This document shows, piece after piece, positions 1 through 64,000 of a stretch of 64,000 nt of DNA. Numbering within the stretch: position 1 is the stretch's first letter; each line of letters opens with the position of its first letter. The notes beneath the pieces are model-generated. The model had not been told where the DNA came from and ran no database searches. It saw nothing but the letters and a program-made list of their open reading frames with translations. The position numbers and the translations under genes were made by a program. Source of the stretch: Candidatus Woesearchaeota archaeon. Its GTDB lineage: Archaea; Nanobdellota; Nanobdellia; Woesearchaeales; JAZDKJ01. The stretch covers positions 51,814-115,813 of the forward strand of contig JAZDKJ010000013.1 in the NCBI GenBank assembly GCA_043803105.1. The letters are read 5' to 3'.

Positions 1-602
1 TTTTGTGTGAATTCAAGGACCTTGGTACCTTCCACCTTTACTGTTCCCTTCTCAGAAGGCCTGTTTGAGGTTGTCAGCATTATCGTGGTTATGGCATTGT
101 GCTTCAGATGGTCATTCCAGAGCTCATCAACGTTGATCTTGTCAAAGACCACGTCACCGTAGACGACCAAAAAGCTTGAGTTAATCCTCCCGCGTAGCGC
201 GCGAAGAGATGCAGCAGTGCCGAGAGATTTTTTCTCTTCAACATAATTCACACGAACTCCGTACTCTGTGCCATCCTTGAGAAGATTAAACACATTTGTG
301 AGGACATCATGGCGCGCCACCACATAGACTGTCTTGAAGCCGTTGTCGCGCATCTTCTTTACAGCTCGCTCGATCACAGAATGGCCTTTAAGCATAGCAG
401 TTACCCTATAGGAGCCGTCGGACAATCTCAGCAGTCGCTCATCACCACCTGCCAAGACCACACCAGCCTTGTTCTCACCAAGAGAGATCCGCACCAGGTG
501 CTCAATTGCCTGGCTCCTGTTCCTGATATATATGTTGTCAATGATAGAATCAATATCTTTTAGGGTCTTCTCATTAATGGTAATGCTAATCTTGGCCTTC
601 AT
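1..602 (-). CDS. Ribbon-helix-helix / nucleotidyltransferase-like fusion protein (runs off the window start; not in ORF track)
   Basis: Hand translation from ATG at 602: MKAKISITINEKTLKDIDSIIDNIYIRNRSQAIEHLVRISLG (CopG/NikR-like RHH), then VVLAGGDERL...YVEEKKSLGTAASL...FLVVYGDVVFD (NTP-transferase fold). TATA TTTATATA lies 22 nt upstream. Confidence 0.85.
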   Translation of the reverse strand, partial: MKAKISITINEKTLKDIDSIIDNIYIRNRSQAIEHLVRISLGENKAGVVLAGGDERLLRLSDGSYRVTAMLKGHSVIERAVKKMRDNGFKTVYVVARHDVLTNVFNLLKDGTEYGVRVNYVEEKKSLGTAASLRALRGRINSSFLVVYGDVVFDKINVDELWNDHLKHNAITTIMLTTSNRPSEKGTVKVEGTKVLEFTQ

Positions 603-635
603 GAAAATGAGTGAAAAAGCCTAATATATAAACAT

Positions 636-664
636 ATCGGATAAAGTAGGATAAGAGTAAGATA
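636..664 (+). promoter_or_regulatory. Phased GTARGATA direct repeats between divergent TATA boxes (candidate RHH operator)
   Basis: ATCGGATA at 636, GTAGGATA at 646 and GTAAGATA at 657, between the minus-strand TATA (625-632) and the plus-strand TTTAAG (665-670). Confidence 0.55.
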
Positions 665-703
665 TTTAAGGAGACAGGCTATCCTTTGATGAAGGTGATA
701 CAG

Positions 704-1978
704 ATGAACATAAGCATATCAGGAACTGGCTATGTGGGACTGATACAGGGAGTAGGGCTTGCAAAGCTGGGGAACAAGGTGATGTGCGTTGACATCAACA
801 AGGAAAAGGTTGACGCGATCAATAACAAGAAAGCACCCATATATGAAAAAGGATTATCTGAGCTCATAACAAAACTGGTTCCAAAACAGTTGACTGCTAC
901 CACAAACCTGAAAAAGGCAGTCATGGAAAGCCAGGTAACATTCATCTGCGTAGGAACTCCATCATCAGTGCACGGAGAGATAAGGCTGCACGAAATGGAG
1001 AGAATATGCACAGACATAGGCAAAATTCTCAGGCAGAAAAAACAACCGCATGTGATAGTCGTCAAAAGCACTGTTGTACCGGGCACATGCGAGAAGGTAG
1101 TGATTCCAACACTGGAGAGGGCATCGAAAAAGAAATTTGGAAAGGACTTTGGTGTGGTTATGAATCCTGAATTCCTAAGGGAGGGGTCTGCAATCGAGGA
1201 CTTTTTTCACCCGGACAGGATAGTGCTCGGAAGCTCTGACCAGAAAGCGATCAACACAATCAAGAACCTCTACAAGTGGTTCAAGTGCCCAGTGCTCGAA
1301 ACACGTTTTGGGGAAGCAGAGATGATCAAGTACGCCTCGAATTCGCTTCTGGCAACCAAGATATCATTCATAAATGAGGTAGGCAACATATGCAAGCGGC
1401 TTGGAATAGACACGAACCAGGTTGCTGTAGGGGTGGGGTTGGATTATAGAATAGGCCCTCACTTCCTTAGGTCAGGGATAGGATTTGGGGGAAGTTGCTT
1501 TCCAAAGGATGTAGCAGCATTAGTGCACAAGTCGCTGGAGTTGGGATATCACCCACGAATAATGAGAGCAGCGCTCGATGTCAATAGGGACCAACCCTTA
1601 ACGTTCCTAGAGCTTGTGGAAGAAACACTAGGCACTATCAAAGGGAAAAAAATAGCACTGCTTGGATTGACTTTCAAGGCTGAGACAGACGATGTACGGG
1701 AGAGCCCGTCCCTAACCATAATCAAGGAGCTAATACTGCACCAGGCAGAGCTGTTCCTTTATGACCCAATGGGAATGCCTGCTGTAAAAACACTTTTCCC
1801 TCACTTAAACTATGCAGAAAGCGCACAAGAGGCAGTAAACAAGGCAGAGGTCATATGCATCCTGACAGAATGGCCTGAATTCTCCAAGGTAAACTATGGG
1901 ACCAAACAGGTAATCGATGGGAAAAATGTCTTTGAGAAAGCCAAAAGGCCGAAGAACTATCAAGGAATCTGCTGGTGA
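704..1978 (+). CDS. ugd: UDP-glucose 6-dehydrogenase
   Basis: GTGYVG Rossmann motif, ICVGTP, VKSTVVPG, NPEFLREG, GFGGSCFPKD, FKAETDDVRESP. GGTGA SD at 694-698 favours ATG 704 over the ORF start at 686. Confidence 0.95.
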   Translation: MNISISGTGYVGLIQGVGLAKLGNKVMCVDINKEKVDAINNKKAPIYEKGLSELITKLVPKQLTATTNLKKAVMESQVTFICVGTPSSVHGEIRLHEMERICTDIGKILRQKKQPHVIVVKSTVVPGTCEKVVIPTLERASKKKFGKDFGVVMNPEFLREGSAIEDFFHPDRIVLGSSDQKAINTIKNLYKWFKCPVLETRFGEAEMIKYASNSLLATKISFINEVGNICKRLGIDTNQVAVGVGLDYRIGPHFLRSGIGFGGSCFPKDVAALVHKSLELGYHPRIMRAALDVNRDQPLTFLELVEETLGTIKGKKIALLGLTFKAETDDVRESPSLTIIKELILHQAELFLYDPMGMPAVKTLFPHLNYAESAQEAVNKAEVICILTEWPEFSKVNYGTKQVIDGKNVFEKAKRPKNYQGICW

Positions 1979-3366
1979 ACATGCTCGACCTTAATTCATT
2001 AGAGAGCTACAAGGAGACAGTACTTACAGAACTAGAAAGACAACTCAAAGCATACTTCGGAAGCATAGAAAACCTCTCGATTGAGGAGATAAGGAAGAAA
2101 GTAGTCGAGATAAACACCTACCAAAATATTGGACACCTGAGGAACGCGGAAAACATCAAGGTGCTTGATGACAAGAACACAAGCGAAGCAGAAAAAACCA
2201 TATTAGCAGGAAGGTTTTTCACAGAACACACAGCTGCAGGAGAAGCGACAAGGCTAGGCCTCGGCACAAAATACCTGCTAAAACTAAATGAATTCAGCAT
2301 GCAAAAGATAAGAGCGCTCATCATCAATGAATACCTTGATAACAAACCTGGGAAAAGTGAGGAAGAAGCAGAACTGCAAGCACAAAGGCTTATGGAACTA
2401 ATTGACTTTGAGCCAAACGAACTTGAAGCCATGACTTTAGGCGAGAGGCACATGACCCAGATGGCCTTTGACTTGGTAAAACTCGCAAAAAAACACGGAA
2501 AGCCAGCTGCAGAAGTGCTAGCAAGGCAGAAAATTCTTATGGTGTTAAACGAACAAACTGCAAAAGAGATACTAGATAAATTTGAAAATCATAATTACTA
2601 TGGCTTTCTCAACAAGAATGTCCATTTCATGATCCAGCAAAGCTTCCACGGGATATCAATACAGCAAGGAAAGTTGTCTTATGATGAGGCAAGCCCAAAA
2701 AGATTACACAACCACGGGCAAATGCTGATGCAAAAATGTCATGAAGGCAGCATTTTCGTGCACGGAGAAGAAACAAGGGCTTTAACATTCAAGGAATACC
2801 TGAAAATGCTGCAAGAGATGGAGGATATGCTCTCTTACAATATTGAAGACATTGGTTATCTTGAGAATTCGATTGACCTTGCAAGCCTGCAAGCCAGCCT
2901 TGACCTTGGAAGGCTAGGCTACAACATGGTAATGGAGGTTGTAGCACAAAACCCATACAAACCGCAAAAAGGAGGGGCATGTTTTTTTGATGTCAAGCTA
3001 GGAAAAACAGTGATGGTGGAAACCAACAGGTTGGGGGATATCAAGTACGAGGACATAAAATATCTAAACAAGAACTTCAACCATTATCCTAATCCAGCAA
3101 ACTCTATCTTAGAATTGAAGAAGCAGGGTATTGACCTTCCATTTGAAATCAAAGGACAGCCTAACAACGAATACATCTACCCCTGTCCAATACAAGGGGA
3201 CCTCAACTTCAAAGTCAAAACTGCATTTGTCATGAGAAAGACACTGAAACCAATAGCTAACTTTAAAAGCCCCGCAACCCTACCAGCAACCATGAAAGCA
3301 ATGCAGATGCAGGACAACCAAGATGGGTTCCTTGATTTTCGGGACAGGTTGAGAGAGGGATTATGA
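1975..3366 (+). CDS. Divergent UDPGP/UAP-family (eukaryote-type) UTP-sugar-1-phosphate uridylyltransferase
   Basis: Motifs in the expected order: [36 protein letters not shown]...QKGG, VMVE, YLNKN. Overlaps ugd upstream and uxs downstream by 4 bp each. Confidence 0.6.
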
Positions 3367-4313
3367 AAGGCTGCGTGCTAATAACTGGCGGAGCAGGATT
3401 TCTGGGAAGCCATCTATGCGAACTAATGCTAAAAAAAGGGTATGAAGTAATATGCATGGACAACCTAATAACAGGAACACTCAAAAACATTGAGGGCTTC
3501 AAAAGCAACAAGAATTTCAGCTTTGTCAAACATGATGTTACTGAACACATCACTGTTGAAGGCGAAATTGAATACATCATGCATTTTGCCAGTCCTGCCT
3601 CGCCGATAGACTACCTGCAAATACCCATACAAACGCTGAAGGCTAATGCACTGGGGACACACAATGCGCTGGGGCTTGCCAAGGCAAAAAAAGCAAGGTT
3701 CCTCTTAGCATCAACCTCAGAGGTTTATGGAGACCCGCAAGTGCATCCACAACCAGAGAGCTATTGGGGGCATGTGAATCCAGTTGGGCCAAGAGGGTCC
3801 TACGATGAGAGCAAAAGATTCGCAGAGGCGCTAACGATGGCCTACCATAGGATACACAAGGTGGATACCCGAATAGTCAGGATATTCAATACTTACGGAC
3901 CACGAATGAGGCCAAATGACGGCAGGGCGATTCCAGCATTTATCAGCCAGGCCTTAAACAACGAACCCTTGACAGTATTTGGCGACGGACAACAGACCAG
4001 AAGCTTCTGCTTTGTGAGCGACCTCTTAGATGGCATTTTTAAGCTGCTGATGTCTGAGATAACAGATCCAGTCAACATTGGCAATCCTACTGAGATGACC
4101 TTAATTGAACTAGCAAAAAAAATAATAGAGCTAGCCAGGAGCAAGAGCACGATAATCCACAAAAGTCTCCCGGTCGATGACCCAAGGGTGAGGCAGCCTG
4201 ACATTACAAAGGCAAGAAAAGAGCTTGGCTGGGAGCCCAAGGTAAGCATAGAAGAAGGGCTGAAGATAACCTTGGACTATTTCAAGAATCTGAACAAACA
4301 GAATATTTTATAA
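3363..4313 (+). CDS. uxs: UDP-glucuronate decarboxylase (UDP-xylose synthase)
   Basis: [70 protein letters not shown]. Confidence 0.92.
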
Positions 4314-4337
4314 ATTCTTGGCAAGTCTTAAACAAGC

Positions 4338-5777
4338 ATGGACAATGCGAAGTCACTAGGCAGGGGGGCTCTCTACAATTTTGCTGCAAGAGCTGTACTT
4401 GTTCTTACAGGATATGCGACAGCAGCAGTGCTTGCAAGAAAACTAGGTCCTGAGCAATATGGCATATATGGGGTTGTCACTTCACTTGTTTTTGTTGTCA
4501 CAGTTGTATTAATGACAGGGATAGAACAGACAACATCAAAATTCATATCAGAAAAGCCAAAGGACGCAAAGGCAATAAGTTATCAAATGCTAAAGCTCCA
4601 GATAGGCATAGGAGTTGCGGCAACAATTGCTTACTTCCTGCTCTCAGAACCATTGGCAACAGTCCTAAATGATAAGAGTCTTGTGCCATACATCAGGTAT
4701 ACATCATTGCTGATTATTTTCCAATCACTCTTTTCAGTCTTCACAGGATATTTGAACGGGCTTAAAAAATTCAAGCAGCAATCGTTGCTTAACATCAGCT
4801 ATTCTGTGATAAAGGCAATACTTGTAATAGGTTTTGTGCTGGCTGGGTACTCAGTAGTTGGTGCTTTGGCCGGATTCGTACTTTCTACAGCCATAGGATT
4901 AGGCATCTCGTTTCTTCTTTTCTCACCTGGGAGACATGAGCCAGTAACAACAAACAAGAAAATACTTGGATTTGGAGTGCCGATAGTGCTTTTCAGCAGC
5001 ATAACAATACTACTGATGAACATAGACCTATTCTTTGTCAAGGCACTAAGCCAGGCAAGCCTCGCAAACAGGCTGTCAGGGCTTTACACAGCTGCGCTAC
5101 TTCTCTCGAGAGGGCCGTATTACATCGTTACTGCGATAACGATCACAATATTCCCATTGATATCAGAGTTTGCGTACAGAAAAAAACAAAAAGAATTGGA
5201 GAACTACACCAAGAAATCTCTTGATTACTTACTAATCGCAATAACTTTCATTGTTTTTATAGTTGCCTCAACATCATCAGATGTCATAAGACTGATTTAT
5301 GGAACTGATTATACAACAGCAGGCCCGGCATTAACAATATTGAGCTTTGGGGGAGGGCTTTTTGCAGTATTCCTGTTGTTGGCAACAATAATCTCCGCAA
5401 GCGGAAGACCTAAACACTCATTCCTAATAGGGGCAGGATGCCTGGCAGTAGATTTTGCGCTTAACATGGTGCTTGTGCCAAGATACCAATTGGTTGGGGC
5501 TGCGATAGCAAACACAACATCAATGCTCATAGCAGTTATAGCCGGAATCTACTACATCAAGAAAAAATTTGGAATAGCTGTAATAAGCAGGAGGTCAATA
5601 TTAACAATAATAACTGGGATAATAATCATGGGACTATCAATAGTACTGCCTTTTAGCGGGATTTTACTCATTCTGAAGTATACCTTCCTTGGAATTCTCT
5701 ATGCAGGAATCCTGTATGCCCTGAAAATATTGGATTCAAGAGACCTTGCCTTTGCCAAAAGAATCATCAAAAACTGA
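4338..5777 (+). CDS. Wzx/MOP-family flippase
   Basis: Multi-TM protein with LARKLGPEQYGIY, GLYTAA and LVPRYQLVGAAIA. TATA at 4307-4314. Confidence 0.9.
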   Translation: MDNAKSLGRGALYNFAARAVLVLTGYATAAVLARKLGPEQYGIYGVVTSLVFVVTVVLMTGIEQTTSKFISEKPKDAKAISYQMLKLQIGIGVAATIAYFLLSEPLATVLNDKSLVPYIRYTSLLIIFQSLFSVFTGYLNGLKKFKQQSLLNISYSVIKAILVIGFVLAGYSVVGALAGFVLSTAIGLGISFLLFSPGRHEPVTTNKKILGFGVPIVLFSSITILLMNIDLFFVKALSQASLANRLSGLYTAALLLSRGPYYIVTAITITIFPLISEFAYRKKQKELENYTKKSLDYLLIAITFIVFIVASTSSDVIRLIYGTDYTTAGPALTILSFGGGLFAVFLLLATIISASGRPKHSFLIGAGCLAVDFALNMVLVPRYQLVGAAIANTTSMLIAVIAGIYYIKKKFGIAVISRRSILTIITGIIIMGLSIVLPFSGILLILKYTFLGILYAGILYALKILDSRDLAFAKRIIKN

Positions 5778-6800
5778 ATCTATAACCTTTTCAGCCTGCT
5801 GCCTATCAAGGTTAAGTTTTTCTAAGATGGTATACCTATCAGGCCTTGTCTTTGGAGCATAAAGCAATGCCTTAACCAGCTCATCACGCGAAAAACCAAG
5901 TTCAGAGTAATGTGATGCAGCACCTATCCTTTGGTACAAAGACCTAAAGGTGGAAAGATCCAAGCTATGAAGCTTTGCAGAAACAAAAATGCCAATACCG
6001 ACCTGCTCGCCGTGCAGTGCGCGATTGGGATACAAAAAATCAAGTGAGTGACTTATCTCATGCTCAGCACCGCTGCATGGACGGCTTGAGCCAGCAATAG
6101 CCATTGCAACACCGCTAAGGACAAGGCCTCCGACAAGCTTTTCAAAAAACTCATCAGACAAAAACTCATGCTTGGTTGTATGAAGAAAATAATCTGCATA
6201 AATAGTTGAAAGGGAGGCAGCAATGCTGTCAAAAGTATCCTTGCCATCGTTAAATGCGAGCTTCCAATCCAGGACAGCAGTTATGTTTGACAAAAGGTCA
6301 CATAGCCCAGCGCGAATGTGCCTCAATGGAGCTTTACTTATGATGTCAAGGTCAGCTATCAAACCAATGGGCATCTTTGCAGTGAGACTTTGCGAATGAC
6401 CCTTGTCCATAATCACTGCAATGGGGGAGCAAATACCGTCATGTGCCGGCGAGGTGGGAAAACTCACAAAATCAACTGAAGAGCGTGCAGAAGCAAATTT
6501 TCCAACGTCGATAACGCGACCGCCACCCACTCCAATCACAAGGTCAATTGATAGTTCAGAAATCATTCCAGAGACCATATCAACTGTTGCCCTAGAATTG
6601 TCTGGTACCATGAAATCATAGGCACTGTCAAACTGAAGAGCAATTTCTTTTCCAGCAATCTTGAATGTGGTAGGGTCAGAAAGAACAAGAACATTTTCAA
6701 AGTGAAGATTATTAGTTGTGATGATTTCGGCAACCCGGGCTTTCAGGCCGTGGCCGACCAAAAAAAACCGCGGTATATTAACACTGCGCATGACTATCAC
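5736..6800 (-). CDS. sn-glycerol-1-phosphate dehydrogenase family (EgsA/Gtp1-like)
   Basis: GVGGGRVIDVGK, PTSPAHDGICSP, GSSRPCSGAEHEISH, LHGEQVG. Confidence 0.88.
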   Translation of the reverse strand: MIVMRSVNIPRFFLVGHGLKARVAEIITTNNLHFENVLVLSDPTTFKIAGKEIALQFDSAYDFMVPDNSRATVDMVSGMISELSIDLVIGVGGGRVIDVGKFASARSSVDFVSFPTSPAHDGICSPIAVIMDKGHSQSLTAKMPIGLIADLDIISKAPLRHIRAGLCDLLSNITAVLDWKLAFNDGKDTFDSIAASLSTIYADYFLHTTKHEFLSDEFFEKLVGGLVLSGVAMAIAGSSRPCSGAEHEISHSLDFLYPNRALHGEQVGIGIFVSAKLHSLDLSTFRSLYQRIGAASHYSELGFSRDELVKALLYAPKTRPDRYTILEKLNLDRQQAEKVIDSVFDDSFGKGKVS

Positions 6801-8296
6801 AGATGCGAGACCAGCTCACCAATCTCTCTTACTATCATGTCAGCCCTAATCTCTGATGACTCGTAATCAATCCTGCTTGTCTCACCAGTCTCTACGAGAA
6901 CTGAGAGCATCTTTGAATTCTCTGCAAGCTTGATGTCAGTGTACAGCCGGTCACCAATGACCACAGCATCGGAAAAACTGAGATTATGAGACTTCAGGAC
7001 AGGCTCAATAAAGGACTTATCAGGCTTGCCAAAGGTCTTGTCAGGAAGCCTTTTGGTTGTCAGCTCGATGAGCTTTATGAAAGCACCTATATCAGGGACT
7101 AGGCCTTCATCTGTTGGACACACGATGTCGATATGGGTGGCATAATATGGAAGCCCCTTGGCCACCAGAATGCAAAAAAGTTTCAATTGATCATAAGTTA
7201 ATTCGGTGCTCCAGCAAAGCACCAGGGCTTCAGGGCCTTTTGCAGTCACATCAAAACCCTGCGCCTTGAAATGGTCTTCTACACTACTGTTTGCAATAAG
7301 AAAAATCCCCTTCACCCCAGTTCCCTTAAGAAAACTGATCAGGCTGTCAGAGGAGACAAGAACCTGGTCTTGTGTTATGGGAAGCCCAATATCCTGGAAA
7401 CGCTTGGCATGCTCTGCTGCAGTCTTCGAAGAATTGTTTGTCATCACGTAAAAACTCTTGCCAGATTGCACGAGCTTTTCCAAAAATTCTTTGCTGCCCC
7501 TGATTGGCTTTTTTCCCAGAAGCAGAGTGCCGTCACCATCAATGAAAAAAATCTTCCTATCCTTCAACTCAGCGAAGTGCTCATTAAAGGCAGACTCTGC
7601 CTGCCGAAGGTCATCAAAATTATCGATCTCAACCCATTTTTCCTTGCCTATGGCACATGGAAAGGAAATGAGCTCATGGCGCTTGAAAAGATTCTGAAGC
7701 ATGACCTCAGTCCACTGATTTCTGTCTTTTTGAACCTCGATGATCTTGTGGAGCTCATTTTTTATTACGGCGAGATCATTGACCAAAAACTTGTAGACAT
7801 CGATAGAGCAGCCAAAGGCATCTTGCTTTGGGATCTTCTTTGAGATGTCCACAATGTGGTTATTGGTGTCTACCATCACCTTCATGGACTCATCAATGTA
7901 ATTGCCAACATCAACAGCAATGCACGATTTCTTTTCCAAGAGCATAGCTGAGATAATCTGTGGAGAGAAAACAACATCACCATTCATCAGAAAGATGTCC
8001 TGGTCAAGATAATCCTTGGCCAGATAAAGGGAATACATATTATTGGTAGAGGCATAATCCTTGTTCTCCACAAAAGTCAAACGCAAACCAGGATGATTTT
8101 TTATGCAATAGGATTCAATTTTGGCTGAATTAAAGCCAGTGCAGATGACAATGTCTTTGATATTGTTGGATTCAAGGCTTCTTAGGATGTAGTACAGGAT
8201 TGGTCTTCCGTTTACCTCGACCAAGGCTTTGGGCTTCTCAAGAGTAAGGGGCTTAAGCCTAGAGCCAACCCCAGCAGCCAAAACAATTGCCCTCAA
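6797..8296 (-). CDS. Fusion of a LicC/IPCT-type cytidylyltransferase and a HAD-IIA (NagD-like) hydrolase/phosphotransferase
   Basis: N-terminal half: LAAGVGSRLKPLT..KPKAL, NKDYASTNNMYSL, NGDVVF, WVEIDNFDDL. C-terminal half: IDGDGTL, TNNSSK, GKP, GDRLYTDI, TGE. Confidence 0.88.
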   Translation of the reverse strand: MRAIVLAAGVGSRLKPLTLEKPKALVEVNGRPILYYILRSLESNNIKDIVICTGFNSAKIESYCIKNHPGLRLTFVENKDYASTNNMYSLYLAKDYLDQDIFLMNGDVVFSPQIISAMLLEKKSCIAVDVGNYIDESMKVMVDTNNHIVDISKKIPKQDAFGCSIDVYKFLVNDLAVIKNELHKIIEVQKDRNQWTEVMLQNLFKRHELISFPCAIGKEKWVEIDNFDDLRQAESAFNEHFAELKDRKIFFIDGDGTLLLGKKPIRGSKEFLEKLVQSGKSFYVMTNNSSKTAAEHAKRFQDIGLPITQDQVLVSSDSLISFLKGTGVKGIFLIANSSVEDHFKAQGFDVTAKGPEALVLCWSTELTYDQLKLFCILVAKGLPYYATHIDIVCPTDEGLVPDIGAFIKLIELTTKRLPDKTFGKPDKSFIEPVLKSHNLSFSDAVVIGDRLYTDIKLAENSKMLSVLVETGETSRIDYESSEIRADMIVREIGELVSHL

Positions 8297-8312
8297 CTTG
8301 TCACCCCAAAAT

Positions 8313-9023
8313 TCATCTTTTTGCCGTCAGGCGCCAAAGACGATATGTGAAATAGCTAACGTATGCAAAATAAAACAGAAGCTGGTAGACCCCAACCAAG
8401 ATGAAAAAGATCAGCTTGTGGCCAAAGATGATGCCTACAGTAAGCAAAACATAAATGTTTGTTCTTGTGGGCACTGCCTGCTTGGCAAACCAAGATAACA
8501 CGCTCTTTTTTGAGAACATCATGAACTTGACCTGGTTTCCCTTGGTAATCGGCTTGAAGGTATCACTAAAATAGACAACATCATTTGTTGAGGTGATAAG
8601 CAGCTTGACAACGAGAATCCCTGCAGTGAGTATCAGGATGTAAGGCTCTTGATAACGATAAAAAATCCCAATACCATACCCGGCATAAACGAAAACATCG
8701 ACCCACTTGTCCGCGATAATGCCTTCAATCCACTCGCCAAGGACTGAAAAGCGATTAGTAAGCCTTGCAAGCGCACCGTCAAAATAATCAGCAAACAGGG
8801 CAAGCTGCATGACAATAGCACCGTAGCCGAAATGACCCCTGTACAACAGCAGGCCAGCAACAAGCCCAACAAAAATTCCTGCAACAGTAATCATGTTAGG
8901 AGTAATAAAGGTGTTCCTGATGAGATAAACAAAAGAGAAGCCGATGAATCTGTAAACCTGCTGAAGCAGTTGCAGTTCTTTCTTGTTAGTGATTGACTGC
9001 TTGACAAATTTCTTGAAACTCAT
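8313..9023 (-). CDS. CDP-alcohol phosphotransferase family membrane protein
   Basis: TPNMIT, then DYFDGALARLTNRFSVLGEWIEGIIAD (variant of the family motif). TATA at 9046-9053. Confidence 0.85.
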   Translation of the reverse strand: MSFKKFVKQSITNKKELQLLQQVYRFIGFSFVYLIRNTFITPNMITVAGIFVGLVAGLLLYRGHFGYGAIVMQLALFADYFDGALARLTNRFSVLGEWIEGIIADKWVDVFVYAGYGIGIFYRYQEPYILILTAGILVVKLLITSTNDVVYFSDTFKPITKGNQVKFMMFSKKSVLSWFAKQAVPTRTNIYVLLTVGIIFGHKLIFFILVGVYQLLFYFAYVSYFTYRLWRLTAKR

Positions 9024-9061
9024 ACTAAATCGTCTTTGGCAAATCTATTTAAAACTTTGGG

Positions 9062-10459
9062 TCAACCCTTCCTGAGGTGACGTAAAAGAGTCCAGCCCTT
9101 CTTTCCAACAGACATAACGAACGGCCGGGTCAACCTCGGCTTCCAAACTAGCCAGGCAAGATAACCCACAAAAGAACCAAATTCAACCCTCATAAGGTAC
9201 TTCATGACATACTCTTGGGCTAACTCAAAGGCATTTTGCCGTTCTTGCCTGCTGAAATCAGGGGTCTCAAAAATAGGCTTTGAATCCCACCTACTGGCAT
9301 TATTCAAGTAATTGTCGGGCGAGCCTAGCAGGTTAGCATTCTTTCTTATCCAGGAAAAAAGCTCAGTATTCGGATAGGGAACAGCGTTGTAGAACCTTAT
9401 CTCATCAAACGGGAGAGATAAGGCAAAATCCAAGGTCTTCCTGAAATTCATGAGGTTGTCTCCAGGCATTCCGATGATGAAGAAACCGCTAACATCCTTG
9501 ATTCCGACCTTCTTGGCCAACCGCACAGCATCTTCAGCCATCTTCACTGTAATGCCTTTTTTCATCTTATTCAAGATGCCTTGGTCTGCTGACTCAACAC
9601 CGAAAGCAATAAAGAAGCAGCCCGCGTTCTTCATCTTCCTCAATAAAACCTCATTTACCTTGTCAACCCTTATACCGTTCTTGAGGTCCCACTTTATCCT
9701 TAGCTTTCTTCTGAGTATCTCGTCACAGATGTTCTCTGCCCTTTTCATATCGTAAGTGAAGCAGTCATCAACAAAAGCAAAATAGCAGTAACCTTTCTTG
9801 TACCAGTATTCTATCTCATCAACAACATTTTTTGGGGAGCGTGCGCGGAATTTCATGCCCATGGTGAATCTCATGGTACAGTAGGTACAGGCGTAAGGGC
9901 AACCACGTGAAGTAACCATGGAAATCTTCTTATCCATATATTTATCTAGCTCAAATAGCTCGAATGCAGGAAAAGGAATCTCATCAAGGTTCTCGATCAA
10001 CGGCCTCGGCTTATTAGTGACTATTTTGTTCTTGTCCCTCCAAATCAAGCCTTTAATCTTTGAGCTTTTTTTACCGTTTGCAAGTTCCAGAAGAGTGAAC
10101 TCGCCTTCACCAAGGCAGGCATAATCAGCCAAGGTGTCCTCAAGTATCTTAGCGCCTATTGTGGATGGATGGGGACCACCAACAATCACTTTGTAACCAT
10201 GCCTCTTCACCTTGTTAACAAGCTTGTATATGTTGAGGAACTCCCTGCTGGTCATGGTAATCGCGACAAGGTCTGGCTTGAAGTCAGAAAGACGCTTGAA
10301 GAGGTCTTCGTCAGTATAGTCAAGGCGCATATCAAGCACCTTTACAGTATGGCCATTATGTAGGAGAGTGGATGCAAGATAAGCAGTACCGTTATGCGGG
10401 GAGCTGGGCTTGAGCAGCACATCACCCTTTGAATTTGGTACAACAAAAAAAACACGCAT
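9062..10459 (-). CDS. B12-binding radical SAM protein
   Basis: N-terminal cobalamin-binding domain (GGPHP, GEGE), SRGCPYACTYC, DDCF, GVESAD, FIIGMPG, PYPNT. Confidence 0.92.
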   Translation of the reverse strand: MRVFFVVPNSKGDVLLKPSSPHNGTAYLASTLLHNGHTVKVLDMRLDYTDEDLFKRLSDFKPDLVAITMTSREFLNIYKLVNKVKRHGYKVIVGGPHPSTIGAKILEDTLADYACLGEGEFTLLELANGKKSSKIKGLIWRDKNKIVTNKPRPLIENLDEIPFPAFELFELDKYMDKKISMVTSRGCPYACTYCTMRFTMGMKFRARSPKNVVDEIEYWYKKGYCYFAFVDDCFTYDMKRAENICDEILRRKLRIKWDLKNGIRVDKVNEVLLRKMKNAGCFFIAFGVESADQGILNKMKKGITVKMAEDAVRLAKKVGIKDVSGFFIIGMPGDNLMNFRKTLDFALSLPFDEIRFYNAVPYPNTELFSWIRKNANLLGSPDNYLNNASRWDSKPIFETPDFSRQERQNAFELAQEYVMKYLMRVEFGSFVGYLAWLVWKPRLTRPFVMSVGKKGWTLLRHLRKG

Positions 10460-10494
10460 CTTTTGACAAAACCTCTGAAGTTATTTAAACATTA

Positions 10495-11223
10495 CTAACA
10501 GGTCTGCGACCAACCCGAAAGATTGGAGACAAGACCATAGAGCAGGCCCTTCTTGGCCAATTGAGGAAAGATGTCACGTTCAAGAGAACCAACCTTTTGC
10601 AGGTGCTGAAAAATGGCAGGTTCAAAAAGGTAGATGGCTGCATTAATCAAACCGGTCTTGGTCTTACCCTTATACTCAAAGGAAATAACCCTGTCACATT
10701 CAAAGACAATGTTGTCTGTGGACTTGTCAAGGTCAACTGAGGTCAGGCACATGGTAGCGGTGCTGCATTTCTCCCTATGAAAGGAGAGCATCTTTGAGAG
10801 GTCAAAGTCAAACCTAATATCACCGGATACCACAAGAAATGTGGTTGTAAAATCTTTTTCCAGAGACTTTATCGCACCTGCATTGCCCAAGAGTTTCTCC
10901 TCATTAAGGTAGCTTAACCTGATGCCACGATAAGAAGAGCCAAGCATTGCAAAGACATCACTATTATGCGTTGCTGCGGCAATGACAACCTCATGGACTG
11001 ACTGCTCGAGAAGCTTGTCAAGGTAGTGCCTGAGCACCTTCTCGTCAATCAATGTAGCCTTTCCCAAGAGAATCACTGCTTTAGAAATGGAGCCCTTGGC
11101 GAAGTATTCACGCAAAACCTTTTCGAACGCCTGACTCCTGTTCCTCACGAGAGAGGAGTCAACGAGACCATCAGCAAGCTTGAGCAGGTTGCTGCTGATC
11201 GAGATTGAAATCTTATCCTGCAT
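10495..11223 (-). CDS. Ribbon-helix-helix / degenerate nucleotidyltransferase fusion (paralog of 1..602)
   Basis: MQDKISISISSNLLKLADGLVDSSLVRNRSQAFEKVLREYF (RHH), then EEKLLGNAGAI, FLVVSGD, INAAIYLFEP, SLERDIFPQLA. The GGxGxRL..PK signature is absent. Confidence 0.85.
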   Translation of the reverse strand: MQDKISISISSNLLKLADGLVDSSLVRNRSQAFEKVLREYFAKGSISKAVILLGKATLIDEKVLRHYLDKLLEQSVHEVVIAAATHNSDVFAMLGSSYRGIRLSYLNEEKLLGNAGAIKSLEKDFTTTFLVVSGDIRFDFDLSKMLSFHREKCSTATMCLTSVDLDKSTDNIVFECDRVISFEYKGKTKTGLINAAIYLFEPAIFQHLQKVGSLERDIFPQLAKKGLLYGLVSNLSGWSQTC

Positions 11224-12148
11224 TTTTCATCCACTTCAAAGTCTCGTAAGTATTGGGAGAGTTTGAGTAATCATCCTCAAATACCTCTGCAAGCACTCCA
11301 AGATTAGCTGGGGCACGCGAAACAATAGACTTGAAAAGCTTGGAAAGAAAGCTCTTGCTCCTTTCCCCCTTGCCAGGAGCATAGCCATGCGACAGGCCCT
11401 TGAAGTCACTGAAATGAACGAAAGCAAGATCCTTCTTTAGACTAAGATAAGAGAAATCTTTATTCTTTTTCAACCCCTGGATTTCATCAAAGTCCTCTGC
11501 ATAAAACCCTTCAGGTAGTTCGGAGACTGTTCTTATGCCTGAGATTGCCTTGCAGAATATCCCAGAATGGCATGTATCAAAAGTAAAACCCAAAGAAGGA
11601 ACAGAGGAAAGGAAAAAATCTAAGTCAGAGGGAAGAGCACCAATATAGGATGAATGCAGGTTGTGGGGAGAAAGGCCGGGCATATTCTCAAAGGTGACCT
11701 TGGTGTCAAACGATGCTTTTCTTAAAATAGAAGCCATCCTTGACATTATTCTTTGCTTCTTCTTGTAAGTCATATGAAGCTTTAACCAATCCTTGGTGTA
11801 AGGATGGCTCAAATGCGAATTAACAAGCTCCAGCTCAATCGGAAAATGATTGGCAATCAATTGCAGGTTCTTAATCACCTTATTATTGAATTCGAGACTG
11901 CATCTTGTTAATGGAAGGTAAGGAGCATGAAATGCGTATAAAACCTTATCAAATAAAGGCTCGACTATGTCCTTGAATTCAAGAGCCCTTTTAGCCAATA
12001 GTGGAAATTGCTTCAACTCCGTATCATTGATGGCCATGAACTGAATTCCAATCTTCCTAAAGCCAAGGGACCTCACCTGCTTAGCCAGATTTGCCCTCCA
12101 GTCTACCTCATCTTTGACAAATAAATAAACAGGAAAATAAGGAATCAT
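11213..12148 (-). CDS. Sugar-phosphate isomerase/epimerase-like TIM barrel (AP endonuclease 2 / xylose isomerase superfamily)
   Basis: Metal-ligand pattern FHAP, FENMP, FDTCH, VHFSD..HG..PGKG, AEV. Confidence 0.65.
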   Translation of the reverse strand: MIPYFPVYLFVKDEVDWRANLAKQVRSLGFRKIGIQFMAINDTELKQFPLLAKRALEFKDIVEPLFDKVLYAFHAPYLPLTRCSLEFNNKVIKNLQLIANHFPIELELVNSHLSHPYTKDWLKLHMTYKKKQRIMSRMASILRKASFDTKVTFENMPGLSPHNLHSSYIGALPSDLDFFLSSVPSLGFTFDTCHSGIFCKAISGIRTVSELPEGFYAEDFDEIQGLKKNKDFSYLSLKKDLAFVHFSDFKGLSHGYAPGKGERSKSFLSKLFKSIVSRAPANLGVLAEVFEDDYSNSPNTYETLKWMKNAG

Positions 12149-13134
12149 TTTGGATGAGCCTCATACCAATCAAAGGTGAGCTTTAGGCCCTGTTCAATAC
12201 CGGTCTTTGGAATCCAGCCCACAAGCTGCTTTATCTTTGAGATGTCTGCCAACCTTCGCTTCACACTACCTGTGAGGCCTTGCTTGACATCAATTTTTTT
12301 CGGGGTCCAGCCAGTAAGCTGAAACATCTTTTTTGCAAGGTCAAGCATTGTTATCTCATCAGTGTTGCCAATGTGAACAGTCTCAATTGGCTGAGAATCA
12401 GTCTTTTTGGAATCCATGAGCATCTGCATGGCCTCGACCGCATCGTCAATGTAGCAAAAAGTCCTCGTTTCATCAGAACCATAAACTGCAAATGGATCAC
12501 CTTTTTGTATTATCCTCAAACAGAATTCCGGGATCACATGGTCGTAGCCTGCACGTGGGCCATAAAAATTGTGAGGCCTCACAATAACAGCGGGGAAGTT
12601 GAAAGCCTTTGCATAGTGGATAACAAAGAGCTCTCCCACAAGCTTTGTTGATGCATAGCTCCAGCGCGCATTATATGGGTCGCTAATCACAAGGGGAACC
12701 TTCTCTGGAGTGGGGATGGGCAATTTACCGAAGGACTCAAGGGCACTTGCATATGCCTCATTAGATGAGGTGAAACAAAGCTTTGGCTTGACCATAAGTG
12801 ACTTAATCCACTCAAGGATATACACAAGAGTAAGTGTGTTTATGCGCAGAACCTCCTCAGGTATCTTGTAGAACAGCTTTGTGCCGTTTATTGCAGCAAG
12901 GTGATAAACATGCAAAAAGTCCTTATCAAGGGTTTCGTAGAAGGCCTGTTTGGTCAAGTCAGCCTCCATAAATTTCACCCTATCATTTTCAAGCAAGCCC
13001 CTGAAGTCATCATCCATCCTACCGCGCTGCAGATTGTCGACAATCACCAAATGATTATGTTTGTCCTTGAGCAGGTGAACTGCAAGATGGTAACCAATAA
13101 ATCCAGCACCGCCGGTAATCAGTATCTTCCTCAT
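12145..13134 (-). CDS. NAD-dependent nucleotide-sugar epimerase/dehydratase (extended SDR)
   Basis: TGGAGFIG, HLAAINGT, SSNEAY, YASTK, RPHNFYGPR. Confidence 0.9.
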   Translation of the reverse strand: MRKILITGGAGFIGYHLAVHLLKDKHNHLVIVDNLQRGRMDDDFRGLLENDRVKFMEADLTKQAFYETLDKDFLHVYHLAAINGTKLFYKIPEEVLRINTLTLVYILEWIKSLMVKPKLCFTSSNEAYASALESFGKLPIPTPEKVPLVISDPYNARWSYASTKLVGELFVIHYAKAFNFPAVIVRPHNFYGPRAGYDHVIPEFCLRIIQKGDPFAVYGSDETRTFCYIDDAVEAMQMLMDSKKTDSQPIETVHIGNTDEITMLDLAKKMFQLTGWTPKKIDVKQGLTGSVKRRLADISKIKQLVGWIPKTGIEQGLKLTFDWYEAHPK

Positions 13135-14462
13135 TATCCCACCCCAATCCTGAAAAAATCAACATCCTTAGCATCCTTAACTTTGTCATAGCCAATCACA
13201 TTTCTCCAGGCATCTATAATCAGGCAGGGCTTATTGACGGAGGCGACGAGCTCTACAGCATCAACATTCATGATTCGGGGATGATTTGTCAGAAACATAA
13301 CAACATTAGCATCCTTGACACAATCAGAAACTGAATCTTCACTCTTTATAGAGCCAATATTCTTGACCAATGGATCGAAATGGCGGAACTGTACATCAGA
13401 GACTTTCTTTAAAAGCTGCTCAGCGATTTTCACTGCAGGAGAACCACGAACATCATCTGTTTCTGGAAATCCCTTAAAGGCCAGTCCAACCAAAGAAACC
13501 TTTGGATTCTTCAAGCTGTGTTTCCTTATAAAATCCTCTGCAATGGAGGCAAGCCTTAGGGTGGACTCGCGATTGGTGGAAATGCAACCATTGGCGATCT
13601 GAGGCATTAGATTATATTTATGGGCAGTGTACCTAAAGATCATTGGATCCTTTGAAAGGCAGGGGCCATCAGCACCAAGCCCTGGCCTGAAAAGATTTGT
13701 CCGGGCGTAAGCATCATTCACCGATGAAACAACCTCGTGGGCGTTAATACCAATCTTTTCACAGAGCATTCCAACTTCGTTTGCAAATGCAATGTTTGTT
13801 GCCCTATAGAAATTATCAACCAGCTTACACATTTCGGCAACCCTTGGTGAAGACACGATGACAACTTTGCTACCTAACTTCATAATAAATTCTGCAGCCA
13901 TGCGGGCACTCTTGGCATCAACCCCGCCGACAATCTTGGGCAAGTTATACAGCTCATGCAAGGCTAAGCCTTCGATTGTGCGTTCAGGACAGAAAGCGAG
14001 GAAAAAATCCTCGCCAGCCTTAAGGGCAGAGAGCTTTTCAAGCCTTGGCAGGACATATTCTTCAGTCGTGCCCAGGATCACTGTTGATTTCAAGACAACA
14101 ACATGGCCTTTTTTCAAGTGCGGACCAATGGAGGCTATGGCTGAATCAATGTAACGATAATCGGGCTCGTCGTTTTCCTTTAAGGGCGTGCCGACAGTAA
14201 TAAAGACAGCCTCACATTTGGAGAGTGCGTACGAATAGTCTGTTGTGAACTCGATGCAATCCCTGCATTTTGCCAGAATATCGTTGACGCCTGGCTCATA
14301 AATGTCAGTAGCATAATCCCTGGAAAGTGAGGCCACCTTACGAGGGTCAATATCAACACCTATAACCCTGAAGCCTACGTTAGCAAGGGCGGCAGTAAAT
14401 GGGATACCTATATAACCCAGACCAACCACAGCAACTGTCTTCTTTTTGTTATCCAAAGTCAT
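13134..14462 (-). CDS. Nucleotide-sugar dehydrogenase (WecC/WbpA-like)
   Basis: GLGYIG, ITVGTP, LKSTVILGTT, CPERT, KLVDNFYR, GPCLSKDP, AFKG..DDVRGSP. Start placed downstream of the TATA at 14498-14505. Confidence 0.9.
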   Translation of the reverse strand: MTLDNKKKTVAVVGLGYIGIPFTAALANVGFRVIGVDIDPRKVASLSRDYATDIYEPGVNDILAKCRDCIEFTTDYSYALSKCEAVFITVGTPLKENDEPDYRYIDSAIASIGPHLKKGHVVVLKSTVILGTTEEYVLPRLEKLSALKAGEDFFLAFCPERTIEGLALHELYNLPKIVGGVDAKSARMAAEFIMKLGSKVVIVSSPRVAEMCKLVDNFYRATNIAFANEVGMLCEKIGINAHEVVSSVNDAYARTNLFRPGLGADGPCLSKDPMIFRYTAHKYNLMPQIANGCISTNRESTLRLASIAEDFIRKHSLKNPKVSLVGLAFKGFPETDDVRGSPAVKIAEQLLKKVSDVQFRHFDPLVKNIGSIKSEDSVSDCVKDANVVMFLTNHPRIMNVDAVELVASVNKPCLIIDAWRNVIGYDKVKDAKDVDFFRIGVG

Positions 14463-14465
14463 CAC

Positions 14466-14494
14466 TTTCCTACTTTTTCTTACCAAGTAAGAAA
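14466..14494 (-). promoter_or_regulatory. GTARGAAA repeats (two direct, one inverted) over the predicted transcription start (candidate RHH operator)
   Basis: Plus strand reads TTTCCTAC (14466), TTTCTTAC (14476), caa, GTAAGAAA (14487). Lies between the TATA (14498-14505) and ATG 14462. Confidence 0.6.
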
Positions 14495-14569
14495 TAGTAT
14501 TTAAATCCTTCGGTTTTTGCAATTGTCTCATTTGCAAACTTTTTTATAGGCGTGGACAAACCCAAAAAG

Positions 14570-15667
14570 ATGAACATACCAGTAGCTAACGTGACAGTGG
14601 GTTCGGAAGAGGCGAAAGCTGTCAGTGATGTAGTAAATTCTGGATGGCTATCTATGGGTAAGATAGTCAAAGAATTCGAGGAATCCTTCTCAAAAAAAGT
14701 TAAGGCAAGGCATTCAATTGCTGTAAACAACGGAACAGCAGCACTTCACGTTGCACTCGCTGCTTTGGGGATAAAGGCCGGAGACGAGGTAATAATACCT
14801 TCACTCACCTTCATCTCAACGGCAAACGCGGTATTGTATCAAAACGCAAAGCCGGTATTAGTAGAGTGCGACCCAGAAACGTATAATATCACAGCAGAAA
14901 TCATCGAGAGTGCGATAACAAAAAAAACCAGGGCAATAATCCCGGTAGACATGAATGGAATGCCGTGCGACTATGACCAAATCATAGAAGTGGCAGAAAG
15001 GCATGGCATACCTTTGGTGTGGGACAGCGCAGAAAGCCTGGGCGCAATGTACAAAAACAGGGATGTTGGCTCTATAGCAGACATACACATTTTCAGCTTT
15101 TTCCCGAACAAGAATGTCACAACAGGAGAGGGTGGAATGATTTGTACAAGGGATGACAAACTCAACGAAAAAATTAGGGTGCTAAGAAATCAAGGGCAGG
15201 ACTACAGGTATCACCACATAGAAATCGGGTTCAACTACAGGATGACTGAAGTTGCTGCAGCTATAGGAATAGAGCAGTTAAAAAAACTGGACAAAACAGT
15301 GGAAGACAAGCAAAGGATTGCTGAAATTTATAACAAGGCCTTTGCCAAAACAAGGCTGGTACATGCCCCTTTTGTGCCTGATTACGTTAGCGCACATTCA
15401 TGGTATATGTACGCAATCAAGGTTGACAAAGACAGGGATGCGATTGTTGAAAAGCTAAAGCAAAAGGGAATAGACACAAGGCTTTCATTCCCGCCAATAC
15501 ACAGCCAGCTTATCTACATGAAAAAATATGGATTCAGAGAAGATAGCTTGCCTGTAACTTGGAGGGCCTGGAAACAGCTGATAGACATCCCAATCTGGCC
15601 GGGCCTGGATGCACAAAAACAAAAATACATTATCGAAACACTTCTTGAACAATGCGAAGAAAAATAG
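14570..15667 (+). CDS. DegT/DnrJ/EryC1/StrS PLP-dependent nucleotide-sugar aminotransferase
   Basis: NNGTAALH, GDEVIIPSLTFISTAN, DSAESLG, FSFFPNKNVTTGEGG, GFNYRM. Confidence 0.93.
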   Translation: MNIPVANVTVGSEEAKAVSDVVNSGWLSMGKIVKEFEESFSKKVKARHSIAVNNGTAALHVALAALGIKAGDEVIIPSLTFISTANAVLYQNAKPVLVECDPETYNITAEIIESAITKKTRAIIPVDMNGMPCDYDQIIEVAERHGIPLVWDSAESLGAMYKNRDVGSIADIHIFSFFPNKNVTTGEGGMICTRDDKLNEKIRVLRNQGQDYRYHHIEIGFNYRMTEVAAAIGIEQLKKLDKTVEDKQRIAEIYNKAFAKTRLVHAPFVPDYVSAHSWYMYAIKVDKDRDAIVEKLKQKGIDTRLSFPPIHSQLIYMKKYGFREDSLPVTWRAWKQLIDIPIWPGLDAQKQKYIIETLLEQCEEK

Positions 15668-16791
15668 CAGTAATAGGACCTGTTTATCCATTGCGCGGAG
15701 GCATTGCGCACTCGAATACACTATTGTGCGAGAACCTAAGCAATGGGCATGATTTGTATGCAGTATCATTCAAGAGGCTGTATCCAGAGTTCTTGTATCC
15801 TGGGAAGAGCCAGAAATATGAATCAAAGAGGCAACTGGGCTTTGAACCAGACTTTTGCATAGACTCATTAAACCCATTCAACTGGATAAAAACGTTCAAT
15901 CGGATCAGAAAATTCAAGCCACAACTGGTAATATTGCAGTGGTGGACACCATTCTTTGCACCATTATCATACACTATACTTGTGTTGACAAGATGGTTCA
16001 CAAACGCGAAGAGCTGCATCATCTGCGCAAACGTAACACAACACGAAGACAAATTAGTGGACAAAATGCTCACAATGATAGTGTTTAGGCGGGCTGACTA
16101 CTTTATAACGTTAGCAGATGGCGACTTGAAGAAACTTAAAAAATGGTATCCTAAAGCAAAGGCAAGGGTGCTAATCGAACCAACCTTTGACTCAATATTC
16201 AACTTAGGGGCAGTCAGCAAGGAGGCTGCGCAAAAAAAGCTGAAACTTGCAAAGAGAACAATACTCTTCTTCGGGTTTGTAAGAGAATACAAGGGACTGG
16301 ATTATCTGCTTGAAGCAATGCCACTAATAAACACAGAGCTGGACGTTGACCTGGTCATCGCTGGCGAGTTCTGGAATGACAAGCAAAAGTATCTTGATAA
16401 GATAAGCACACTGAAAATCAAGGACAAAGTGAAGATTTTTGACAACTATATCCCAGATGAGGAAGTGGGATTATATTTTAGCGCTGCAGACATGGTCATA
16501 TTACCTTACCTGGATGCATCGCAATCAGGCATAATGCAAATAGCGATAGGCGCGCTAAAACCTACTGTCACGACAAACGTGGGCGCGATAGATGACTTTG
16601 TGGACCATGGGAAGACCGGATATGTAATCCCTCCGAAAGACCCTCAGGCAATTGCAAAAGCAGTGCTAAGGTTCTACAAAGAAAAGAAAGAGAAAAAATT
16701 TGAGCAGAACATACGACAAAAAAAGAAAATGTTCGAGTGGAGCAAGAAAAAGGAGTCGATACTGTTTTTTGGGCTAAATGGCAAGAATTAA
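15652..16791 (+). CDS. Glycosyltransferase family 4
   Basis: PLRGGIA, FFGFVREYKG, LPYLDASQSG, TNVGA. Confidence 0.9.
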   Translation: MRRKIAVIGPVYPLRGGIAHSNTLLCENLSNGHDLYAVSFKRLYPEFLYPGKSQKYESKRQLGFEPDFCIDSLNPFNWIKTFNRIRKFKPQLVILQWWTPFFAPLSYTILVLTRWFTNAKSCIICANVTQHEDKLVDKMLTMIVFRRADYFITLADGDLKKLKKWYPKAKARVLIEPTFDSIFNLGAVSKEAAQKKLKLAKRTILFFGFVREYKGLDYLLEAMPLINTELDVDLVIAGEFWNDKQKYLDKISTLKIKDKVKIFDNYIPDEEVGLYFSAADMVILPYLDASQSGIMQIAIGALKPTVTTNVGAIDDFVDHGKTGYVIPPKDPQAIAKAVLRFYKEKKEKKFEQNIRQKKKMFEWSKKKESILFFGLNGKN

Positions 16792-18109
16792 TCTAATAAA
16801 TTGTGATTGGAAAAGCTACACAGGAAAGTCAAGACTAAATGTCAATCCTTTCCAACCGCTAGAATTATGTTATCTTTCCGCAATATTGAGAAAAGAGGGT
16901 TATCAAACCAAAATAACTGACCTAAACCTTGAGCCTAGCAAGGAAATCACAGAAGCAGAATACTATATCATTACAAGCTCGCCAGCATATGTCTTCTGGA
17001 GATGCGCTCCCTTGACTGTGCAAGTGCCTTTAACAACAGCGCAGAGAATAAAAAAACTCTACCCCAAGTCAAGGACTGTTTTGATAGGGCCGCATGGAAG
17101 CGTAGATGATACACTTATCAAAAACAAACATATTGATGCCGTAATCAGGGGAGAACCAGAGTTCATCTGTTCAAAGGTGCTTAAAAAAATGGGAGCTGGC
17201 AAGATAATTTCTGAAATCGGGATAGTGGAAAGGCTTGACGAGCTTCCTTTCCCGGACTATGATAAGAAGACGATGCACAAATACTCTGCCTTTAATTTCC
17301 CTGGAAAAGGAAGGCCACGAATGCCGGTGCTGTACGAAACATCAAGGGGCTGCCCTTACAATTGCACATACTGCTTCAAAACAAAATTTCGCAACAAGTA
17401 CAGGAGAAAATCTGCGAACAAAATCGTAAAGGAACTGGCACGGCTACAAAATGAGTACGGAGTTGACTACGTATTTTTCATCGACGAGAATGCAACAGCC
17501 AATATTAAGGAAGCAAAGGCACTGATGAGGCAAATCATTGACAGAAAGCTGAAGATAAAATGGTCTTGCGAAACGGGGCTAATGTACGTGGACAAGGAAC
17601 TCCTCAAGTTAATGCAAAAGGCAGGATGCACCGGGATAGAGTATGGTGTTGAATCAGGGTCAGAGATAATACTTAAGAATCTAAACAAGCCGCAGAACCT
17701 GGACATCGCAGCAAGAAACATACAATTGACTATAGAAGCTGGAATCAAGCCATGGCTTTTTTTCATTGTGGGAAGCCCTGGCGAGAACTTTTCGACCATA
17801 ATGGAGAGCGTGAGATTCTTAAGAAGGATAGACCTAAGCAAGGTGCGCTTCTCAGCAGATGTGCCATACCCATACCCAACAACCAAATTGTATGAAACAG
17901 CAGTCCTGGAAGGAAAGGCAAGCAGTAACAAGATAGACTGGGAATCAATGCTTGAAATAGCAGGAACTGTCGGCAATAAGCTAAGCAAGGCAAGGGTCAG
18001 AATGTACAAGGTGCTTTTCCTAGCTTTCCTTGCTGCCAGCACACCAGGGTGGTCAATACCTTATGTATTAAGGAGCCCAATCAAGATAGCCAAGAGAGTG
18101 TTTGGCTAA
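16778..18109 (+). CDS. B12-binding radical SAM protein
   Basis: PLELCYLSAIL, GPHG, GEPE, SRGCPYNCTYC, GVESGS, PYPTT. Confidence 0.88.
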   Translation: MARINLINCDWKSYTGKSRLNVNPFQPLELCYLSAILRKEGYQTKITDLNLEPSKEITEAEYYIITSSPAYVFWRCAPLTVQVPLTTAQRIKKLYPKSRTVLIGPHGSVDDTLIKNKHIDAVIRGEPEFICSKVLKKMGAGKIISEIGIVERLDELPFPDYDKKTMHKYSAFNFPGKGRPRMPVLYETSRGCPYNCTYCFKTKFRNKYRRKSANKIVKELARLQNEYGVDYVFFIDENATANIKEAKALMRQIIDRKLKIKWSCETGLMYVDKELLKLMQKAGCTGIEYGVESGSEIILKNLNKPQNLDIAARNIQLTIEAGIKPWLFFIVGSPGENFSTIMESVRFLRRIDLSKVRFSADVPYPYPTTKLYETAVLEGKASSNKIDWESMLEIAGTVGNKLSKARVRMYKVLFLAFLAASTPGWSIPYVLRSPIKIAKRVFG

Positions 18110-18142
18110 GGCTTAAATAACCCGACAAATACTCTCGAGCAC

Positions 18143-19141
18143 ATGAAAATATCCAATTACACAAACAGCCTTAAATCAATGGCATTAGCTAGGCTCGGTA
18201 AAAAGACTCCAATAAAGGTCATACACTACATAACCAGCAGCTGCAACCTGCACTGCGGATTCTGCCTTGCTGAAGAGCTTAAGCGCGAACACGACCTTAC
18301 CACTATAGAAATAAAGAGATGCATGAATGAGTTCAAGGCTGCAGGCACACAGGTGTGGGACTTTGAGGGGGGAGAACCTCTGCTAAGACGGGACATCGAT
18401 GAGATAATCGAGCATGCCTGCAAGTTGGGATTTGTAGTCACGATCACAACAAATGGAATCCTGGTGGATAAACACATAAAGGCACTCAGAAAAGCAGACT
18501 TCATTAACATAAGCGTAGACGGACCAAGAGAAATACACAACAAGATAAGGGGTGCAAACTGCTTTGACACCATCATCAAGAACATTGATGAACTGGTCAA
18601 TAATGGAATCAGGCCGACAATAAACATGGTGGTGTGCAAGGAAAACCTAAGGGAGATGGACTACATGGTCAAACTCGCGATAGAGCACAAATGCAAAATA
18701 GACTTCTCGCTAGTTGTGGCAAACCTAGAGCACATAGAACCTTACACACTGACAAAGGAAGAAGTTGAAAAAGCTGTACGAAAGATCCTTGAATTAAAGG
18801 CTAAGCATCCAAAGACAGTCAACTGTTCTCCGTCTTATCTAAGAAGGATTGTGAAGTATTATAACAGGGAAATAAAGAGATTCATCCCAAAATGCCTTGC
18901 AGGAACAGCGTTCTGCTCAATCTCGCCATCAGGCGAGGTCGCGCTGTGCGTCGAGAGGCTCAAGGAAAGCATAAACGGAAGAAAAATTGGCTACAACAAG
19001 GCATTCCAGAAACTCAAGAATCCTGGATGCGACTGCACATGGAGATGCTTCTATAACTTAAGCCAAATGTACTCGCTAAAGCCTTTAACCCTGGTCAGGG
19101 TTGGCTACAACACCTTAAGGGGAAGATGGGTGCACAGCTAA
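18143..19141 (+). CDS. Radical SAM protein with Cys-rich C-terminal (SPASM/twitch-like) domain
   Basis: CNLHCGFC, GGEPLL, TTNG, ISVDG; C-terminal CLAG..CSISPSGEVALC..CDCTWRC. TATA at 18112-18119. Confidence 0.88.
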   Translation: MKISNYTNSLKSMALARLGKKTPIKVIHYITSSCNLHCGFCLAEELKREHDLTTIEIKRCMNEFKAAGTQVWDFEGGEPLLRRDIDEIIEHACKLGFVVTITTNGILVDKHIKALRKADFINISVDGPREIHNKIRGANCFDTIIKNIDELVNNGIRPTINMVVCKENLREMDYMVKLAIEHKCKIDFSLVVANLEHIEPYTLTKEEVEKAVRKILELKAKHPKTVNCSPSYLRRIVKYYNREIKRFIPKCLAGTAFCSISPSGEVALCVERLKESINGRKIGYNKAFQKLKNPGCDCTWRCFYNLSQMYSLKPLTLVRVGYNTLRGRWVHS

Positions 19142-20023
19142 TCATTTATGCTGCATATCAGCAAGAAAGGCAAAAAGCCAGATAAAAATCCCAATAGTAA
19201 CAAAAAGCACTGTCAGCATCATGGTCGGCAGATGACTAACCAAACCGGTCGTAAAATAAAAATAGGCAAGCCTAAGCATGCCCAACAATGCCACAACGAG
19301 AAAGCCTGCGCCAAAGAGTCCAAAAAACTTCAAGGGCTCGTAATCACGATAAATCCTGAAGATATTAATCCAGGCCTTTATGGCATACTCGAACGGGCTT
19401 CTCATAAGCCTGCTCTTATCCTTCCTCTTGGCAAAGTAAACAGGAACCTCCTTGACCTTGAACTTATGCCTCACTGAGCGGATAATCTGCTCTTGAGTAT
19501 AGGTATGGTCTGAAATGAGCCGAATGTTTTCTGCAACAGCAATTTTAAAGGCACGAAAGCCTGTCTGTGCGTCAGTGATTTTGAGACCTGCAATGTTAGA
19601 GATAACCTTTGAGAAGGCAATATTTCCAAGCCGCTTCACCAAAGGCATACTCTCAATCTTTCCAAGAAAACGCGAGCCCAGAACAAGGTCATAACCGTGC
19701 TCAATCTCTTTAACGAGCTTAGGAATCTCCTGCGGTCTGTACTGGCCGTCAGCATCAATGTGAACAATGACATCAGCATGCATCTCAATACATGTCTTCA
19801 CCTCAGTCCTGAAGGACTCAGCAAGGCCATAATTCTTGGGATGGCTCACGACTATGGCTCCTGCAGCTTTTGAAATCTTTGCGGTATCGTCGGTGCTGCC
19901 GTCATCAACAACAAGAATCTGAAAACTGTAAGGGGTCTTACCCAATGACTCCTTTATTTCCCTAATGACCTTGCCTATGGTCTGCTCTTCATTGAATGCT
20001 GGAATCGTTACAACAAGCTTCAT
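19142..20023 (-). CDS. GT2 polyprenol-phosphate glycosyltransferase with two C-terminal TM helices
   Basis: IPAFNEE, VDDGSTD, DADGQY, GSRF, DAQTGFRAF. Start set by the TATA at 20046-20053. Confidence 0.9.
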   Translation of the reverse strand: MKLVVTIPAFNEEQTIGKVIREIKESLGKTPYSFQILVVDDGSTDDTAKISKAAGAIVVSHPKNYGLAESFRTEVKTCIEMHADVIVHIDADGQYRPQEIPKLVKEIEHGYDLVLGSRFLGKIESMPLVKRLGNIAFSKVISNIAGLKITDAQTGFRAFKIAVAENIRLISDHTYTQEQIIRSVRHKFKVKEVPVYFAKRKDKSRLMRSPFEYAIKAWINIFRIYRDYEPLKFFGLFGAGFLVVALLGMLRLAYFYFTTGLVSHLPTMMLTVLFVTIGIFIWLFAFLADMQHK

Positions 20024-20155
20024 TGTCAAGAGAATAAAGGCAGGGCGTTTAAATAGGTTTTGCTTGCTTTTGCAAAACATAAAGGGCGAACAGGCGCGTG
20101 CAGCACTTGAAGCGATGCCTTTATAAAAGCATCAATTTTCTGTATACAAGGGAAA

Positions 20156-22006
20156 ATGAGCATACTCACGATAATATTATTTTTCCTATACAGTTGGGGA
20201 ATAGGGTTTAGTGCAACCTACTTTCTAAAGAACTCAGAGAATTTTCTAGAAAGAAATCTTATGCGCATAGGAATCGGATTAGGAATATTACCGTTCATGA
20301 TTTATGTGCTGAGCCTAGTGCACGTGCCAATAGACTGGAAAATCTACGCAGCACTCAGCCTTGTTGGCCCTGTGATGGTGTTCATCAAGAACAAGGGCGT
20401 TCCTGCGCCAAAATTTTCCCTGAAAAAATCCGACTTATACACTCTCGCTGTATTGCTAATAGTTTCTCTTTCGCTGTTCATGTTTCTTAAAGGGGCATTC
20501 CTATACCCATGGCTTGAAGATGGAGACCCCTGGGAATATGCAGTAAGCGCAAAATACATAGCCACGTTCAAGACAACAGCACCCATTCCAGAAATAAAGG
20601 ACCTATACTTCCAGAACAACCTTGCACACACCAGGATGATATCAAGCTACAATGAGCCATACCCTCAGGCTTACCCGATAGTAATGGGGCTTCTGACGCA
20701 AACCAACAGTTCAATCAACTGGACGCTGAAGTTCTTCAATGCACTAATAATATCAATAGCACTTGTATTCTTCTACTTCTTCGCAAAAGAGATGATTGGA
20801 GACAAGAACAAGGCACTGTTCGCAACAGTTGTGCTTGCAGCAGTACCTGCATTTGTAAGCCATTTTATCTACTCGCAAGAACTGGCAGTGCTGATGTTCT
20901 TCCCTGTATTTTATGCATGCGAGAGAATCAAGTATGACAAGAAGTGGCTGTTTGTTGCCGCAGTAATAATAGCATCAATACTGATGACACAGGCAAGCTC
21001 TGCAGGCACGCTAGGAGCATTATTCTTTCCATTCTATTGGCTGGGAAAAGTGATAGTGAACAAGAAACTCATGACACCCATCTTTGTTGCCGGAGTCTTG
21101 GGGTTAATACTCTCATTTGCATTCTGGGGACCAATGATATACAAGTACACCTGGCCTGGAACAGACCCTCTAAAGGGCAAGCCTGGGCAATCTGTGCTTG
21201 CGTCAGGAAAGCCTGAAGATGTTTACACACTCAAGGACTTCTACAGCGCACCTATGGAGAACAAGATTGACAATCCCATAGGGTTAGGACCTGTGGTTTT
21301 CATATTATTATTGGTGTCAGTGGTAGTTTCCCTGGTAAAATACAAGTATATGCTAAAAACTGAATGGGTACTGATATCATTCTTGTGGGTAATAGTCAAC
21401 TTCATCAACGTAAACAGTAACAGATTGCCGGTGAACATTAATCCTCACAGGGGATGGTCATTCTTAGCCATAGCAGTTGCAATATTTGCATGCTATGGCA
21501 CTTGGCAGCTATTAAGCATGCTAAAACAGCCAGTGCTAAGGATTGGTGCGATGAGCGTAATCGTAGCCTTGATACTGTTCACAAGCGGGTATCCAAAATA
21601 TACTGTGAACACTGCAATGTGGCCAACGCATTACTTTGCGAGCTTCTCTGATGTACCTGGATACATGTGGCTCGAAAACCTCCCGGACAACACGATGGTA
21701 ACTTCCCTATGCAGAACCTGGGATGAGAAGGAAATAGGGATGGACATGTATTCGACAAAAGGCTGGGACCCTCAACAGATAGATTTTGCAAATATCGCAC
21801 TAAATAAGTCGGTAACAGAGATTCATGACTTCATTGCAGCCAGAAATTACGATTACATGATAATCGACAGCACCTGTGTGGACAAGTTTGGGATCAACAA
21901 AACAAACGATGCACTACACGAACTTCTTCAAACAAACACGTTCAGCCTGGTCTACCCGCAGACGCAGGAAGAGGCGGCCTCCACTTTTATCTTTACGGTG
22001 AACTAG
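20156..22006 (+). CDS. GT-C-fold (ArnT/PMT-like) membrane glycosyltransferase with an extra N-terminal TM module
   Basis: About 13 or more TM segments, acidic EDGDPWEY loop, YPQAYP, and a soluble C-terminal domain (WLENLPDN). Confidence 0.7.
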   Translation: MSILTIILFFLYSWGIGFSATYFLKNSENFLERNLMRIGIGLGILPFMIYVLSLVHVPIDWKIYAALSLVGPVMVFIKNKGVPAPKFSLKKSDLYTLAVLLIVSLSLFMFLKGAFLYPWLEDGDPWEYAVSAKYIATFKTTAPIPEIKDLYFQNNLAHTRMISSYNEPYPQAYPIVMGLLTQTNSSINWTLKFFNALIISIALVFFYFFAKEMIGDKNKALFATVVLAAVPAFVSHFIYSQELAVLMFFPVFYACERIKYDKKWLFVAAVIIASILMTQASSAGTLGALFFPFYWLGKVIVNKKLMTPIFVAGVLGLILSFAFWGPMIYKYTWPGTDPLKGKPGQSVLASGKPEDVYTLKDFYSAPMENKIDNPIGLGPVVFILLLVSVVVSLVKYKYMLKTEWVLISFLWVIVNFINVNSNRLPVNINPHRGWSFLAIAVAIFACYGTWQLLSMLKQPVLRIGAMSVIVALILFTSGYPKYTVNTAMWPTHYFASFSDVPGYMWLENLPDNTMVTSLCRTWDEKEIGMDMYSTKGWDPQQIDFANIALNKSVTEIHDFIAARNYDYMIIDSTCVDKFGINKTNDALHELLQTNTFSLVYPQTQEEAASTFIFTVN

Positions 22007-22079
22007 TGATGTAAACTAAGGGAGAATTTATAAGCTCTGAATTGCCCCTCTACAAATCTATCAGGCAAAATAACCTGGA

Positions 22080-23573
22080 ATGACAGACTACAAATCAAAC
22101 GCACTAAAGAACACAATACTGGTATTTCTGATGTCCATATTAGGGGCTTTCTTGGCATACCTTTTCAGGATACTATTGGCTAGAGAGCTTAGTGTCAGCT
22201 TCTACGGTTTTTTCTTCTCTGCATATGCTGTGGTAAACCTTTTGATCGTTGGCAGGGATTTCGGGCTGCGCAATGCACTTATCAAGTTTCTACCAGAGTT
22301 CAAGGCAAAAAAGAATTATGCTGCAACCAAGGGCTTGATGATTTTTGTAGCATGGTTCCATTTTGCGCTCACACTAATATTCCTGGCAGTACTATGGCTT
22401 TCCTCTGCCTTTGTGGTTACCCACTATTTCAATGCACCTGAACTATTAACTGCATGGAGGCTTTTCCTGCTTGTATTTGCAGTTTCCTTCATAGAACAGA
22501 TTTTTGTCTTTAGCTTGCAAGGGATGCAGTACATGTTCTTGTTCTCAATCGCAGACCCAATGCGTTCTGGCTTTACGCTTGGGCTTGCCATAATACTCAT
22601 AAAAATGGGACTTGGTGTAGAGGCCCCAATCCTTGCGCTTCTCATCATGTACCCATTAGTGTCGGCGATTTATGCTATTGTTTCCTTTAGGAAAATATTG
22701 AAGCCTTTACGGGGCATACAACCAGAAATAACAGGCTCGCATGCAAAGAAATATCTTAGATTTGGAATATTTACAAGCATGACTTTTGCAGGCACATTGC
22801 TGATAACCCAAGTCGATACACTTTTCCTAACCTATTTCAAAACTTTAGAAGATGTGGGCATCTACCAGATTGCAGTACCAATATCAATGCTCTGCCTGTA
22901 TTTGGCTTACGCAGCCTCCAAAGTTATGATACCCTTATCATCAGAGATGTATGCAAAAAGAGAAACAAAACTTCTTGAGGAAGGCATTAGACTTCTACAG
23001 AAGTACTTGTTAATGGCAATAATCCCTGTTGCAATGGCAGTCATGCTTTTTCCAGAAATCCCAATAAGAATATTTTTTGGAGAAAAGTACATCATGGCAG
23101 CAGGGGCATTAAGAGTGCTTTCCACCGGAGCTGTCTTCTATTCGATAGCGGTAGTAAATGAGGGTATACTCATGGGCGTGGGCAAACCTCAAATAAACAC
23201 AAAGAATCTTTTCATTGTCTCACTACTGAATGTAATCCTTTGCATAATCCTCATTCCAAGGTTCGGAATCATTGGCGCAGCTTACTCTACGGCCACAAGC
23301 TATGTAATTCTGTCACTAATATCCACATACACCTTAAACAGATTTATGAAAATGAGACTACCATGGTTGCCTTGGCTGAAGATACTGTTATCAAGCATGC
23401 TCTTTGCGATATTCATAGCTTTTCTTAAGAGATCACTTGACCTTCCATGGATTGCGGAGCTTACTATATGCCTTGGCCTAGGGCTTGCACTCTATTCTGG
23501 AATGCTTGCATTACTAAGAGAGTTGAAATGGAAGGAAATCAGAATCGTACTGTCCGGTTTGCGAAAGCTCTGA
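22080..23573 (+). CDS. Wzx/MOP-family flippase
   Basis: LARELS..YG, DFGL, QVDTLFL, VGIYQIA, LIPRFGIIGAA. Confidence 0.9.
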   Translation: MTDYKSNALKNTILVFLMSILGAFLAYLFRILLARELSVSFYGFFFSAYAVVNLLIVGRDFGLRNALIKFLPEFKAKKNYAATKGLMIFVAWFHFALTLIFLAVLWLSSAFVVTHYFNAPELLTAWRLFLLVFAVSFIEQIFVFSLQGMQYMFLFSIADPMRSGFTLGLAIILIKMGLGVEAPILALLIMYPLVSAIYAIVSFRKILKPLRGIQPEITGSHAKKYLRFGIFTSMTFAGTLLITQVDTLFLTYFKTLEDVGIYQIAVPISMLCLYLAYAASKVMIPLSSEMYAKRETKLLEEGIRLLQKYLLMAIIPVAMAVMLFPEIPIRIFFGEKYIMAAGALRVLSTGAVFYSIAVVNEGILMGVGKPQINTKNLFIVSLLNVILCIILIPRFGIIGAAYSTATSYVILSLISTYTLNRFMKMRLPWLPWLKILLSSMLFAIFIAFLKRSLDLPWIAELTICLGLGLALYSGMLALLRELKWKEIRIVLSGLRKL

Positions 23574-23716
23574 ACGAAAAATTGGCAGGACTGCTGATGG
23601 GATATCACATAACAGATTTGGTTGCTAGAAGCTAAACCAGAAGATTTTCTCCTATAAATTGGCACAGACAGCGTATTGAAAAGATTTATAAACAAATCAA
23701 GGTTCCTGAGTGGGAG

Positions 23717-24853
23717 GTGGTTTTATTGAATGTGCTTGTTACCGGAGGAGCTGGATTCATTGGTTCTTTTATTGCAGACGAGCTGGTAAGACGCGGCCAT
23801 GATGTGTTGATTTATGATAATCTTGAGCCGCAGGTTCATGGCACAAGGATTCCTAGTTACTTAAATAAGAACTGCAAATTCATAAAAGAGGATGTACGAA
23901 ATTCAAAGGCCCTAAAAGAAGCTATGAAAGACATCGATGTCGTGTTTCACGAGGCAGCGATGGTGGGTGTGGGACAGAGCATGTACCAGATAGACCGGTA
24001 CATGGATGTGAATGTAATTGGCACAGCAAGAATACTAGACCTGCTTGTCAACAGTGAACATAATGTCAAGAAAATAATCGTAGCATCTTCAATGAGCTGT
24101 TATGGGGAAGGAAGCTATAGCTGTGAATGCAGGGGGGAAGTCTACCCAGACCTTAGAAGCAAAGAACAAATGGAAAAGAATGACTGGGAGGTGCATTGCC
24201 CTTTCTGCAACAAAATCCTAAAACCGATACCTACCAAGGAGACCAAACCCCTCGTTCCAAACAGCATCTACGCAATATCAAAGCAGGACCAAGAGCAAAC
24301 AGTCTTGAACGTTGGCAAGACATACGGCATCCCGGCAGTTGCCCTCAGATATTTCAATGTCTACGGTCCAAGACAATCACTTTCTAACCCTTATACAGGG
24401 GTAGCGGCCATCTTCATGAGCAGAATAAAAAACAAGAACAGCCCAATAATATTTGAAGACGGAATACAAAGCAGGGACTTTGTTTCAGTGCATGACATTG
24501 TACAAGCAAACATGCTTGCAATGGAAAGCAAGGCTGCAAACTACGAGTTATTCAATGTCGGAACAGGACGCGCAACTTCCCTGATAAAGCTCGTGGAAAT
24601 TCTGGCCAATTCTATCAACCCATCAATCAAGCCTACAATCACGGCACAATTCAGGCCTGGAGATGTCAGGCATTGCTTCGCTGACATAAGCAAAATACGC
24701 GGCAAACTAGGTTTTGAACCGAAGATACTATTTGAAGAAGGAATGTCGGAATTGGCTAGATGGTCAAGCAACCAAGAAGCGGTCGACAGAGTGGATATGG
24801 CAACCAAAGAGCTTGCACAGAAAGGGTTGCTTTCAAAAAATGTGGAAAAATAA
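23717..24853 (+). CDS. NAD-dependent epimerase/dehydratase with Cys-rich insertion
   Basis: TGGAGFIG, HEAAMVGVGQS, ASSMSCYGEG, CEC...CPFC insert, YAISK, RYFNVYGPRQ. Start is GTG 23717 or TTG 23726 (GGAGGTG SD). Confidence 0.9.
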   Translation: MVLLNVLVTGGAGFIGSFIADELVRRGHDVLIYDNLEPQVHGTRIPSYLNKNCKFIKEDVRNSKALKEAMKDIDVVFHEAAMVGVGQSMYQIDRYMDVNVIGTARILDLLVNSEHNVKKIIVASSMSCYGEGSYSCECRGEVYPDLRSKEQMEKNDWEVHCPFCNKILKPIPTKETKPLVPNSIYAISKQDQEQTVLNVGKTYGIPAVALRYFNVYGPRQSLSNPYTGVAAIFMSRIKNKNSPIIFEDGIQSRDFVSVHDIVQANMLAMESKAANYELFNVGTGRATSLIKLVEILANSINPSIKPTITAQFRPGDVRHCFADISKIRGKLGFEPKILFEEGMSELARWSSNQEAVDRVDMATKELAQKGLLSKNVEK

Positions 24854-25550
24854 GAAAGTCTCTGTTGTCCTTCCTGCATATAATGAGGGGGACAACATAC
24901 GCAAGGCAGTAAACCAGTTCTTTGACACCGGGGTGGCGGATGAAGTCATTGTTGTAAACAATAACTCAAAAGACCAAACGGTTGAAGAGACAAAAAAAAC
25001 AAAAGCCAAGCTTGTAAACGAGAAAAGGCAGGGATATGGTTGGGCAAATAGAAGGGGGCTTGCCGAGGCATCTGGGGAACTGATAATCACCTGTGAACCT
25101 GATGATACCTTCGTAGCAAACGACATATTCAAGTTGCTTGCGTATTCTGATGATTTTGATGTGGTGTTCACCACAAGGACAAGCCCAGAATGCATACAGG
25201 AAGGGGCAAACATGAACTGGTTCCTAAGACTCGGTAATATTGCCGTTGGAAAACTTCTAGAATACTTACATGGCGGACCGAGGTTAACCGATGTAGGCTC
25301 AACATTCAAGCTAATAAAGAGAAAACAATTGAAAAAAATAATGGACAAATTCACAGTAGGCAAATCCCATTTTTCACCTGAATTCATGCTCCTTTGCGCG
25401 AGAGCAGGAATACCATCAGTAGAAATACCTGTCAACTACAAGGCAAGAATAGGCACTTCAAAGATCACTGGCTCCCTATGGAAAGCCTTCAAGTTGGGAA
25501 TCATAATGTGCGCAATGATTATCTCATATAGATTCAAGAGAATAGACTGA
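24840..25550 (+). CDS. GT2 glycosyltransferase (DPM-synthase-like)
   Basis: LPAYNEG, VNNNSKD, QGYG, EPD in place of DxD, TDVGSTF, EIPVNY..RIGTSK. Confidence 0.85.
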   Translation: MWKNKKVSVVLPAYNEGDNIRKAVNQFFDTGVADEVIVVNNNSKDQTVEETKKTKAKLVNEKRQGYGWANRRGLAEASGELIITCEPDDTFVANDIFKLLAYSDDFDVVFTTRTSPECIQEGANMNWFLRLGNIAVGKLLEYLHGGPRLTDVGSTFKLIKRKQLKKIMDKFTVGKSHFSPEFMLLCARAGIPSVEIPVNYKARIGTSKITGSLWKAFKLGIIMCAMIISYRFKRID

Positions 25551-25589
25551 GAGCAGCTAAACAAATCTGTTCGTGAAATTGGCCATAAA

Positions 25590-26978
25590 ATGAGAGTCCA
25601 ACTATTTTTCCCGCCATTTGACAACCAGGATGAGACAGTAGTCAACTTGCTCCCCTTAGGTATAGCATATATAGGGACTGTGCTGTCAAGGGAAGGTCAC
25701 GTAATAGAAGCATACAACTACGAAAATGCTGGAGGGGGTGCAATTTCTCTGATGCTCCAGAAGGTCAGGAATTTCCGTCCTGAAATGGTTGGTATGACCT
25801 GTCTTACCAATAACAGGGGCTCGTGCATAAGGTTTGCGAAAAAGGTAAAGAAATACAACCCAAACATTAAGGTGGTACTGGGTGGCGTGCATGCAACTAT
25901 CATGCACAAACAGATCCTATCGCATTTTGCAGCAATCGACATCATAGTGATGGGTGAGGGCGAGCTAACAGTAAGAGAGCTTGTGAGCACTATAGAAAAA
26001 AAAGGAGATCTCAAATCTGTCAAGGGCTTGGCATTTCGTGAACATGGCAAGATAATAGAAACAGAAAAAAGAGAGCCAATAAAGGACCTAGATACACTTC
26101 CGATACCGAACCTGGAATTCTTTCGCAAGCAGATAGAGGAAACCAAGACTGGATGCATATACTCATCCAGGGGATGCCCTTATCATTGTAACTTCTGCTC
26201 AACCTCACATTACTGGAACAACATGTGGAGGCCGAGAAGCCCAAAACACGTCGTAGACGAGATAGAATACCTGTTAACAAATTTCCAGGTAAAATATCTT
26301 TACTTTACAGATGACTGCTTTAGCACAAGCAAGAAGAGAGTAATAGAGATTTGCAGGAAAATCGTGCAACGAGGGCTCAAGGTCAAGTTCACGGTTTCGA
26401 CAAGGGTAAACTTCATAGATGATGAATCCCTTCGCTGGCTCAAGAAAGCAGGGGCAGTCGAAGTGGCATTCGGGGTGGAGAGCGGAAGCCCAAAAATATT
26501 GGGGAACATAGGGAAGCAAGAGGACCTATCACAGGTGATAACTGCATGCAAGAAAACCGCAAAATGGGGATTAACACCATCTGTACTCCTGTTTGTCGGG
26601 ACGCCTGGAGAGAACCAGGAAACAATTAATGAAACAAAAAAATTGGTGGACCAAATCTACAGGAGCGCAAAAATAGACTATGTCAGGCTCCTTGAGGTCT
26701 ATCCGGGAGTACCTTTGTATGAGCACGCAAAAAAAATTGGATTTATAGATGATGATTATTGGCTAACAAACAAAGACCCGCCAATATTTACCGCAGAAAA
26801 CTCAAAGGAACAGCTTCAGAGATGGTCAACAGAAATTGTGCTGCACAACTACAGACGCAAGGGAATAGAATTTATGGCAAGGTATCTTATCAAGTCGATT
26901 TTCACACACCCAGTGAAGGTCCTGAAATTTGCCTGGCAGAGAAAATTTTTTGGCACATTCTTGAGGTCAAGAGCATGA
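25590..26978 (+). CDS. B12-binding radical SAM protein
   Basis: PLGIAYI, GGVHAT, GEGE, SRGCPYHCNFC, GVESGS, YPG. Confidence 0.92.
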   Translation: MRVQLFFPPFDNQDETVVNLLPLGIAYIGTVLSREGHVIEAYNYENAGGGAISLMLQKVRNFRPEMVGMTCLTNNRGSCIRFAKKVKKYNPNIKVVLGGVHATIMHKQILSHFAAIDIIVMGEGELTVRELVSTIEKKGDLKSVKGLAFREHGKIIETEKREPIKDLDTLPIPNLEFFRKQIEETKTGCIYSSRGCPYHCNFCSTSHYWNNMWRPRSPKHVVDEIEYLLTNFQVKYLYFTDDCFSTSKKRVIEICRKIVQRGLKVKFTVSTRVNFIDDESLRWLKKAGAVEVAFGVESGSPKILGNIGKQEDLSQVITACKKTAKWGLTPSVLLFVGTPGENQETINETKKLVDQIYRSAKIDYVRLLEVYPGVPLYEHAKKIGFIDDDYWLTNKDPPIFTAENSKEQLQRWSTEIVLHNYRRKGIEFMARYLIKSIFTHPVKVLKFAWQRKFFGTFLRSRA

Positions 26979-27499
26979 AGGAAAAAATAAGGATGAGCCT
27001 GCACCTTGGCTGCGGCAACATTTACAATGAGAGCAAGGGAAAAGAGAAATGGATCAACCTTGACAAGATGCGAACGGTTAAGGCTGATGTATACCACGAC
27101 CTTGATGAGTACCCTTACCCTTTTGCGCCAAACACATTTGACTATATCTACAGCCAAGGGCTACTTGAACATGTGGAGGACGTTATAAAACACCTGGAAG
27201 AAATATGGCGCATCAGCAAGAAGGGAGCAATAGTTGAGTACAAAGTGCCGCACTCGATGTCACAAAACAGCTTCACAGACTTCACTCACAAACACACGTT
27301 CACAGAATATAGCATGGCACTTGTGTGCGACAATCTTGAAGGGAACCTATACATACAAGGCAAATTTGACCTGTTGGAAGTACAGAAAATCAAAGGCCAG
27401 ATGGGGAAGCTTTTTCCAGAGTTTATTAACAGGAAGATTTGCCATGTAATCGAGGAGGTTTACCAGTTTATCATCTTTAAATTGGTTGTAAAAAAATGA
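26975..27499 (+). CDS. Class I SAM-dependent methyltransferase
   Basis: LHLGCG, WINLD, HDLDEYPYPF, LEHV, VPH, DFTH. ATGA overlap with the upstream rSAM gene. Confidence 0.85.
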   Translation: MKEKIRMSLHLGCGNIYNESKGKEKWINLDKMRTVKADVYHDLDEYPYPFAPNTFDYIYSQGLLEHVEDVIKHLEEIWRISKKGAIVEYKVPHSMSQNSFTDFTHKHTFTEYSMALVCDNLEGNLYIQGKFDLLEVQKIKGQMGKLFPEFINRKICHVIEEVYQFIIFKLVVKK

Positions 27500-27506
27500 G
27501 TCTATC

Positions 27507-29141
27507 ATGAAATCTATTAACAAAGATTTTTTTATCGTTCTTGCCTGCATGTTAATCCTTTTCTTGCTTAGCCTAACAAAACTTGGCTTACCTTATACAA
27601 TGGATGAGGTGGAATTTATCAAGGCAGGGCATGCAATAAATGAAGGCAGCAAATATGTCTACATAGGTGAGCAAATGCCCAGGGTAAGCTGGCTATGGCA
27701 TCCTCCTTTGTTCGTTTTCCTAATGAGCGTAGTGGTTAAGGCTGGCTCGCAGGAAGGATTGATAAGATCATTTTTGCTCTCTATAAACATGCTCACTATC
27801 ATTAGCCTATATTACCTTGCAAAGCTGGTTTTTGCCAAGAAATGGCAGATGTACACGGTATTGTTCTTGTACACGATTCAACCACTGGTTGTGCAAAGCG
27901 CAACACTCCTGGAAATCGATGGCACTATAATGACTCTTTTCATAGTCCTATTCTTCTACTTTCTTGTAAAATACATTAAGGGCGGGGAAACCAAGGATAG
28001 TGTGTTAATGTGTGCGTTCTTTTTCCTTACAATATGGTCGAAACTGCAGTACGCACCAATGTTATCAATCTCGCTTGTAATTGGGTTTGCCTACAAAGGC
28101 AAGATTAAGGGAGCGTTACGCGGAGTAGGAATAACAGCCACGGTTGTTACAGTATTTCTTATCTCTTGGTTAGCTCTTGCATTCGTTGCAAAGCTCGACC
28201 CTTTAGCATTTCTGGCAAACAACTCTACACGGACGGTTGGACTTTTTACAGTATCATTCCAATCGATGCAAAGACTCCTGTTTACAATATGGTCACTCAA
28301 GGGTTCAATTATCTGGATTGGTTTACCGCTAGGTTTGCTGTACATTTTCCACCTGATTTTGCGCCTTAGAGAATTGTGGTCCAATAGGCAGCTGAAATGG
28401 TCTGATCCGCTCGATGCGTTTGTAATCTCTGGCTTTGCATTTTTTTCCCTAATAGGATACAATGCATACGGATTCCCGAAACCGTACGTAGCGCTAATTC
28501 CGATAGGCTTGATAACCTCTTTAGAGAGGATTGACCTTGCACAATTCAAAAAGAATTGGCGAAAGCTTATAGCAGGATCAGCAATCTCAATAGGACTTCT
28601 GATAGGCCTTGCAGGAGACCCACTGTTGGCACAGAACAGATTTTATACAGCAGGCAGGGAATATCTAGGGAGCGCGCAAATGCTCATGGATAACCTGAGC
28701 TTCCTGTACCTTCTTCTGCCGCTAATGGTTTTTGCAGCAATTGTGCTTCTGTCCAGACAGAAGGTGAAGACGCTAGGAGTGTCTCTTGTTGTCTTAATAG
28801 CAACAAATTCAATATACATGGCAGGAATGCAAGTAAAGGCAGAGTATTCAACAACATACATGTACGGACAAAAAGGCCTGAGGCAGACCATTGACTACAT
28901 ACAAGGCAAAGACCTGGGAGAGATTTATGCATCACGCACGGACACAGGATTTTACGGCAAGGGAAGGTACATACAACTCATACCTGAAAGCCCAGAATCA
29001 TACGGGCAATTCTACAACAAGTATGCAAGCAAAGTGAAATATCTAATACTGGCACCGCCTGATGCAGTAGAAAGCTTTGACGGCAGCTTTATTCTTGAGA
29101 AGAAAATAGGAGATTTCTCAATTTACAGAGCAAACAACTGA
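27507..29141 (+). CDS. GT-C-fold (ArnT/GT83/GT39-like) membrane glycosyltransferase
   Basis: MDEVEF first loop, HPPLF, many TM segments, soluble C-terminal tail. Confidence 0.8.
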   Translation: MKSINKDFFIVLACMLILFLLSLTKLGLPYTMDEVEFIKAGHAINEGSKYVYIGEQMPRVSWLWHPPLFVFLMSVVVKAGSQEGLIRSFLLSINMLTIISLYYLAKLVFAKKWQMYTVLFLYTIQPLVVQSATLLEIDGTIMTLFIVLFFYFLVKYIKGGETKDSVLMCAFFFLTIWSKLQYAPMLSISLVIGFAYKGKIKGALRGVGITATVVTVFLISWLALAFVAKLDPLAFLANNSTRTVGLFTVSFQSMQRLLFTIWSLKGSIIWIGLPLGLLYIFHLILRLRELWSNRQLKWSDPLDAFVISGFAFFSLIGYNAYGFPKPYVALIPIGLITSLERIDLAQFKKNWRKLIAGSAISIGLLIGLAGDPLLAQNRFYTAGREYLGSAQMLMDNLSFLYLLLPLMVFAAIVLLSRQKVKTLGVSLVVLIATNSIYMAGMQVKAEYSTTYMYGQKGLRQTIDYIQGKDLGEIYASRTDTGFYGKGRYIQLIPESPESYGQFYNKYASKVKYLILAPPDAVESFDGSFILEKKIGDFSIYRANN

Positions 29142-29193
29142 GTGATTCGCTGGGAAAACATTTAAATATGCTCCAACCATCTCAATAACCAAA

Positions 29194-30276
29194 GTGAAAA
29201 TCCTTCTGGTAGCAAAAACGTTTTCCAAGACCTCGGGAGGGGCAGAAAACCACATCTACAACCTTGTACAGCAACTGAAAAAAAAGCATGACTTCACTAT
29301 AGTAACGTCTGATGAATACAAGGACAGTGTACCAGGAGTAAAGATAATACGCCTGCCTATAGACTTCAGAATAATGAACTACATAGTCTCAACCAAGCTC
29401 AAAAGCCTGCTAAATGGAATAATCGGCAAGTTTGACCTGGTTCATTGCCATAACTATTGCTGCTATTTTGTGGACACGGCAGCAAGAATTGCAAAGAAGC
29501 ATGGAAAACCGCTTGTGATAACAAACCATGGCGTGTTTCCTTCAAGAAACATGTTTACAGCTATGCTTATGTTCATTTATAACAAAACAGTGGGGATTAG
29601 GACTTGGAAGCTTGCAGACAAAATAATCAGCGTGAGCGAATTCTCGCGGCAGAGAATAATACAGCTTGGTGCACCAAAGGACAACAATTCAGTTATATAT
29701 AACGGAATTGACCTAAGCGAATTTGAAAGAGAGCCAAATCAACGCAGACAGAACAAAAGAATATTGTATGTGGGCAGGATTGTTCCAGAAAAAGGCCTGA
29801 ATTTTTTGGTGAAGTCTCTCTCCAAGATAAGGGACCAGAATTTCAAACTGATTGTGGCAGGAGATGACAGTACAAACTATGCACGCATGGTCAAAAAAAA
29901 TGCAGCGAGCCTTGCTGTCTCAAACAAGGTAAGATTCCTAGGCAAACAAGAACGAAAATCATTGATAAGGCTCTACAAAAGCAGCGGTGTTTTCGTATTA
30001 TCAAGCTCTTATGAACCGTTTGGTATTGTAATAATCGAGGCAATGGCAGCAGGACTGCCAGTAATTGCAACAAGGGTAGGAGGGGTACCTGAGATAGTTG
30101 ATGGAACAAGAAACCGAATGGTTCCTTACGGGAATATTAATATAATGGCAAAATCCATAGAGGAAATGGCTGGAAGGAATGACATAGGCAAAGAAAACAG
30201 GAAATATGTAAGAAGATTCAGCATCAAGATAATGGCAGAAAAAACCGACAGGATATACAGTGAGTTAATGCCTTAG
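29194..30276 (+). CDS. Glycosyltransferase family 4
   Basis: GGAE, YNGID, VGRIVPEKG, EPFGIVIIEAMAAG. Confidence 0.92.
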   Translation: MKILLVAKTFSKTSGGAENHIYNLVQQLKKKHDFTIVTSDEYKDSVPGVKIIRLPIDFRIMNYIVSTKLKSLLNGIIGKFDLVHCHNYCCYFVDTAARIAKKHGKPLVITNHGVFPSRNMFTAMLMFIYNKTVGIRTWKLADKIISVSEFSRQRIIQLGAPKDNNSVIYNGIDLSEFEREPNQRRQNKRILYVGRIVPEKGLNFLVKSLSKIRDQNFKLIVAGDDSTNYARMVKKNAASLAVSNKVRFLGKQERKSLIRLYKSSGVFVLSSSYEPFGIVIIEAMAAGLPVIATRVGGVPEIVDGTRNRMVPYGNINIMAKSIEEMAGRNDIGKENRKYVRRFSIKIMAEKTDRIYSELMP

Positions 30277-31416
30277 CTTCTTGGTAAATATTTTAAATAA
30301 GGTTTGTGCAAGGGTGGAGTTGCTGAAACGCTCCTCTACATCCTTTCTGCCAAGCGCACCGAACCTTGCCCGCAAAGCCTTATCCCTCATTAACAAATCA
30401 ATCTTTTCTGCAAGAAGCTTTGGGTCTTTTGCCTTAACAAGGAAACCATCCTCTCCATCCCTGATTATATACCTCGGACCTGTAAGGTTAGAGGCAACAA
30501 CAGGCACTTTGCAAGCCAAAGACTCTGCAACAGAAAAACCAAACTGCTCTGCCCAAAAAGATGTGGGGACTGAGGGATAGAGCGAGATTGCTGCAGAATT
30601 GAAAGCAGCAGGTATCTGGCCTCTTTCAAGATTCTCAAGAAAAACAATATCGCCTTTATCAAAGTTTTTAATTTCCTGAACCAATTGCGGGTCGTTTTGG
30701 CTTCCGTAGCCCACGAAAAGATATTTGTATGCCCTGCCTCTTTTTCTCAAGATACGAATCGCGTTTAAGATAACCCTAATGCCTTTCATCTCAATAATTC
30801 TGCCGACAAACACAATAGTGTTATCCTTACGAAGGCCAAGTTGTGCGCCAAAATTTGATTTTAATGGCCTGAAGGTTATGGTGTCTACGCCTGAAAGAGG
30901 CATGACTACGAACCTTGCTTTTTTTGCGCCTTTTTGCATAAAAACTTTCCTGACATCAGAGGTTCCTGCAATAAACAAATCCGCGTTTCTGGCAATTAAT
31001 TTCTCCATAATGTTAAGAGGGAAGAACCAAGGTTGAAACAGGTTTTCCCAACTAGTGACCACAAAAGGCACACGCAAAACTTTAGCTGCGAGAAAGGCAG
31101 AAAGCGCGTTAATAGTTGCTGGCTCCTCATGAGCATAAATCACGTCTGGCTTCAAGGAAATGAGCTTAAGAAAAAGTGATGGCATAAAGGACTTATATTG
31201 TGAAGGTGTCCTGCTAAGGAAAACCGACCTCAAGGTGTGGATCCTTAGATTTGCCCTTGAATGGCTCTTGAGATCGTCGTACACATAGGTGCCCCATCTT
31301 GACACAGTAATAATATCCAACTGAATGTTGTAACGTTTTGCCAGCAGGTCAAAAACTGCAAGCGACCTTCTGGCAGTAGGATGATTAAAGGTGAAACCAA
31401 CGATTGCAACCTTCAT
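30265..31416 (-). CDS. Glycosyltransferase family 4
   Basis: GVD, VGRIIEMKG, EQFGFSVAESLAC. Start MKVAIV at 31416. Confidence 0.9.
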   Translation of the reverse strand: MKVAIVGFTFNHPTARRSLAVFDLLAKRYNIQLDIITVSRWGTYVYDDLKSHSRANLRIHTLRSVFLSRTPSQYKSFMPSLFLKLISLKPDVIYAHEEPATINALSAFLAAKVLRVPFVVTSWENLFQPWFFPLNIMEKLIARNADLFIAGTSDVRKVFMQKGAKKARFVVMPLSGVDTITFRPLKSNFGAQLGLRKDNTIVFVGRIIEMKGIRVILNAIRILRKRGRAYKYLFVGYGSQNDPQLVQEIKNFDKGDIVFLENLERGQIPAAFNSAAISLYPSVPTSFWAEQFGFSVAESLACKVPVVASNLTGPRYIIRDGEDGFLVKAKDPKLLAEKIDLLMRDKALRARFGALGRKDVEERFSNSTLAQTLFKIFTKKLRH

Positions 31417-31441
31417 ATCAAACAATCGACGATGTACCGTT

Positions 31442-31453
31442 ATATTTAAATAT
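31442..31453. promoter_or_regulatory. Palindromic TATA element ATATTTAAATAT shared by divergent genes
   Basis: TTTAAATA reads on both strands: 23 nt before ATG 31476 (+) and 26 nt before ATG 31416 (-). Confidence 0.7.
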
Positions 31454-31475
31454 GTATGATTTTTGACTGTGCAGA

Positions 31476-32171
31476 ATGGAAGTGGTAATCCTTTGTGGGG
31501 GGAAGGGTGCAAGGCTGAGGGAATACACTGAAGAGATACCAAAACCCTTGGTCATAGTGGGCAATAAACCAATTCTATGGCATATTATGAAATACTACTC
31601 CTGTTTCGGTCACAAAGACTTTATACTTTGCCTAGGCTACAAGGGAGAAATGATAAGGGATGCGTTCAAGGACAACAAAGAATGGAACATCACATTCCTT
31701 GACACAGGGTTAGAGTCAAACAAGGGACAAAGACTGAAATTGGCCAGAACATATATCAAGGGCAGCGACTTTCTTGTGGCATACGGCGATGACCTAGCAA
31801 ACGTGGACATCAAGAAAACATTGGAATTGCACAAGAGCTTGAACAAGACTGTGACACTTACTGCAGTGCAAATGGAATCTCAGTTCGGCATTTTAGAGAT
31901 AAACCAAACAAGCGAAATACTGAATTTCAAGGAAAAACCCATGCTTGATTATTGGATAAATGGAGGGTTTTTCGTAATGAAAAAAACAATATTTGAGGAA
32001 ATACAAGACGGATGGGACCTGGAAAAAGAAACTTTTAACCAGCTCGTAAAGAAAAGGGAGATAATAGCTTACAAACACAAGGGCTTTTGGAAATGCATGA
32101 ACACGTTCAAGGATGCAGAAGAGCTTAACCAATTATGGAATGAGGGGAAAACACCATGGAAAATATGGTAG
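31476..32171 (+). CDS. rfbF: Glucose-1-phosphate cytidylyltransferase (RfbF/DdhA-like)
   Basis: LCGGKGARLREYTEEIPKPL, LCLGYKG, DTG, YGDDL, WINGGFF, HKGFWKCMNT. Confidence 0.8.
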   Translation: MEVVILCGGKGARLREYTEEIPKPLVIVGNKPILWHIMKYYSCFGHKDFILCLGYKGEMIRDAFKDNKEWNITFLDTGLESNKGQRLKLARTYIKGSDFLVAYGDDLANVDIKKTLELHKSLNKTVTLTAVQMESQFGILEINQTSEILNFKEKPMLDYWINGGFFVMKKTIFEEIQDGWDLEKETFNQLVKKREIIAYKHKGFWKCMNTFKDAEELNQLWNEGKTPWKIW

Positions 32172-33142
32172 ACTTTTGGAAGGGAAAAAAAGCACTTGTC
32201 AGCGGCGCAGACGGATTTGTGGGTTCGTGGGTTGCAAAGAAACTGATTGACAGCAAGGCTCAGGTAGTTGCGATAGTGAGAGATGAAAAAGCTGAGGGAA
32301 ACTTAAAAATATTAGGGTTAACAGACAAAATCACAATAGTACGAGGGGATATCACAGACTTAGAGACAGTAGAGCGAACAATCAATGAGTATGAAATCGA
32401 CAGCTGCTTTCACTTGGCTGCACAAGCAATAGTAGGCATAGCTAATCGATCGCCGCTCTCAACCTTTAACTCAAATATCAAGGGAACATGGACTGTACTT
32501 GAGGCTTGCAGAAGAAGCCCAAAAGTGGAAAGGATAGTAGTCGCAAGCAGTGACAAGGCCTATGGAACGCAGAAGAAACTGCCTTATACTGAAGATGCAC
32601 CGCTCCTTGGGAGCAACCCGTACGATGCGTCTAAAGCATGCACAGACATTGTTGCAAGAAGTTATTACTCAACCTACAGCTTGCCTGTAGCTGTAACCAG
32701 ATGCGCCAATATTTACGGCGGCGGAGACCTCAATTTCAGCAGGATAATACCTGACGCAATAAGATGCATCTTAGCAAATGAAAACTTTGTAATAAGAAGC
32801 GATGGTACTCCGGAGAGAGACTACATGTATGTGGAAGACGCTGCAAGTGCATATCTTACACTTGCAGAACAGTGCGCCAGAAATGAAGTTAAAGGCCAAG
32901 CCTTTAATTTCGGAACAGGCACCCCAGTAAGCGTATTAGCCCTCTTTGCGAAAATTGCTGGCCTGTGCGGAAAAGAAGAATTCAAGCCTACAGTACTAGG
33001 GCAGGCAAAAAATGAGATAGACAGGCAGTTTCTGGATTCTAACAAAGCCAAAAGAATACTCAATTGGGCGCCAAGGTACTCACTTGATGATGGCCTTAAG
33101 AAAACAATCCAGTGGTACAAGAACTACTTTAAAATGAATTAG
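32165..33142 (+). CDS. NDP-hexose 4,6-dehydratase (RfbG/DdhB-like)
   Basis: FWKGKKALVSGADGFVG, HLAAQAIV, SSDKAYG, YDASK, NIYGGGD. Directly follows the rfbF-like gene. Confidence 0.8.
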   Translation: MVDFWKGKKALVSGADGFVGSWVAKKLIDSKAQVVAIVRDEKAEGNLKILGLTDKITIVRGDITDLETVERTINEYEIDSCFHLAAQAIVGIANRSPLSTFNSNIKGTWTVLEACRRSPKVERIVVASSDKAYGTQKKLPYTEDAPLLGSNPYDASKACTDIVARSYYSTYSLPVAVTRCANIYGGGDLNFSRIIPDAIRCILANENFVIRSDGTPERDYMYVEDAASAYLTLAEQCARNEVKGQAFNFGTGTPVSVLALFAKIAGLCGKEEFKPTVLGQAKNEIDRQFLDSNKAKRILNWAPRYSLDDGLKKTIQWYKNYFKMN

Positions 33143-33151
33143 AATATTTTT

Positions 33152-34555
33152 CTAGACAAGGGTCTTGCACACAGACAGTCCTGCCTTGAAGCTTTCTTTT
33201 AGTGCTCTTGGAGAAGAGCAAGAGCGCAACACAGTCCTGAAGATTGGTTTTGGCCTAAGATAATAGCTTCTGAAAGCGAGCTTGAAAAGGTCGTATAATT
33301 CAATTTCAGTCATATTCTCTGGCCTAAAGGTCGGTCTATTAAAAATTGAGAAGTCAGACCATTTTTTCACGAGCATACGATTTTTCAAACGCTCATAGTC
33401 TGGAGTACCTGGGTAGGGAACAAGTATGTGAAACTTTGCCACGTCAGGATCGAGTTCTCGTGCGAACCTGATAGTGTCCATCGCAGTCTGCCTGGTTTCC
33501 CCTTTCAAGCCCAAAATGAAAAAGCCCCAGGTCTCATAGTTGAATCTCTTGGCAAGCTTGAAGGCATCACGAACCTGCTGGAGTGTTATGCCCTTGCCAA
33601 TATTGTTCAGTATTTGCTGGTTTCCGCTTTCGACGCCAAAGACCATCGCATAGAAACCAATGGAACGCATTTGTGCCAATAATTCGCGGTTGATTGAATC
33701 AACCCTCAAGCCATTATGTGGGTAGAATGCCAGGTCCAGGCGTTCGTGCCTTACTAAATTGCAGAAATCCAGAACCCTATTCTTGTCCATACTGAATGTG
33801 TCGTCAGAAATATGGATTTCAGAAATGCCATAGTCTGCAACCAACATATTCAGTTCAGCCAAGATATTGGCTGCGCTTCGCTTGCGATAGACATATCCTG
33901 AAATATTCTTGTTGCAATAGGAGCACCTAAATGGGCAGCCTCTGCTTGTCACAATGTTTGTCAGTGGATGCCTACGGGCACCAAAGTAATGGTACTTGTC
34001 CATCTTCAAAAGGTGCCTTGCAGGCAGAGGGTACTTGTCTAGATCCTTTTCAGGCAATCTTTCGCAAGTGTTGATAAACTTCTTGCCACTCTTAAACGAA
34101 ATGCCGTTGACCCTAGAGAATTCCTTCAAGTTAAACCCATGTTTTTGATGTGTGGTCACCAATTCAAGAAAGCTTTGCTCAGCTTCCCCACGGACTACAA
34201 CATCAGCATGCTGCAAGGCTTCGTATGGCAGGGCAGTTGGGTGAGGCCCTCCAAGAACATACAACAACCGAGGAAAGGTTTTACGTAAGTTGTCAATTAT
34301 GGAATATGCGTTATCAGCGGTCGGCGTATTTGCAGTAATACCAACAACTGATGGACTGAACTTGTCAACTTCCTTGCATAAACTCTGCGCAGTATATAGT
34401 TCAACACTCAAGTCAATGATCCTAATCTCATGACCCCTGCTCTCGAGAAAAGCTGCTATATAGGCCAAACCGAGCGGAGGATACTCCGGGGTAATCTCTT
34501 TAAGAACACCATAAATGTCTCCGGTCGGAGGCTTGACCAACAAAACCCTTGCCAT
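33152..34555 (-). CDS. B12-binding radical SAM protein
   Basis: PPLGLAYIA, GGPHPT, GEAE, SRGCPFRCSYC, DDTF, GVESGN, PYPGT. Confidence 0.92.
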   Translation of the reverse strand: MARVLLVKPPTGDIYGVLKEITPEYPPLGLAYIAAFLESRGHEIRIIDLSVELYTAQSLCKEVDKFSPSVVGITANTPTADNAYSIIDNLRKTFPRLLYVLGGPHPTALPYEALQHADVVVRGEAEQSFLELVTTHQKHGFNLKEFSRVNGISFKSGKKFINTCERLPEKDLDKYPLPARHLLKMDKYHYFGARRHPLTNIVTSRGCPFRCSYCNKNISGYVYRKRSAANILAELNMLVADYGISEIHISDDTFSMDKNRVLDFCNLVRHERLDLAFYPHNGLRVDSINRELLAQMRSIGFYAMVFGVESGNQQILNNIGKGITLQQVRDAFKLAKRFNYETWGFFILGLKGETRQTAMDTIRFARELDPDVAKFHILVPYPGTPDYERLKNRMLVKKWSDFSIFNRPTFRPENMTEIELYDLFKLAFRSYYLRPKPIFRTVLRSCSSPRALKESFKAGLSVCKTLV

Positions 34556-34605
34556 AATCAAGGCACCCCGCAATCAGTGTGGTTATGTTGTTCATTCATA
34601 ATTTC

Positions 34606-36192
34606 TCAGCACCTCGAGAGTAAAGCAGTAAACTCTTTGGGAATAAAATTAAGGTGATTCTTAAACCAGCAGGCAAGCCCTGCTGGCTTTTGCTCTTGAA
34701 CTTGCTCTAAAGTCCCATTAAGCGGAGTGGTTATTCTGTAGATTCGGACAGCATAGGTGTTGGCATGTGTGATAGTGGCTATCAGGCCAGAGTTAGCTGT
34801 GACAAACTCCAAGTATCCTTTAGGTAAGGGTTCATAATTGCTATGGAAGAATGCTATGTTGTCTTCAAGAGGAGAGTTCCCAGTTACATGATTATTGAAA
34901 TTTGGGACAAGAACAAAATCTCCCTGTTTGAGAGCACCTGCGGATATCCTATCATTAATCAGGGGATGTATAATAGCACCCCTTTCATAGGGTTGGCCCC
35001 ATTTATACAGTGCAAATTCGTCACCCATATAGTACTTCAAAGGCCAGACAGTGTTCCAGGCAACATGAACAGTTGCATTTTCGGGAAGATTGGCCTCCAA
35101 GTAACTTCCTGTGCTGCTAAGCATATGAAAATTGTTCAGCCTGCCGATCCAGTAGACGCTGAAAAATGTGCAGGAAACCAAGACAAGGAGGAGCAAAATT
35201 CCTGAGATTACCTTTTTATTAAGGTTGATCACCATGCCAACAAAGATGCTAACAAAGGGCAGGATCATCAGCAAATGCCTTGGGTATTTGCGGCCTTGAA
35301 CAAAGACTATGATCAAATAAGCAACAACAAGAAAGACCACTAACAAATCCCGCCTGGTTTGCTTCTTGTTCCTGCGAAAGATCCAGAACAGAAGTAAAAA
35401 GAAGAAAAGGCCAAAAAGCAGAGGGGAAAGCCCATCAAAAAGAACAGAAAAATAATAGTAAAAAGGACGCTCAACAATCAATGACTGAAGATAGCTCCAC
35501 ATAGCAACATTGTATCCGAGCATAAAAAAATATCTAATCTTGAACTGAAGAATCACAACAGAAGCCAAAACAGCGGAGCCATTTGCCACCAGTGCATTGA
35601 ACCAGGGAAACTGCTTCCTGTGATAAAAAAACAAGAATATCCAATAGAGTGCCCACAGGACAACTGCATTGTACTTGGTAAAGAAAGCAAGAATAAATGA
35701 AACGCCTGACAAAGCAGCAATCACAGTACTTTTCCTGCGCAGAGAGAACTCTGAAAGGAATATGGCCAATAAAACAAAAAAGGTAAGTGCAATATCACTA
35801 TAGGCAAACCTGCTGTAAATGACATGCAACGGCATGACTGCAATGATTGAGGCAGCAAAAAGCGCTACTTTATTACCATAATACAGCCTGGCAAGAAGGA
35901 AAACAAGAACAACAGTAAAAACACCAAGGACAGCAGAGGCCAATCTCACAGAGAACTCGCTAAAACCAAGAAAATGCAGAGAAATTGCGTTCAACCAAGC
36001 AAAGACCGGAGGCTGCTCACCTTTATAGAAATCCCAAGGATTGATGCCTTGGAAGGCAAGTATACTACCAGAATGGGCAGTCAGGCTCTCATCAAAAAAG
36101 AAATCAGTACCGCCAAGCATAACAAACCTAAATATTGCACTGGCAAAGACAATACAGAGCAAAGCAACAAAAACCCTATGACTAAACAGCAT
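34606..36192 (-). CDS. GT-C-fold (ArnT/GT83-like) membrane glycosyltransferase
   Basis: FFDES, QPP, GFSEFSVRL, SRFAYSD, FTKY, many TM segments. Confidence 0.85.
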   Translation of the reverse strand: MLFSHRVFVALLCIVFASAIFRFVMLGGTDFFFDESLTAHSGSILAFQGINPWDFYKGEQPPVFAWLNAISLHFLGFSEFSVRLASAVLGVFTVVLVFLLARLYYGNKVALFAASIIAVMPLHVIYSRFAYSDIALTFFVLLAIFLSEFSLRRKSTVIAALSGVSFILAFFTKYNAVVLWALYWIFLFFYHRKQFPWFNALVANGSAVLASVVILQFKIRYFFMLGYNVAMWSYLQSLIVERPFYYYFSVLFDGLSPLLFGLFFFLLLFWIFRRNKKQTRRDLLVVFLVVAYLIIVFVQGRKYPRHLLMILPFVSIFVGMVINLNKKVISGILLLLVLVSCTFFSVYWIGRLNNFHMLSSTGSYLEANLPENATVHVAWNTVWPLKYYMGDEFALYKWGQPYERGAIIHPLINDRISAGALKQGDFVLVPNFNNHVTGNSPLEDNIAFFHSNYEPLPKGYLEFVTANSGLIATITHANTYAVRIYRITTPLNGTLEQVQEQKPAGLACWFKNHLNFIPKEFTALLSRC

Positions 36193-36273
36193 CTTGATAA
36201 AAGAAACCTTGATTGGGTATTTATCTCTTTGCCTCGCCAGGCTCTTAAATCATAAAATTGCTGCCAATAATAT

Positions 36274-37296
36274 TCATACCAGCCTTTGATATCCATAGTG
36301 GGTCATTTGTGCGACACTTGACCAAGAATATTGTGAAGAAAGCTTCAAAAAATCATGAGACATCCTCTTCTGCAAGGCTTTATTGCCAAGCAAGGCCAAA
36401 ATCTTTTCTGCAAGATCAAGGTAGTCATCAGACCTAAAATAAAGTGCCATACCCTGAGTGTATTCCCTAAAGGGAACCAAATCGGAAAGAACACAGGGAA
36501 GATTCCAGCTCACTACATGGCAGAAAATGCCTGACATTGTAATACGCCTGTATGGCAAGACTGCAATCTCGCTGTTTCGGAACAAAGCGAAGAGATTTTT
36601 CTCCTCGATATATTTATCGTTGATGGTCACGTTCCTCTCAAGGGAAAGTTCTTTTACAAGTGATCGCAGCTTCTCTGCATAGTCCTTATGATGTGCTTTT
36701 CCTGCGATGATCAACCTCACCTTAGGCTTTGTTTTAACAACGAAGGAGAGAGCACGGATGGCAAGGTCATGACCTTTCCACGGATTTATAAATCCTGGAA
36801 GCAGGATATTGCCTTTCTTAGGGTTTCTTTTAACTTTACGAAGAATAATGCCGTGAGGGATTATGGTTGATTTCTTGACAAGAGAAGCTGAGAGGACGCG
36901 CTGCTGAAAAGCTGTATGGGCTATGAGCAAGTCAGCACGATGATAAACAATGTTGTGAAACAATTTCACAAGAGGCGCAAATACAAGATTGGCATAATCC
37001 TCATGCAGAGTGATTACCAACTTTGCCTTGCCTCTAATAAAAAATAGCACTGGCAAGAAGAAAAAGAGAAAATCACCAAGATGATATTGGATGTGCACAA
37101 TGTCATAATTCAAGAAAGCATGGCTTAAGCGTCTAATATTGGTAAATGGGCTCAGAAGCTTGCTAAAAAAACCGTCATAATTCCATGGGAGAACATCAAC
37201 AGTGTCAATCTTGCCAAGCTCCTTTGCAAGATAAGAAGTATATGTGCCTATCCCGCTCTGCTTCGGAGGATAAGAAGAAACCAGGCAGACCCTCAT
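36274..37296 (-). CDS. Glycosyltransferase family 4
   Basis: SYPPKQSGIGTY, IPHG, GFINPWKG, LPYRRITMSG. TATA at 37319-37326 gives start 37296. Confidence 0.9.
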   Translation of the reverse strand: MRVCLVSSYPPKQSGIGTYTSYLAKELGKIDTVDVLPWNYDGFFSKLLSPFTNIRRLSHAFLNYDIVHIQYHLGDFLFFFLPVLFFIRGKAKLVITLHEDYANLVFAPLVKLFHNIVYHRADLLIAHTAFQQRVLSASLVKKSTIIPHGIILRKVKRNPKKGNILLPGFINPWKGHDLAIRALSFVVKTKPKVRLIIAGKAHHKDYAEKLRSLVKELSLERNVTINDKYIEEKNLFALFRNSEIAVLPYRRITMSGIFCHVVSWNLPCVLSDLVPFREYTQGMALYFRSDDYLDLAEKILALLGNKALQKRMSHDFLKLSSQYSWSSVAQMTHYGYQRLV

Positions 37297-37417
37297 ACCG
37301 CTAAAAAAACTGCGTGAATATTTAAATGTATCAGGCAAGGTTCAAGACAAGGTTGCAGATACAGCGGTAGGGACTATTGCAAACATATTTAAATAAATCC
37401 AAGAAAACCAAAATAGC

Positions 37418-38140
37418 ATGGAATTTCGCAAGCTGTCCATAATTATGCCAGTATTCAATGAGCAGAACACAATCAAGACTATCCTAGGAAAGGTGTTGAG
37501 CGTCAAGCTTCCCGTAGCAAAAGAGATTATAATCGTAAACGACGGGAGCACCGATAATTCTGAGGCGATAATACTTGAATTCATGAAGAGACACCATAAG
37601 AGCGAAATAAAGTACTTCAAGAAACAGAATGGCGGCAAAGGAAGCGCAATCAGGCTTGGCTTCTCCAAGGCAACCGGAGACATAATAACAGTGCAGGATG
37701 CAGACCTTGAGTATGAGCCTGAAGACTTCAAAAGACTTTTGCAGCCGATAGTAAACAATGAGACAAAGGCTGTCTACGGCAGCAGATACATAGGAAAGGA
37801 AGGGTACTTTAAATCAAAGCATCACATCTGGTATTTTGTCCATCTGCTGGGAAACTGGGGGCTAAGTCTGATCACAAGTATAGTATTCTTCACGAAAATC
37901 ACGGACATGGAGACATGCTATAAGATGTTCACAAGGGAAGTAATGAAAGGATTAGAGCTAAAGTCAGATGGATTTGGAATAGAACCTGAGATCACTGCAA
38001 AGATATTGCGGAGAGGGTACAAAATAAAGGAGATAAGGATAAACTACAAATCAAGGGACTTTTCTGAAGGGAAAAAGATCACCTGGAGAGACGGATTAAA
38101 GGCCTTCGGATATCTCTTGTACTTCAGGGTTTTTGACTAA
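37418..38140 (+). CDS. GT2 polyprenol-phosphate glycosyltransferase (DPM1-like)
   Basis: MPVFNE, NDGSTD, GKGSA, QDADLEY, TDMETCYK, FGIEPEIT, EGKKITWRDG. Confidence 0.92.
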   Translation: MEFRKLSIIMPVFNEQNTIKTILGKVLSVKLPVAKEIIIVNDGSTDNSEAIILEFMKRHHKSEIKYFKKQNGGKGSAIRLGFSKATGDIITVQDADLEYEPEDFKRLLQPIVNNETKAVYGSRYIGKEGYFKSKHHIWYFVHLLGNWGLSLITSIVFFTKITDMETCYKMFTREVMKGLELKSDGFGIEPEITAKILRRGYKIKEIRINYKSRDFSEGKKITWRDGLKAFGYLLYFRVFD

Positions 38141-38148
38141 GGGCATAA

Positions 38149-39693
38149 ATGAAAATCTTAAAGTTTGCTAGGAAACACAAGGTTGCAGCAGTAATCATCC
38201 TAGCGATAGTCATCAGGCTTACAGTGGCACTGATGTACTCAACTGCTGGTGACTCTTGCAGCCACTTCTACACTACACTCTTTTTTGCACGACACCTGAG
38301 ACTTCCTGGCTACGGCGAGGTTACCCATGATGAAGTTCCATTCTTTGCACCACCATTCTTTTACGTTACTGCAGGACTCCTATCAAGACTGCTAGGGGTA
38401 GGCACTGTAGCCGCATTTATCTTCATCAAGCTCTCACCCGTATTTTTTGGAAGCCTGCAAATCTTTTTCTCGTACCTCATCGTGAAGAAACTCGCGAACG
38501 AGAAATATGCATTCTGGTCAACGGTTTTCCTATCATTCTTACCTTTACACATATTCTACAGTTCAGTGACATTTACAGACATGCCTGTAGCATTTCTTGT
38601 TACGTTATCATTATTTTTCCTTATTAACAAAAGATATAGCTGGTCGGCAATCGCATGCGGGGCAGCAGTACTAACAAAGAGCTCTGCACTGTTCTTTTTG
38701 CCGGTCGTTATACTATACTACTACTTGGAGATAATTGCCGGTTCAGAGTCTGTTCGTAAGTATCAAATGTTTATTCTGAGAAACCTCAAGTATTGGTTTG
38801 TTGGCGCACTTACAGGTTCAATCTGGTTAATAAGAAACTATCTCGTGTTCAGAAATCCATTCTATCCATTCTTAGGAAACATCTTTCGGTCAACTGGCGA
38901 GGTAGTAAGAACAACTAGCTATAACTTTAGCTTGCACCCTTTACTGGTTCCAAAGAATTACGCAGAGTTTGTTCTGGATTTTTTCGGATTGCCTAGCGGT
39001 AGGATTTCTCTAATAAGCTCAGTGTTCAAGGGAAAACTTTTTGTCCTGTTCTGTTTATGGCTGAGCGTGTGTATCATAATATCATTGCCTTTTTTATTTG
39101 GCCTATGGGGATCTACCAAGAGGTGGAAACGGCTGGATAACAAAATAAAGAAAACTGTCGCATTGTCCTTGGGGCTGGTTGCCGCTTTCTTTGTAATGCA
39201 GATGATATACTTCACCTACTGGCATGAGTCTTTCACACGGTTGATTCTGCCTTCCATAATCGGCTACGCCTTTTTCTGGGCATACGGGACAGAATTCTTG
39301 CTGGGAAAACTAAGTAAGAATTACAAAAAACTCTTCTACATCCTCCTGTGCGGGGTGATAGTAATGTTTGTTTCAGGAGAGATTGTCAAAGTGACTTATG
39401 CAACGTCACTAAGGAGCAAATACTTTCCAGACTACCAATGGATCGCAAAAAACACGCCAAAAAACGCTAAGATTTACGAAGAGGGAGATGTCTGCATACA
39501 GTTCTACACAGGCAGAATATCGATGATAAACCCCAAGCGCATTCAAGATGCACAATACATATTCCAAAGCAAGCTCACACCGCTAATACCTTATGAGATA
39601 AAAAGACTGAACCTAAACGAGACTCTTAAGGACTACAAGCTTGTGTATTCAAATCCGAATAGCCAAACCAGCATCTACGAGCGGAAAAGCTAG
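38149..39693 (+). CDS. GT-C-fold (ArnT-like) membrane glycosyltransferase
   Basis: GD in first loop, APPFFY, FTD, LTKS, W.IRNY..FRNPFYPF, WIAKNTPKNA C-terminal domain. Confidence 0.8.
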   Translation: MKILKFARKHKVAAVIILAIVIRLTVALMYSTAGDSCSHFYTTLFFARHLRLPGYGEVTHDEVPFFAPPFFYVTAGLLSRLLGVGTVAAFIFIKLSPVFFGSLQIFFSYLIVKKLANEKYAFWSTVFLSFLPLHIFYSSVTFTDMPVAFLVTLSLFFLINKRYSWSAIACGAAVLTKSSALFFLPVVILYYYLEIIAGSESVRKYQMFILRNLKYWFVGALTGSIWLIRNYLVFRNPFYPFLGNIFRSTGEVVRTTSYNFSLHPLLVPKNYAEFVLDFFGLPSGRISLISSVFKGKLFVLFCLWLSVCIIISLPFLFGLWGSTKRWKRLDNKIKKTVALSLGLVAAFFVMQMIYFTYWHESFTRLILPSIIGYAFFWAYGTEFLLGKLSKNYKKLFYILLCGVIVMFVSGEIVKVTYATSLRSKYFPDYQWIAKNTPKNAKIYEEGDVCIQFYTGRISMINPKRIQDAQYIFQSKLTPLIPYEIKRLNLNETLKDYKLVYSNPNSQTSIYERKS

Positions 39694-39736
39694 TTCTCGC
39701 AAAAGTTTATAAATCTCACAGGGCTCTTGCATATTG

Positions 39737-40957
39737 ATGGACAGGGTGGACTTGATGAGGCTTCTTGACAAGTATATAGGGATACCCATATGTCTTATAC
39801 TGTCCACACTGGAACTGGTGAGAAAGCCTTTTGTCAGCAACAAGGGCAGGCCAATAAAGAAGATTCTCATAATACAAATATCAGAGATGGGAAGCACAAT
39901 ACATGCATACTCAAGCATGAAACTACTGAAGAGCAAACACCCAGAGGCAAAAATATTCTACCTGATATTCAAGGAAATGCAGGAAAGCATCAAGCTGCTC
40001 AGAATAATTCCTGACGAAAACATATTGACAATACGCAGCAGCTCAACAGCTGGATTTATTTTTGACACAATCAAAACAATCGTGAAAATCAGGATGCTTA
40101 GGATAGACACAACAATCGACCTTGAACTATTTGCACGATTTTCGAACATCCTAAGCTATCTTTCCGAGGCGCAAAAAAGGATCGGGTTTGATGCCTTCAA
40201 GATGGAAGGGCTATACAGGGGAAGCCTGCTTACACACAGGGTGATATACAACCACACTACAGCCATAAGCGCAAACTTTTTGGCTCTCGCAAAGGCTACG
40301 CTACATGATCAGAGTGAGAGCCCGTTATTGAAATCAAGCGTTTCAGGCTGGAAGGCTGAAGTGCCAAAAATCGTGTCTACCCCAAGAGAAAAAGAGTTGA
40401 TCAGGAAAAGGCTTGAGAAAATAAATCCTTCAATAAAGAACAAAAAGCACCTAGTGCTAATCAATCCGAATGCAAGCCAGCTCTTGCCACTAAGAAGATG
40501 GCCTGTTGAGAACTACATAGAACTTGCGAGACGCCTGCTAAAAAATGAAGGCACTTATGTTGTAGTGACTGGAGTGAAGGCAGAAAAGGCAGAGGCACAG
40601 GCAATATGCAAGGCAGTAGACAGTCCAAGATGCATTGATTTTACAGGTGAGACAACGCTTCGGACATTGATAGACCTTTACAATGTCTCGGATTTGTTAG
40701 TATCAAACGACAGCGGGCCACCGAACTTCGCATCACTAACAACGATGAGCACCATCGTGCTATTTGGGCCGGAAACACCGCTCTGCTACAAGCCATTGGG
40801 AGAAAACATAAAGGTCATCTACTCAAACTTTGCATGCAGCCCTTGCGTCAGTGCATACAATCATAGAAAATCCGCGTGCAAAGACAACAAATGCCTACAG
40901 GCAATAAGCGTTGAGAAGGTTTACAATGCAGCGATGAACGAGCTAAAGGCTGCTTAA
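39737..40957 (+). CDS. Glycosyltransferase family 9 (heptosyltransferase-like)
   Basis: EMGS, RRWPVENY, GETTL, SNDSGPPNFA, LFGP, CSPC..C.DNKCL. TATA at 39706-39713. Confidence 0.88.
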   Translation: MDRVDLMRLLDKYIGIPICLILSTLELVRKPFVSNKGRPIKKILIIQISEMGSTIHAYSSMKLLKSKHPEAKIFYLIFKEMQESIKLLRIIPDENILTIRSSSTAGFIFDTIKTIVKIRMLRIDTTIDLELFARFSNILSYLSEAQKRIGFDAFKMEGLYRGSLLTHRVIYNHTTAISANFLALAKATLHDQSESPLLKSSVSGWKAEVPKIVSTPREKELIRKRLEKINPSIKNKKHLVLINPNASQLLPLRRWPVENYIELARRLLKNEGTYVVVTGVKAEKAEAQAICKAVDSPRCIDFTGETTLRTLIDLYNVSDLLVSNDSGPPNFASLTTMSTIVLFGPETPLCYKPLGENIKVIYSNFACSPCVSAYNHRKSACKDNKCLQAISVEKVYNAAMNELKAA

Positions 40958-40961
40958 ACAA

Positions 40962-42530
40962 ATGGAAAGCAAAGACATAATAGCAATAACCGTGCTCTTT
41001 CTAATAGGATTCTACCTGTACAGCCTGCCAGTCCAAACCAACAGGTTCCCGTTCGGTGAGGGGGATGCAGCACACAAGTATGGGATGGCTGATTGGATGT
41101 ATACCCAAGACAGTGCACCAAGGGATATGCCTTTCTTCTATGCTACATGGTATCCATGGATAATAAAAAACGATTTCTATGCTCCGGCCAACCCTGCGCC
41201 CTATTATGTAAGCATGGCAGCCACACACATCGTGGCTGGAGGAGACAGATTCACTGCACCAGACATATTCCTGGCCTTGACATCATTAGGACTTGCCAGC
41301 ATCACAGTATACTTTCTTATTAGAAAGCTTTATGGTTTTTGGACAGGATTCCTGGCTTCTGTGTTGCTTTTGTTCCCAATACAAAACATGATGGCATACC
41401 TATGGGGGCAGAGACCTCACCTCATTGCATTAGCCTATGTACCATTAGTCATCTACTGCTATCATAAGTATGTAATATCAGAAAAGAATTCTGGCATCAA
41501 GTACTTGGTACTAGCAAGCGTTTTTGCAGCAGTGGCAGCAGTGATATATCTTCAGGTGCTTTTATTGATAGCAGCATTTGTATTGATATACTCCATCGCA
41601 ATCCTCATTAAAGAAAAAAGGCTTGCATTCAACTGGAAGCACGTTATTCTTGCAGCAGCCATAATCGCGTTAGTTCTCGGCCCATTTGTGCCGGATATTG
41701 CGAAAGGCTATGCAAGCCAAACAAAATCACTTGGAATAAACAACCTCTCACACCTGTTCTATTGGTTCAAGCCTGCAGCAGACATGCCAAACCAGTTCAT
41801 GTATGATTACTCACAAGCCCTGGGGGGTATCTGGAGCCTGCCATTCCTGTTTTTGGGAATATTCTTCATCATCTATAGAAGAAGCAAGGAAGACTTAGTC
41901 GTTCTCTCTTGGTTAGCGGCAATGTACATCGTAATTCATCTTGATGTGACCGGGCTCATGGACCAAGGAAGGACAGCGAGACTCATATTCGGAAGCGCAC
42001 TCGTCTTCTATCCAATAATATCAGTCGCATTCATGGGGATACCGAGGCTAATACCCCTAAGCAAAGGGCAGAAACCAATTTTGCGACTAGCGTTGATTGC
42101 AGTGTTCCTAATCTTGACAGCAATATTTGCAGCAAAACCTGCGTACGAAACGATGAAAAACGCATATCCTGACATGCTCAGGATGACACCATACCAATAC
42201 GAGGCAGCCAAATGGCTAAACCAAAACATACCAGAGAACAGCGTGGTTTACGCTCAGGGACAGCTGACTTACGCCAAAATGAGATGGATTCATATGTTTT
42301 CGCAAAGGGCACTCACTGGCTTTAACAGAAATATGAGCCAAGCAAGCGAGGAGGTAAAGGATTTCCCTGTGACAAACCACCTAACACACGCACTATTAGA
42401 TTACTCGGATTACATGATTTTGGGAGACAAAGCCAATATCGAAAAATTGAAGGGCATAGAGAAAACAATAAAGGGCACACTGATCTATGACCAGGACAAC
42501 ATAAAGGTGTTTGAGCTTGCAGAACAATAA
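40962..42530 (+). CDS. GT-C-like membrane protein
   Basis: GEGDAAH first loop, YFLIRKLYG, WGQ, multiple TM segments, WLNQNIPENS domain. Resembles 46942..48588. Confidence 0.65.
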   Translation: MESKDIIAITVLFLIGFYLYSLPVQTNRFPFGEGDAAHKYGMADWMYTQDSAPRDMPFFYATWYPWIIKNDFYAPANPAPYYVSMAATHIVAGGDRFTAPDIFLALTSLGLASITVYFLIRKLYGFWTGFLASVLLLFPIQNMMAYLWGQRPHLIALAYVPLVIYCYHKYVISEKNSGIKYLVLASVFAAVAAVIYLQVLLLIAAFVLIYSIAILIKEKRLAFNWKHVILAAAIIALVLGPFVPDIAKGYASQTKSLGINNLSHLFYWFKPAADMPNQFMYDYSQALGGIWSLPFLFLGIFFIIYRRSKEDLVVLSWLAAMYIVIHLDVTGLMDQGRTARLIFGSALVFYPIISVAFMGIPRLIPLSKGQKPILRLALIAVFLILTAIFAAKPAYETMKNAYPDMLRMTPYQYEAAKWLNQNIPENSVVYAQGQLTYAKMRWIHMFSQRALTGFNRNMSQASEEVKDFPVTNHLTHALLDYSDYMILGDKANIEKLKGIEKTIKGTLIYDQDNIKVFELAEQ

Positions 42531-42855
42531 CGTAATCGCAATCATTTGCGGAATCGCAGTGGCAATAACAGCCGGCATACTATTCGGATGGACTGGAATA
42601 ATGACAGTGTTAGGTATGCTAATACTCTATTTTGTTCCTGCCTACATAGTGCTGAGAAATCTTGATCTTGACAACTTGGAGCTTTTGGTATTCTCATTCT
42701 TTTTGGGCTTCGGATTGTTCCCTATTATCACGTATTACATTAACAAGCTTGTGGGCTCATTGAGAGTCAGTGTTTTCCTGACATTTGTCGTCATTGTTGC
42801 AGTTGGAGTAATAATCAGGGTAACAAAGAAGAAAACTAAAACCTCTTCAGCTTAA
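42511..42855 (+). CDS. Small ~4-TM membrane protein (DUF1616-like)
   Basis: FVPAY..L.LD.LE..VFSFFLG..PIITYY. Overlaps the upstream GT-C-like gene. Start codon uncertain. Confidence 0.65.
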   Translation: MSLQNNNVIAIICGIAVAITAGILFGWTGIMTVLGMLILYFVPAYIVLRNLDLDNLELLVFSFFLGFGLFPIITYYINKLVGSLRVSVFLTFVVIVAVGVIIRVTKKKTKTSSA

Positions 42856-44203
42856 CCAGGGATTTCTTAAGGGCTGACGGTGTCAAGAAGCCCCTGATTG
42901 TTGGAAGCAGATGCTTCGGGTGCAGGTAGAAGGATAACAGCGCTCGCTGCTTGAGATGAACCAACTTAGCCTTCGGCAGAACCTCTTTTCCAGAAAAGAC
43001 AGGATTCCTATAATAGTCAAAATCAGCGACATCGGCAGAAATCAAGTGAGAGTTCTTGTCGAAGAGAAAGGTATGAGGTAGAGGGGTAGTAATTGAAAAG
43101 GTTGCCTCGTCAATGCCCAGGCTTGTGGAAAAACGAATGGTCTGCTTTATCTCCTCTAAGGTTTCAGAAGGAGCGCCAATCATGAAATAGCCTTGGACCT
43201 TAATGCCCAATGAATTAAAGACCTTGACAGCCTTCTTAACCTGCCTTAATGTAATACCCTTATCATACACTTCGTCCAGAACGCGCTGCGAGCCTGACTC
43301 GATTCCCATAAAGACCTTGCGCAGGCCAGCCTTTTTCAACAGGGCAAATATATCATAATCCACAAGGTTTGCGCGAGCATTAGCGCCGAAAACAAGGCCC
43401 AAATTGCTCTCAATAAGCTTGTCACAAATCCTAGAAACCCAGTCCTTGTCAAAAATCAGGGTGTCATCCTGAAACATAAAGGCATTAATCCCCAGCAGAC
43501 GCTTCCAGTGCCTGAGTTCTGCAACAATGTTTTCAGGAGACCTCTTCCTTATCCTTTGACCGAAAAGTGTTGTCAGGGTAGGCTGACAGAATGAGCACTT
43601 GTAAGGACAACCGCGGGAGCTAATGATGTTGACTCCGCGAAGGTTTTTACCAACAGAATCAAGCTGAAACCAATGATCAAAGTAAGAAGGCAAGTCCACA
43701 AGCTGCAGGTCAGGGAAAGGAAGTTTATCAAGGTCAGGAATGAACTCCCTCTTAGGGTTCTTGACTATCGAGCCAGAACTCTTAAACCAAAGACCCTTTA
43801 CTTTTGAGAAATCACCAGCACTGTTGACCAAATCAAGCCATGTTTGCTCACCCTCTCCAATTACCACAGCATCAACACAACCTTCTCTTAAGGTCTCTTC
43901 AGGCATCACAGTAGGGTGAGGCCCTCCAAAAACAACCCTTACCTTAGGGTTAGATTTTTTCAATATAGAAGCTAACAACAAGGCATCTTTCAACATAGTT
44001 GTCATCAATGAGAAACCAACCAAATCATAATCTTTGCGTGCAAGAAGCGCTGCGGCCTGATGCTTTGAGGAATGGAAAGTGGTGTCAATAACGTCTAACT
44101 CGGCCAGTGAATTTGACTTAAGATATGATGCAATGTAAAGCAAGCCAAGAGGGGCATCGCCAGAAGGATACTTGTAGCGAGGAAATACCAGGGCAACTTT
44201 CAT
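42836..44203 (-). CDS. B12-binding radical SAM protein
   Basis: PLGLLYIAS, GGPHPT, GEGE, SRGCPYKCSFC, GIESGS. TATA at 44227-44234. Confidence 0.92.
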   Translation of the reverse strand: MKVALVFPRYKYPSGDAPLGLLYIASYLKSNSLAELDVIDTTFHSSKHQAAALLARKDYDLVGFSLMTTMLKDALLLASILKKSNPKVRVVFGGPHPTVMPEETLREGCVDAVVIGEGEQTWLDLVNSAGDFSKVKGLWFKSSGSIVKNPKREFIPDLDKLPFPDLQLVDLPSYFDHWFQLDSVGKNLRGVNIISSRGCPYKCSFCQPTLTTLFGQRIRKRSPENIVAELRHWKRLLGINAFMFQDDTLIFDKDWVSRICDKLIESNLGLVFGANARANLVDYDIFALLKKAGLRKVFMGIESGSQRVLDEVYDKGITLRQVKKAVKVFNSLGIKVQGYFMIGAPSETLEEIKQTIRFSTSLGIDEATFSITTPLPHTFLFDKNSHLISADVADFDYYRNPVFSGKEVLPKAKLVHLKQRALLSFYLHPKHLLPTIRGFLTPSALKKSLVKLKRF

Positions 44204-44235
44204 TCCAGAAAGCTTTTCCTAGAATCTATTAAAAG

Positions 44236-45015
44236 TTATGTTTTTTTGCCGGCATTTCTGCATGTATTTTTACTGGTATACACCTTAGGGCTTGAAGTCT
44301 TAGGCTGTGTATAAGCACCTCTCAAAAAATTTGCCTTGACCTTCAACAACTCAACAAACATGCTGTAAGAATCTGTGACAGCGTTAAGCTTTGAGTCGAG
44401 GGCGTTAGCCCAAACAACCGGCACTTCCTTGATCTTGTAGCCTTTCAGCTGTGCCAGAAGAAGGATCTCAGCGTCAAAACTAAAGCGTTCAAGCTTCTGC
44501 AATGGAAAAAGCTCCTGCGCAGCAGCCCTCCTGAAAAGCTTAAAGCCGCATTGCGTATCTCGGATGCCCTTCAAGACAAGAAGATTCACCATTAGCGGGA
44601 AGACCTTGCCAGGAATGCTTCGATACCATGGTTGCCGAGTAACGATCAAAGACCCCTTCATCCTGCGGGAGCCAATCACAATAGGGTAACCATTTATGTA
44701 CTTCATCAACCTGGGGAGTTCAGTAATTGGGGTTGACAGGTCAGCATCAGAAAAAAGGATGTAGGGATTCTCTGCTGCAAGCATTCCGCGCCGAACGCTA
44801 AAGCCCTTGCCGCGGTTAACCTCATTCTTAAGAAGCCTAATCTTTCCGTTGTTAAAACCCTGGACTATCTCAACTGTTGTGTCAGTACTCCCATCATCAA
44901 CTATGATCAACTCATAGTCAAACTTCTTCCTGTCAAGGTAATCGATTACCTTACTAATAGAGTTGGCAATACGCTTTTCCTCGTTATAGGCTGGAATCAC
45001 AACCGAAAGTTTCAT
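44236..45015 (-). CDS. Dolichyl-phosphate beta-glucosyltransferase-like GT2 (ALG5/DPG-synthase type)
   Basis: IPAYNEEKR, NRGKGFSVRRG, DADLSTP, DTQCGFKLF, FSFDAEIL, EVPVVW. Confidence 0.88.
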   Translation of the reverse strand: MKLSVVIPAYNEEKRIANSISKVIDYLDRKKFDYELIIVDDGSTDTTVEIVQGFNNGKIRLLKNEVNRGKGFSVRRGMLAAENPYILFSDADLSTPITELPRLMKYINGYPIVIGSRRMKGSLIVTRQPWYRSIPGKVFPLMVNLLVLKGIRDTQCGFKLFRRAAAQELFPLQKLERFSFDAEILLLAQLKGYKIKEVPVVWANALDSKLNAVTDSYSMFVELLKVKANFLRGAYTQPKTSSPKVYTSKNTCRNAGKKT

Positions 45016-46604
45016 TTTCTTTGAAAAACAATGAAGTAGGTTAAATTTTTTGTGGTATACCCTAGCGTTGGCAGGACGAGGGTTGTAGCCTGCAGCAAGG
45101 TTGAGTCTGGCTCGTATCTGTAAACAAAAACATAGGTGGGCAACTGGGTTTGATTAAGCCATGTGAAGTAAGCAGCAGGGTTATTCTCGATGCCACCGTC
45201 CCAGAAGTCAATCTCGACAAGCTGCCTCATATTCTTAGGGTTAAAGTCCTTTTTTGCAGTCATTGCCTCAAAGGCAAAGAGATCAGGGGTTGCTGTATAG
45301 TTTACAGACCTTTTGCCACCACCCTTCGGATAAACCAATAGTTTTGGGTCTGGAATAGACTTTATAAAATCCACAACCTCAGAATTCAGGCTGCCGTATT
45401 CTTTCACTCTAGAGTCCATTATTGCGATATCCTTCAATACAAATGGGACAAGCAAGAGGACAACAAGAGATGTGAATGCATAGGGATAAAAGCGCTTCAG
45501 CAAGAGCGTGAGTTCGCTAAGGCCCTGAACCATAAAAATGAAAATGAAGGGCACTGCGGCAATCATGTACCTAATCTTCTGGTTGGAGATAAAGAAAGTG
45601 GCAAAGCCCAAGGTAACCAAAATGAAAAGCAACACGTGCCAGTTATCCTTGAAGTAAGACCTGCTCTTGGGCATCACAAAAGGGACAACGGCGAGAAAGA
45701 CAGCAAAAAAAGTGGTGAAGGCAAGCTCCTTGAAGTAGAAAAAGACATCCCCTGTTGTCTGTCTCTGCATTCCTTCAAAAAAGACTCTCTGGAACATGCC
45801 AGAATCAATGAGGGAGAACTTGAGCCACCAGCCACCAAGCAGCAGGAAAACCAAAACAATGAGAGTATAACGCTTCACAATAGACCAAGCGCCAGAGGAT
45901 TTGAGGGTAGAAAAAAAGTCTTTATCCCAGCGTGTTACAAAAAGTATTATTGTGTAGATAGCCATAAAAAGGGAGGCAAAGATGAGGTTCTGATATTTCA
46001 TGAGTGTTGCTGAAGTCAAGAAGATGGCGCTCACAAGATCGAAGAGATTGATCCTTAACCTGAGCCTCCTTGACAAAACGAAGGAAAAGTACTTTGGCTC
46101 CCTGTAGAAGAAAAAGTAAAACCATCCTACCATCAAAAGAGCAGCAGCCATATCAGGAATGGACTCACGACTAAACTCAAAGGCGTAGGGATACAGCAGG
46201 TAAAGGAAGACTGCAGCAATCGCCAGCCAGACATTCTTGAGGATTTTTCTTGAGATAAAGAAGAGAAGGAATGAGCCAAAACATATAATCAGCAGGGTTG
46301 CGAGCCTTGAGGTGTAGGTTGAGGCACCGAATATCATGAAGGTGATTGCCTGGGCAAGGGCATGAGCGGGTGGATCATATAAGGCGTTCCAGCCAATATT
46401 GTAGCCTCGCTGCTGGTAGTATCCAAGAAAGGTCTTTAGCGACATGATATCCCCACTTAAAATGGTCCTAAGATAATCATAAAGAAAGTGGCCTTGAACA
46501 GCGTGGCGGGCTTCGTCGTAGCTTAGGATATAACCTGTCTTGTAATTCGCGAAAAGAAAGAGACAAATCAGCAGTGCAATAAAAACAATAGTGGAGCCTT
46601 TCAT
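45012..46604 (-). CDS. GT-C-fold (ArnT-like) membrane glycosyltransferase
   Basis: YDEARH first loop, DPP, SRL, PD, LMKY, RY, many TM segments. Confidence 0.8.
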   Translation of the reverse strand: MKGSTIVFIALLICLFLFANYKTGYILSYDEARHAVQGHFLYDYLRTILSGDIMSLKTFLGYYQQRGYNIGWNALYDPPAHALAQAITFMIFGASTYTSRLATLLIICFGSFLLFFISRKILKNVWLAIAAVFLYLLYPYAFEFSRESIPDMAAALLMVGWFYFFFYREPKYFSFVLSRRLRLRINLFDLVSAIFLTSATLMKYQNLIFASLFMAIYTIILFVTRWDKDFFSTLKSSGAWSIVKRYTLIVLVFLLLGGWWLKFSLIDSGMFQRVFFEGMQRQTTGDVFFYFKELAFTTFFAVFLAVVPFVMPKSRSYFKDNWHVLLFILVTLGFATFFISNQKIRYMIAAVPFIFIFMVQGLSELTLLLKRFYPYAFTSLVVLLLVPFVLKDIAIMDSRVKEYGSLNSEVVDFIKSIPDPKLLVYPKGGGKRSVNYTATPDLFAFEAMTAKKDFNPKNMRQLVEIDFWDGGIENNPAAYFTWLNQTQLPTYVFVYRYEPDSTLLQATTLVLPTLGYTTKNLTYFIVFQRK

Positions 46605-46945
46605 TTTTTCTTCTTGACCTCCAATACAATGCCTAGAATTATCATGGCCGTTGGAATAACAAACAAATGGTATCTTATATGCAGACCTAAGATACCAAGA
46701 TAATAACTGGATATGCCGAGAACTGCGGCACTGAGCGCAAAACCAAGCAACAACCGCTTAGGCAGGTCAAGCGACTCATTCCAGTAAAGCATTATTGCAT
46801 AGCCTGGAAGCACAAAGAGCCAGAAGAGCGATGCGACCAGCCTCAACACAACAAAAAAATTCTCAAGGAAGAAGACAATCTTTGCGATGATGAAGAGTAC
46901 TATAAATAGCGTGGCCAGAACACTGATTTCCTTTCGGTAATTCAC
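46601..46945 (-). CDS. Small ~4-TM membrane protein (DUF1616-like)
   Basis: FVLPGY..LDLPKRLLLGFALS..SYYLG. Similar to 42511..42855. Confidence 0.75.
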   Translation of the reverse strand: MNYRKEISVLATLFIVLFIIAKIVFFLENFFVVLRLVASLFWLFVLPGYAIMLYWNESLDLPKRLLLGFALSAAVLGISSYYLGILGLHIRYHLFVIPTAMIILGIVLEVKKKK

Positions 46946-48588
46946 TTTAACTTCACACCTTCCTTTGGAATGCAGTCCTTCCCTGGTTGCATGTTCTCCA
47001 AGATGCTTACCAATTCGTTACTGTAAACCTCTTCGGTAAAACCTGAGCCTAACATTACCTGCCGAATCGCGAGATTATACTGGGCAAGCGCAGGGTAATA
47101 AGCGCTTGACTTGTCAAAAACATAATAGTCATAATTACAGACGTCAACAAGATGCTCTGTGCTAATGTTTTCTTCCAAGAGATGGTATCCAAACGAAAAG
47201 AATGACTTGCGGTAAGGGAGGAATTCTGCATTAACAAGGAACCTTGAAAAGAAATCCCTGGGAATAATCATATCATTAAGGTTCTGCGCTATACCCTTGT
47301 TCATGGCATATGTGGCAAACCTGGCAGGAATAAGAAGCTGTGCATTCTGATCAAAGGTGTCGCCGTAGAAAAAATATACCCTGGCAGCAGTTGGTGTGTC
47401 TGACTTAAGCCATTGGTAAGCATCCCAATGGTAAGGGTTTAGCAGGCCCTGGTCAAGATTCCTTGCCTGAAAGCTGATTACCACAAAAACGAGAATGGCC
47501 AAGGAGGCAATGCTCACGAATAGTGAGTTTTCGCGTTTCATGAATAGTTTTAAGCATTGGTACAGGAAAATGCCAAAAAAGACTGAGAGATAAACAGGCC
47601 AAAAAAACCTGGTCTGGAATGACCTGTTGCCGATTCCAATATAATTAAGAAGCCCAACAAAGAGCATGAAAGAGGCAAAAAGCATGGAGAGATGAGCCTT
47701 TTTCTTGAAGATCAGATAAAGGCTCACAGCAAAGCCGACCAGAATAGGAAGCAGGAAAAGCCAACCAAAGTCTGAAAGATAGGCAATCCTAAAGCCTGCA
47801 TCAGAGACAACTGTAAACCATTTGAAGCTGCTCGGGCCATAATTTGCATAATAACTATTGAAAAATATAACCATATAATAAAATGATATCAAACTTACCA
47901 AGACAGCTGACAAAGCAAGCTTCTTTACAAGTGTAAGGTTGAGGGTTTTTTTGAAAAGCAGATCATAGAGCAGGTAAACCACAACAAATCCCAAAAAGAA
48001 AAAGAACTCTGATGTGTGAGCCAAGAAGATCGCACTAACTAAAATGGCAAAGGGAACAAAAATACCTTTCTCCTTCAAATGCCTGAGAAGAACAACTGAA
48101 GCAATCAGGAAGAAACTTCCGGCAAGGTAGGTGAGCTGACCCCAAGTGATTGCAGTATAAAAATTCTTCAAGAAAAGAAAAGCAAAAATTGGGGCAGAAA
48201 GAAGAGCAACTGTGCCATTATAGTCCTTGATAAGAATATACATGAGAAGAGCTGAGACAACAGAGAGGAGCACGCACAAAAACATGAGGGTATCTGAAGG
48301 AGCCAAACCAGAGGCATAAGCCAGGTTGACGTTCAGGTGAGCGAGCATAGGGAGCATGTAACTGACAACATCAGCATAACCTGCAGCAATGTAAGGCAGC
48401 ACATATTTCCAATTGCCTACATCATACAGATTCTGGCTCTGGTAAAGATTGTGGATAGCATCAGAGGCAAAATAGCCCCAAGGAGATGAATGCGAAAGCC
48501 TGTAATCGTAAAGTGCTGCGATTCCTGTCCAAAGCAAGACACCTACAAGAACCAACAGAAAAACTGATTCGAGATGCTCGCGCTTCAA
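46942..48588 (-). CDS. GT-C-like membrane protein
   Basis: ASDAIH first loop, YILIKDYN, WGQ, WLKSDTP domain. Probable TTG start at 48588 after a GGTGA SD. Confidence 0.65.
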   Translation of the reverse strand: MKREHLESVFLLVLVGVLLWTGIAALYDYRLSHSSPWGYFASDAIHNLYQSQNLYDVGNWKYVLPYIAAGYADVVSYMLPMLAHLNVNLAYASGLAPSDTLMFLCVLLSVVSALLMYILIKDYNGTVALLSAPIFAFLFLKNFYTAITWGQLTYLAGSFFLIASVVLLRHLKEKGIFVPFAILVSAIFLAHTSEFFFFLGFVVVYLLYDLLFKKTLNLTLVKKLALSAVLVSLISFYYMVIFFNSYYANYGPSSFKWFTVVSDAGFRIAYLSDFGWLFLLPILVGFAVSLYLIFKKKAHLSMLFASFMLFVGLLNYIGIGNRSFQTRFFWPVYLSVFFGIFLYQCLKLFMKRENSLFVSIASLAILVFVVISFQARNLDQGLLNPYHWDAYQWLKSDTPTAARVYFFYGDTFDQNAQLLIPARFATYAMNKGIAQNLNDMIIPRDFFSRFLVNAEFLPYRKSFFSFGYHLLEENISTEHLVDVCNYDYYVFDKSSAYYPALAQYNLAIRQVMLGSGFTEEVYSNELVSILENMQPGKDCIPKEGVKLK

Positions 48589-48592
48589 ACTA

Positions 48593-50005
48593 TCACCCAA
48601 AAATCCAATTCTTAGCCCAACTAATAGCCTGCAGACCGATGCTTGGCCAATCCCGAAGCGGAAACTCCCTGACCTTGCGCCACACATAGGATGGCCTCAA
48701 GTAAAATGCACGGTAAGCCTGTATCAAAGCGTTCTTGATATCCTTGTCTGACAAGGTGGGGTAAGAAACAATCGCCTGATTAAGCTCATACCTGCTATAG
48801 TCCTTTGTGGTAATATATCCTTGCTTTTCCATCAGATCATGGAACTCAGTGCCTGGAAACGGGACTGCGCAGTAGAACTCCGCATAATCTGGGTTGGCAT
48901 GCTTGATGCCCTTAATCGTGCGCTTAATGGATTGTGCTGTCTCACCAGGCAAGCCAAAAATAAGGTGGGCCTGAGTCTTGATACCGTGCAGTCTGCAAAT
49001 CGAGATTGCGCGCTCTATCTGGGCAACAGTAATCCGCTTTTTCATCCTGTCAAGGATTGACTGATCAAGGCTTTCAACGCCCAAGGTGATGACTTTGCAG
49101 TGAGCCTTTGCCATTATCTTGATCATCTCATCATCAATAGTGTCAACGCGGCTGTTGCAGTACCACTCAAAATCAAGGCCGGATGCAATAATCTTGTAGC
49201 ACAACTCCAAGACAAACTGCTTGTTTAATGTAAAGGTGTCAGACCACATGGCAATATAGCGGATATGGAGCTTTTCAACCACATGCCTAATCTCCTCTAG
49301 AATGTTGTCAGCGCTCCTGGACCTTGGCTTTCTGCCATAATATTGGTGGGCTGTGCAGTAGATGCAACTGTAAGGGCAGCCGCGCGAGGCAATAATCAAG
49401 GTGTAAGGCTTGTGAGAGAGCGGTGCAATGTACAACTCATTATGCAAAAGTGTCCTGTCGGGGAAGGGAAGGCTGTCAAGATCATCTATGAGTGGTGCAG
49501 GCGCATTGTACACAACAACCCCTTGCCTGCGGAAGCTTATGCCTTTGACAGAGGCAAGGTCATTTTTATCACGCAATGCCTTAACCAAGTAAAGACAAAT
49601 AATCTCAGGCTCGCCCCTGATGAGAAAATCGAAGCTGGTGCTTTTCATTGTCTCTTCAGATGTTGTTGTAACGTGCACACCGTAAGCAGCAACAGGTATT
49701 TTCTGGGACTTACAAAGTTGGGCAACCTGGATATCTGTGTTAAAACTGACTGTGGCAACATTTACGACAACCAAGGCAGGACTCTCTTTGGAGATAATGG
49801 ATTTCAGGGCATCAAAGGAAATGTTATCTGCAATACAGTCAACAATCATGACAACAAAACCATCCCTCTGAAGCACTGAGGCAATGGAGGGAAGGCTAAT
49901 TGGGGTCATCAAATACTGAAAAGAATCTGCACGCTGCTCGCAACGGCCTTCGCGAATGCAGCGCAGGCCATTTGCAGCTGGTGGGTTAACAAGCAGTATT
50001 TTCAT
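48593..50005 (-). CDS. B12-binding radical SAM protein (HpnJ-like N-terminus)
   Basis: LLVNPP..REGRCEQ, GEPE, SRGCPYSCIYC, GVES, FGLPGET, PFPGT. Confidence 0.92.
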   Translation of the reverse strand: MKILLVNPPAANGLRCIREGRCEQRADSFQYLMTPISLPSIASVLQRDGFVVMIVDCIADNISFDALKSIISKESPALVVVNVATVSFNTDIQVAQLCKSQKIPVAAYGVHVTTTSEETMKSTSFDFLIRGEPEIICLYLVKALRDKNDLASVKGISFRRQGVVVYNAPAPLIDDLDSLPFPDRTLLHNELYIAPLSHKPYTLIIASRGCPYSCIYCTAHQYYGRKPRSRSADNILEEIRHVVEKLHIRYIAMWSDTFTLNKQFVLELCYKIIASGLDFEWYCNSRVDTIDDEMIKIMAKAHCKVITLGVESLDQSILDRMKKRITVAQIERAISICRLHGIKTQAHLIFGLPGETAQSIKRTIKGIKHANPDYAEFYCAVPFPGTEFHDLMEKQGYITTKDYSRYELNQAIVSYPTLSDKDIKNALIQAYRAFYLRPSYVWRKVREFPLRDWPSIGLQAISWAKNWIFG

Positions 50006-50688
50006 TTTTCCAGATAATGAACAAACAAGCTTTTCAAAAGGCATGCGCCGTGACTAATCGGGCCTGTGCTGTGGCGCGCCCTTGAGTAGTCACAGCGTGA
50101 GCGCACTTCAACAACCCGATAATTCCTGCGGGCAACCTTAGCAAGAATCTCAAGAGAAATACCCATGGTAGTATCCTTGAGGTGCAGACTCCTGACAACA
50201 GATGAGCGGTAGGCGCGCAAGCCGCTCTGGCAATCAGTAACATTCAGGCCAAAAAGCAAATTCGTGAGAGCAGTAAATCCAAGAATTCCAAGCTTCCTGT
50301 ACAACGGAAAGCTGGTAGAACCGTCAAGGAACCTGGAGCCAATAACAATATCCGCTTTTTTATCGAAAATGGGTACCAAGAGCATGGCAAGTTCTTCAGG
50401 GTCATGCTGTCCGTCAGAGTCCAGAGTGACTATTATATCTGAATTCTTTGCCGAATTGAAGCCAGTAATCAAAGCACCACCATAACCTGTGTTTTCGGAG
50501 TGATTTACCAGAGTAACCTTCTTTTTCAATGCGACAGCAGATGTCTTGTCAGTGGAACAATCGTTAACGACTATGATTTCTAGAGAGTGATTTGGCAGAG
50601 TACGGCTGAAGGAATGCCTGACACCATCTATGACCCTACCAATGCTTCTTTCCTCATTATAAGCAGGCAAGACTACAGCTATCTTCAT
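50002..50688 (-). CDS. GT2 polyprenol-phosphate glycosyltransferase
   Basis: LPAYNEE, NDCSTD, NTGYG, DSDGQHDP, GSRF, TDCQSGLRAY. Confidence 0.9.
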   Translation of the reverse strand: MKIAVVLPAYNEERSIGRVIDGVRHSFSRTLPNHSLEIIVVNDCSTDKTSAVALKKKVTLVNHSENTGYGGALITGFNSAKNSDIIVTLDSDGQHDPEELAMLLVPIFDKKADIVIGSRFLDGSTSFPLYRKLGILGFTALTNLLFGLNVTDCQSGLRAYRSSVVRSLHLKDTTMGISLEILAKVARRNYRVVEVRSRCDYSRARHSTGPISHGACLLKSLFVHYLEK

Positions 50689-51185
50689 TTATTGTATACC
50701 TCGAGTATCTTCTTTATGAGGCTGCTTGTTGAGAAGCCTTTGTGTAGCTCTACAATGTGAAGCCTTGCGCCAATTCTCTTAACAGTTGCGGACTCAATGC
50801 AGTTCTTGCCATAATCAGAGCCATTGACGTGCACATCTGGCCTTACTGACGCGATAAATTTAAAGCAGGTAGGCTCGTTAAAAATGGTAACATAATCAAC
50901 GCATTCAAGTGCTGAGAGCATCTCTCTCCGGTAAGCCTGAGGGTTAAGCGGCCGCTTTGCCCAGTCCTTATAATTCATGCGCTTTTTCCATTTACGCACT
51001 GAAGAATCACTATTCAAGCCGACAATCAAGACATCACCCTGCTTTTTCGCCTCCTGCAATAACCTAATATGGCCGACGTGGAGAAGGTCAAAGCTGCCGT
51101 TAATTGTAACGATTTTCTTACCTTGAGCCTTAAGGGCCGGCACCAGCCGCATGATTTCTCTGCGGCTCTTTAATTTGCTATTCAT
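50685..51185 (-). CDS. hldC: D-glycero-beta-D-manno-heptose-1-phosphate adenylyltransferase (RfaE C-terminal domain)
   Basis: NGSFDLLHVGH, VGLNSDSSV, KRP, VDYVTIF, GSDY, GFSTS. Confidence 0.85.
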   Translation of the reverse strand: MNSKLKSRREIMRLVPALKAQGKKIVTINGSFDLLHVGHIRLLQEAKKQGDVLIVGLNSDSSVRKWKKRMNYKDWAKRPLNPQAYRREMLSALECVDYVTIFNEPTCFKFIASVRPDVHVNGSDYGKNCIESATVKRIGARLHIVELHKGFSTSSLIKKILEVYNK

Positions 51186-52140
51186 TTTGAAGGCTCTCCC
51201 TAATCTCACCAACATTCACTGTTGAAGTGCCAACCTTACCAACAACAATGCCTGCAGCGTAGTTGCCGATAGTGGCAGCATCCTCTAAAGAGGCGCCAGC
51301 TGAAAGGGCAAGTGCAACAACAGCTGTCATAGTATCACCTGCGCCTGTAACATCATAGACTTCGCGTGCTTTTGTGGGCATGTGGGTTATTTCACCATTC
51401 TTGTTAAAGATTGACAAGCCTTTCTCACCACGAGTGATAATGATGCTAGAATTCATCTTGTTGACAAGGGCAACCCCAACCTCTTCCAGATTACCGTCGT
51501 TCACTTCCTCAACACCTGCAATGAGCATTGCCTCGTTATGGTTTGGCAGAAGCACTGTGGCACCGTTAAACAATTGAGCGTTCTTCGGTTTTGCATCAAC
51601 AATAACATGCTTTCCATATCTCTTGGCAAGGTCCAAAATGCAGGCTGCCACCTCTGATTGGATAACACCCTTGGCATAGTCAGAAACAATAATTGCATCA
51701 ACGTCGCGAATATTTGCTTCAATCGTGGACTTTAATCTCTTAATGACTCCTTCAGTCATACCGTCTATTTTCTCATAATCGATGCGGATCAATTGCTGGT
51801 TGTGGCTGATAATCCTGACTTTCTGAATTGTCGGCTTGGTGCTGTCAGTAACCAAGGTATCGGTCACGATACTCCTTTTCTGTAGCTCAGCCATCAAAAC
51901 CTTGGCTGCAGAATCATCGCCTACAAGGCCAACTACACGAACTAGGCCTCCCAACTCTGCAACATTATTTGCAACGTTTGCAGCGCCTCCAGGAGCATAG
52001 CTTTCTTTTTCCGCAACAACAATAGGTACAGGGGCTTCAGGAGATATCCTTGAGACCCTACCCCAGACATACTTGTCAAGCATCACATCGCCAATCACCA
52101 GAATCTTCTTGCCCATAAACCTGTCAAGATACTTTTTCAT
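51178..52140 (-). CDS. hldA: D-glycero-beta-D-manno-heptose-7-phosphate kinase (RfaE N-terminal domain)
   Basis: GDVMLDKY..G.VSRISPEAPVP, GGAANVA, QQLIRID, SDYAKG, VYDVTGAGDT, VVGKVGT. Confidence 0.92.
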   Translation of the reverse strand: MKKYLDRFMGKKILVIGDVMLDKYVWGRVSRISPEAPVPIVVAEKESYAPGGAANVANNVAELGGLVRVVGLVGDDSAAKVLMAELQKRSIVTDTLVTDSTKPTIQKVRIISHNQQLIRIDYEKIDGMTEGVIKRLKSTIEANIRDVDAIIVSDYAKGVIQSEVAACILDLAKRYGKHVIVDAKPKNAQLFNGATVLLPNHNEAMLIAGVEEVNDGNLEEVGVALVNKMNSSIIITRGEKGLSIFNKNGEITHMPTKAREVYDVTGAGDTMTAVVALALSAGASLEDAATIGNYAAGIVVGKVGTSTVNVGEIRESLQNE

Positions 52141-52141
52141 C

Positions 52142-53023
52142 TTACGCCTCCGTTACATAGTGGTAAAGAGTGGGAATTGTGCTTTCGTGCCGTGCGATAA
52201 CATTAAGGCCTTGGCCGGAAGTGGCAGTAGGCCTATTCAACACGTTAACTGTAGGACGGTAATGGCTGATCATATCAAGATTTGCTGCGGTGAAATTGCT
52301 TACCTTGTAACCAAGGTTCCTTGAGATGGAAAGTGCTTTTAGAAAGACCTCGGGAAGCACAACAGCAGAACCAAGATTAATGATGACTCCATCCTGCAGG
52401 GAGGCAACAGAGCCAACAAAGGTCTTGAAATCATTGTAAGAGGCCCTGCCGAGAGCAGCACCGTCACAGGAGGGATGCTGGTGAATAATATCAGTACCGA
52501 TCGCAACATGTACAGTCAGGGGTATGCCTAAAACACTGGCATGATAGAAGATACTGTATTCCTTGAATTTCAGGTTTTTGTCACGAACCAATCCGGCAAT
52601 GGCATCTCCATAACCAGCAGTTGATTCATTTATGGCTGTGTTCATCATCAAGGGTGTTTCCCTTGCCATTCCAAAACGACCGTCCTCAATTGACGAGGAG
52701 ACATCCTCGCTTGTAGCACCAATAAATGATATCTCAAAATCATGGATTGAGCCTGCACCAGTTGTTGCAAGATGCGAGATAAACCCCTGCCGCATCAGCT
52801 CGATGATATAGGGAGAGAGACCTAGCTTTATGAGATGCGCACCGAACATCAAGATAGTCTTACGCTTACCCTTCTTAGCCTGAATCATGGATTGCGCAAG
52901 CTTTTTTAGTGAGGGATCAGCGCAAGGCTCATATAGTGAATCAAGGCGCTTGAAATCCTTAACAGAGACAAGGTTCTTCCTTTCCTTGATAGGATAGGTG
53001 TTAAGCTTTTCCAGGTCAATCAT
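52142..53023 (-). CDS. Conserved protein, deoxyhypusine-synthase-like (DHS-like NAD-binding) fold, function unknown
   Basis: MFGAHLIK.GL, LATTGAGSIHDFE, TSEDV, HVAIGTD, GSAVVLPEVFLKAL. Translationally coupled between gmhA and hldA. Confidence 0.6.
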   Translation of the reverse strand: MIDLEKLNTYPIKERKNLVSVKDFKRLDSLYEPCADPSLKKLAQSMIQAKKGKRKTILMFGAHLIKLGLSPYIIELMRQGFISHLATTGAGSIHDFEISFIGATSEDVSSSIEDGRFGMARETPLMMNTAINESTAGYGDAIAGLVRDKNLKFKEYSIFYHASVLGIPLTVHVAIGTDIIHQHPSCDGAALGRASYNDFKTFVGSVASLQDGVIINLGSAVVLPEVFLKALSISRNLGYKVSNFTAANLDMISHYRPTVNVLNRPTATSGQGLNVIARHESTIPTLYHYVTEA

Positions 53024-53586
53024 CTGAAAAGTGCTCCCTCAACAAGCTCGCAGATAATATGAATGCACAGGATATGGGCTTCCTGCACCCTTGCAGTGCT
53101 TTTTGCCTGTATCAAAACCTCGATATCTGCTTTACCCTTCAAAAGACCACCATCCCTGCCATTAAGCGAGATAGTCCTTGCATGCAAGCGCTTCGCAGCA
53201 TCGATAGCGCCCACAATATTTGCAGAGTTGCCGCTCGTAGTAATGCCAATAAAGCAATCACCTTCCTGGCAGAGCGCCTCAACCTGCCTTTCAAATACCC
53301 TGTCAAAACCATAGTCGTTTGCTACTGCAGTCAGGATAGAGGAATCAGTGGTAAGAGCGATTGCTGGAAGTCCCTTTCTTTCCATCTTGAACCTGCCTAC
53401 GAGCTCAGCAACAAAATGCTGCGAATCTGCAGCACTTCCGCCGTTGCCAGCAACAAGAACCTTATGCTTAGATTTTAGACAGTCAATTATGGCTGTTGCT
53501 GCCTTCTCAAGCTGATCTGCATTCTCCAAGACCTGTTTCCTCAAGGAGAAATGCTCATCCACCAAATCAATAATCTGCTGTTTCAT
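53020..53586 (-). CDS. gmhA: Phosphoheptose isomerase
   Basis: GNGGSAADSQHFVAELVGRF, ANDYGF..VFERQVEA, TSGNS.N, RVQEAH. Confidence 0.95.
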   Translation of the reverse strand: MKQQIIDLVDEHFSLRKQVLENADQLEKAATAIIDCLKSKHKVLVAGNGGSAADSQHFVAELVGRFKMERKGLPAIALTTDSSILTAVANDYGFDRVFERQVEALCQEGDCFIGITTSGNSANIVGAIDAAKRLHARTISLNGRDGGLLKGKADIEVLIQAKSTARVQEAHILCIHIICELVEGALFR

Positions 53587-54722
53587 CTTCCCAATACCTC
53601 TTTGATCTTGTCGTGCACATCCTTCACCTTTATTGCATTCATGCACAACTGATATTCTCTCGAACCTTTCTTGTACAGGCAATCTGGAACCTGGCCCAAA
53701 TGAACGTTAATGCACGGGCTGAATCGGCAGACCTTGCCTTTATACACAGCACCGTTGTTCTTACCGAAAGGACCAAACCTGGCCGGAAGGTTAGGACCAA
53801 ACAAACCTATAGCAGGCACACCCTGGCAGGCTGCAATATGCATAGGGCCAGAATCATTTCCAACAAAAAGATTGATGGACTCGATCAGAGCGAAAAGCTG
53901 TGGCACATCAGTGGTTCCAGCAAGATTGATAGCACTCGATGAGTGTTCCATAAGAGAAATTGTTTCTGAAACCTCAGGGATTTCTGACTTTGCTCCAACA
54001 AAAACAACCTTGGCAGAATATTGCGCAACCAGAAGATCTGCCAATGCAGCAAAATTGTCCTTGGGCCATTTCCTGCATTGGGATGACTCTGCAGAGCCAA
54101 TGCCAAATCCCACAAGAAAGTCTTTCGGTTGCACGCCATGAGAATTCAAGAGGCGCTTTGCATATTGTTTTTTTCGAGCTGGAAGATTGACCTTTTCAAG
54201 GTGTGTTACCTTAGAGCTTACACCAAGGCTTCGAACCAGATCAAAATATGTTAGGGCAACATGCTGGTCATCACGGTAAGGGATTGCAGTATCGTAAAGC
54301 CTTGAGCGTGCCTGATTTGCATAACCTATAGAACTCTTGCCGAGAAAAAAACTCAGGATGGCGGAGACATTCAAGTATTCCTCCATGTCAATCACTACAT
54401 CAAATCGCTTGTAAAAGCGGAAAATCGACCTAATAACACTTGAGAAACCAAGGTTGAGTATGATGAGCTCGTCAATGAATGGCGCACCCTCGTAGACTGC
54501 TTTGTTCCTTTCTGTGGCGAGAACAGCCAGATGAGCTTTTGGGAACCTTGCCTTGGCAGCCTTAATCGCAGGCAAGGTCAATATGGTTTCACCAATCCCC
54601 CAGAGCTGGACAAAGAGAATGGATTTCTTAGAAACAGACATCTTTCTCTTGAAAGGCGCGAGCAGGTAACATGACAATGTGCCCAAATATTTGTCAGCAA
54701 ACTTGATAAACCCAATATTCAC
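53583..54722 (-). CDS. Glycosyltransferase family 9 (heptosyltransferase-like)
   Basis: GIGE, RKWPKDNF, NLAGTT, GNDSGPMHIAA, LFGP, SPC. Confidence 0.9.
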   Translation of the reverse strand: MNIGFIKFADKYLGTLSCYLLAPFKRKMSVSKKSILFVQLWGIGETILTLPAIKAAKARFPKAHLAVLATERNKAVYEGAPFIDELIILNLGFSSVIRSIFRFYKRFDVVIDMEEYLNVSAILSFFLGKSSIGYANQARSRLYDTAIPYRDDQHVALTYFDLVRSLGVSSKVTHLEKVNLPARKKQYAKRLLNSHGVQPKDFLVGFGIGSAESSQCRKWPKDNFAALADLLVAQYSAKVVFVGAKSEIPEVSETISLMEHSSSAINLAGTTDVPQLFALIESINLFVGNDSGPMHIAACQGVPAIGLFGPNLPARFGPFGKNNGAVYKGKVCRFSPCINVHLGQVPDCLYKKGSREYQLCMNAIKVKDVHDKIKEVLGR

Positions 54723-55060
54723 TTCTTTTCACCCACTTTCTTGAAAGCAATCTTTCTAACAATCTCCCCAATCCTCTTCTCGTTCTTCCGAACAATGCTA
54801 TAATTGTAAAAACTAATACCGATGAGGAACATAAACCCTAGGATGATAAAGAAATCAAGTGGCCGTTGCATCCGCAGCACATCACGGACGATGAAATTGA
54901 GGGATGTCGGGAAGAGGGAAAGGGCAAAAAAGAACAACCACAACACAGACCAAAATAATGATTCCCTGAAAGTTATCTGACTTCTCTTCCTATACAAAAA
55001 TGTTATGTAAAGCATGAACAAACCAAACAACATACCGAGTATCTGAATCCCAGCAATCAT
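54719..55060 (-). CDS. DUF2304-like small membrane protein (typical GT2 partner)
   Basis: Three TM segments, W..LW, FP, RP.D, C-terminal LVRKIA-like helix. Directly downstream of a GT2. Confidence 0.75.
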   Translation of the reverse strand: MIAGIQILGMLFGLFMLYITFLYRKRSQITFRESLFWSVLWLFFFALSLFPTSLNFIVRDVLRMQRPLDFFIILGFMFLIGISFYNYSIVRKNEKRIGEIVRKIAFKKVGEKK

Positions 55061-55716
55061 TTTCTCAACCTCCACGTCAACATATTTATTGCAATCTTGA
55101 TTCCATCAATAACTGTTGTGCCCTTATAAGTGTCGCCATAAATTGTTTCAATAGGGATCTGGACATAACGCAGATGGTGTTTCCCAATATTTGCGATCAT
55201 CTCTGATTCCATGCTGTAATCAGTGCTCTGCCACCTGAGCTTTGAGTATGCCTTTGCAGTAAAAGCACGAAAACCGCACTGTGTATCACGAAGGTCAATC
55301 TTGTAAAGAAGCATAGTAAACTTATTGATGAAAGCGTTACCGAAACGAAAGACAAGAGGCATGCAATCATTAGGTTTCCTGTAACCAAGAGCAACATCTG
55401 CCTTACGCAGGGCAGAGACAAAATTTGGTATTTCGACTGAATCATGCTGACCGTCTCCGTCCATTGCAATAATGCAACTTGCTCCATTCAAGACAGCGTA
55501 ATCACACCCAGTCTTGAGCGCGGCGCCCTTTCCGAGGTTGATAACGTGCCTCAGGACCAGGGCTCCGGCAGAGCTAGCCTGCGCACCGGTGTCATCAGTT
55601 GAACCGTCGTCAACGACTATAATTGAGGGCACATACCTACGAGCCCTGAGAAGCACATCATGTATCCTTCTCCCCTCATTACATGCAGGAATAACTAACC
55701 AAATCTTTTTGCCCAT
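55057..55716 (-). CDS. GT2 polyprenol-phosphate glycosyltransferase
   Basis: IPACNEG, VDDGSTD, NLGKGAAL, DGDGQH, DTQCGFRAF. Confidence 0.9.
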   Translation of the reverse strand: MGKKIWLVIPACNEGRRIHDVLLRARRYVPSIIVVDDGSTDDTGAQASSAGALVLRHVINLGKGAALKTGCDYAVLNGASCIIAMDGDGQHDSVEIPNFVSALRKADVALGYRKPNDCMPLVFRFGNAFINKFTMLLYKIDLRDTQCGFRAFTAKAYSKLRWQSTDYSMESEMIANIGKHHLRYVQIPIETIYGDTYKGTTVIDGIKIAINMLTWRLRK

Positions 55717-55753
55717 CTTCCCCGGAAGACTTCTAGAAGAGATATCCATGAGG

Positions 55754-58700
55754 TCATGATGCAGCAATTGTCTGATTTCTTACACCCAAGAGCTGGATGA
55801 TATGATAACCATAATCTGTCTTTACAACACCTGAATACTTCCCAACAGTGAGATTGAAGAGCACCTGGTTGAAAGGCCCAATTGTCTGCCCAGGCTTGAC
55901 CCAGCCAATGTCGCCGCCGTTCTGAGCGGTTGTATCAGTAGAATAGTTCTTGGCAAGAGCAGCAAAACTTGCACCGGCCTTGAGTTCTGCCAATATCTTA
56001 TCTGCCTCGGCAGAGTCATTAACGAGAATATGCCTGGCATGACGCTCCTCATGAAGCTTGGCCTGGTTCTTGACATCATCCATAATATTCACTGAAGAGC
56101 CCTGCCAATCTATCTTGTAAACATAGACTTCAGTTCCAAGCGGGCTTCTCTCATAGCTGAAGGGCTTAAAGTGGGTCAGGCTATGACCTGCCATGAAAAA
56201 TTGCCTTGTAAACATGCTCGCGGCAAGCTCTGGCTGCATTATCACACTGGAGTAGCCGGCACCCTTAGGCATCAAGACAGCTGAGTAAGGGATAGTATCA
56301 TTAACAAACTTCTTACGCAAAAGTCCAGTCAGTGTGGGAACAACCAATTCCTGGGGATGCTTCTTGCCTGCCTGGGTAAGCAGGTAAGCATCATAGGTGT
56401 TAAGGTCAACCTCAAGCCCATTATCACATTGAGCAACAGAGCCCTTTACATTGCACCCAGCAAGATTTGATGCATAGCTTGGCCAGGGTGCAATCCAGTC
56501 ATTAGAGCCAGTTGTAGGGTCAAGAGACTTGACCTTGTTGTAAGTATTCCTGGCATCTATGGCAGAGTAATTGAATTCTGACTGAAGATATGAGACTGCA
56601 GCAGCCTGGTCCATAAGCCTGACCTGGTTAAAAATCGTCGCCTTCCTGAAATCCCAGGAACCAAAATGAGCCCAGACCCCGCTCTTGCCAACCATATCCT
56701 CAGAGGCAATGAAGAAATCCTCTGGCGGATCACAATGGGTATAGTGCAGGACAACATCTACCTGTGCCTCAGTAAGGCCATACTGCTTGAGGGTCTTTGA
56801 GGCCTGAACCTTGTCTTGAACGAGAATGTCATTTAGGATTTCGACTGACCTATAGGGCTTCTGTATGACTTTATCGAGCTCGTCAAAAGCCTTGTACGAG
56901 CCGCAATCAAGCATACGCAAAATGCCAACAGCAAGATCCTCATTATCTGTAAGCAATGACTTACCAATCCAATAGGCCATAGGATAATCTTGCGAGGTTC
57001 CATCAAAGGTAACAGCCCTGTCAGCAAGGTACTTAAACCAATGACCGTAATCCCACCAGGAGTTTACTATTGCATCTTGTGATGAATTCTGGTTTATCTT
57101 TTGCAGAGAATCAACCCAGGCCCTGTTAATCAGAGGGATATCTTGCTTTGCAACGCTGTAGGCAGAGGCCACCATATTTCTTGGATAGATAAACACCAGG
57201 AACAAGATAAGCAAAAGGATTGCAGTCCTGGCAAGGTGCTTGTTTACTCCAAATTCCTTGATAGCCCACCTTGAGAAATTTGCATAAACAAAGGTTGAGG
57301 CAGCGGCAAGAGCTATGGCAAATGCAGGAACAAGAAGCAGAACCCACCTAACACCCTTTGTTGACGCGTAAATTGTAGCAATAAACCAAAAAGAAAGCAA
57401 AAAGACGTAAAACAGGTTATGGCGCTTTCCCTTATCCTTGGCAAAACCGATGACAACAATCCCTAGCAAGGCAACCAAGAAAAGAAAGGTTCCGCCCATG
57501 TTGTCGATGATTCCACTAAAATTTATTTCATTCTGCTCAGCAACAGTTGTAAAAACATTAGGCCAGACCTTTACTGTGCCAACATCTTTTATGCCTGAGA
57601 AACTCTTGGCGCCAGCAAACACTGCTGATGTGAAGGTACTAAATGTCAGGAATATGGATACAGCAATCAGAGATGAGACAAAAAACACAGCTGTAACCAC
57701 AAAGGCTTGTCTAACCACTGGAACAGCAAAGAAGGAAGTGAGACTTTTTTTCAAGGCTTGCAGATGAATCAGAGTAAGGTAAGCAATATAAAGTGCAGCG
57801 GCTATAAGTATGAAGTCGATAATAAACCACCAACCGCCCCATGCAAAGCTATACAAACCAACAAGAAAGCCAGAACCAAGGGCCAAGAAGACATTATGCT
57901 TCCACGTGCGGCCTTCAATTGCCTCGATGAAGAGCCATGTGATAATAAGGGGGAAGAACACGTTGTATGAATCAGTATCGCAGACACCGCCGCTAGACCT
58001 TACCAGGAAAGCCGGATGCAAGGCCATCACCAGGGCAGCAATAAATCCTGCAGTGTTTCCGCCAAAGCGGCGACCAATAAAAAACGCAGGGATAACACAC
58101 AAGGCAGAGACAAGAATTGGCATGAAGAAGCAAACCCTGTCAAGCTCGAAAGTGCTGTCAAAAACGTGCAAGAACTGATAACTATAAGCAAGTGCATAAG
58201 CATGAAACATGTCACCTGGAAGCGGCCTGCCAAGGGGAGCAATCATGTGGTCATCGATCTGCACTCCATTCACAATCTTGTCGCCAGGATAACCATGAGT
58301 CACAACATTGCGTGCATGTCGCAGCCAGTAGTAAGTGTCAATGTCAGGCAGATAGGTATGGCCATCGTTATCCTGCATTGCCTGCTTGAAATATTTAGAA
58401 GTCTCCTGAACCTGGAGGTCAACCTGGGCCTTCTGCTCCTGCATAAACTTCTGGAACTCTGAGGCAACAAACTGCTGCTTATTGGCATCAGGGAGATTAG
58501 GGTATTGCTGGTCCACCTGAGCACTTATCTGTGACTTGAAATAATTCTCAACACTGCTTTTTGCCCAGTCGTCAGTCACAGGGAGATCGAGCGAGATGTG
58601 CCTCAGCTGCACGCTAATAAGAATAGGAATAAGTATTAGGAATATGATTTGGTATCTGAGGAAGAAGCCAGAGATTTTCTTCCAGTCCAGACCTTCCTCT

Positions 58701-59155
58701 TCAGATGGTTTGTTATCCTTGCTGCGCTTGAAAAAACCCTTAATCTTGGTAAAATCTATCGAGACTTCATCGTCATCTTTAGCAGTTTCCTGTTTTACAG
58801 GTTCTTTCTTTGAATCCGACTTGAAGAACCTCTTGAGCTTGGAGAAATCGATTGCAATCTCCTCATCTTTTTCAAGGTCCTCGGCCTTCTGAAGGTGATC
58901 TTTTTCCTGGCGCAATGACTCAACAGCTTCCTCTTTCTTCTCAATCTGATGTTCTATCTTTGACTCAACATACTCTATCTTTGCCTTCTCATGCTTGAGG
59001 GTTTTGATGTCCTCTTGATCCTCTTTTATATCTTCATCTATCTTGGCCTCAGCCTCGGCAATCTCCTTTTTTGCCTGAACAGGCTTCTTCTTGGAGAAAA
59101 TGCGTTTTATCTTGGCAAAATCGATTGTTATCTCTTCGTCTTCATCTTTATCCAT
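55754..59155 (-). CDS. aglB: AglB/STT3 oligosaccharyltransferase with N-terminal charged repeat tail and C-terminal parvulin (PpiC) domain
   Basis: DIDTYYWLR, DTD, TVAE, SWWDYGHW, DMVGK. C-terminal ARHILV...FAALAKNYSTD...GGDIGW...KTDYGYHII. Confidence 0.95.
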   Translation of the reverse strand: MDKDEDEEITIDFAKIKRIFSKKKPVQAKKEIAEAEAKIDEDIKEDQEDIKTLKHEKAKIEYVESKIEHQIEKKEEAVESLRQEKDHLQKAEDLEKDEEIAIDFSKLKRFFKSDSKKEPVKQETAKDDDEVSIDFTKIKGFFKRSKDNKPSEEEGLDWKKISGFFLRYQIIFLILIPILISVQLRHISLDLPVTDDWAKSSVENYFKSQISAQVDQQYPNLPDANKQQFVASEFQKFMQEQKAQVDLQVQETSKYFKQAMQDNDGHTYLPDIDTYYWLRHARNVVTHGYPGDKIVNGVQIDDHMIAPLGRPLPGDMFHAYALAYSYQFLHVFDSTFELDRVCFFMPILVSALCVIPAFFIGRRFGGNTAGFIAALVMALHPAFLVRSSGGVCDTDSYNVFFPLIITWLFIEAIEGRTWKHNVFLALGSGFLVGLYSFAWGGWWFIIDFILIAAALYIAYLTLIHLQALKKSLTSFFAVPVVRQAFVVTAVFFVSSLIAVSIFLTFSTFTSAVFAGAKSFSGIKDVGTVKVWPNVFTTVAEQNEINFSGIIDNMGGTFLFLVALLGIVVIGFAKDKGKRHNLFYVFLLSFWFIATIYASTKGVRWVLLLVPAFAIALAAASTFVYANFSRWAIKEFGVNKHLARTAILLLILFLVFIYPRNMVASAYSVAKQDIPLINRAWVDSLQKINQNSSQDAIVNSWWDYGHWFKYLADRAVTFDGTSQDYPMAYWIGKSLLTDNEDLAVGILRMLDCGSYKAFDELDKVIQKPYRSVEILNDILVQDKVQASKTLKQYGLTEAQVDVVLHYTHCDPPEDFFIASEDMVGKSGVWAHFGSWDFRKATIFNQVRLMDQAAAVSYLQSEFNYSAIDARNTYNKVKSLDPTTGSNDWIAPWPSYASNLAGCNVKGSVAQCDNGLEVDLNTYDAYLLTQAGKKHPQELVVPTLTGLLRKKFVNDTIPYSAVLMPKGAGYSSVIMQPELAASMFTRQFFMAGHSLTHFKPFSYERSPLGTEVYVYKIDWQGSSVNIMDDVKNQAKLHEERHARHILVNDSAEADKILAELKAGASFAALAKNYSTDTTAQNGGDIGWVKPGQTIGPFNQVLFNLTVGKYSGVVKTDYGYHIIQLLGVRNQTIAAS
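58660..59140 (-). repeat. Four peptide repeats, E-(I/V)-x-I-D-F-x-K-(I/L)-K-x-F-F, in the AglB N-terminus
   Basis: EEITIDFAKIKRIF, EEIAIDFSKLKRFF, DEVSIDFTKIKGFF, EEGLDWKKISGFF (coordinates approximate). Confidence 0.85.
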
Positions 59156-59210
59156 GAAATCCCCAATAGAACAGAAAAGTCAACAATTTAAAAAGCTTTC
59201 TAATGAAAAA

Positions 59211-60287
59211 TCAGAGCAGGCAGCGAAGAAAGCAGAGGAGGCGCGGCTCTCTTAAAACAAGCTGTGCAGTCAGCCTAATTGGATGGTCCCTGTCGATTTT
59301 GGAGAAAACTGTTCTTACGCGAGGTTGGGAGCAAAGGTAAACAAGACGGTTATAATCAACAAGCGAAAAGCGATCAAGAATCTTCCTGGCCAGGAGATGG
59401 AGTCTCAAGTCTGAACCAAGCTCTCGACGGACTAAAGTTTCGTAGTCCTTTCCTCCCAAAATCGATCTTGCAAGACATGAGGCAGCAGTCAGTCCAGAAA
59501 CAAGGCCTCCTGCGCTGGTTGCTTTTACCTGGGCTGCTGCGTCTCCCACAAGAAAGACAGTCCTTTCTTGGTTTTGAACTTTGATAGCAGGATTATATCT
59601 TGGTACAAGACCTGCCTGCCTGCTGATGACTTGGCAATGAGGTGCGCGTTCACTAATGAACTTGTCGAATAGCGGCCGAGGGTTGTTTTCAGAAAGAACT
59701 CCAATCCGAGCAATGGATCTGCTCTCAGGGACAACCCATGCAAAAGTGCCCAAGAAAGGATAAAACTCAATCACATTGTCATTCTTAAGCTTTACACTTG
59801 CTTGCATGCCAGTCCAGAACCTCCGCTTACCAAAAAGCTGGTAGACATGAGCAACTTTCGATAAAGGACCATCAGAACCAACAACTAGGTCAGTTGAAAC
59901 TGTGCGGGGCTTGCCGTTGTTATCAAGCAAGATGCCTGTCCTCGACTTGGAGACAAATCTATGCGAAAGATGAAGCCTGGCACCTGAGGCAACAGCGAGG
60001 TCTGCAAGCCGACGATCAAATCGAGACCTGTCAAGCACAAAATCATTGATATCAATGTCAAAACAAGTCTTGTCAGGTGAAAAAATCCTGGCATGTGAAA
60101 CATCATTCAATATAAGGTCTTCATCTAAAGGCAGCACCTGCTTAATTGAATTTGTGACAAGCCCAGTGCATTGCAGAGGCGTGCCTAGTGATCGATGATT
60201 CTCAAAGAGTTGCACTTTCTCTCCCTTGCTTGCAAGAAGATGAGCAGCAAAACAACCAACAGGGCCTGCACCAACCACCGTAATCAT
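59211..60287 (-). CDS. Geranylgeranyl reductase family FAD-dependent oxidoreductase
   Basis: VVGAGPVG, CTG, LDRSRFD, GSDG, FAWVVP, VGDAAAQVK..SAGG. Confidence 0.88.
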   Translation of the reverse strand: MITVVGAGPVGCFAAHLLASKGEKVQLFENHRSLGTPLQCTGLVTNSIKQVLPLDEDLILNDVSHARIFSPDKTCFDIDINDFVLDRSRFDRRLADLAVASGARLHLSHRFVSKSRTGILLDNNGKPRTVSTDLVVGSDGPLSKVAHVYQLFGKRRFWTGMQASVKLKNDNVIEFYPFLGTFAWVVPESRSIARIGVLSENNPRPLFDKFISERAPHCQVISRQAGLVPRYNPAIKVQNQERTVFLVGDAAAQVKATSAGGLVSGLTAASCLARSILGGKDYETLVRRELGSDLRLHLLARKILDRFSLVDYNRLVYLCSQPRVRTVFSKIDRDHPIRLTAQLVLREPRLLCFLRCLL

Positions 60288-60427
60288 ACATGAGGGTTGT
60301 TTTCCGTGAGTATAAATAGATTTATTAACTATTACATAATGTTAAAAATTATTACTTATCATTAAGTAGTACATTACAATAAAGTTTAAATATTAGACTG
60401 TCATTCCCTATTACCAACTGGGGGTTC

Positions 60428-62614
60428 ATGATGACAGAATACAAGACTCTTTTTACTGGTATACCTAATTTTGGGAAGCTGGGCATTAAACAACAATATG
60501 AACAATTATTTCAAGTTTATACTGTCACTGCTGACGATATTCTGGAGCAGGCAAGACCTTTAAGCCTTGGAGCACGCTATGAACTTCAATCAGAAGTCGG
60601 TAAGATAACTGACGCACTTTCCGGCAACACAGTCAGACTTTATGAGACGACAAAAAAGGGAAAGCAAGGAAGGTTTGCTGCAGCAACACAGGTTCTTGAG
60701 GGACTCTTAAGCGATAATGGCAAATTCGGCGCTCTTCTACAAAACGATGCAAGCACAAATGAGGTATTCAAGTCAATCGAGGAGACTTTGGCACAATATA
60801 GGTATGTGCAAAACAGAATCAGAAGCAAGCCAGATTCAACACTTGTCAAGGAATATAATGAATTCAGGCAAAAACTGGACGAGGCAAAGGCAAGATACAA
60901 AGCAAACAACATTGACACAAGGGTGGAAGAGACTACGAAGGAAAGAACAGTTACACAAACAGAGGATGATCATGGAAGGAAATACAGCACCTGGGGCAAG
61001 ATCATGGCAGCAGGAAGCCTTGCAATGTTTGCACTTGGTTTAACTCCATCTGTTACGCAAGCAAACGTATATGCACAGACTCCAGGTCAGGAGCAAAAAA
61101 CTGAGGAAAAAAAGTTTGGTTTCCCGAAAGACCTCGAGGGCAAGATAATCGGGCCTGACGAATACAAAACCCAAATCTATTACTCAGCGACAAACCCGCA
61201 AGGAAAGACTGACCCGAGCGAAAGAACAATACTAAAAGTTGAATACTCCAAAGACAAGACCGAGGCAAAGGTCTTACTAACAAAAAAAGCTGAAAAAATT
61301 GAGATAAAAACTGACAGATTGCGCAAGGAAAAAGGACTGACCTTGGCAAAAGTGGATTATCGCATAAGGGTGGCGCTGCCTGACGGAAGAACAAAATATG
61401 TCAGGATAGGAGAAGAGTTTGGTATAGAGGGAACAAAACTTGACAAGGCGCAATATGGAATAGCATATGATATCCAAGTAATCAAGGCAGAAGGAAAGAA
61501 TCTGCTTGTTATGAGCTATGCTGCATCCGTAGCAGCAAAAAAAGTGGCTCCAGTCAAGAAAATAGAAGGTGCTAAACCGAAAATAGTTAAGCCAAAACCC
61601 GAGGAACCAAAAAAAGAAGAAAAAAAGGCTGAGAAGCCTGCAGAAATCGCTTACCCCAAGGTTGTAGAGCCTAAGAAAGAGGAGAAAAAGTCGATAATAC
61701 CAAGCATCATACCCAAAGCAAGTGCTGAGACTATAGCTCCCGAATACAAGGTTCAGTTGCTCGGACAGGCAGAAGAGCCCAGAGTTGGCCCAATCGTACC
61801 TCCAATAGAGACAATATCGGATTGTGCCAAAGAGGCTTACCAACAAGGGTTTGTAAATATCAAAAAGTTCGCGATTGTTAGCGAACCTATCAAGGCAAAA
61901 ACAGAGAAGAAAGTTGGCAAAGGATTTCTTGGCAAATTTTTCTCAGACAAAAGAGGCTACCCCTCGCTTGATGATGTACTAAAGAATGGCGTGAGCGACA
62001 GAGAAAAGGTCTTTTTCACAGTCAACACAGAGCCTGAAGACCTTAACGCGATACTGGACGCGTTTGACAACAAATACAGAACAGAGCTGGTAAGCACCAG
62101 ACAAGGCAAGGGTGAATATTATGAACTTGGATTCAAAGGTGCCAGCCCTTTTGGAGATACAGTATTCGAAATCAATATGCCATACAGGAGCACTGACCAG
62201 CTGGTGGAATCAATTGCAGTCAGGAACGCAGTAACAGGAAAGTATGAAGCTGTGGACGTAACCCTCGGAGGCAAAGGAGCAATCAGGGTAGTAGACGCTG
62301 ATTACTGGAATTATATAGGTGAAAAGAAAAAGACTGATTTTGTCAAGACAAACAAGCTGGTGAAGAATGGGCTATGGTTTTTGGTAGTCAGAGACAAGAA
62401 CCCGCAAATACCAGACAGAGTTATGGTTTACCATACAGGCACGGATAATGACAAACTTCCAGATAAGACTCCAATCAGCTGCAATGCAGGAGACTTTGTA
62501 ATATTCATGAAACATGCTCCAGGCACATTTCCAGGCGGGAATGGTGCAGGAGGGGTTAGTGACGTTGGAGCGGCCGGGCACAACTCAATAGGGCCTGGGC
62601 CAAATCCCTGCTAG
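60428..62614 (+). CDS. Large hypothetical membrane-anchored/surface protein
   Basis: 728-aa ORF with TATA (60385-60392) and a GGGGG SD-like run. Helical N-terminus, one hydrophobic segment near aa 190-210, a K/E/P-rich linker and a Gly-rich C-terminus. Confidence 0.75.
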   Translation: MMTEYKTLFTGIPNFGKLGIKQQYEQLFQVYTVTADDILEQARPLSLGARYELQSEVGKITDALSGNTVRLYETTKKGKQGRFAAATQVLEGLLSDNGKFGALLQNDASTNEVFKSIEETLAQYRYVQNRIRSKPDSTLVKEYNEFRQKLDEAKARYKANNIDTRVEETTKERTVTQTEDDHGRKYSTWGKIMAAGSLAMFALGLTPSVTQANVYAQTPGQEQKTEEKKFGFPKDLEGKIIGPDEYKTQIYYSATNPQGKTDPSERTILKVEYSKDKTEAKVLLTKKAEKIEIKTDRLRKEKGLTLAKVDYRIRVALPDGRTKYVRIGEEFGIEGTKLDKAQYGIAYDIQVIKAEGKNLLVMSYAASVAAKKVAPVKKIEGAKPKIVKPKPEEPKKEEKKAEKPAEIAYPKVVEPKKEEKKSIIPSIIPKASAETIAPEYKVQLLGQAEEPRVGPIVPPIETISDCAKEAYQQGFVNIKKFAIVSEPIKAKTEKKVGKGFLGKFFSDKRGYPSLDDVLKNGVSDREKVFFTVNTEPEDLNAILDAFDNKYRTELVSTRQGKGEYYELGFKGASPFGDTVFEINMPYRSTDQLVESIAVRNAVTGKYEAVDVTLGGKGAIRVVDADYWNYIGEKKKTDFVKTNKLVKNGLWFLVVRDKNPQIPDRVMVYHTGTDNDKLPDKTPISCNAGDFVIFMKHAPGTFPGGNGAGGVSDVGAAGHNSIGPGPNPC

Positions 62615-62638
62615 GCAGTTTACAAATTAGGTGTTTAG

Positions 62639-64000
62639 ATGAGAAAGACAACAACAATATTTTTATTCACTTTTCTAGTTCTATTAGCAAGTGCCTCGGC
62701 TTATCAAGTAGCAGTGAACATCCACGGAGGCAGTCTCTATGCTGAAGTGGCAAGCGGTCAGTGCACGATAGCACAAAGCGGAAACAGCTACACAGTATCT
62801 GGCAAAGGACAATGCACAATATACGAATGGGTATACGACACATGTAAGGGAGCTCACACAGGCTATACTACCACAAACAGCCTTACAGGGTATGGGCCTT
62901 GGGACTTTTATTATTCGCTTTCCAAAGCGGCGAATTGCCAGGCGCAAGTATGCTGCATCACTCTTTCACAAAACAAGGTAAGAGTAGGCACTGCAGTAAC
63001 TATAAACGCAAATGTTGCAGGACCTCTTGCGTTTGGAGGAGTTGGTCCAAGCTATGCTCCTGCATCCCTATCATATTATTATTCAGTTGACACCTCAGTA
63101 GAGCTGGCAGTTGACGGCCAATCACAAGGCAGTGCAAACTACAGAATTCCATATAGTGAACACCAAGATGTCTCATTCAGTTATACACCCCAGACATGTG
63201 GAATACATCATATTCTAATCAAAACCGGGGTGCCTGACTGCCAGTGCTCAAGCAGCCTGCAAGACAGCGCAAGCGGAACAATCCAGGCATACATCTGCCA
63301 GCGCGACGGAGCGTGGGGAGACAGCAATGAATTCCAGTGCAAGGCAGACGGCACTTACGCACGATGCGACCTGAACGGCTGCGGCTACACAGGAGTTAAT
63401 CTTTGCGACACACGATGCGGTGCATCACAGCAATGCAATGGCATCCAACCTGGAACAGGCAACTGCAACCTGCAATGCAAATACGGTCCGACGTGCGGAG
63501 ACAACACAGTAAACACACCTGAACAGTGCGAACTGCCAAGCACAAGCAACAATGCCTACTGCAGCCAGACAACAGAACAATGCGTCGGAAACAAACTAGC
63601 TATACGAAACGGTTTTGGTGACTGCAACAGCCAGTGCGGCTGCAATTATGATCCTTTTGGACCTCCTTTGTGTGTACCCGGAAAGTGCAATGCACGGTGT
63701 GTTCCTTATTTTTCACCTTCACAATGTGATGATGGCAATCCAGCCACAGTAGACAGCTGCGATCCTGACACTTGCTTGTGCAATCACACAGTAACACGGG
63801 TTTGCGGTGATGGCTCTATACAATCGCCTGAGCAGTGCGAGCGTCCGAATACTGTGGACAATGTTAACTGTCCGCAATCAACTGAATCCTGTCAGGGACC
63901 TAAGTGGCTTTACCGTGATGCTTTTGGGGACTGTAATGGTCAGTGCGGCTGCGTTTACGATTCTTGGCTTGCGATCTGTAAATTAGGGAAGTGCGGTGCT
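62639..64000 (+). CDS. Secreted cysteine-rich repeat protein (runs off the window end; not in ORF track)
   Basis: ATG 62639 after AGGTG. Signal peptide MRKTTTIFLFTFLVLLASASA; frame open to the window end; motifs CGDNTVNTPEQCE, CDDGNPATVDSCDP, CGDGSIQSPEQCE. Confidence 0.88.
   Translation, partial: MRKTTTIFLFTFLVLLASASAYQVAVNIHGGSLYAEVASGQCTIAQSGNSYTVSGKGQCTIYEWVYDTCKGAHTGYTTTNSLTGYGPWDFYYSLSKAANCQAQVCCITLSQNKVRVGTAVTINANVAGPLAFGGVGPSYAPASLSYYYSVDTSVELAVDGQSQGSANYRIPYSEHQDVSFSYTPQTCGIHHILIKTGVPDCQCSSSLQDSASGTIQAYICQRDGAWGDSNEFQCKADGTYARCDLNGCGYTGVNLCDTRCGASQQCNGIQPGTGNCNLQCKYGPTCGDNTVNTPEQCELPSTSNNAYCSQTTEQCVGNKLAIRNGFGDCNSQCGCNYDPFGPPLCVPGKCNARCVPYFSPSQCDDGNPATVDSCDPDTCLCNHTVTRVCGDGSIQSPEQCERPNTVDNVNCPQSTESCQGPKWLYRDAFGDCNGQCGCVYDSWLAICKLGKCGA
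63494..64000 (+). repeat. Tandem Cys-rich repeat with a 103-aa (309-nt) period
   Basis: CGD....PEQCE.P.T..N..C.Q.TE.C.G.K...R..FGDCN.QCGC.YD......C..GKC starts at 63494 and again at 63803. Confidence 0.85.

Follow-up and report, generated by a model that had tools for sequence, protein, structure and literature searches.

The window (the whole stretch of 64,000 nucleotides of archaeal DNA analyzed here) opens with a gene on the reverse strand, gene A, that runs off its left edge: 200 of the 266 codons are visible (3..602), and the whole gene (266 amino acids) is found at L001:1300-2100. Residues 1-45 (468..602, reverse strand) form a ribbon-helix-helix (RHH) head, consisting of a beta-strand (KISITI), helix 1, and the sequence RNRSQAIE that starts helix 2, as delineated by an N-terminal profile compared with NikR and by a domain model. 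The rest of the visible part (3..467, reverse strand; residues 46-200 of 266, the remainder lying past the window edge) is a nucleotidyltransferase-like body with a degraded G-loop, according to its match to Pfam domain PF00483 and an AF2 model. Divergent from A lies ugd (UDP-glucose 6-dehydrogenase; 704..1978, forward strand), which has the N-terminal, central and C-terminal UDPG_MGDP_dh domains of Pfam and is classified by NCBIfam as AglM/NDP-sugar dehydrogenase (AglM, 1.8e-137). The ORF listing starts ugd at TTG 686; homologs align from residue 6-7 of that ORF onward, and the true start is likely ATG 704. Three more forward-strand genes follow. The first (1975..3366; 463 amino acids) has no family assignment and no match in Pfam or NCBIfam; its sole PDB sequence match is the UDP-GlcNAc pyrophosphorylase 3oc9 (E-value 0.12), and it is possibly a very distant UDP-sugar pyrophosphorylase. 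The second (3363..4313) encodes an SDR-family NDP-sugar dehydratase/decarboxylase (Pfam: GDP_Man_Dehyd and Epimerase). It is possibly a UDP-xylose synthase; the NCBIfam models for dTDP-glucose dehydratase, ArnA and UDP-xylose synthase all score under their cut-offs. The third (4338..5777) encodes a polysaccharide flippase-like membrane protein (Pfam: Polysacc_synt_3, Polysacc_synt, MurJ).

Gene B (10495..11223, reverse strand; 242 amino acids) likewise joins an RHH head (11089-11223) to a nucleotidyltransferase-like body that has lost both the G-loop and the PK segment through deletion. It closes a co-directional cluster that contains a second NDP-sugar dehydrogenase (13134 to ATG 14462, a start taken from reading the sequence, where the ORF listing gives TTG 14537), an SDR enzyme (12145-13134), a TIM-barrel protein (11213-12148) and B itself, whose ATG overlaps the stop of the TIM-barrel gene by 11 nucleotides. 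A TATA-like TTTAAATA follows B, ahead of the next gene on the same strand. This arrangement bears out the preliminary description, which had B ending the second dehydrogenase operon. A third paralog, gene C, lies on another contig (C2) of the same genome; it carries the same head, and its enzyme part is fully intact. Three genes in one uncultured archaeon, then, combine a NikR-like DNA-binding domain with a sugar-activating enzyme domain, which is decayed in two of them.

How secure is the assignment of the head? Single sequences match the Pfam RHH_1 model weakly (E-value 0.16 for A and 0.022 for B) and the NikR models with E-values of 3.5e-4 (A) and 4e-3 (B). A profile of 56 N-termini matches the RHH domain of E. 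coli NikR end to end (residues 3-47 against 2-46, E-value 7.8e-6), and all seven of its PDB matches at E-value ≤ 1 are RHH or RHH-like DNA binders. Individually, 31 of the 56 family members match RHH_1, and the residues of the head are those typical of DNA-binding RHH domains. In a domain model of A, the head (pLDDT 87) shows an extended segment and then helices at residues 11-20 and 29-42, which is the strand-helix-helix order expected; Foldseek matches of the isolated head have non-significant E-values, the best being H. pylori NikR (1.2). A linker of about four residues connects head and body, and the bodies match NTP_transferase (PF00483) at residues 47-198 in A (E-value 2.6e-14) and 62-222 in B (E-value 2.2e-13). 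The preliminary description had read an RHH head on a nucleotidyltransferase fold in both genes and proposed this check by HMM and structure prediction, which upholds the reading. It also knew of no characterized regulator with this architecture, and our literature search for it found no description.

The bodies differ in how much of the enzyme they keep. In A the G-loop is LAGGDERLLRL, and YR replaces the PK. Among A-type proteins the position of the catalytic arginine (GxGxR) is variable and YR for PK is nearly invariant, HIH stands in place of WFDTG, and the aspartate of WxDxG is not conserved; the eroded catalytic signature reported earlier for A is a property of its family and not limited to this genome. 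In 26 orthologs of A (65-73% identity) the head is nearly invariant and the segments GG, GTA.S, YGD, QKP and SLE.DVFP are invariant, and 16 of 20 A-type proteins have a lysine or arginine three residues past the canonical arginine position. Because so much of the pocket is kept, A may have residual or altered catalysis. The AF2 model of its body resembles GDP-mannose pyrophosphorylases (TM about 0.73, with coverage of the nucleotidyltransferase domain only); the structural matches include 7d72 and 7d74, and the GMPPA/GMPPB complex is among the best. In B the signature is lost, as first reported: the sequence reads ILLGK, and an alignment gap of about 16 residues then replaces the G-loop, a deletion that also occurs in two other lineages. 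The motifs GGxGTRLxPxT..PK, LGTAG, NGDE and GQWFDTG are all present in C-type proteins, and a large family of them retains every catalytic motif with the RHH still present; a phosphomannomutase gene comes after the C-type gene in 21 of 29 cases. The RHH is common to all motif states (C-type, A-type and loop-deleted lineages). Since the C-type has both the head and all catalytic motifs, the RHH was gained by a functional enzyme, and A and B look like copies that decayed afterwards. The decayed catalytic signature reported earlier is upheld for A and B, but the fusion itself is not limited to dead enzymes.

The pairing of A with ugd, noted earlier in this genome, is a constant feature. The two genes are head-to-head at all 19 loci examined in other genomes, and in 18 of these the partner resembles Ugd more than it does the second dehydrogenase, the remaining locus (L012, a short fragment at a contig edge) being a tie. 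Between A and ugd we find a near-invariant candidate promoter/operator element of about 46 nucleotides (623..669), identified by intergenic conservation and a position weight matrix (PWM). It comprises a left TATA-like box serving A (623-632), a core (633-662) and a right TATA-like box serving ugd (663-669), with GGATAA-like repeats (GGATAA at 639-644, GGATAA at 649-654, AGATAT at 660-665) spaced 10 and 11 bp apart. All 20 A/ugd intergenic regions contain the element, at about 2 bits per position across some 33 nucleotides, and it still adjoins a promoter at loci where extra DNA or a gene has been inserted. Its most invariant stretch, ATAAAGTAGGATAA, lies between the two boxes. A PWM scan of the 1.56-Mb genome gives a single match (55.5 bits) and nothing else above 8 bits. 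In a sample of 201 genomes the element occurs in 28, A (scored at E-value < 1e-75) in 28 and both in 27, compared with one match for a reversed-pattern control; since element and A are adjacent, inheritance of a single locus accounts for most of this co-occurrence, and related genomes do not count as independent. Coordinates place the element within about 210 nucleotides of A on the same contig in 26 of the 27 genomes with both, and the sole element-only genome has a two-mismatch match within a coding region. The conservation of the element is due in part to ordinary promoter sequence, namely two TATA boxes and their BREs. The invariant divergent pairing and the near-invariant repeat element between the promoters strongly suggest a regulatory role for A.

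C-type promoters carry a different repeat. TCATAC is present in 56 of 77 independent C-type promoters, against about 1.2 expected, and the spacing of 5-mer self-repeats peaks at 10 bp (144 versus 13 in the control). Strict pairs are found in 21 of the 77 promoters, relaxed pairs in 38, and no TCATAC at all in 21; in 31 of 37 cases, 11-13 nucleotides separate the end of the pair from the TATA box downstream. None of 18 promoters of unfused orthologs has TCATAC, although phylogeny confounds this contrast, the unfused controls being on average more distant relatives; a relaxed pair does occur in one unfused ortholog (L151). Two other promoters of the present genome, before a 124-amino-acid ORF and before a seryl-tRNA synthetase-like gene, also have a strict TCATAC-N4-TCATAC. 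According to the available text of PMC7055735 and PMC545781, ATCATAC is the half-site of enterobacterial (E. coli) NikR, and the C-type beta-strand RVT.TL aligns with QRVTITL of NikR.

For B we see less. Its operon promoter region (14463..14551, reverse strand) has a TTTAAATA box followed, shortly before the start codon, by GTAAGA-N4-GTAGGA (14468-14483), two hexamers that correspond to the repeat cores in the A element. GTARGA pairs are not enriched by count genome-wide (4 versus 1.9 +/- 1.5 expected); two of the four are at the A/ugd and B-operon promoters. We regard this as a lead only. B is rare, with three close relatives in a protein search and one clear ortholog in 200 other sampled genomes, among which no operator is conserved comparably to the A element. 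It is a rarer lineage, and its regulatory reading is less well supported than that of A.

Taken together, A, B and C most likely represent a kind of switch, so far undescribed, that controls how cell-surface sugars are made. We think it probable that they are uncharacterized one-component transcription regulators of Woesearchaeota-type (DPANN) archaea, in which the enzyme-derived body serves as the sensor. We infer DNA binding from evidence that is strong, if indirect; the sign of regulation, ligand sensing by the body and the identity of the ligand are also inferred. The ancestral form would be the C-type, which to judge from its motifs still looks like a working NDP-sugar pyrophosphorylase, probably for GDP-mannose, and most likely also binds ATCATAC direct repeats 11-13 nucleotides upstream of its own TATA box. 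A would be a decayed paralog without the catalytic arginine or the second aspartate for metal binding; it kept most of the residues lining the pocket and most likely became a dedicated local regulator. Its RHH dimers would sit on the three phased repeats between the divergent TATA boxes and control its own gene and the ugd operon (ugd, the unknown 463-amino-acid gene, the SDR enzyme and the flippase), with occupancy modulated by a nucleotide-sugar or NTP bound in what was once the active site. Since the repeats overlap the BRE/TATA region at either promoter, A is more likely to repress than to activate. B probably plays an analogous role at its own operon.

Could the head be a dimerization or oligomerization module only? 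All three proteins would then be enzymes, with changes of chemistry or substrate in A and B; A would supply or use a nucleotide-sugar in the same pathway as ugd, and another transcription factor could bind the A/ugd element or the C-type repeat. The intact motifs of the C-type and its phosphomannomutase neighbor fit a pathway enzyme, as do the pocket residues and nearby basic residue of A; metabolic partners cluster too, and the TCATAC pairs extend to two unrelated promoters. We nevertheless consider this unlikely: the head has typical DNA-binding residues, the proteins it matches best all bind DNA, it persists near-invariant in lineages whose catalytic loop is deleted altogether, and the catalytic arginine and metal-binding aspartate are not conserved in A. 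Moreover, the C-type repeat is absent from unfused orthologs and equals the half-site of an RHH protein with the same beta-strand, as far as the available text of PMC7055735 and PMC545781 goes.

Quite unlikely, in our view, is that A and B exert their effect mainly on other proteins, binding the end product of the pathway and allosterically inhibiting a catalytic partner (the C-type enzyme or the neighboring dehydrogenase), with the RHH used for hetero-oligomerization. The precedent is GMPPA, described in the available text of PMC11228364 as non-catalytic, binding GDP-mannose and regulating GMPPB; the structural match of A to the GMPPA/GMPPB complex and the presence of A, B and C in one genome with the same kind of head agree with it. 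Yet A, at 266 amino acids, is without the C-terminal left-handed beta-helix domain that the eukaryotic proteins use for assembly, and neither the near-invariant element tied to A nor its pairing with ugd, which is not a nucleotidyltransferase gene, would be explained. It is very unlikely that the A/ugd element is no more than a bidirectional core promoter under unusual constraint (two TATA boxes with BREs and initiator regions) that no dedicated regulator serves, with the RHH of A directed elsewhere: the boxes at both ends are at about the right distance from both start codons, and AT-rich intergenic regions of archaea do conserve promoter elements, but ATAAAGTAGGATAA lies where sequence is of no consequence to the general factors, the internal periodicity is 10-11 bp, and the full element occurs once in this genome despite hundreds of promoters and is restricted to genomes encoding A (27 of 28).

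Returning to the proposed regulators, several known systems share parts of their design. GMPPA has the same enzyme fold as A and B and is a precedent for a paralog that lost catalysis, retained binding of its nucleotide-sugar product and exerts feedback control on GMPPB (available text of PMC11228364); it acts on a catalytic partner protein and has a C-terminal beta-helix and no DNA-binding domain, whereas A and B have the RHH head and no beta-helix. The PF00483 enzymes RmlA, GMPPB/VTC1 and HddC share the fold and most substrate-pocket motifs, and the C-type matches them fully; A and B are without the G-loop arginine and the C-terminal metal-binding aspartate motif, B is without the whole loop, and A, B and C have the additional head. 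PutA, a "trigger enzyme" in which an RHH is fused to proline-catabolic enzymes, and the DNA-binding enzymes BirA and NadR resemble the C-type in that an enzyme still able to catalyze its reaction carries a DNA-binding head and controls the pathway to which it belongs. Their enzyme families and pathways are different, with no homology beyond the RHH, and, unlike them, the present family includes paralogs with decayed catalysis (A, B and others). The bacterial repressors with enzyme-like sensor domains (NagC and Mlc of the ROK family, RpiR-SIS, MocR) follow the same logic, a DNA-binding domain with a sugar-enzyme-derived domain that now senses a metabolite; their heads are of the helix-turn-helix type and their sensor folds are those of kinases, isomerases or aminotransferases, and to our knowledge none of them combines an RHH with a nucleotidyltransferase fold. 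The best sequence match of the head is the nickel-responsive NikR (PDB 1q5v, 2hzv, 2bj1), in which an N-terminal RHH is similarly joined directly to an oligomerizing C-terminal ligand-binding domain. NikR and the C-type share the beta-strand RVT.TL and, going by the available text of PMC7055735 and PMC545781, the predicted half-site. The NikR body is an ACT-like nickel-binding domain in place of a nucleotidyltransferase fold, its ligand is a metal where we propose a nucleotide or nucleotide-sugar, and its site is an inverted repeat with 16-bp separation, in contrast to the direct repeats 10-11 bp apart predicted here.

The preliminary description had reported two genes in the window (G000:C13:51814-115813, part of a 1.56-Mb genome in 13 contigs) in which a ribbon-helix-helix (RHH) head is fused to a nucleotidyltransferase-like body; both fusions stand, and a third paralog outside the window had been missed. 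Gene A (minus strand, window 3..602) is cut by the window edge and is complete at L001:1300-2100, where it encodes 266 amino acids. Gene B (minus strand, 10495..11223) encodes 242 amino acids, and gene C (L002:1501-2337, contig C2; 278 amino acids) was identified in a whole-genome search and shares the N-terminal motif of A and B. Close protein relatives of the window are labelled Woesearchaeota, Nanoarchaeia or Nanoarchaeota. Gene A has a deep family: of 699 matches, the best 120 comprise the query and 119 proteins at 57-74% identity, nearly all of approximately 265 amino acids. The C family is as deep, and B has only three close relatives in a protein search and one clear ortholog (L056) among the 200 other sampled genomes. 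Fused C-type genes, which join the head to a catalytically intact body, occur in approximately 64 of 201 sampled genomes (hand count). A scan with a junction-spanning profile confirmed 382 fusion loci among species-representative genomes, and 170 clusters (50% identity) match at E ≤ 1e-10. The family is widespread in one major DPANN group. Its A, B and C types are all currently annotated as nucleotidyltransferase or hypothetical protein, which is probably wrong for types A and B. Many of the best 80 loci in the C-type scan are titled “uncultured Methanosarcinales archaeon,” one “Aminicenantes bacterium” and one “Aenigmatarchaeota.” Over the 82-residue junction the proteins at these loci share 60-76% identity with the Woesearchaeota-type query, and the titles look like default or mis-binned taxonomy.

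The N-terminal RHH domain proposed for both window genes is borne out by profile, family and model evidence. As single sequences the heads match RHH_1 (PF01402) with E-values of 0.16 (A), 0.022 (B) and 6.5e-4 (C), and A and B alone fall below the Pfam cut-off; NikR models match A (3.5e-4) and B (4e-3) over residues 4-46 only, far under the models' own cut-offs. A profile built from the N-terminal 48 codons of 56 fusion genes matches the RHH domain of E. coli NikR end to end (E = 7.8e-6). The remaining matches at E ≤ 1 are the Rv0298 antitoxin (1.2e-3), Pyrococcus horikoshii NikR (1.6e-3), CopG (two entries; 8e-3), CcdA and HicB3, which makes all seven hits DNA-binding proteins of the RHH or an RHH-like kind. 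Taken one at a time, 31 of the 56 heads match RHH_1 at E ≤ 0.01 (best 5.9e-7). The profile has the strand, the helix, the G/N-x-S/T-type helix N-cap loop and the second helix of the RHH superfamily, and the strand and two-helix fold is also predicted by structure modelling. The head of A (residues 1-48), modelled alone by AF2 with a deeper alignment, is extended over residues 1-10 and helical over 11-20 and 29-42, with a pLDDT of 87.4; confidence is confined to this isolated model, as the head stays below 50 in the full-length monomer. A Foldseek search with the isolated head ranks H. pylori NikR at the top (TM 0.66), with ParD and SvtR at TM 0.65-0.71; none of these matches has an E-value below 1, i.e., none is significant. 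RHH proteins are obligate dimers whose two strands pair to form the ribbon that reads DNA. The predicted A homodimer scores 0.21 against a mark of 0.42, which counts neither for nor against dimerisation.

The body has the sugar-1-phosphate nucleotidyltransferase fold. Pfam NTP_transferase (PF00483) matches A at E = 2.6e-14 and B at E = 2.2e-13, and the A-family profile matches RmlA (3hl3) at 9.7e-12. The AF2 model of A has an overall pLDDT of 78, with 76-92 per 10-residue block over body residues 41-200. In Foldseek it matches VTC1 at 2.6e-16, and its nearest matches are GDP-mannose pyrophosphorylases (TM approximately 0.73), among them chains of the human GMPPA/GMPPB complex. A toxin-antitoxin arrangement, in which an RHH antitoxin would be paired with a nucleotidyltransferase toxin, can be rejected, as the body has the PF00483 sugar-nucleotide fold, head and body form a single ORF, and the genes sit in glycan operons.

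What distinguishes the family members is the state of their catalytic motifs, which we tabulated for 59 fusion genes from fetched loci together with the three of this genome (proteins shorter than 200 amino acids left out) and, for A, also in an alignment of 26 orthologs. C-type proteins keep GGxGTRLxPxT..PK, LGTAG, NGDE, YGV and GQWFDTG; in C itself the G-loop GGEGTRL is intact and the PK and WFDTG segments are present. The arginine of this loop is essential for nucleotidyltransferase catalysis. In A the loop reads GGDERLL: the two glycines are kept, the catalytic-arginine column is variable among the 26 orthologs, and the residue there in this genome is leucine (HMMER alignment). A nearly invariant Tyr-Arg (Y65 R66) replaces Pro-Lys in A-type proteins, so that the lysine of (P)K becomes arginine, and an invariant H-I-H occupies the place of Trp-Phe-Asp in the WFDTG motif; GTA.S, YGD, QKP and SLE.DVFP are invariant among A-type proteins. 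The G-loop is deleted in B, in its ortholog L056, and in L058 and L062, and B also lacks both the (P)K and the W-x-D-x-G segments. Neither A nor B thus retains the G-x-G-x-R-(L/M) loop, the (P)K lysine or the W-x-D-x-G aspartate of PF00483, and the catalytic signature is, as had been claimed, eroded in A and lost in B. A separate lineage (L057, L059, L061, L064) has a different degenerate loop, and the RHH head is kept in all loop-degenerate and loop-deleted lineages. In a FastTree phylogeny of the bodies, rooted at the midpoint, A and B appear to group with L058 and L062 on long branches, separate from the C-type genes and the unfused genes (C-like genes without a head), some of which nest among the C-type genes; L063, labelled unfused by the filter, is a fused protein.

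Are these genes associated with particular pathways and particular DNA sites? A was described as divergent from ugd, the UDP-glucose 6-dehydrogenase gene, and a survey of other genomes found a Ugd-family gene head-to-head with A in all 19 A-ortholog loci. The partner is nearer to the window Ugd than to the second dehydrogenase in 18 of the 19, with a tie in L012, a short contig-edge fragment. All 20 A/ugd intergenic regions share one near-invariant stretch, approximately 2 bits per position over approximately 33 nt. In the window this A element (623-669) consists of a TATA-like box (623-632), a core, and a second TATA-like box (663-669), with repeats GGATAA (639-644), GGATAA (649-654) and AGATAT (660-665) spaced by 10 and 11 bp. 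The left box lies approximately 26 nt from the A start codon and the right box approximately 35 nt from that of ugd, distances that suggest short or absent leaders. Four loci (L010, L015-L017) have extra DNA between A and the element, with the element-to-ugd distance kept; the inserts are GC-rich palindromes of 110-150 bp that resemble small hairpin-forming repeats. Two others (L011, L012) have an extra gene of approximately 1 kb between the element and ugd, and there the element stays beside A and precedes the inserted gene. The flanking proteins are only 52-64% identical, and the conservation shows strong purifying selection on the non-coding element. Scanned against Rfam with gathering thresholds, the window gave no matches, so no known RNA family explains the element.

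In this genome the element is present once. A position weight matrix built without the window copy picks out that single site (55.5 bits), and nothing else in this genome-wide regulon search exceeds 8 bits, so that there is no second site. Searching the 201 genomes with a 25-nt consensus (at most two mismatches), we found the element in 28, A-type orthologs (E < 1e-75) in 28, and both in 27; in 26 of these 27, A and the site share a contig and lie no more than approximately 210 nt apart. A contig end truncates the A gene of G118, G086 carries A without an element match, and the two-mismatch match in G071 sits inside a coding region. The reversed pattern, used as a control, gave one match over all 201 genomes. 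Because gene and site are neighbours, their co-occurrence mostly reflects co-inheritance of one locus. In one genome (L167, G170:C11) a second copy of the right half of an A-type element with its TATA box lies at approximately 1959-1990, in a convergent intergenic region, ahead of a small ORF starting with MEAVIARYVAVEECPRCSS, a CxxC motif.

Between ugd and an SDR gene, the window has a 463 amino acid ORF (1975..3366, plus strand) with no Pfam or NCBIfam match; its sole PDB sequence match is a eukaryote-type UDP-GlcNAc pyrophosphorylase (3oc9; E = 0.12, residues 188-244). The ORF may encode a highly diverged UDP-sugar pyrophosphorylase, in which case A would be redundant as an enzyme.

C-type promoters carry a different repeat. 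ATCATAC direct repeats near the TATA box appeared in the first 30 C-type upstream regions, and we examined an independent set from named species-representative genomes, the best 80 of the 382 confirmed loci, of which 77 were analysed (three had less than 130 nt upstream). TCATAC occurs in 56 of these 77 promoters, compared to approximately 1.2 expected from coding background, and only a TATA hexamer is commoner (57). Self-repeats of 5-mers peak at a spacing of 10 bp (144 versus 13 in the control). Strict pairs, TCATAC-N4-TCATAC, are present in 21 promoters and relaxed pairs in 38. Of 37 pairs measured for their distance to the TATA box, 31 end 11-13 nt ahead of it, and the median start of the box relative to the start codon is -31. 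Upstream of unfused C-like genes (20 genes, two without a placeable start codon left out), TCATAC is absent from the 120 nt in all 18. This control set is on average more distant from C than the fused genes are, yet two of its members, 67% and 62% identical to C, are closer than many motif-bearing fused genes. One of the 18, L151 (G100:C9), is a headless C-type ortholog with a relaxed ATCATA/ATCACA pair before its TATA box; no separate RHH ORF was seen in the 1.5-kb locus, and it may represent recent head loss or control by a paralog in trans.

The C-type repeat recalls a known operator. In a profile alignment the C-type strand R-V-T-x-T-L aligns with QRVTITL of NikR, in which Arg3, Thr5 and Thr7 read bases. 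The E. coli NikR operator is GTATGA-N16-TCATAC in the excerpted text of PMC7055735, and the enterobacterial half-site consensus is ATCATAC in that of PMC545781. This coincidence of strand and half-site is the strongest single reason to expect that the heads bind these repeats. The conserved repeat elements at the genes' own promoters are indirect evidence that the heads would bind DNA sequence-specifically. By eye, no simple code from beta-strand to half-site could be derived across subfamilies: L062 has a KIAISI strand yet carries TATTAC/TCATAC-like repeats. The strict pair occurs four times in this genome (approximately 0.6 expected from a scaled shuffle count), two of them at C's own promoter. 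The other two (contig C6, approximately 538192; contig C10, approximately 85964) each lie just upstream of a TATA-like box and precede one 124 amino acid ORF and one seryl-tRNA-synthetase-like gene; the C-type protein may have further targets there.

C is followed by two mannose-6-phosphate isomerase-like cupin genes and a phosphomannomutase gene, and a phosphomannomutase gene follows in 21 of 29 C-type loci. The ATG of B overlaps the stop codon of a TIM-barrel gene, with an SDR enzyme and a second NDP-sugar dehydrogenase farther upstream, and its one clear ortholog also adjoins SDR genes. In the promoter of the B operon, GTAAGA-N4-GTAGGA (14468-14483) has a TTTAAATA box on one side and the start codon on the other. 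These hexamers are the A-element repeat cores, and the B strand KISISI resembles KISITI of A. Since GTARGA pairs are not enriched genome-wide (4 observed versus 1.9 ± 1.5 expected), we treat this pair as a lead only. The flanking island (5736..10459, minus strand, and 14552..20080) holds an unusual gene set: a glycerol-1-phosphate-dehydrogenase-like Fe-ADH, a nucleotidyltransferase-HAD fusion, a CDP-alcohol phosphatidyltransferase, three B12-binding or other radical SAM enzymes, a DegT aminotransferase and glycosyltransferases. This content suggests a modified or phospho-linked glycan pathway.

Architecture, motif states, synteny, DNA elements and their distribution are established here, and the most likely mechanism is as follows. 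RHH dimers of A would sit on the three phased repeats, overlapping the BRE/TATA regions of both divergent promoters, and such occupancy would repress ugd and A itself; the sign of the regulation is a guess from archaeal promoter logic. The former active site of A would bind a nucleotide or nucleotide-sugar of the pathway, obvious candidates being UDP-GlcA, UDP-Xyl, UDP-Glc and UTP, and thereby change its affinity for DNA. C would likewise regulate its own promoter while still catalysing its reaction. In GMPPA, as described in the excerpted text of PMC11228364, a decayed copy of the fold can serve as a product sensor. The preliminary proposal of a dead enzyme domain acting as a sugar-nucleotide-sensing regulator is partly supported, and it widens to a family that includes an intact enzyme. 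We tentatively suggest, at somewhat less than even odds, that all members, C-type included, combine a pyrophosphorylase with a NikR-style DNA binder, as a “trigger enzyme” of nucleotide-sugar metabolism that would sense the pool of its own product and adjust transcription directly. Successive stages on the way from enzyme to pure metabolite-sensing transcription factor would then be represented by A, by B and by two or more other lineages.

DPANN archaea are uncultured, have tiny genomes and depend on their hosts through cell surfaces, and to our knowledge almost nothing is known about their gene regulation. The fusion family would control, or is at least tied to, the synthesis of surface-glycan precursors of the UDP-glucuronate/UDP-xylose and GDP-mannose types. 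If the reading as both enzyme and DNA binder is true, DPANN archaea would have their first defined regulator-operator pairs, and every pair would come with a predicted binding site. The proposal names the regulator, the site at base-pair level and a few candidate ligands, which makes it testable with purified proteins and short DNA, independently of culture. With intact and decayed paralogs side by side, the family also provides a natural series in which to follow the change from enzyme to sensor.

The preliminary description knew of no characterised regulator with this architecture, and we likewise found no description of an RHH-nucleotidyltransferase fusion in the literature searched, most subscription journals lying outside it. 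Among known systems, PF00483 enzymes share the fold of the body, but the catalytic motifs that define that family are not retained in A or B. GMPPA assembles with its catalytic paralog and has a C-terminal left-handed beta-helix domain that is absent from A (266 amino acids): the matches of A to GMPPA and GMPPB cover the nucleotidyltransferase domain only (227-248 alignment columns in targets of 359-407 residues), and A has no hexapeptide-repeat Pfam match. NikR has a similar layout and is the best match of the 56-head profile; however, its C-terminal part is an ACT-like tetramerisation domain with a high-affinity nickel site, in place of which A, B and C have the nucleotidyltransferase fold. 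Because the nickel-binding domain is absent, they are not members of the NikR family. In their logic, A, B and C resemble PutA-type trigger enzymes and ROK-type repressors.
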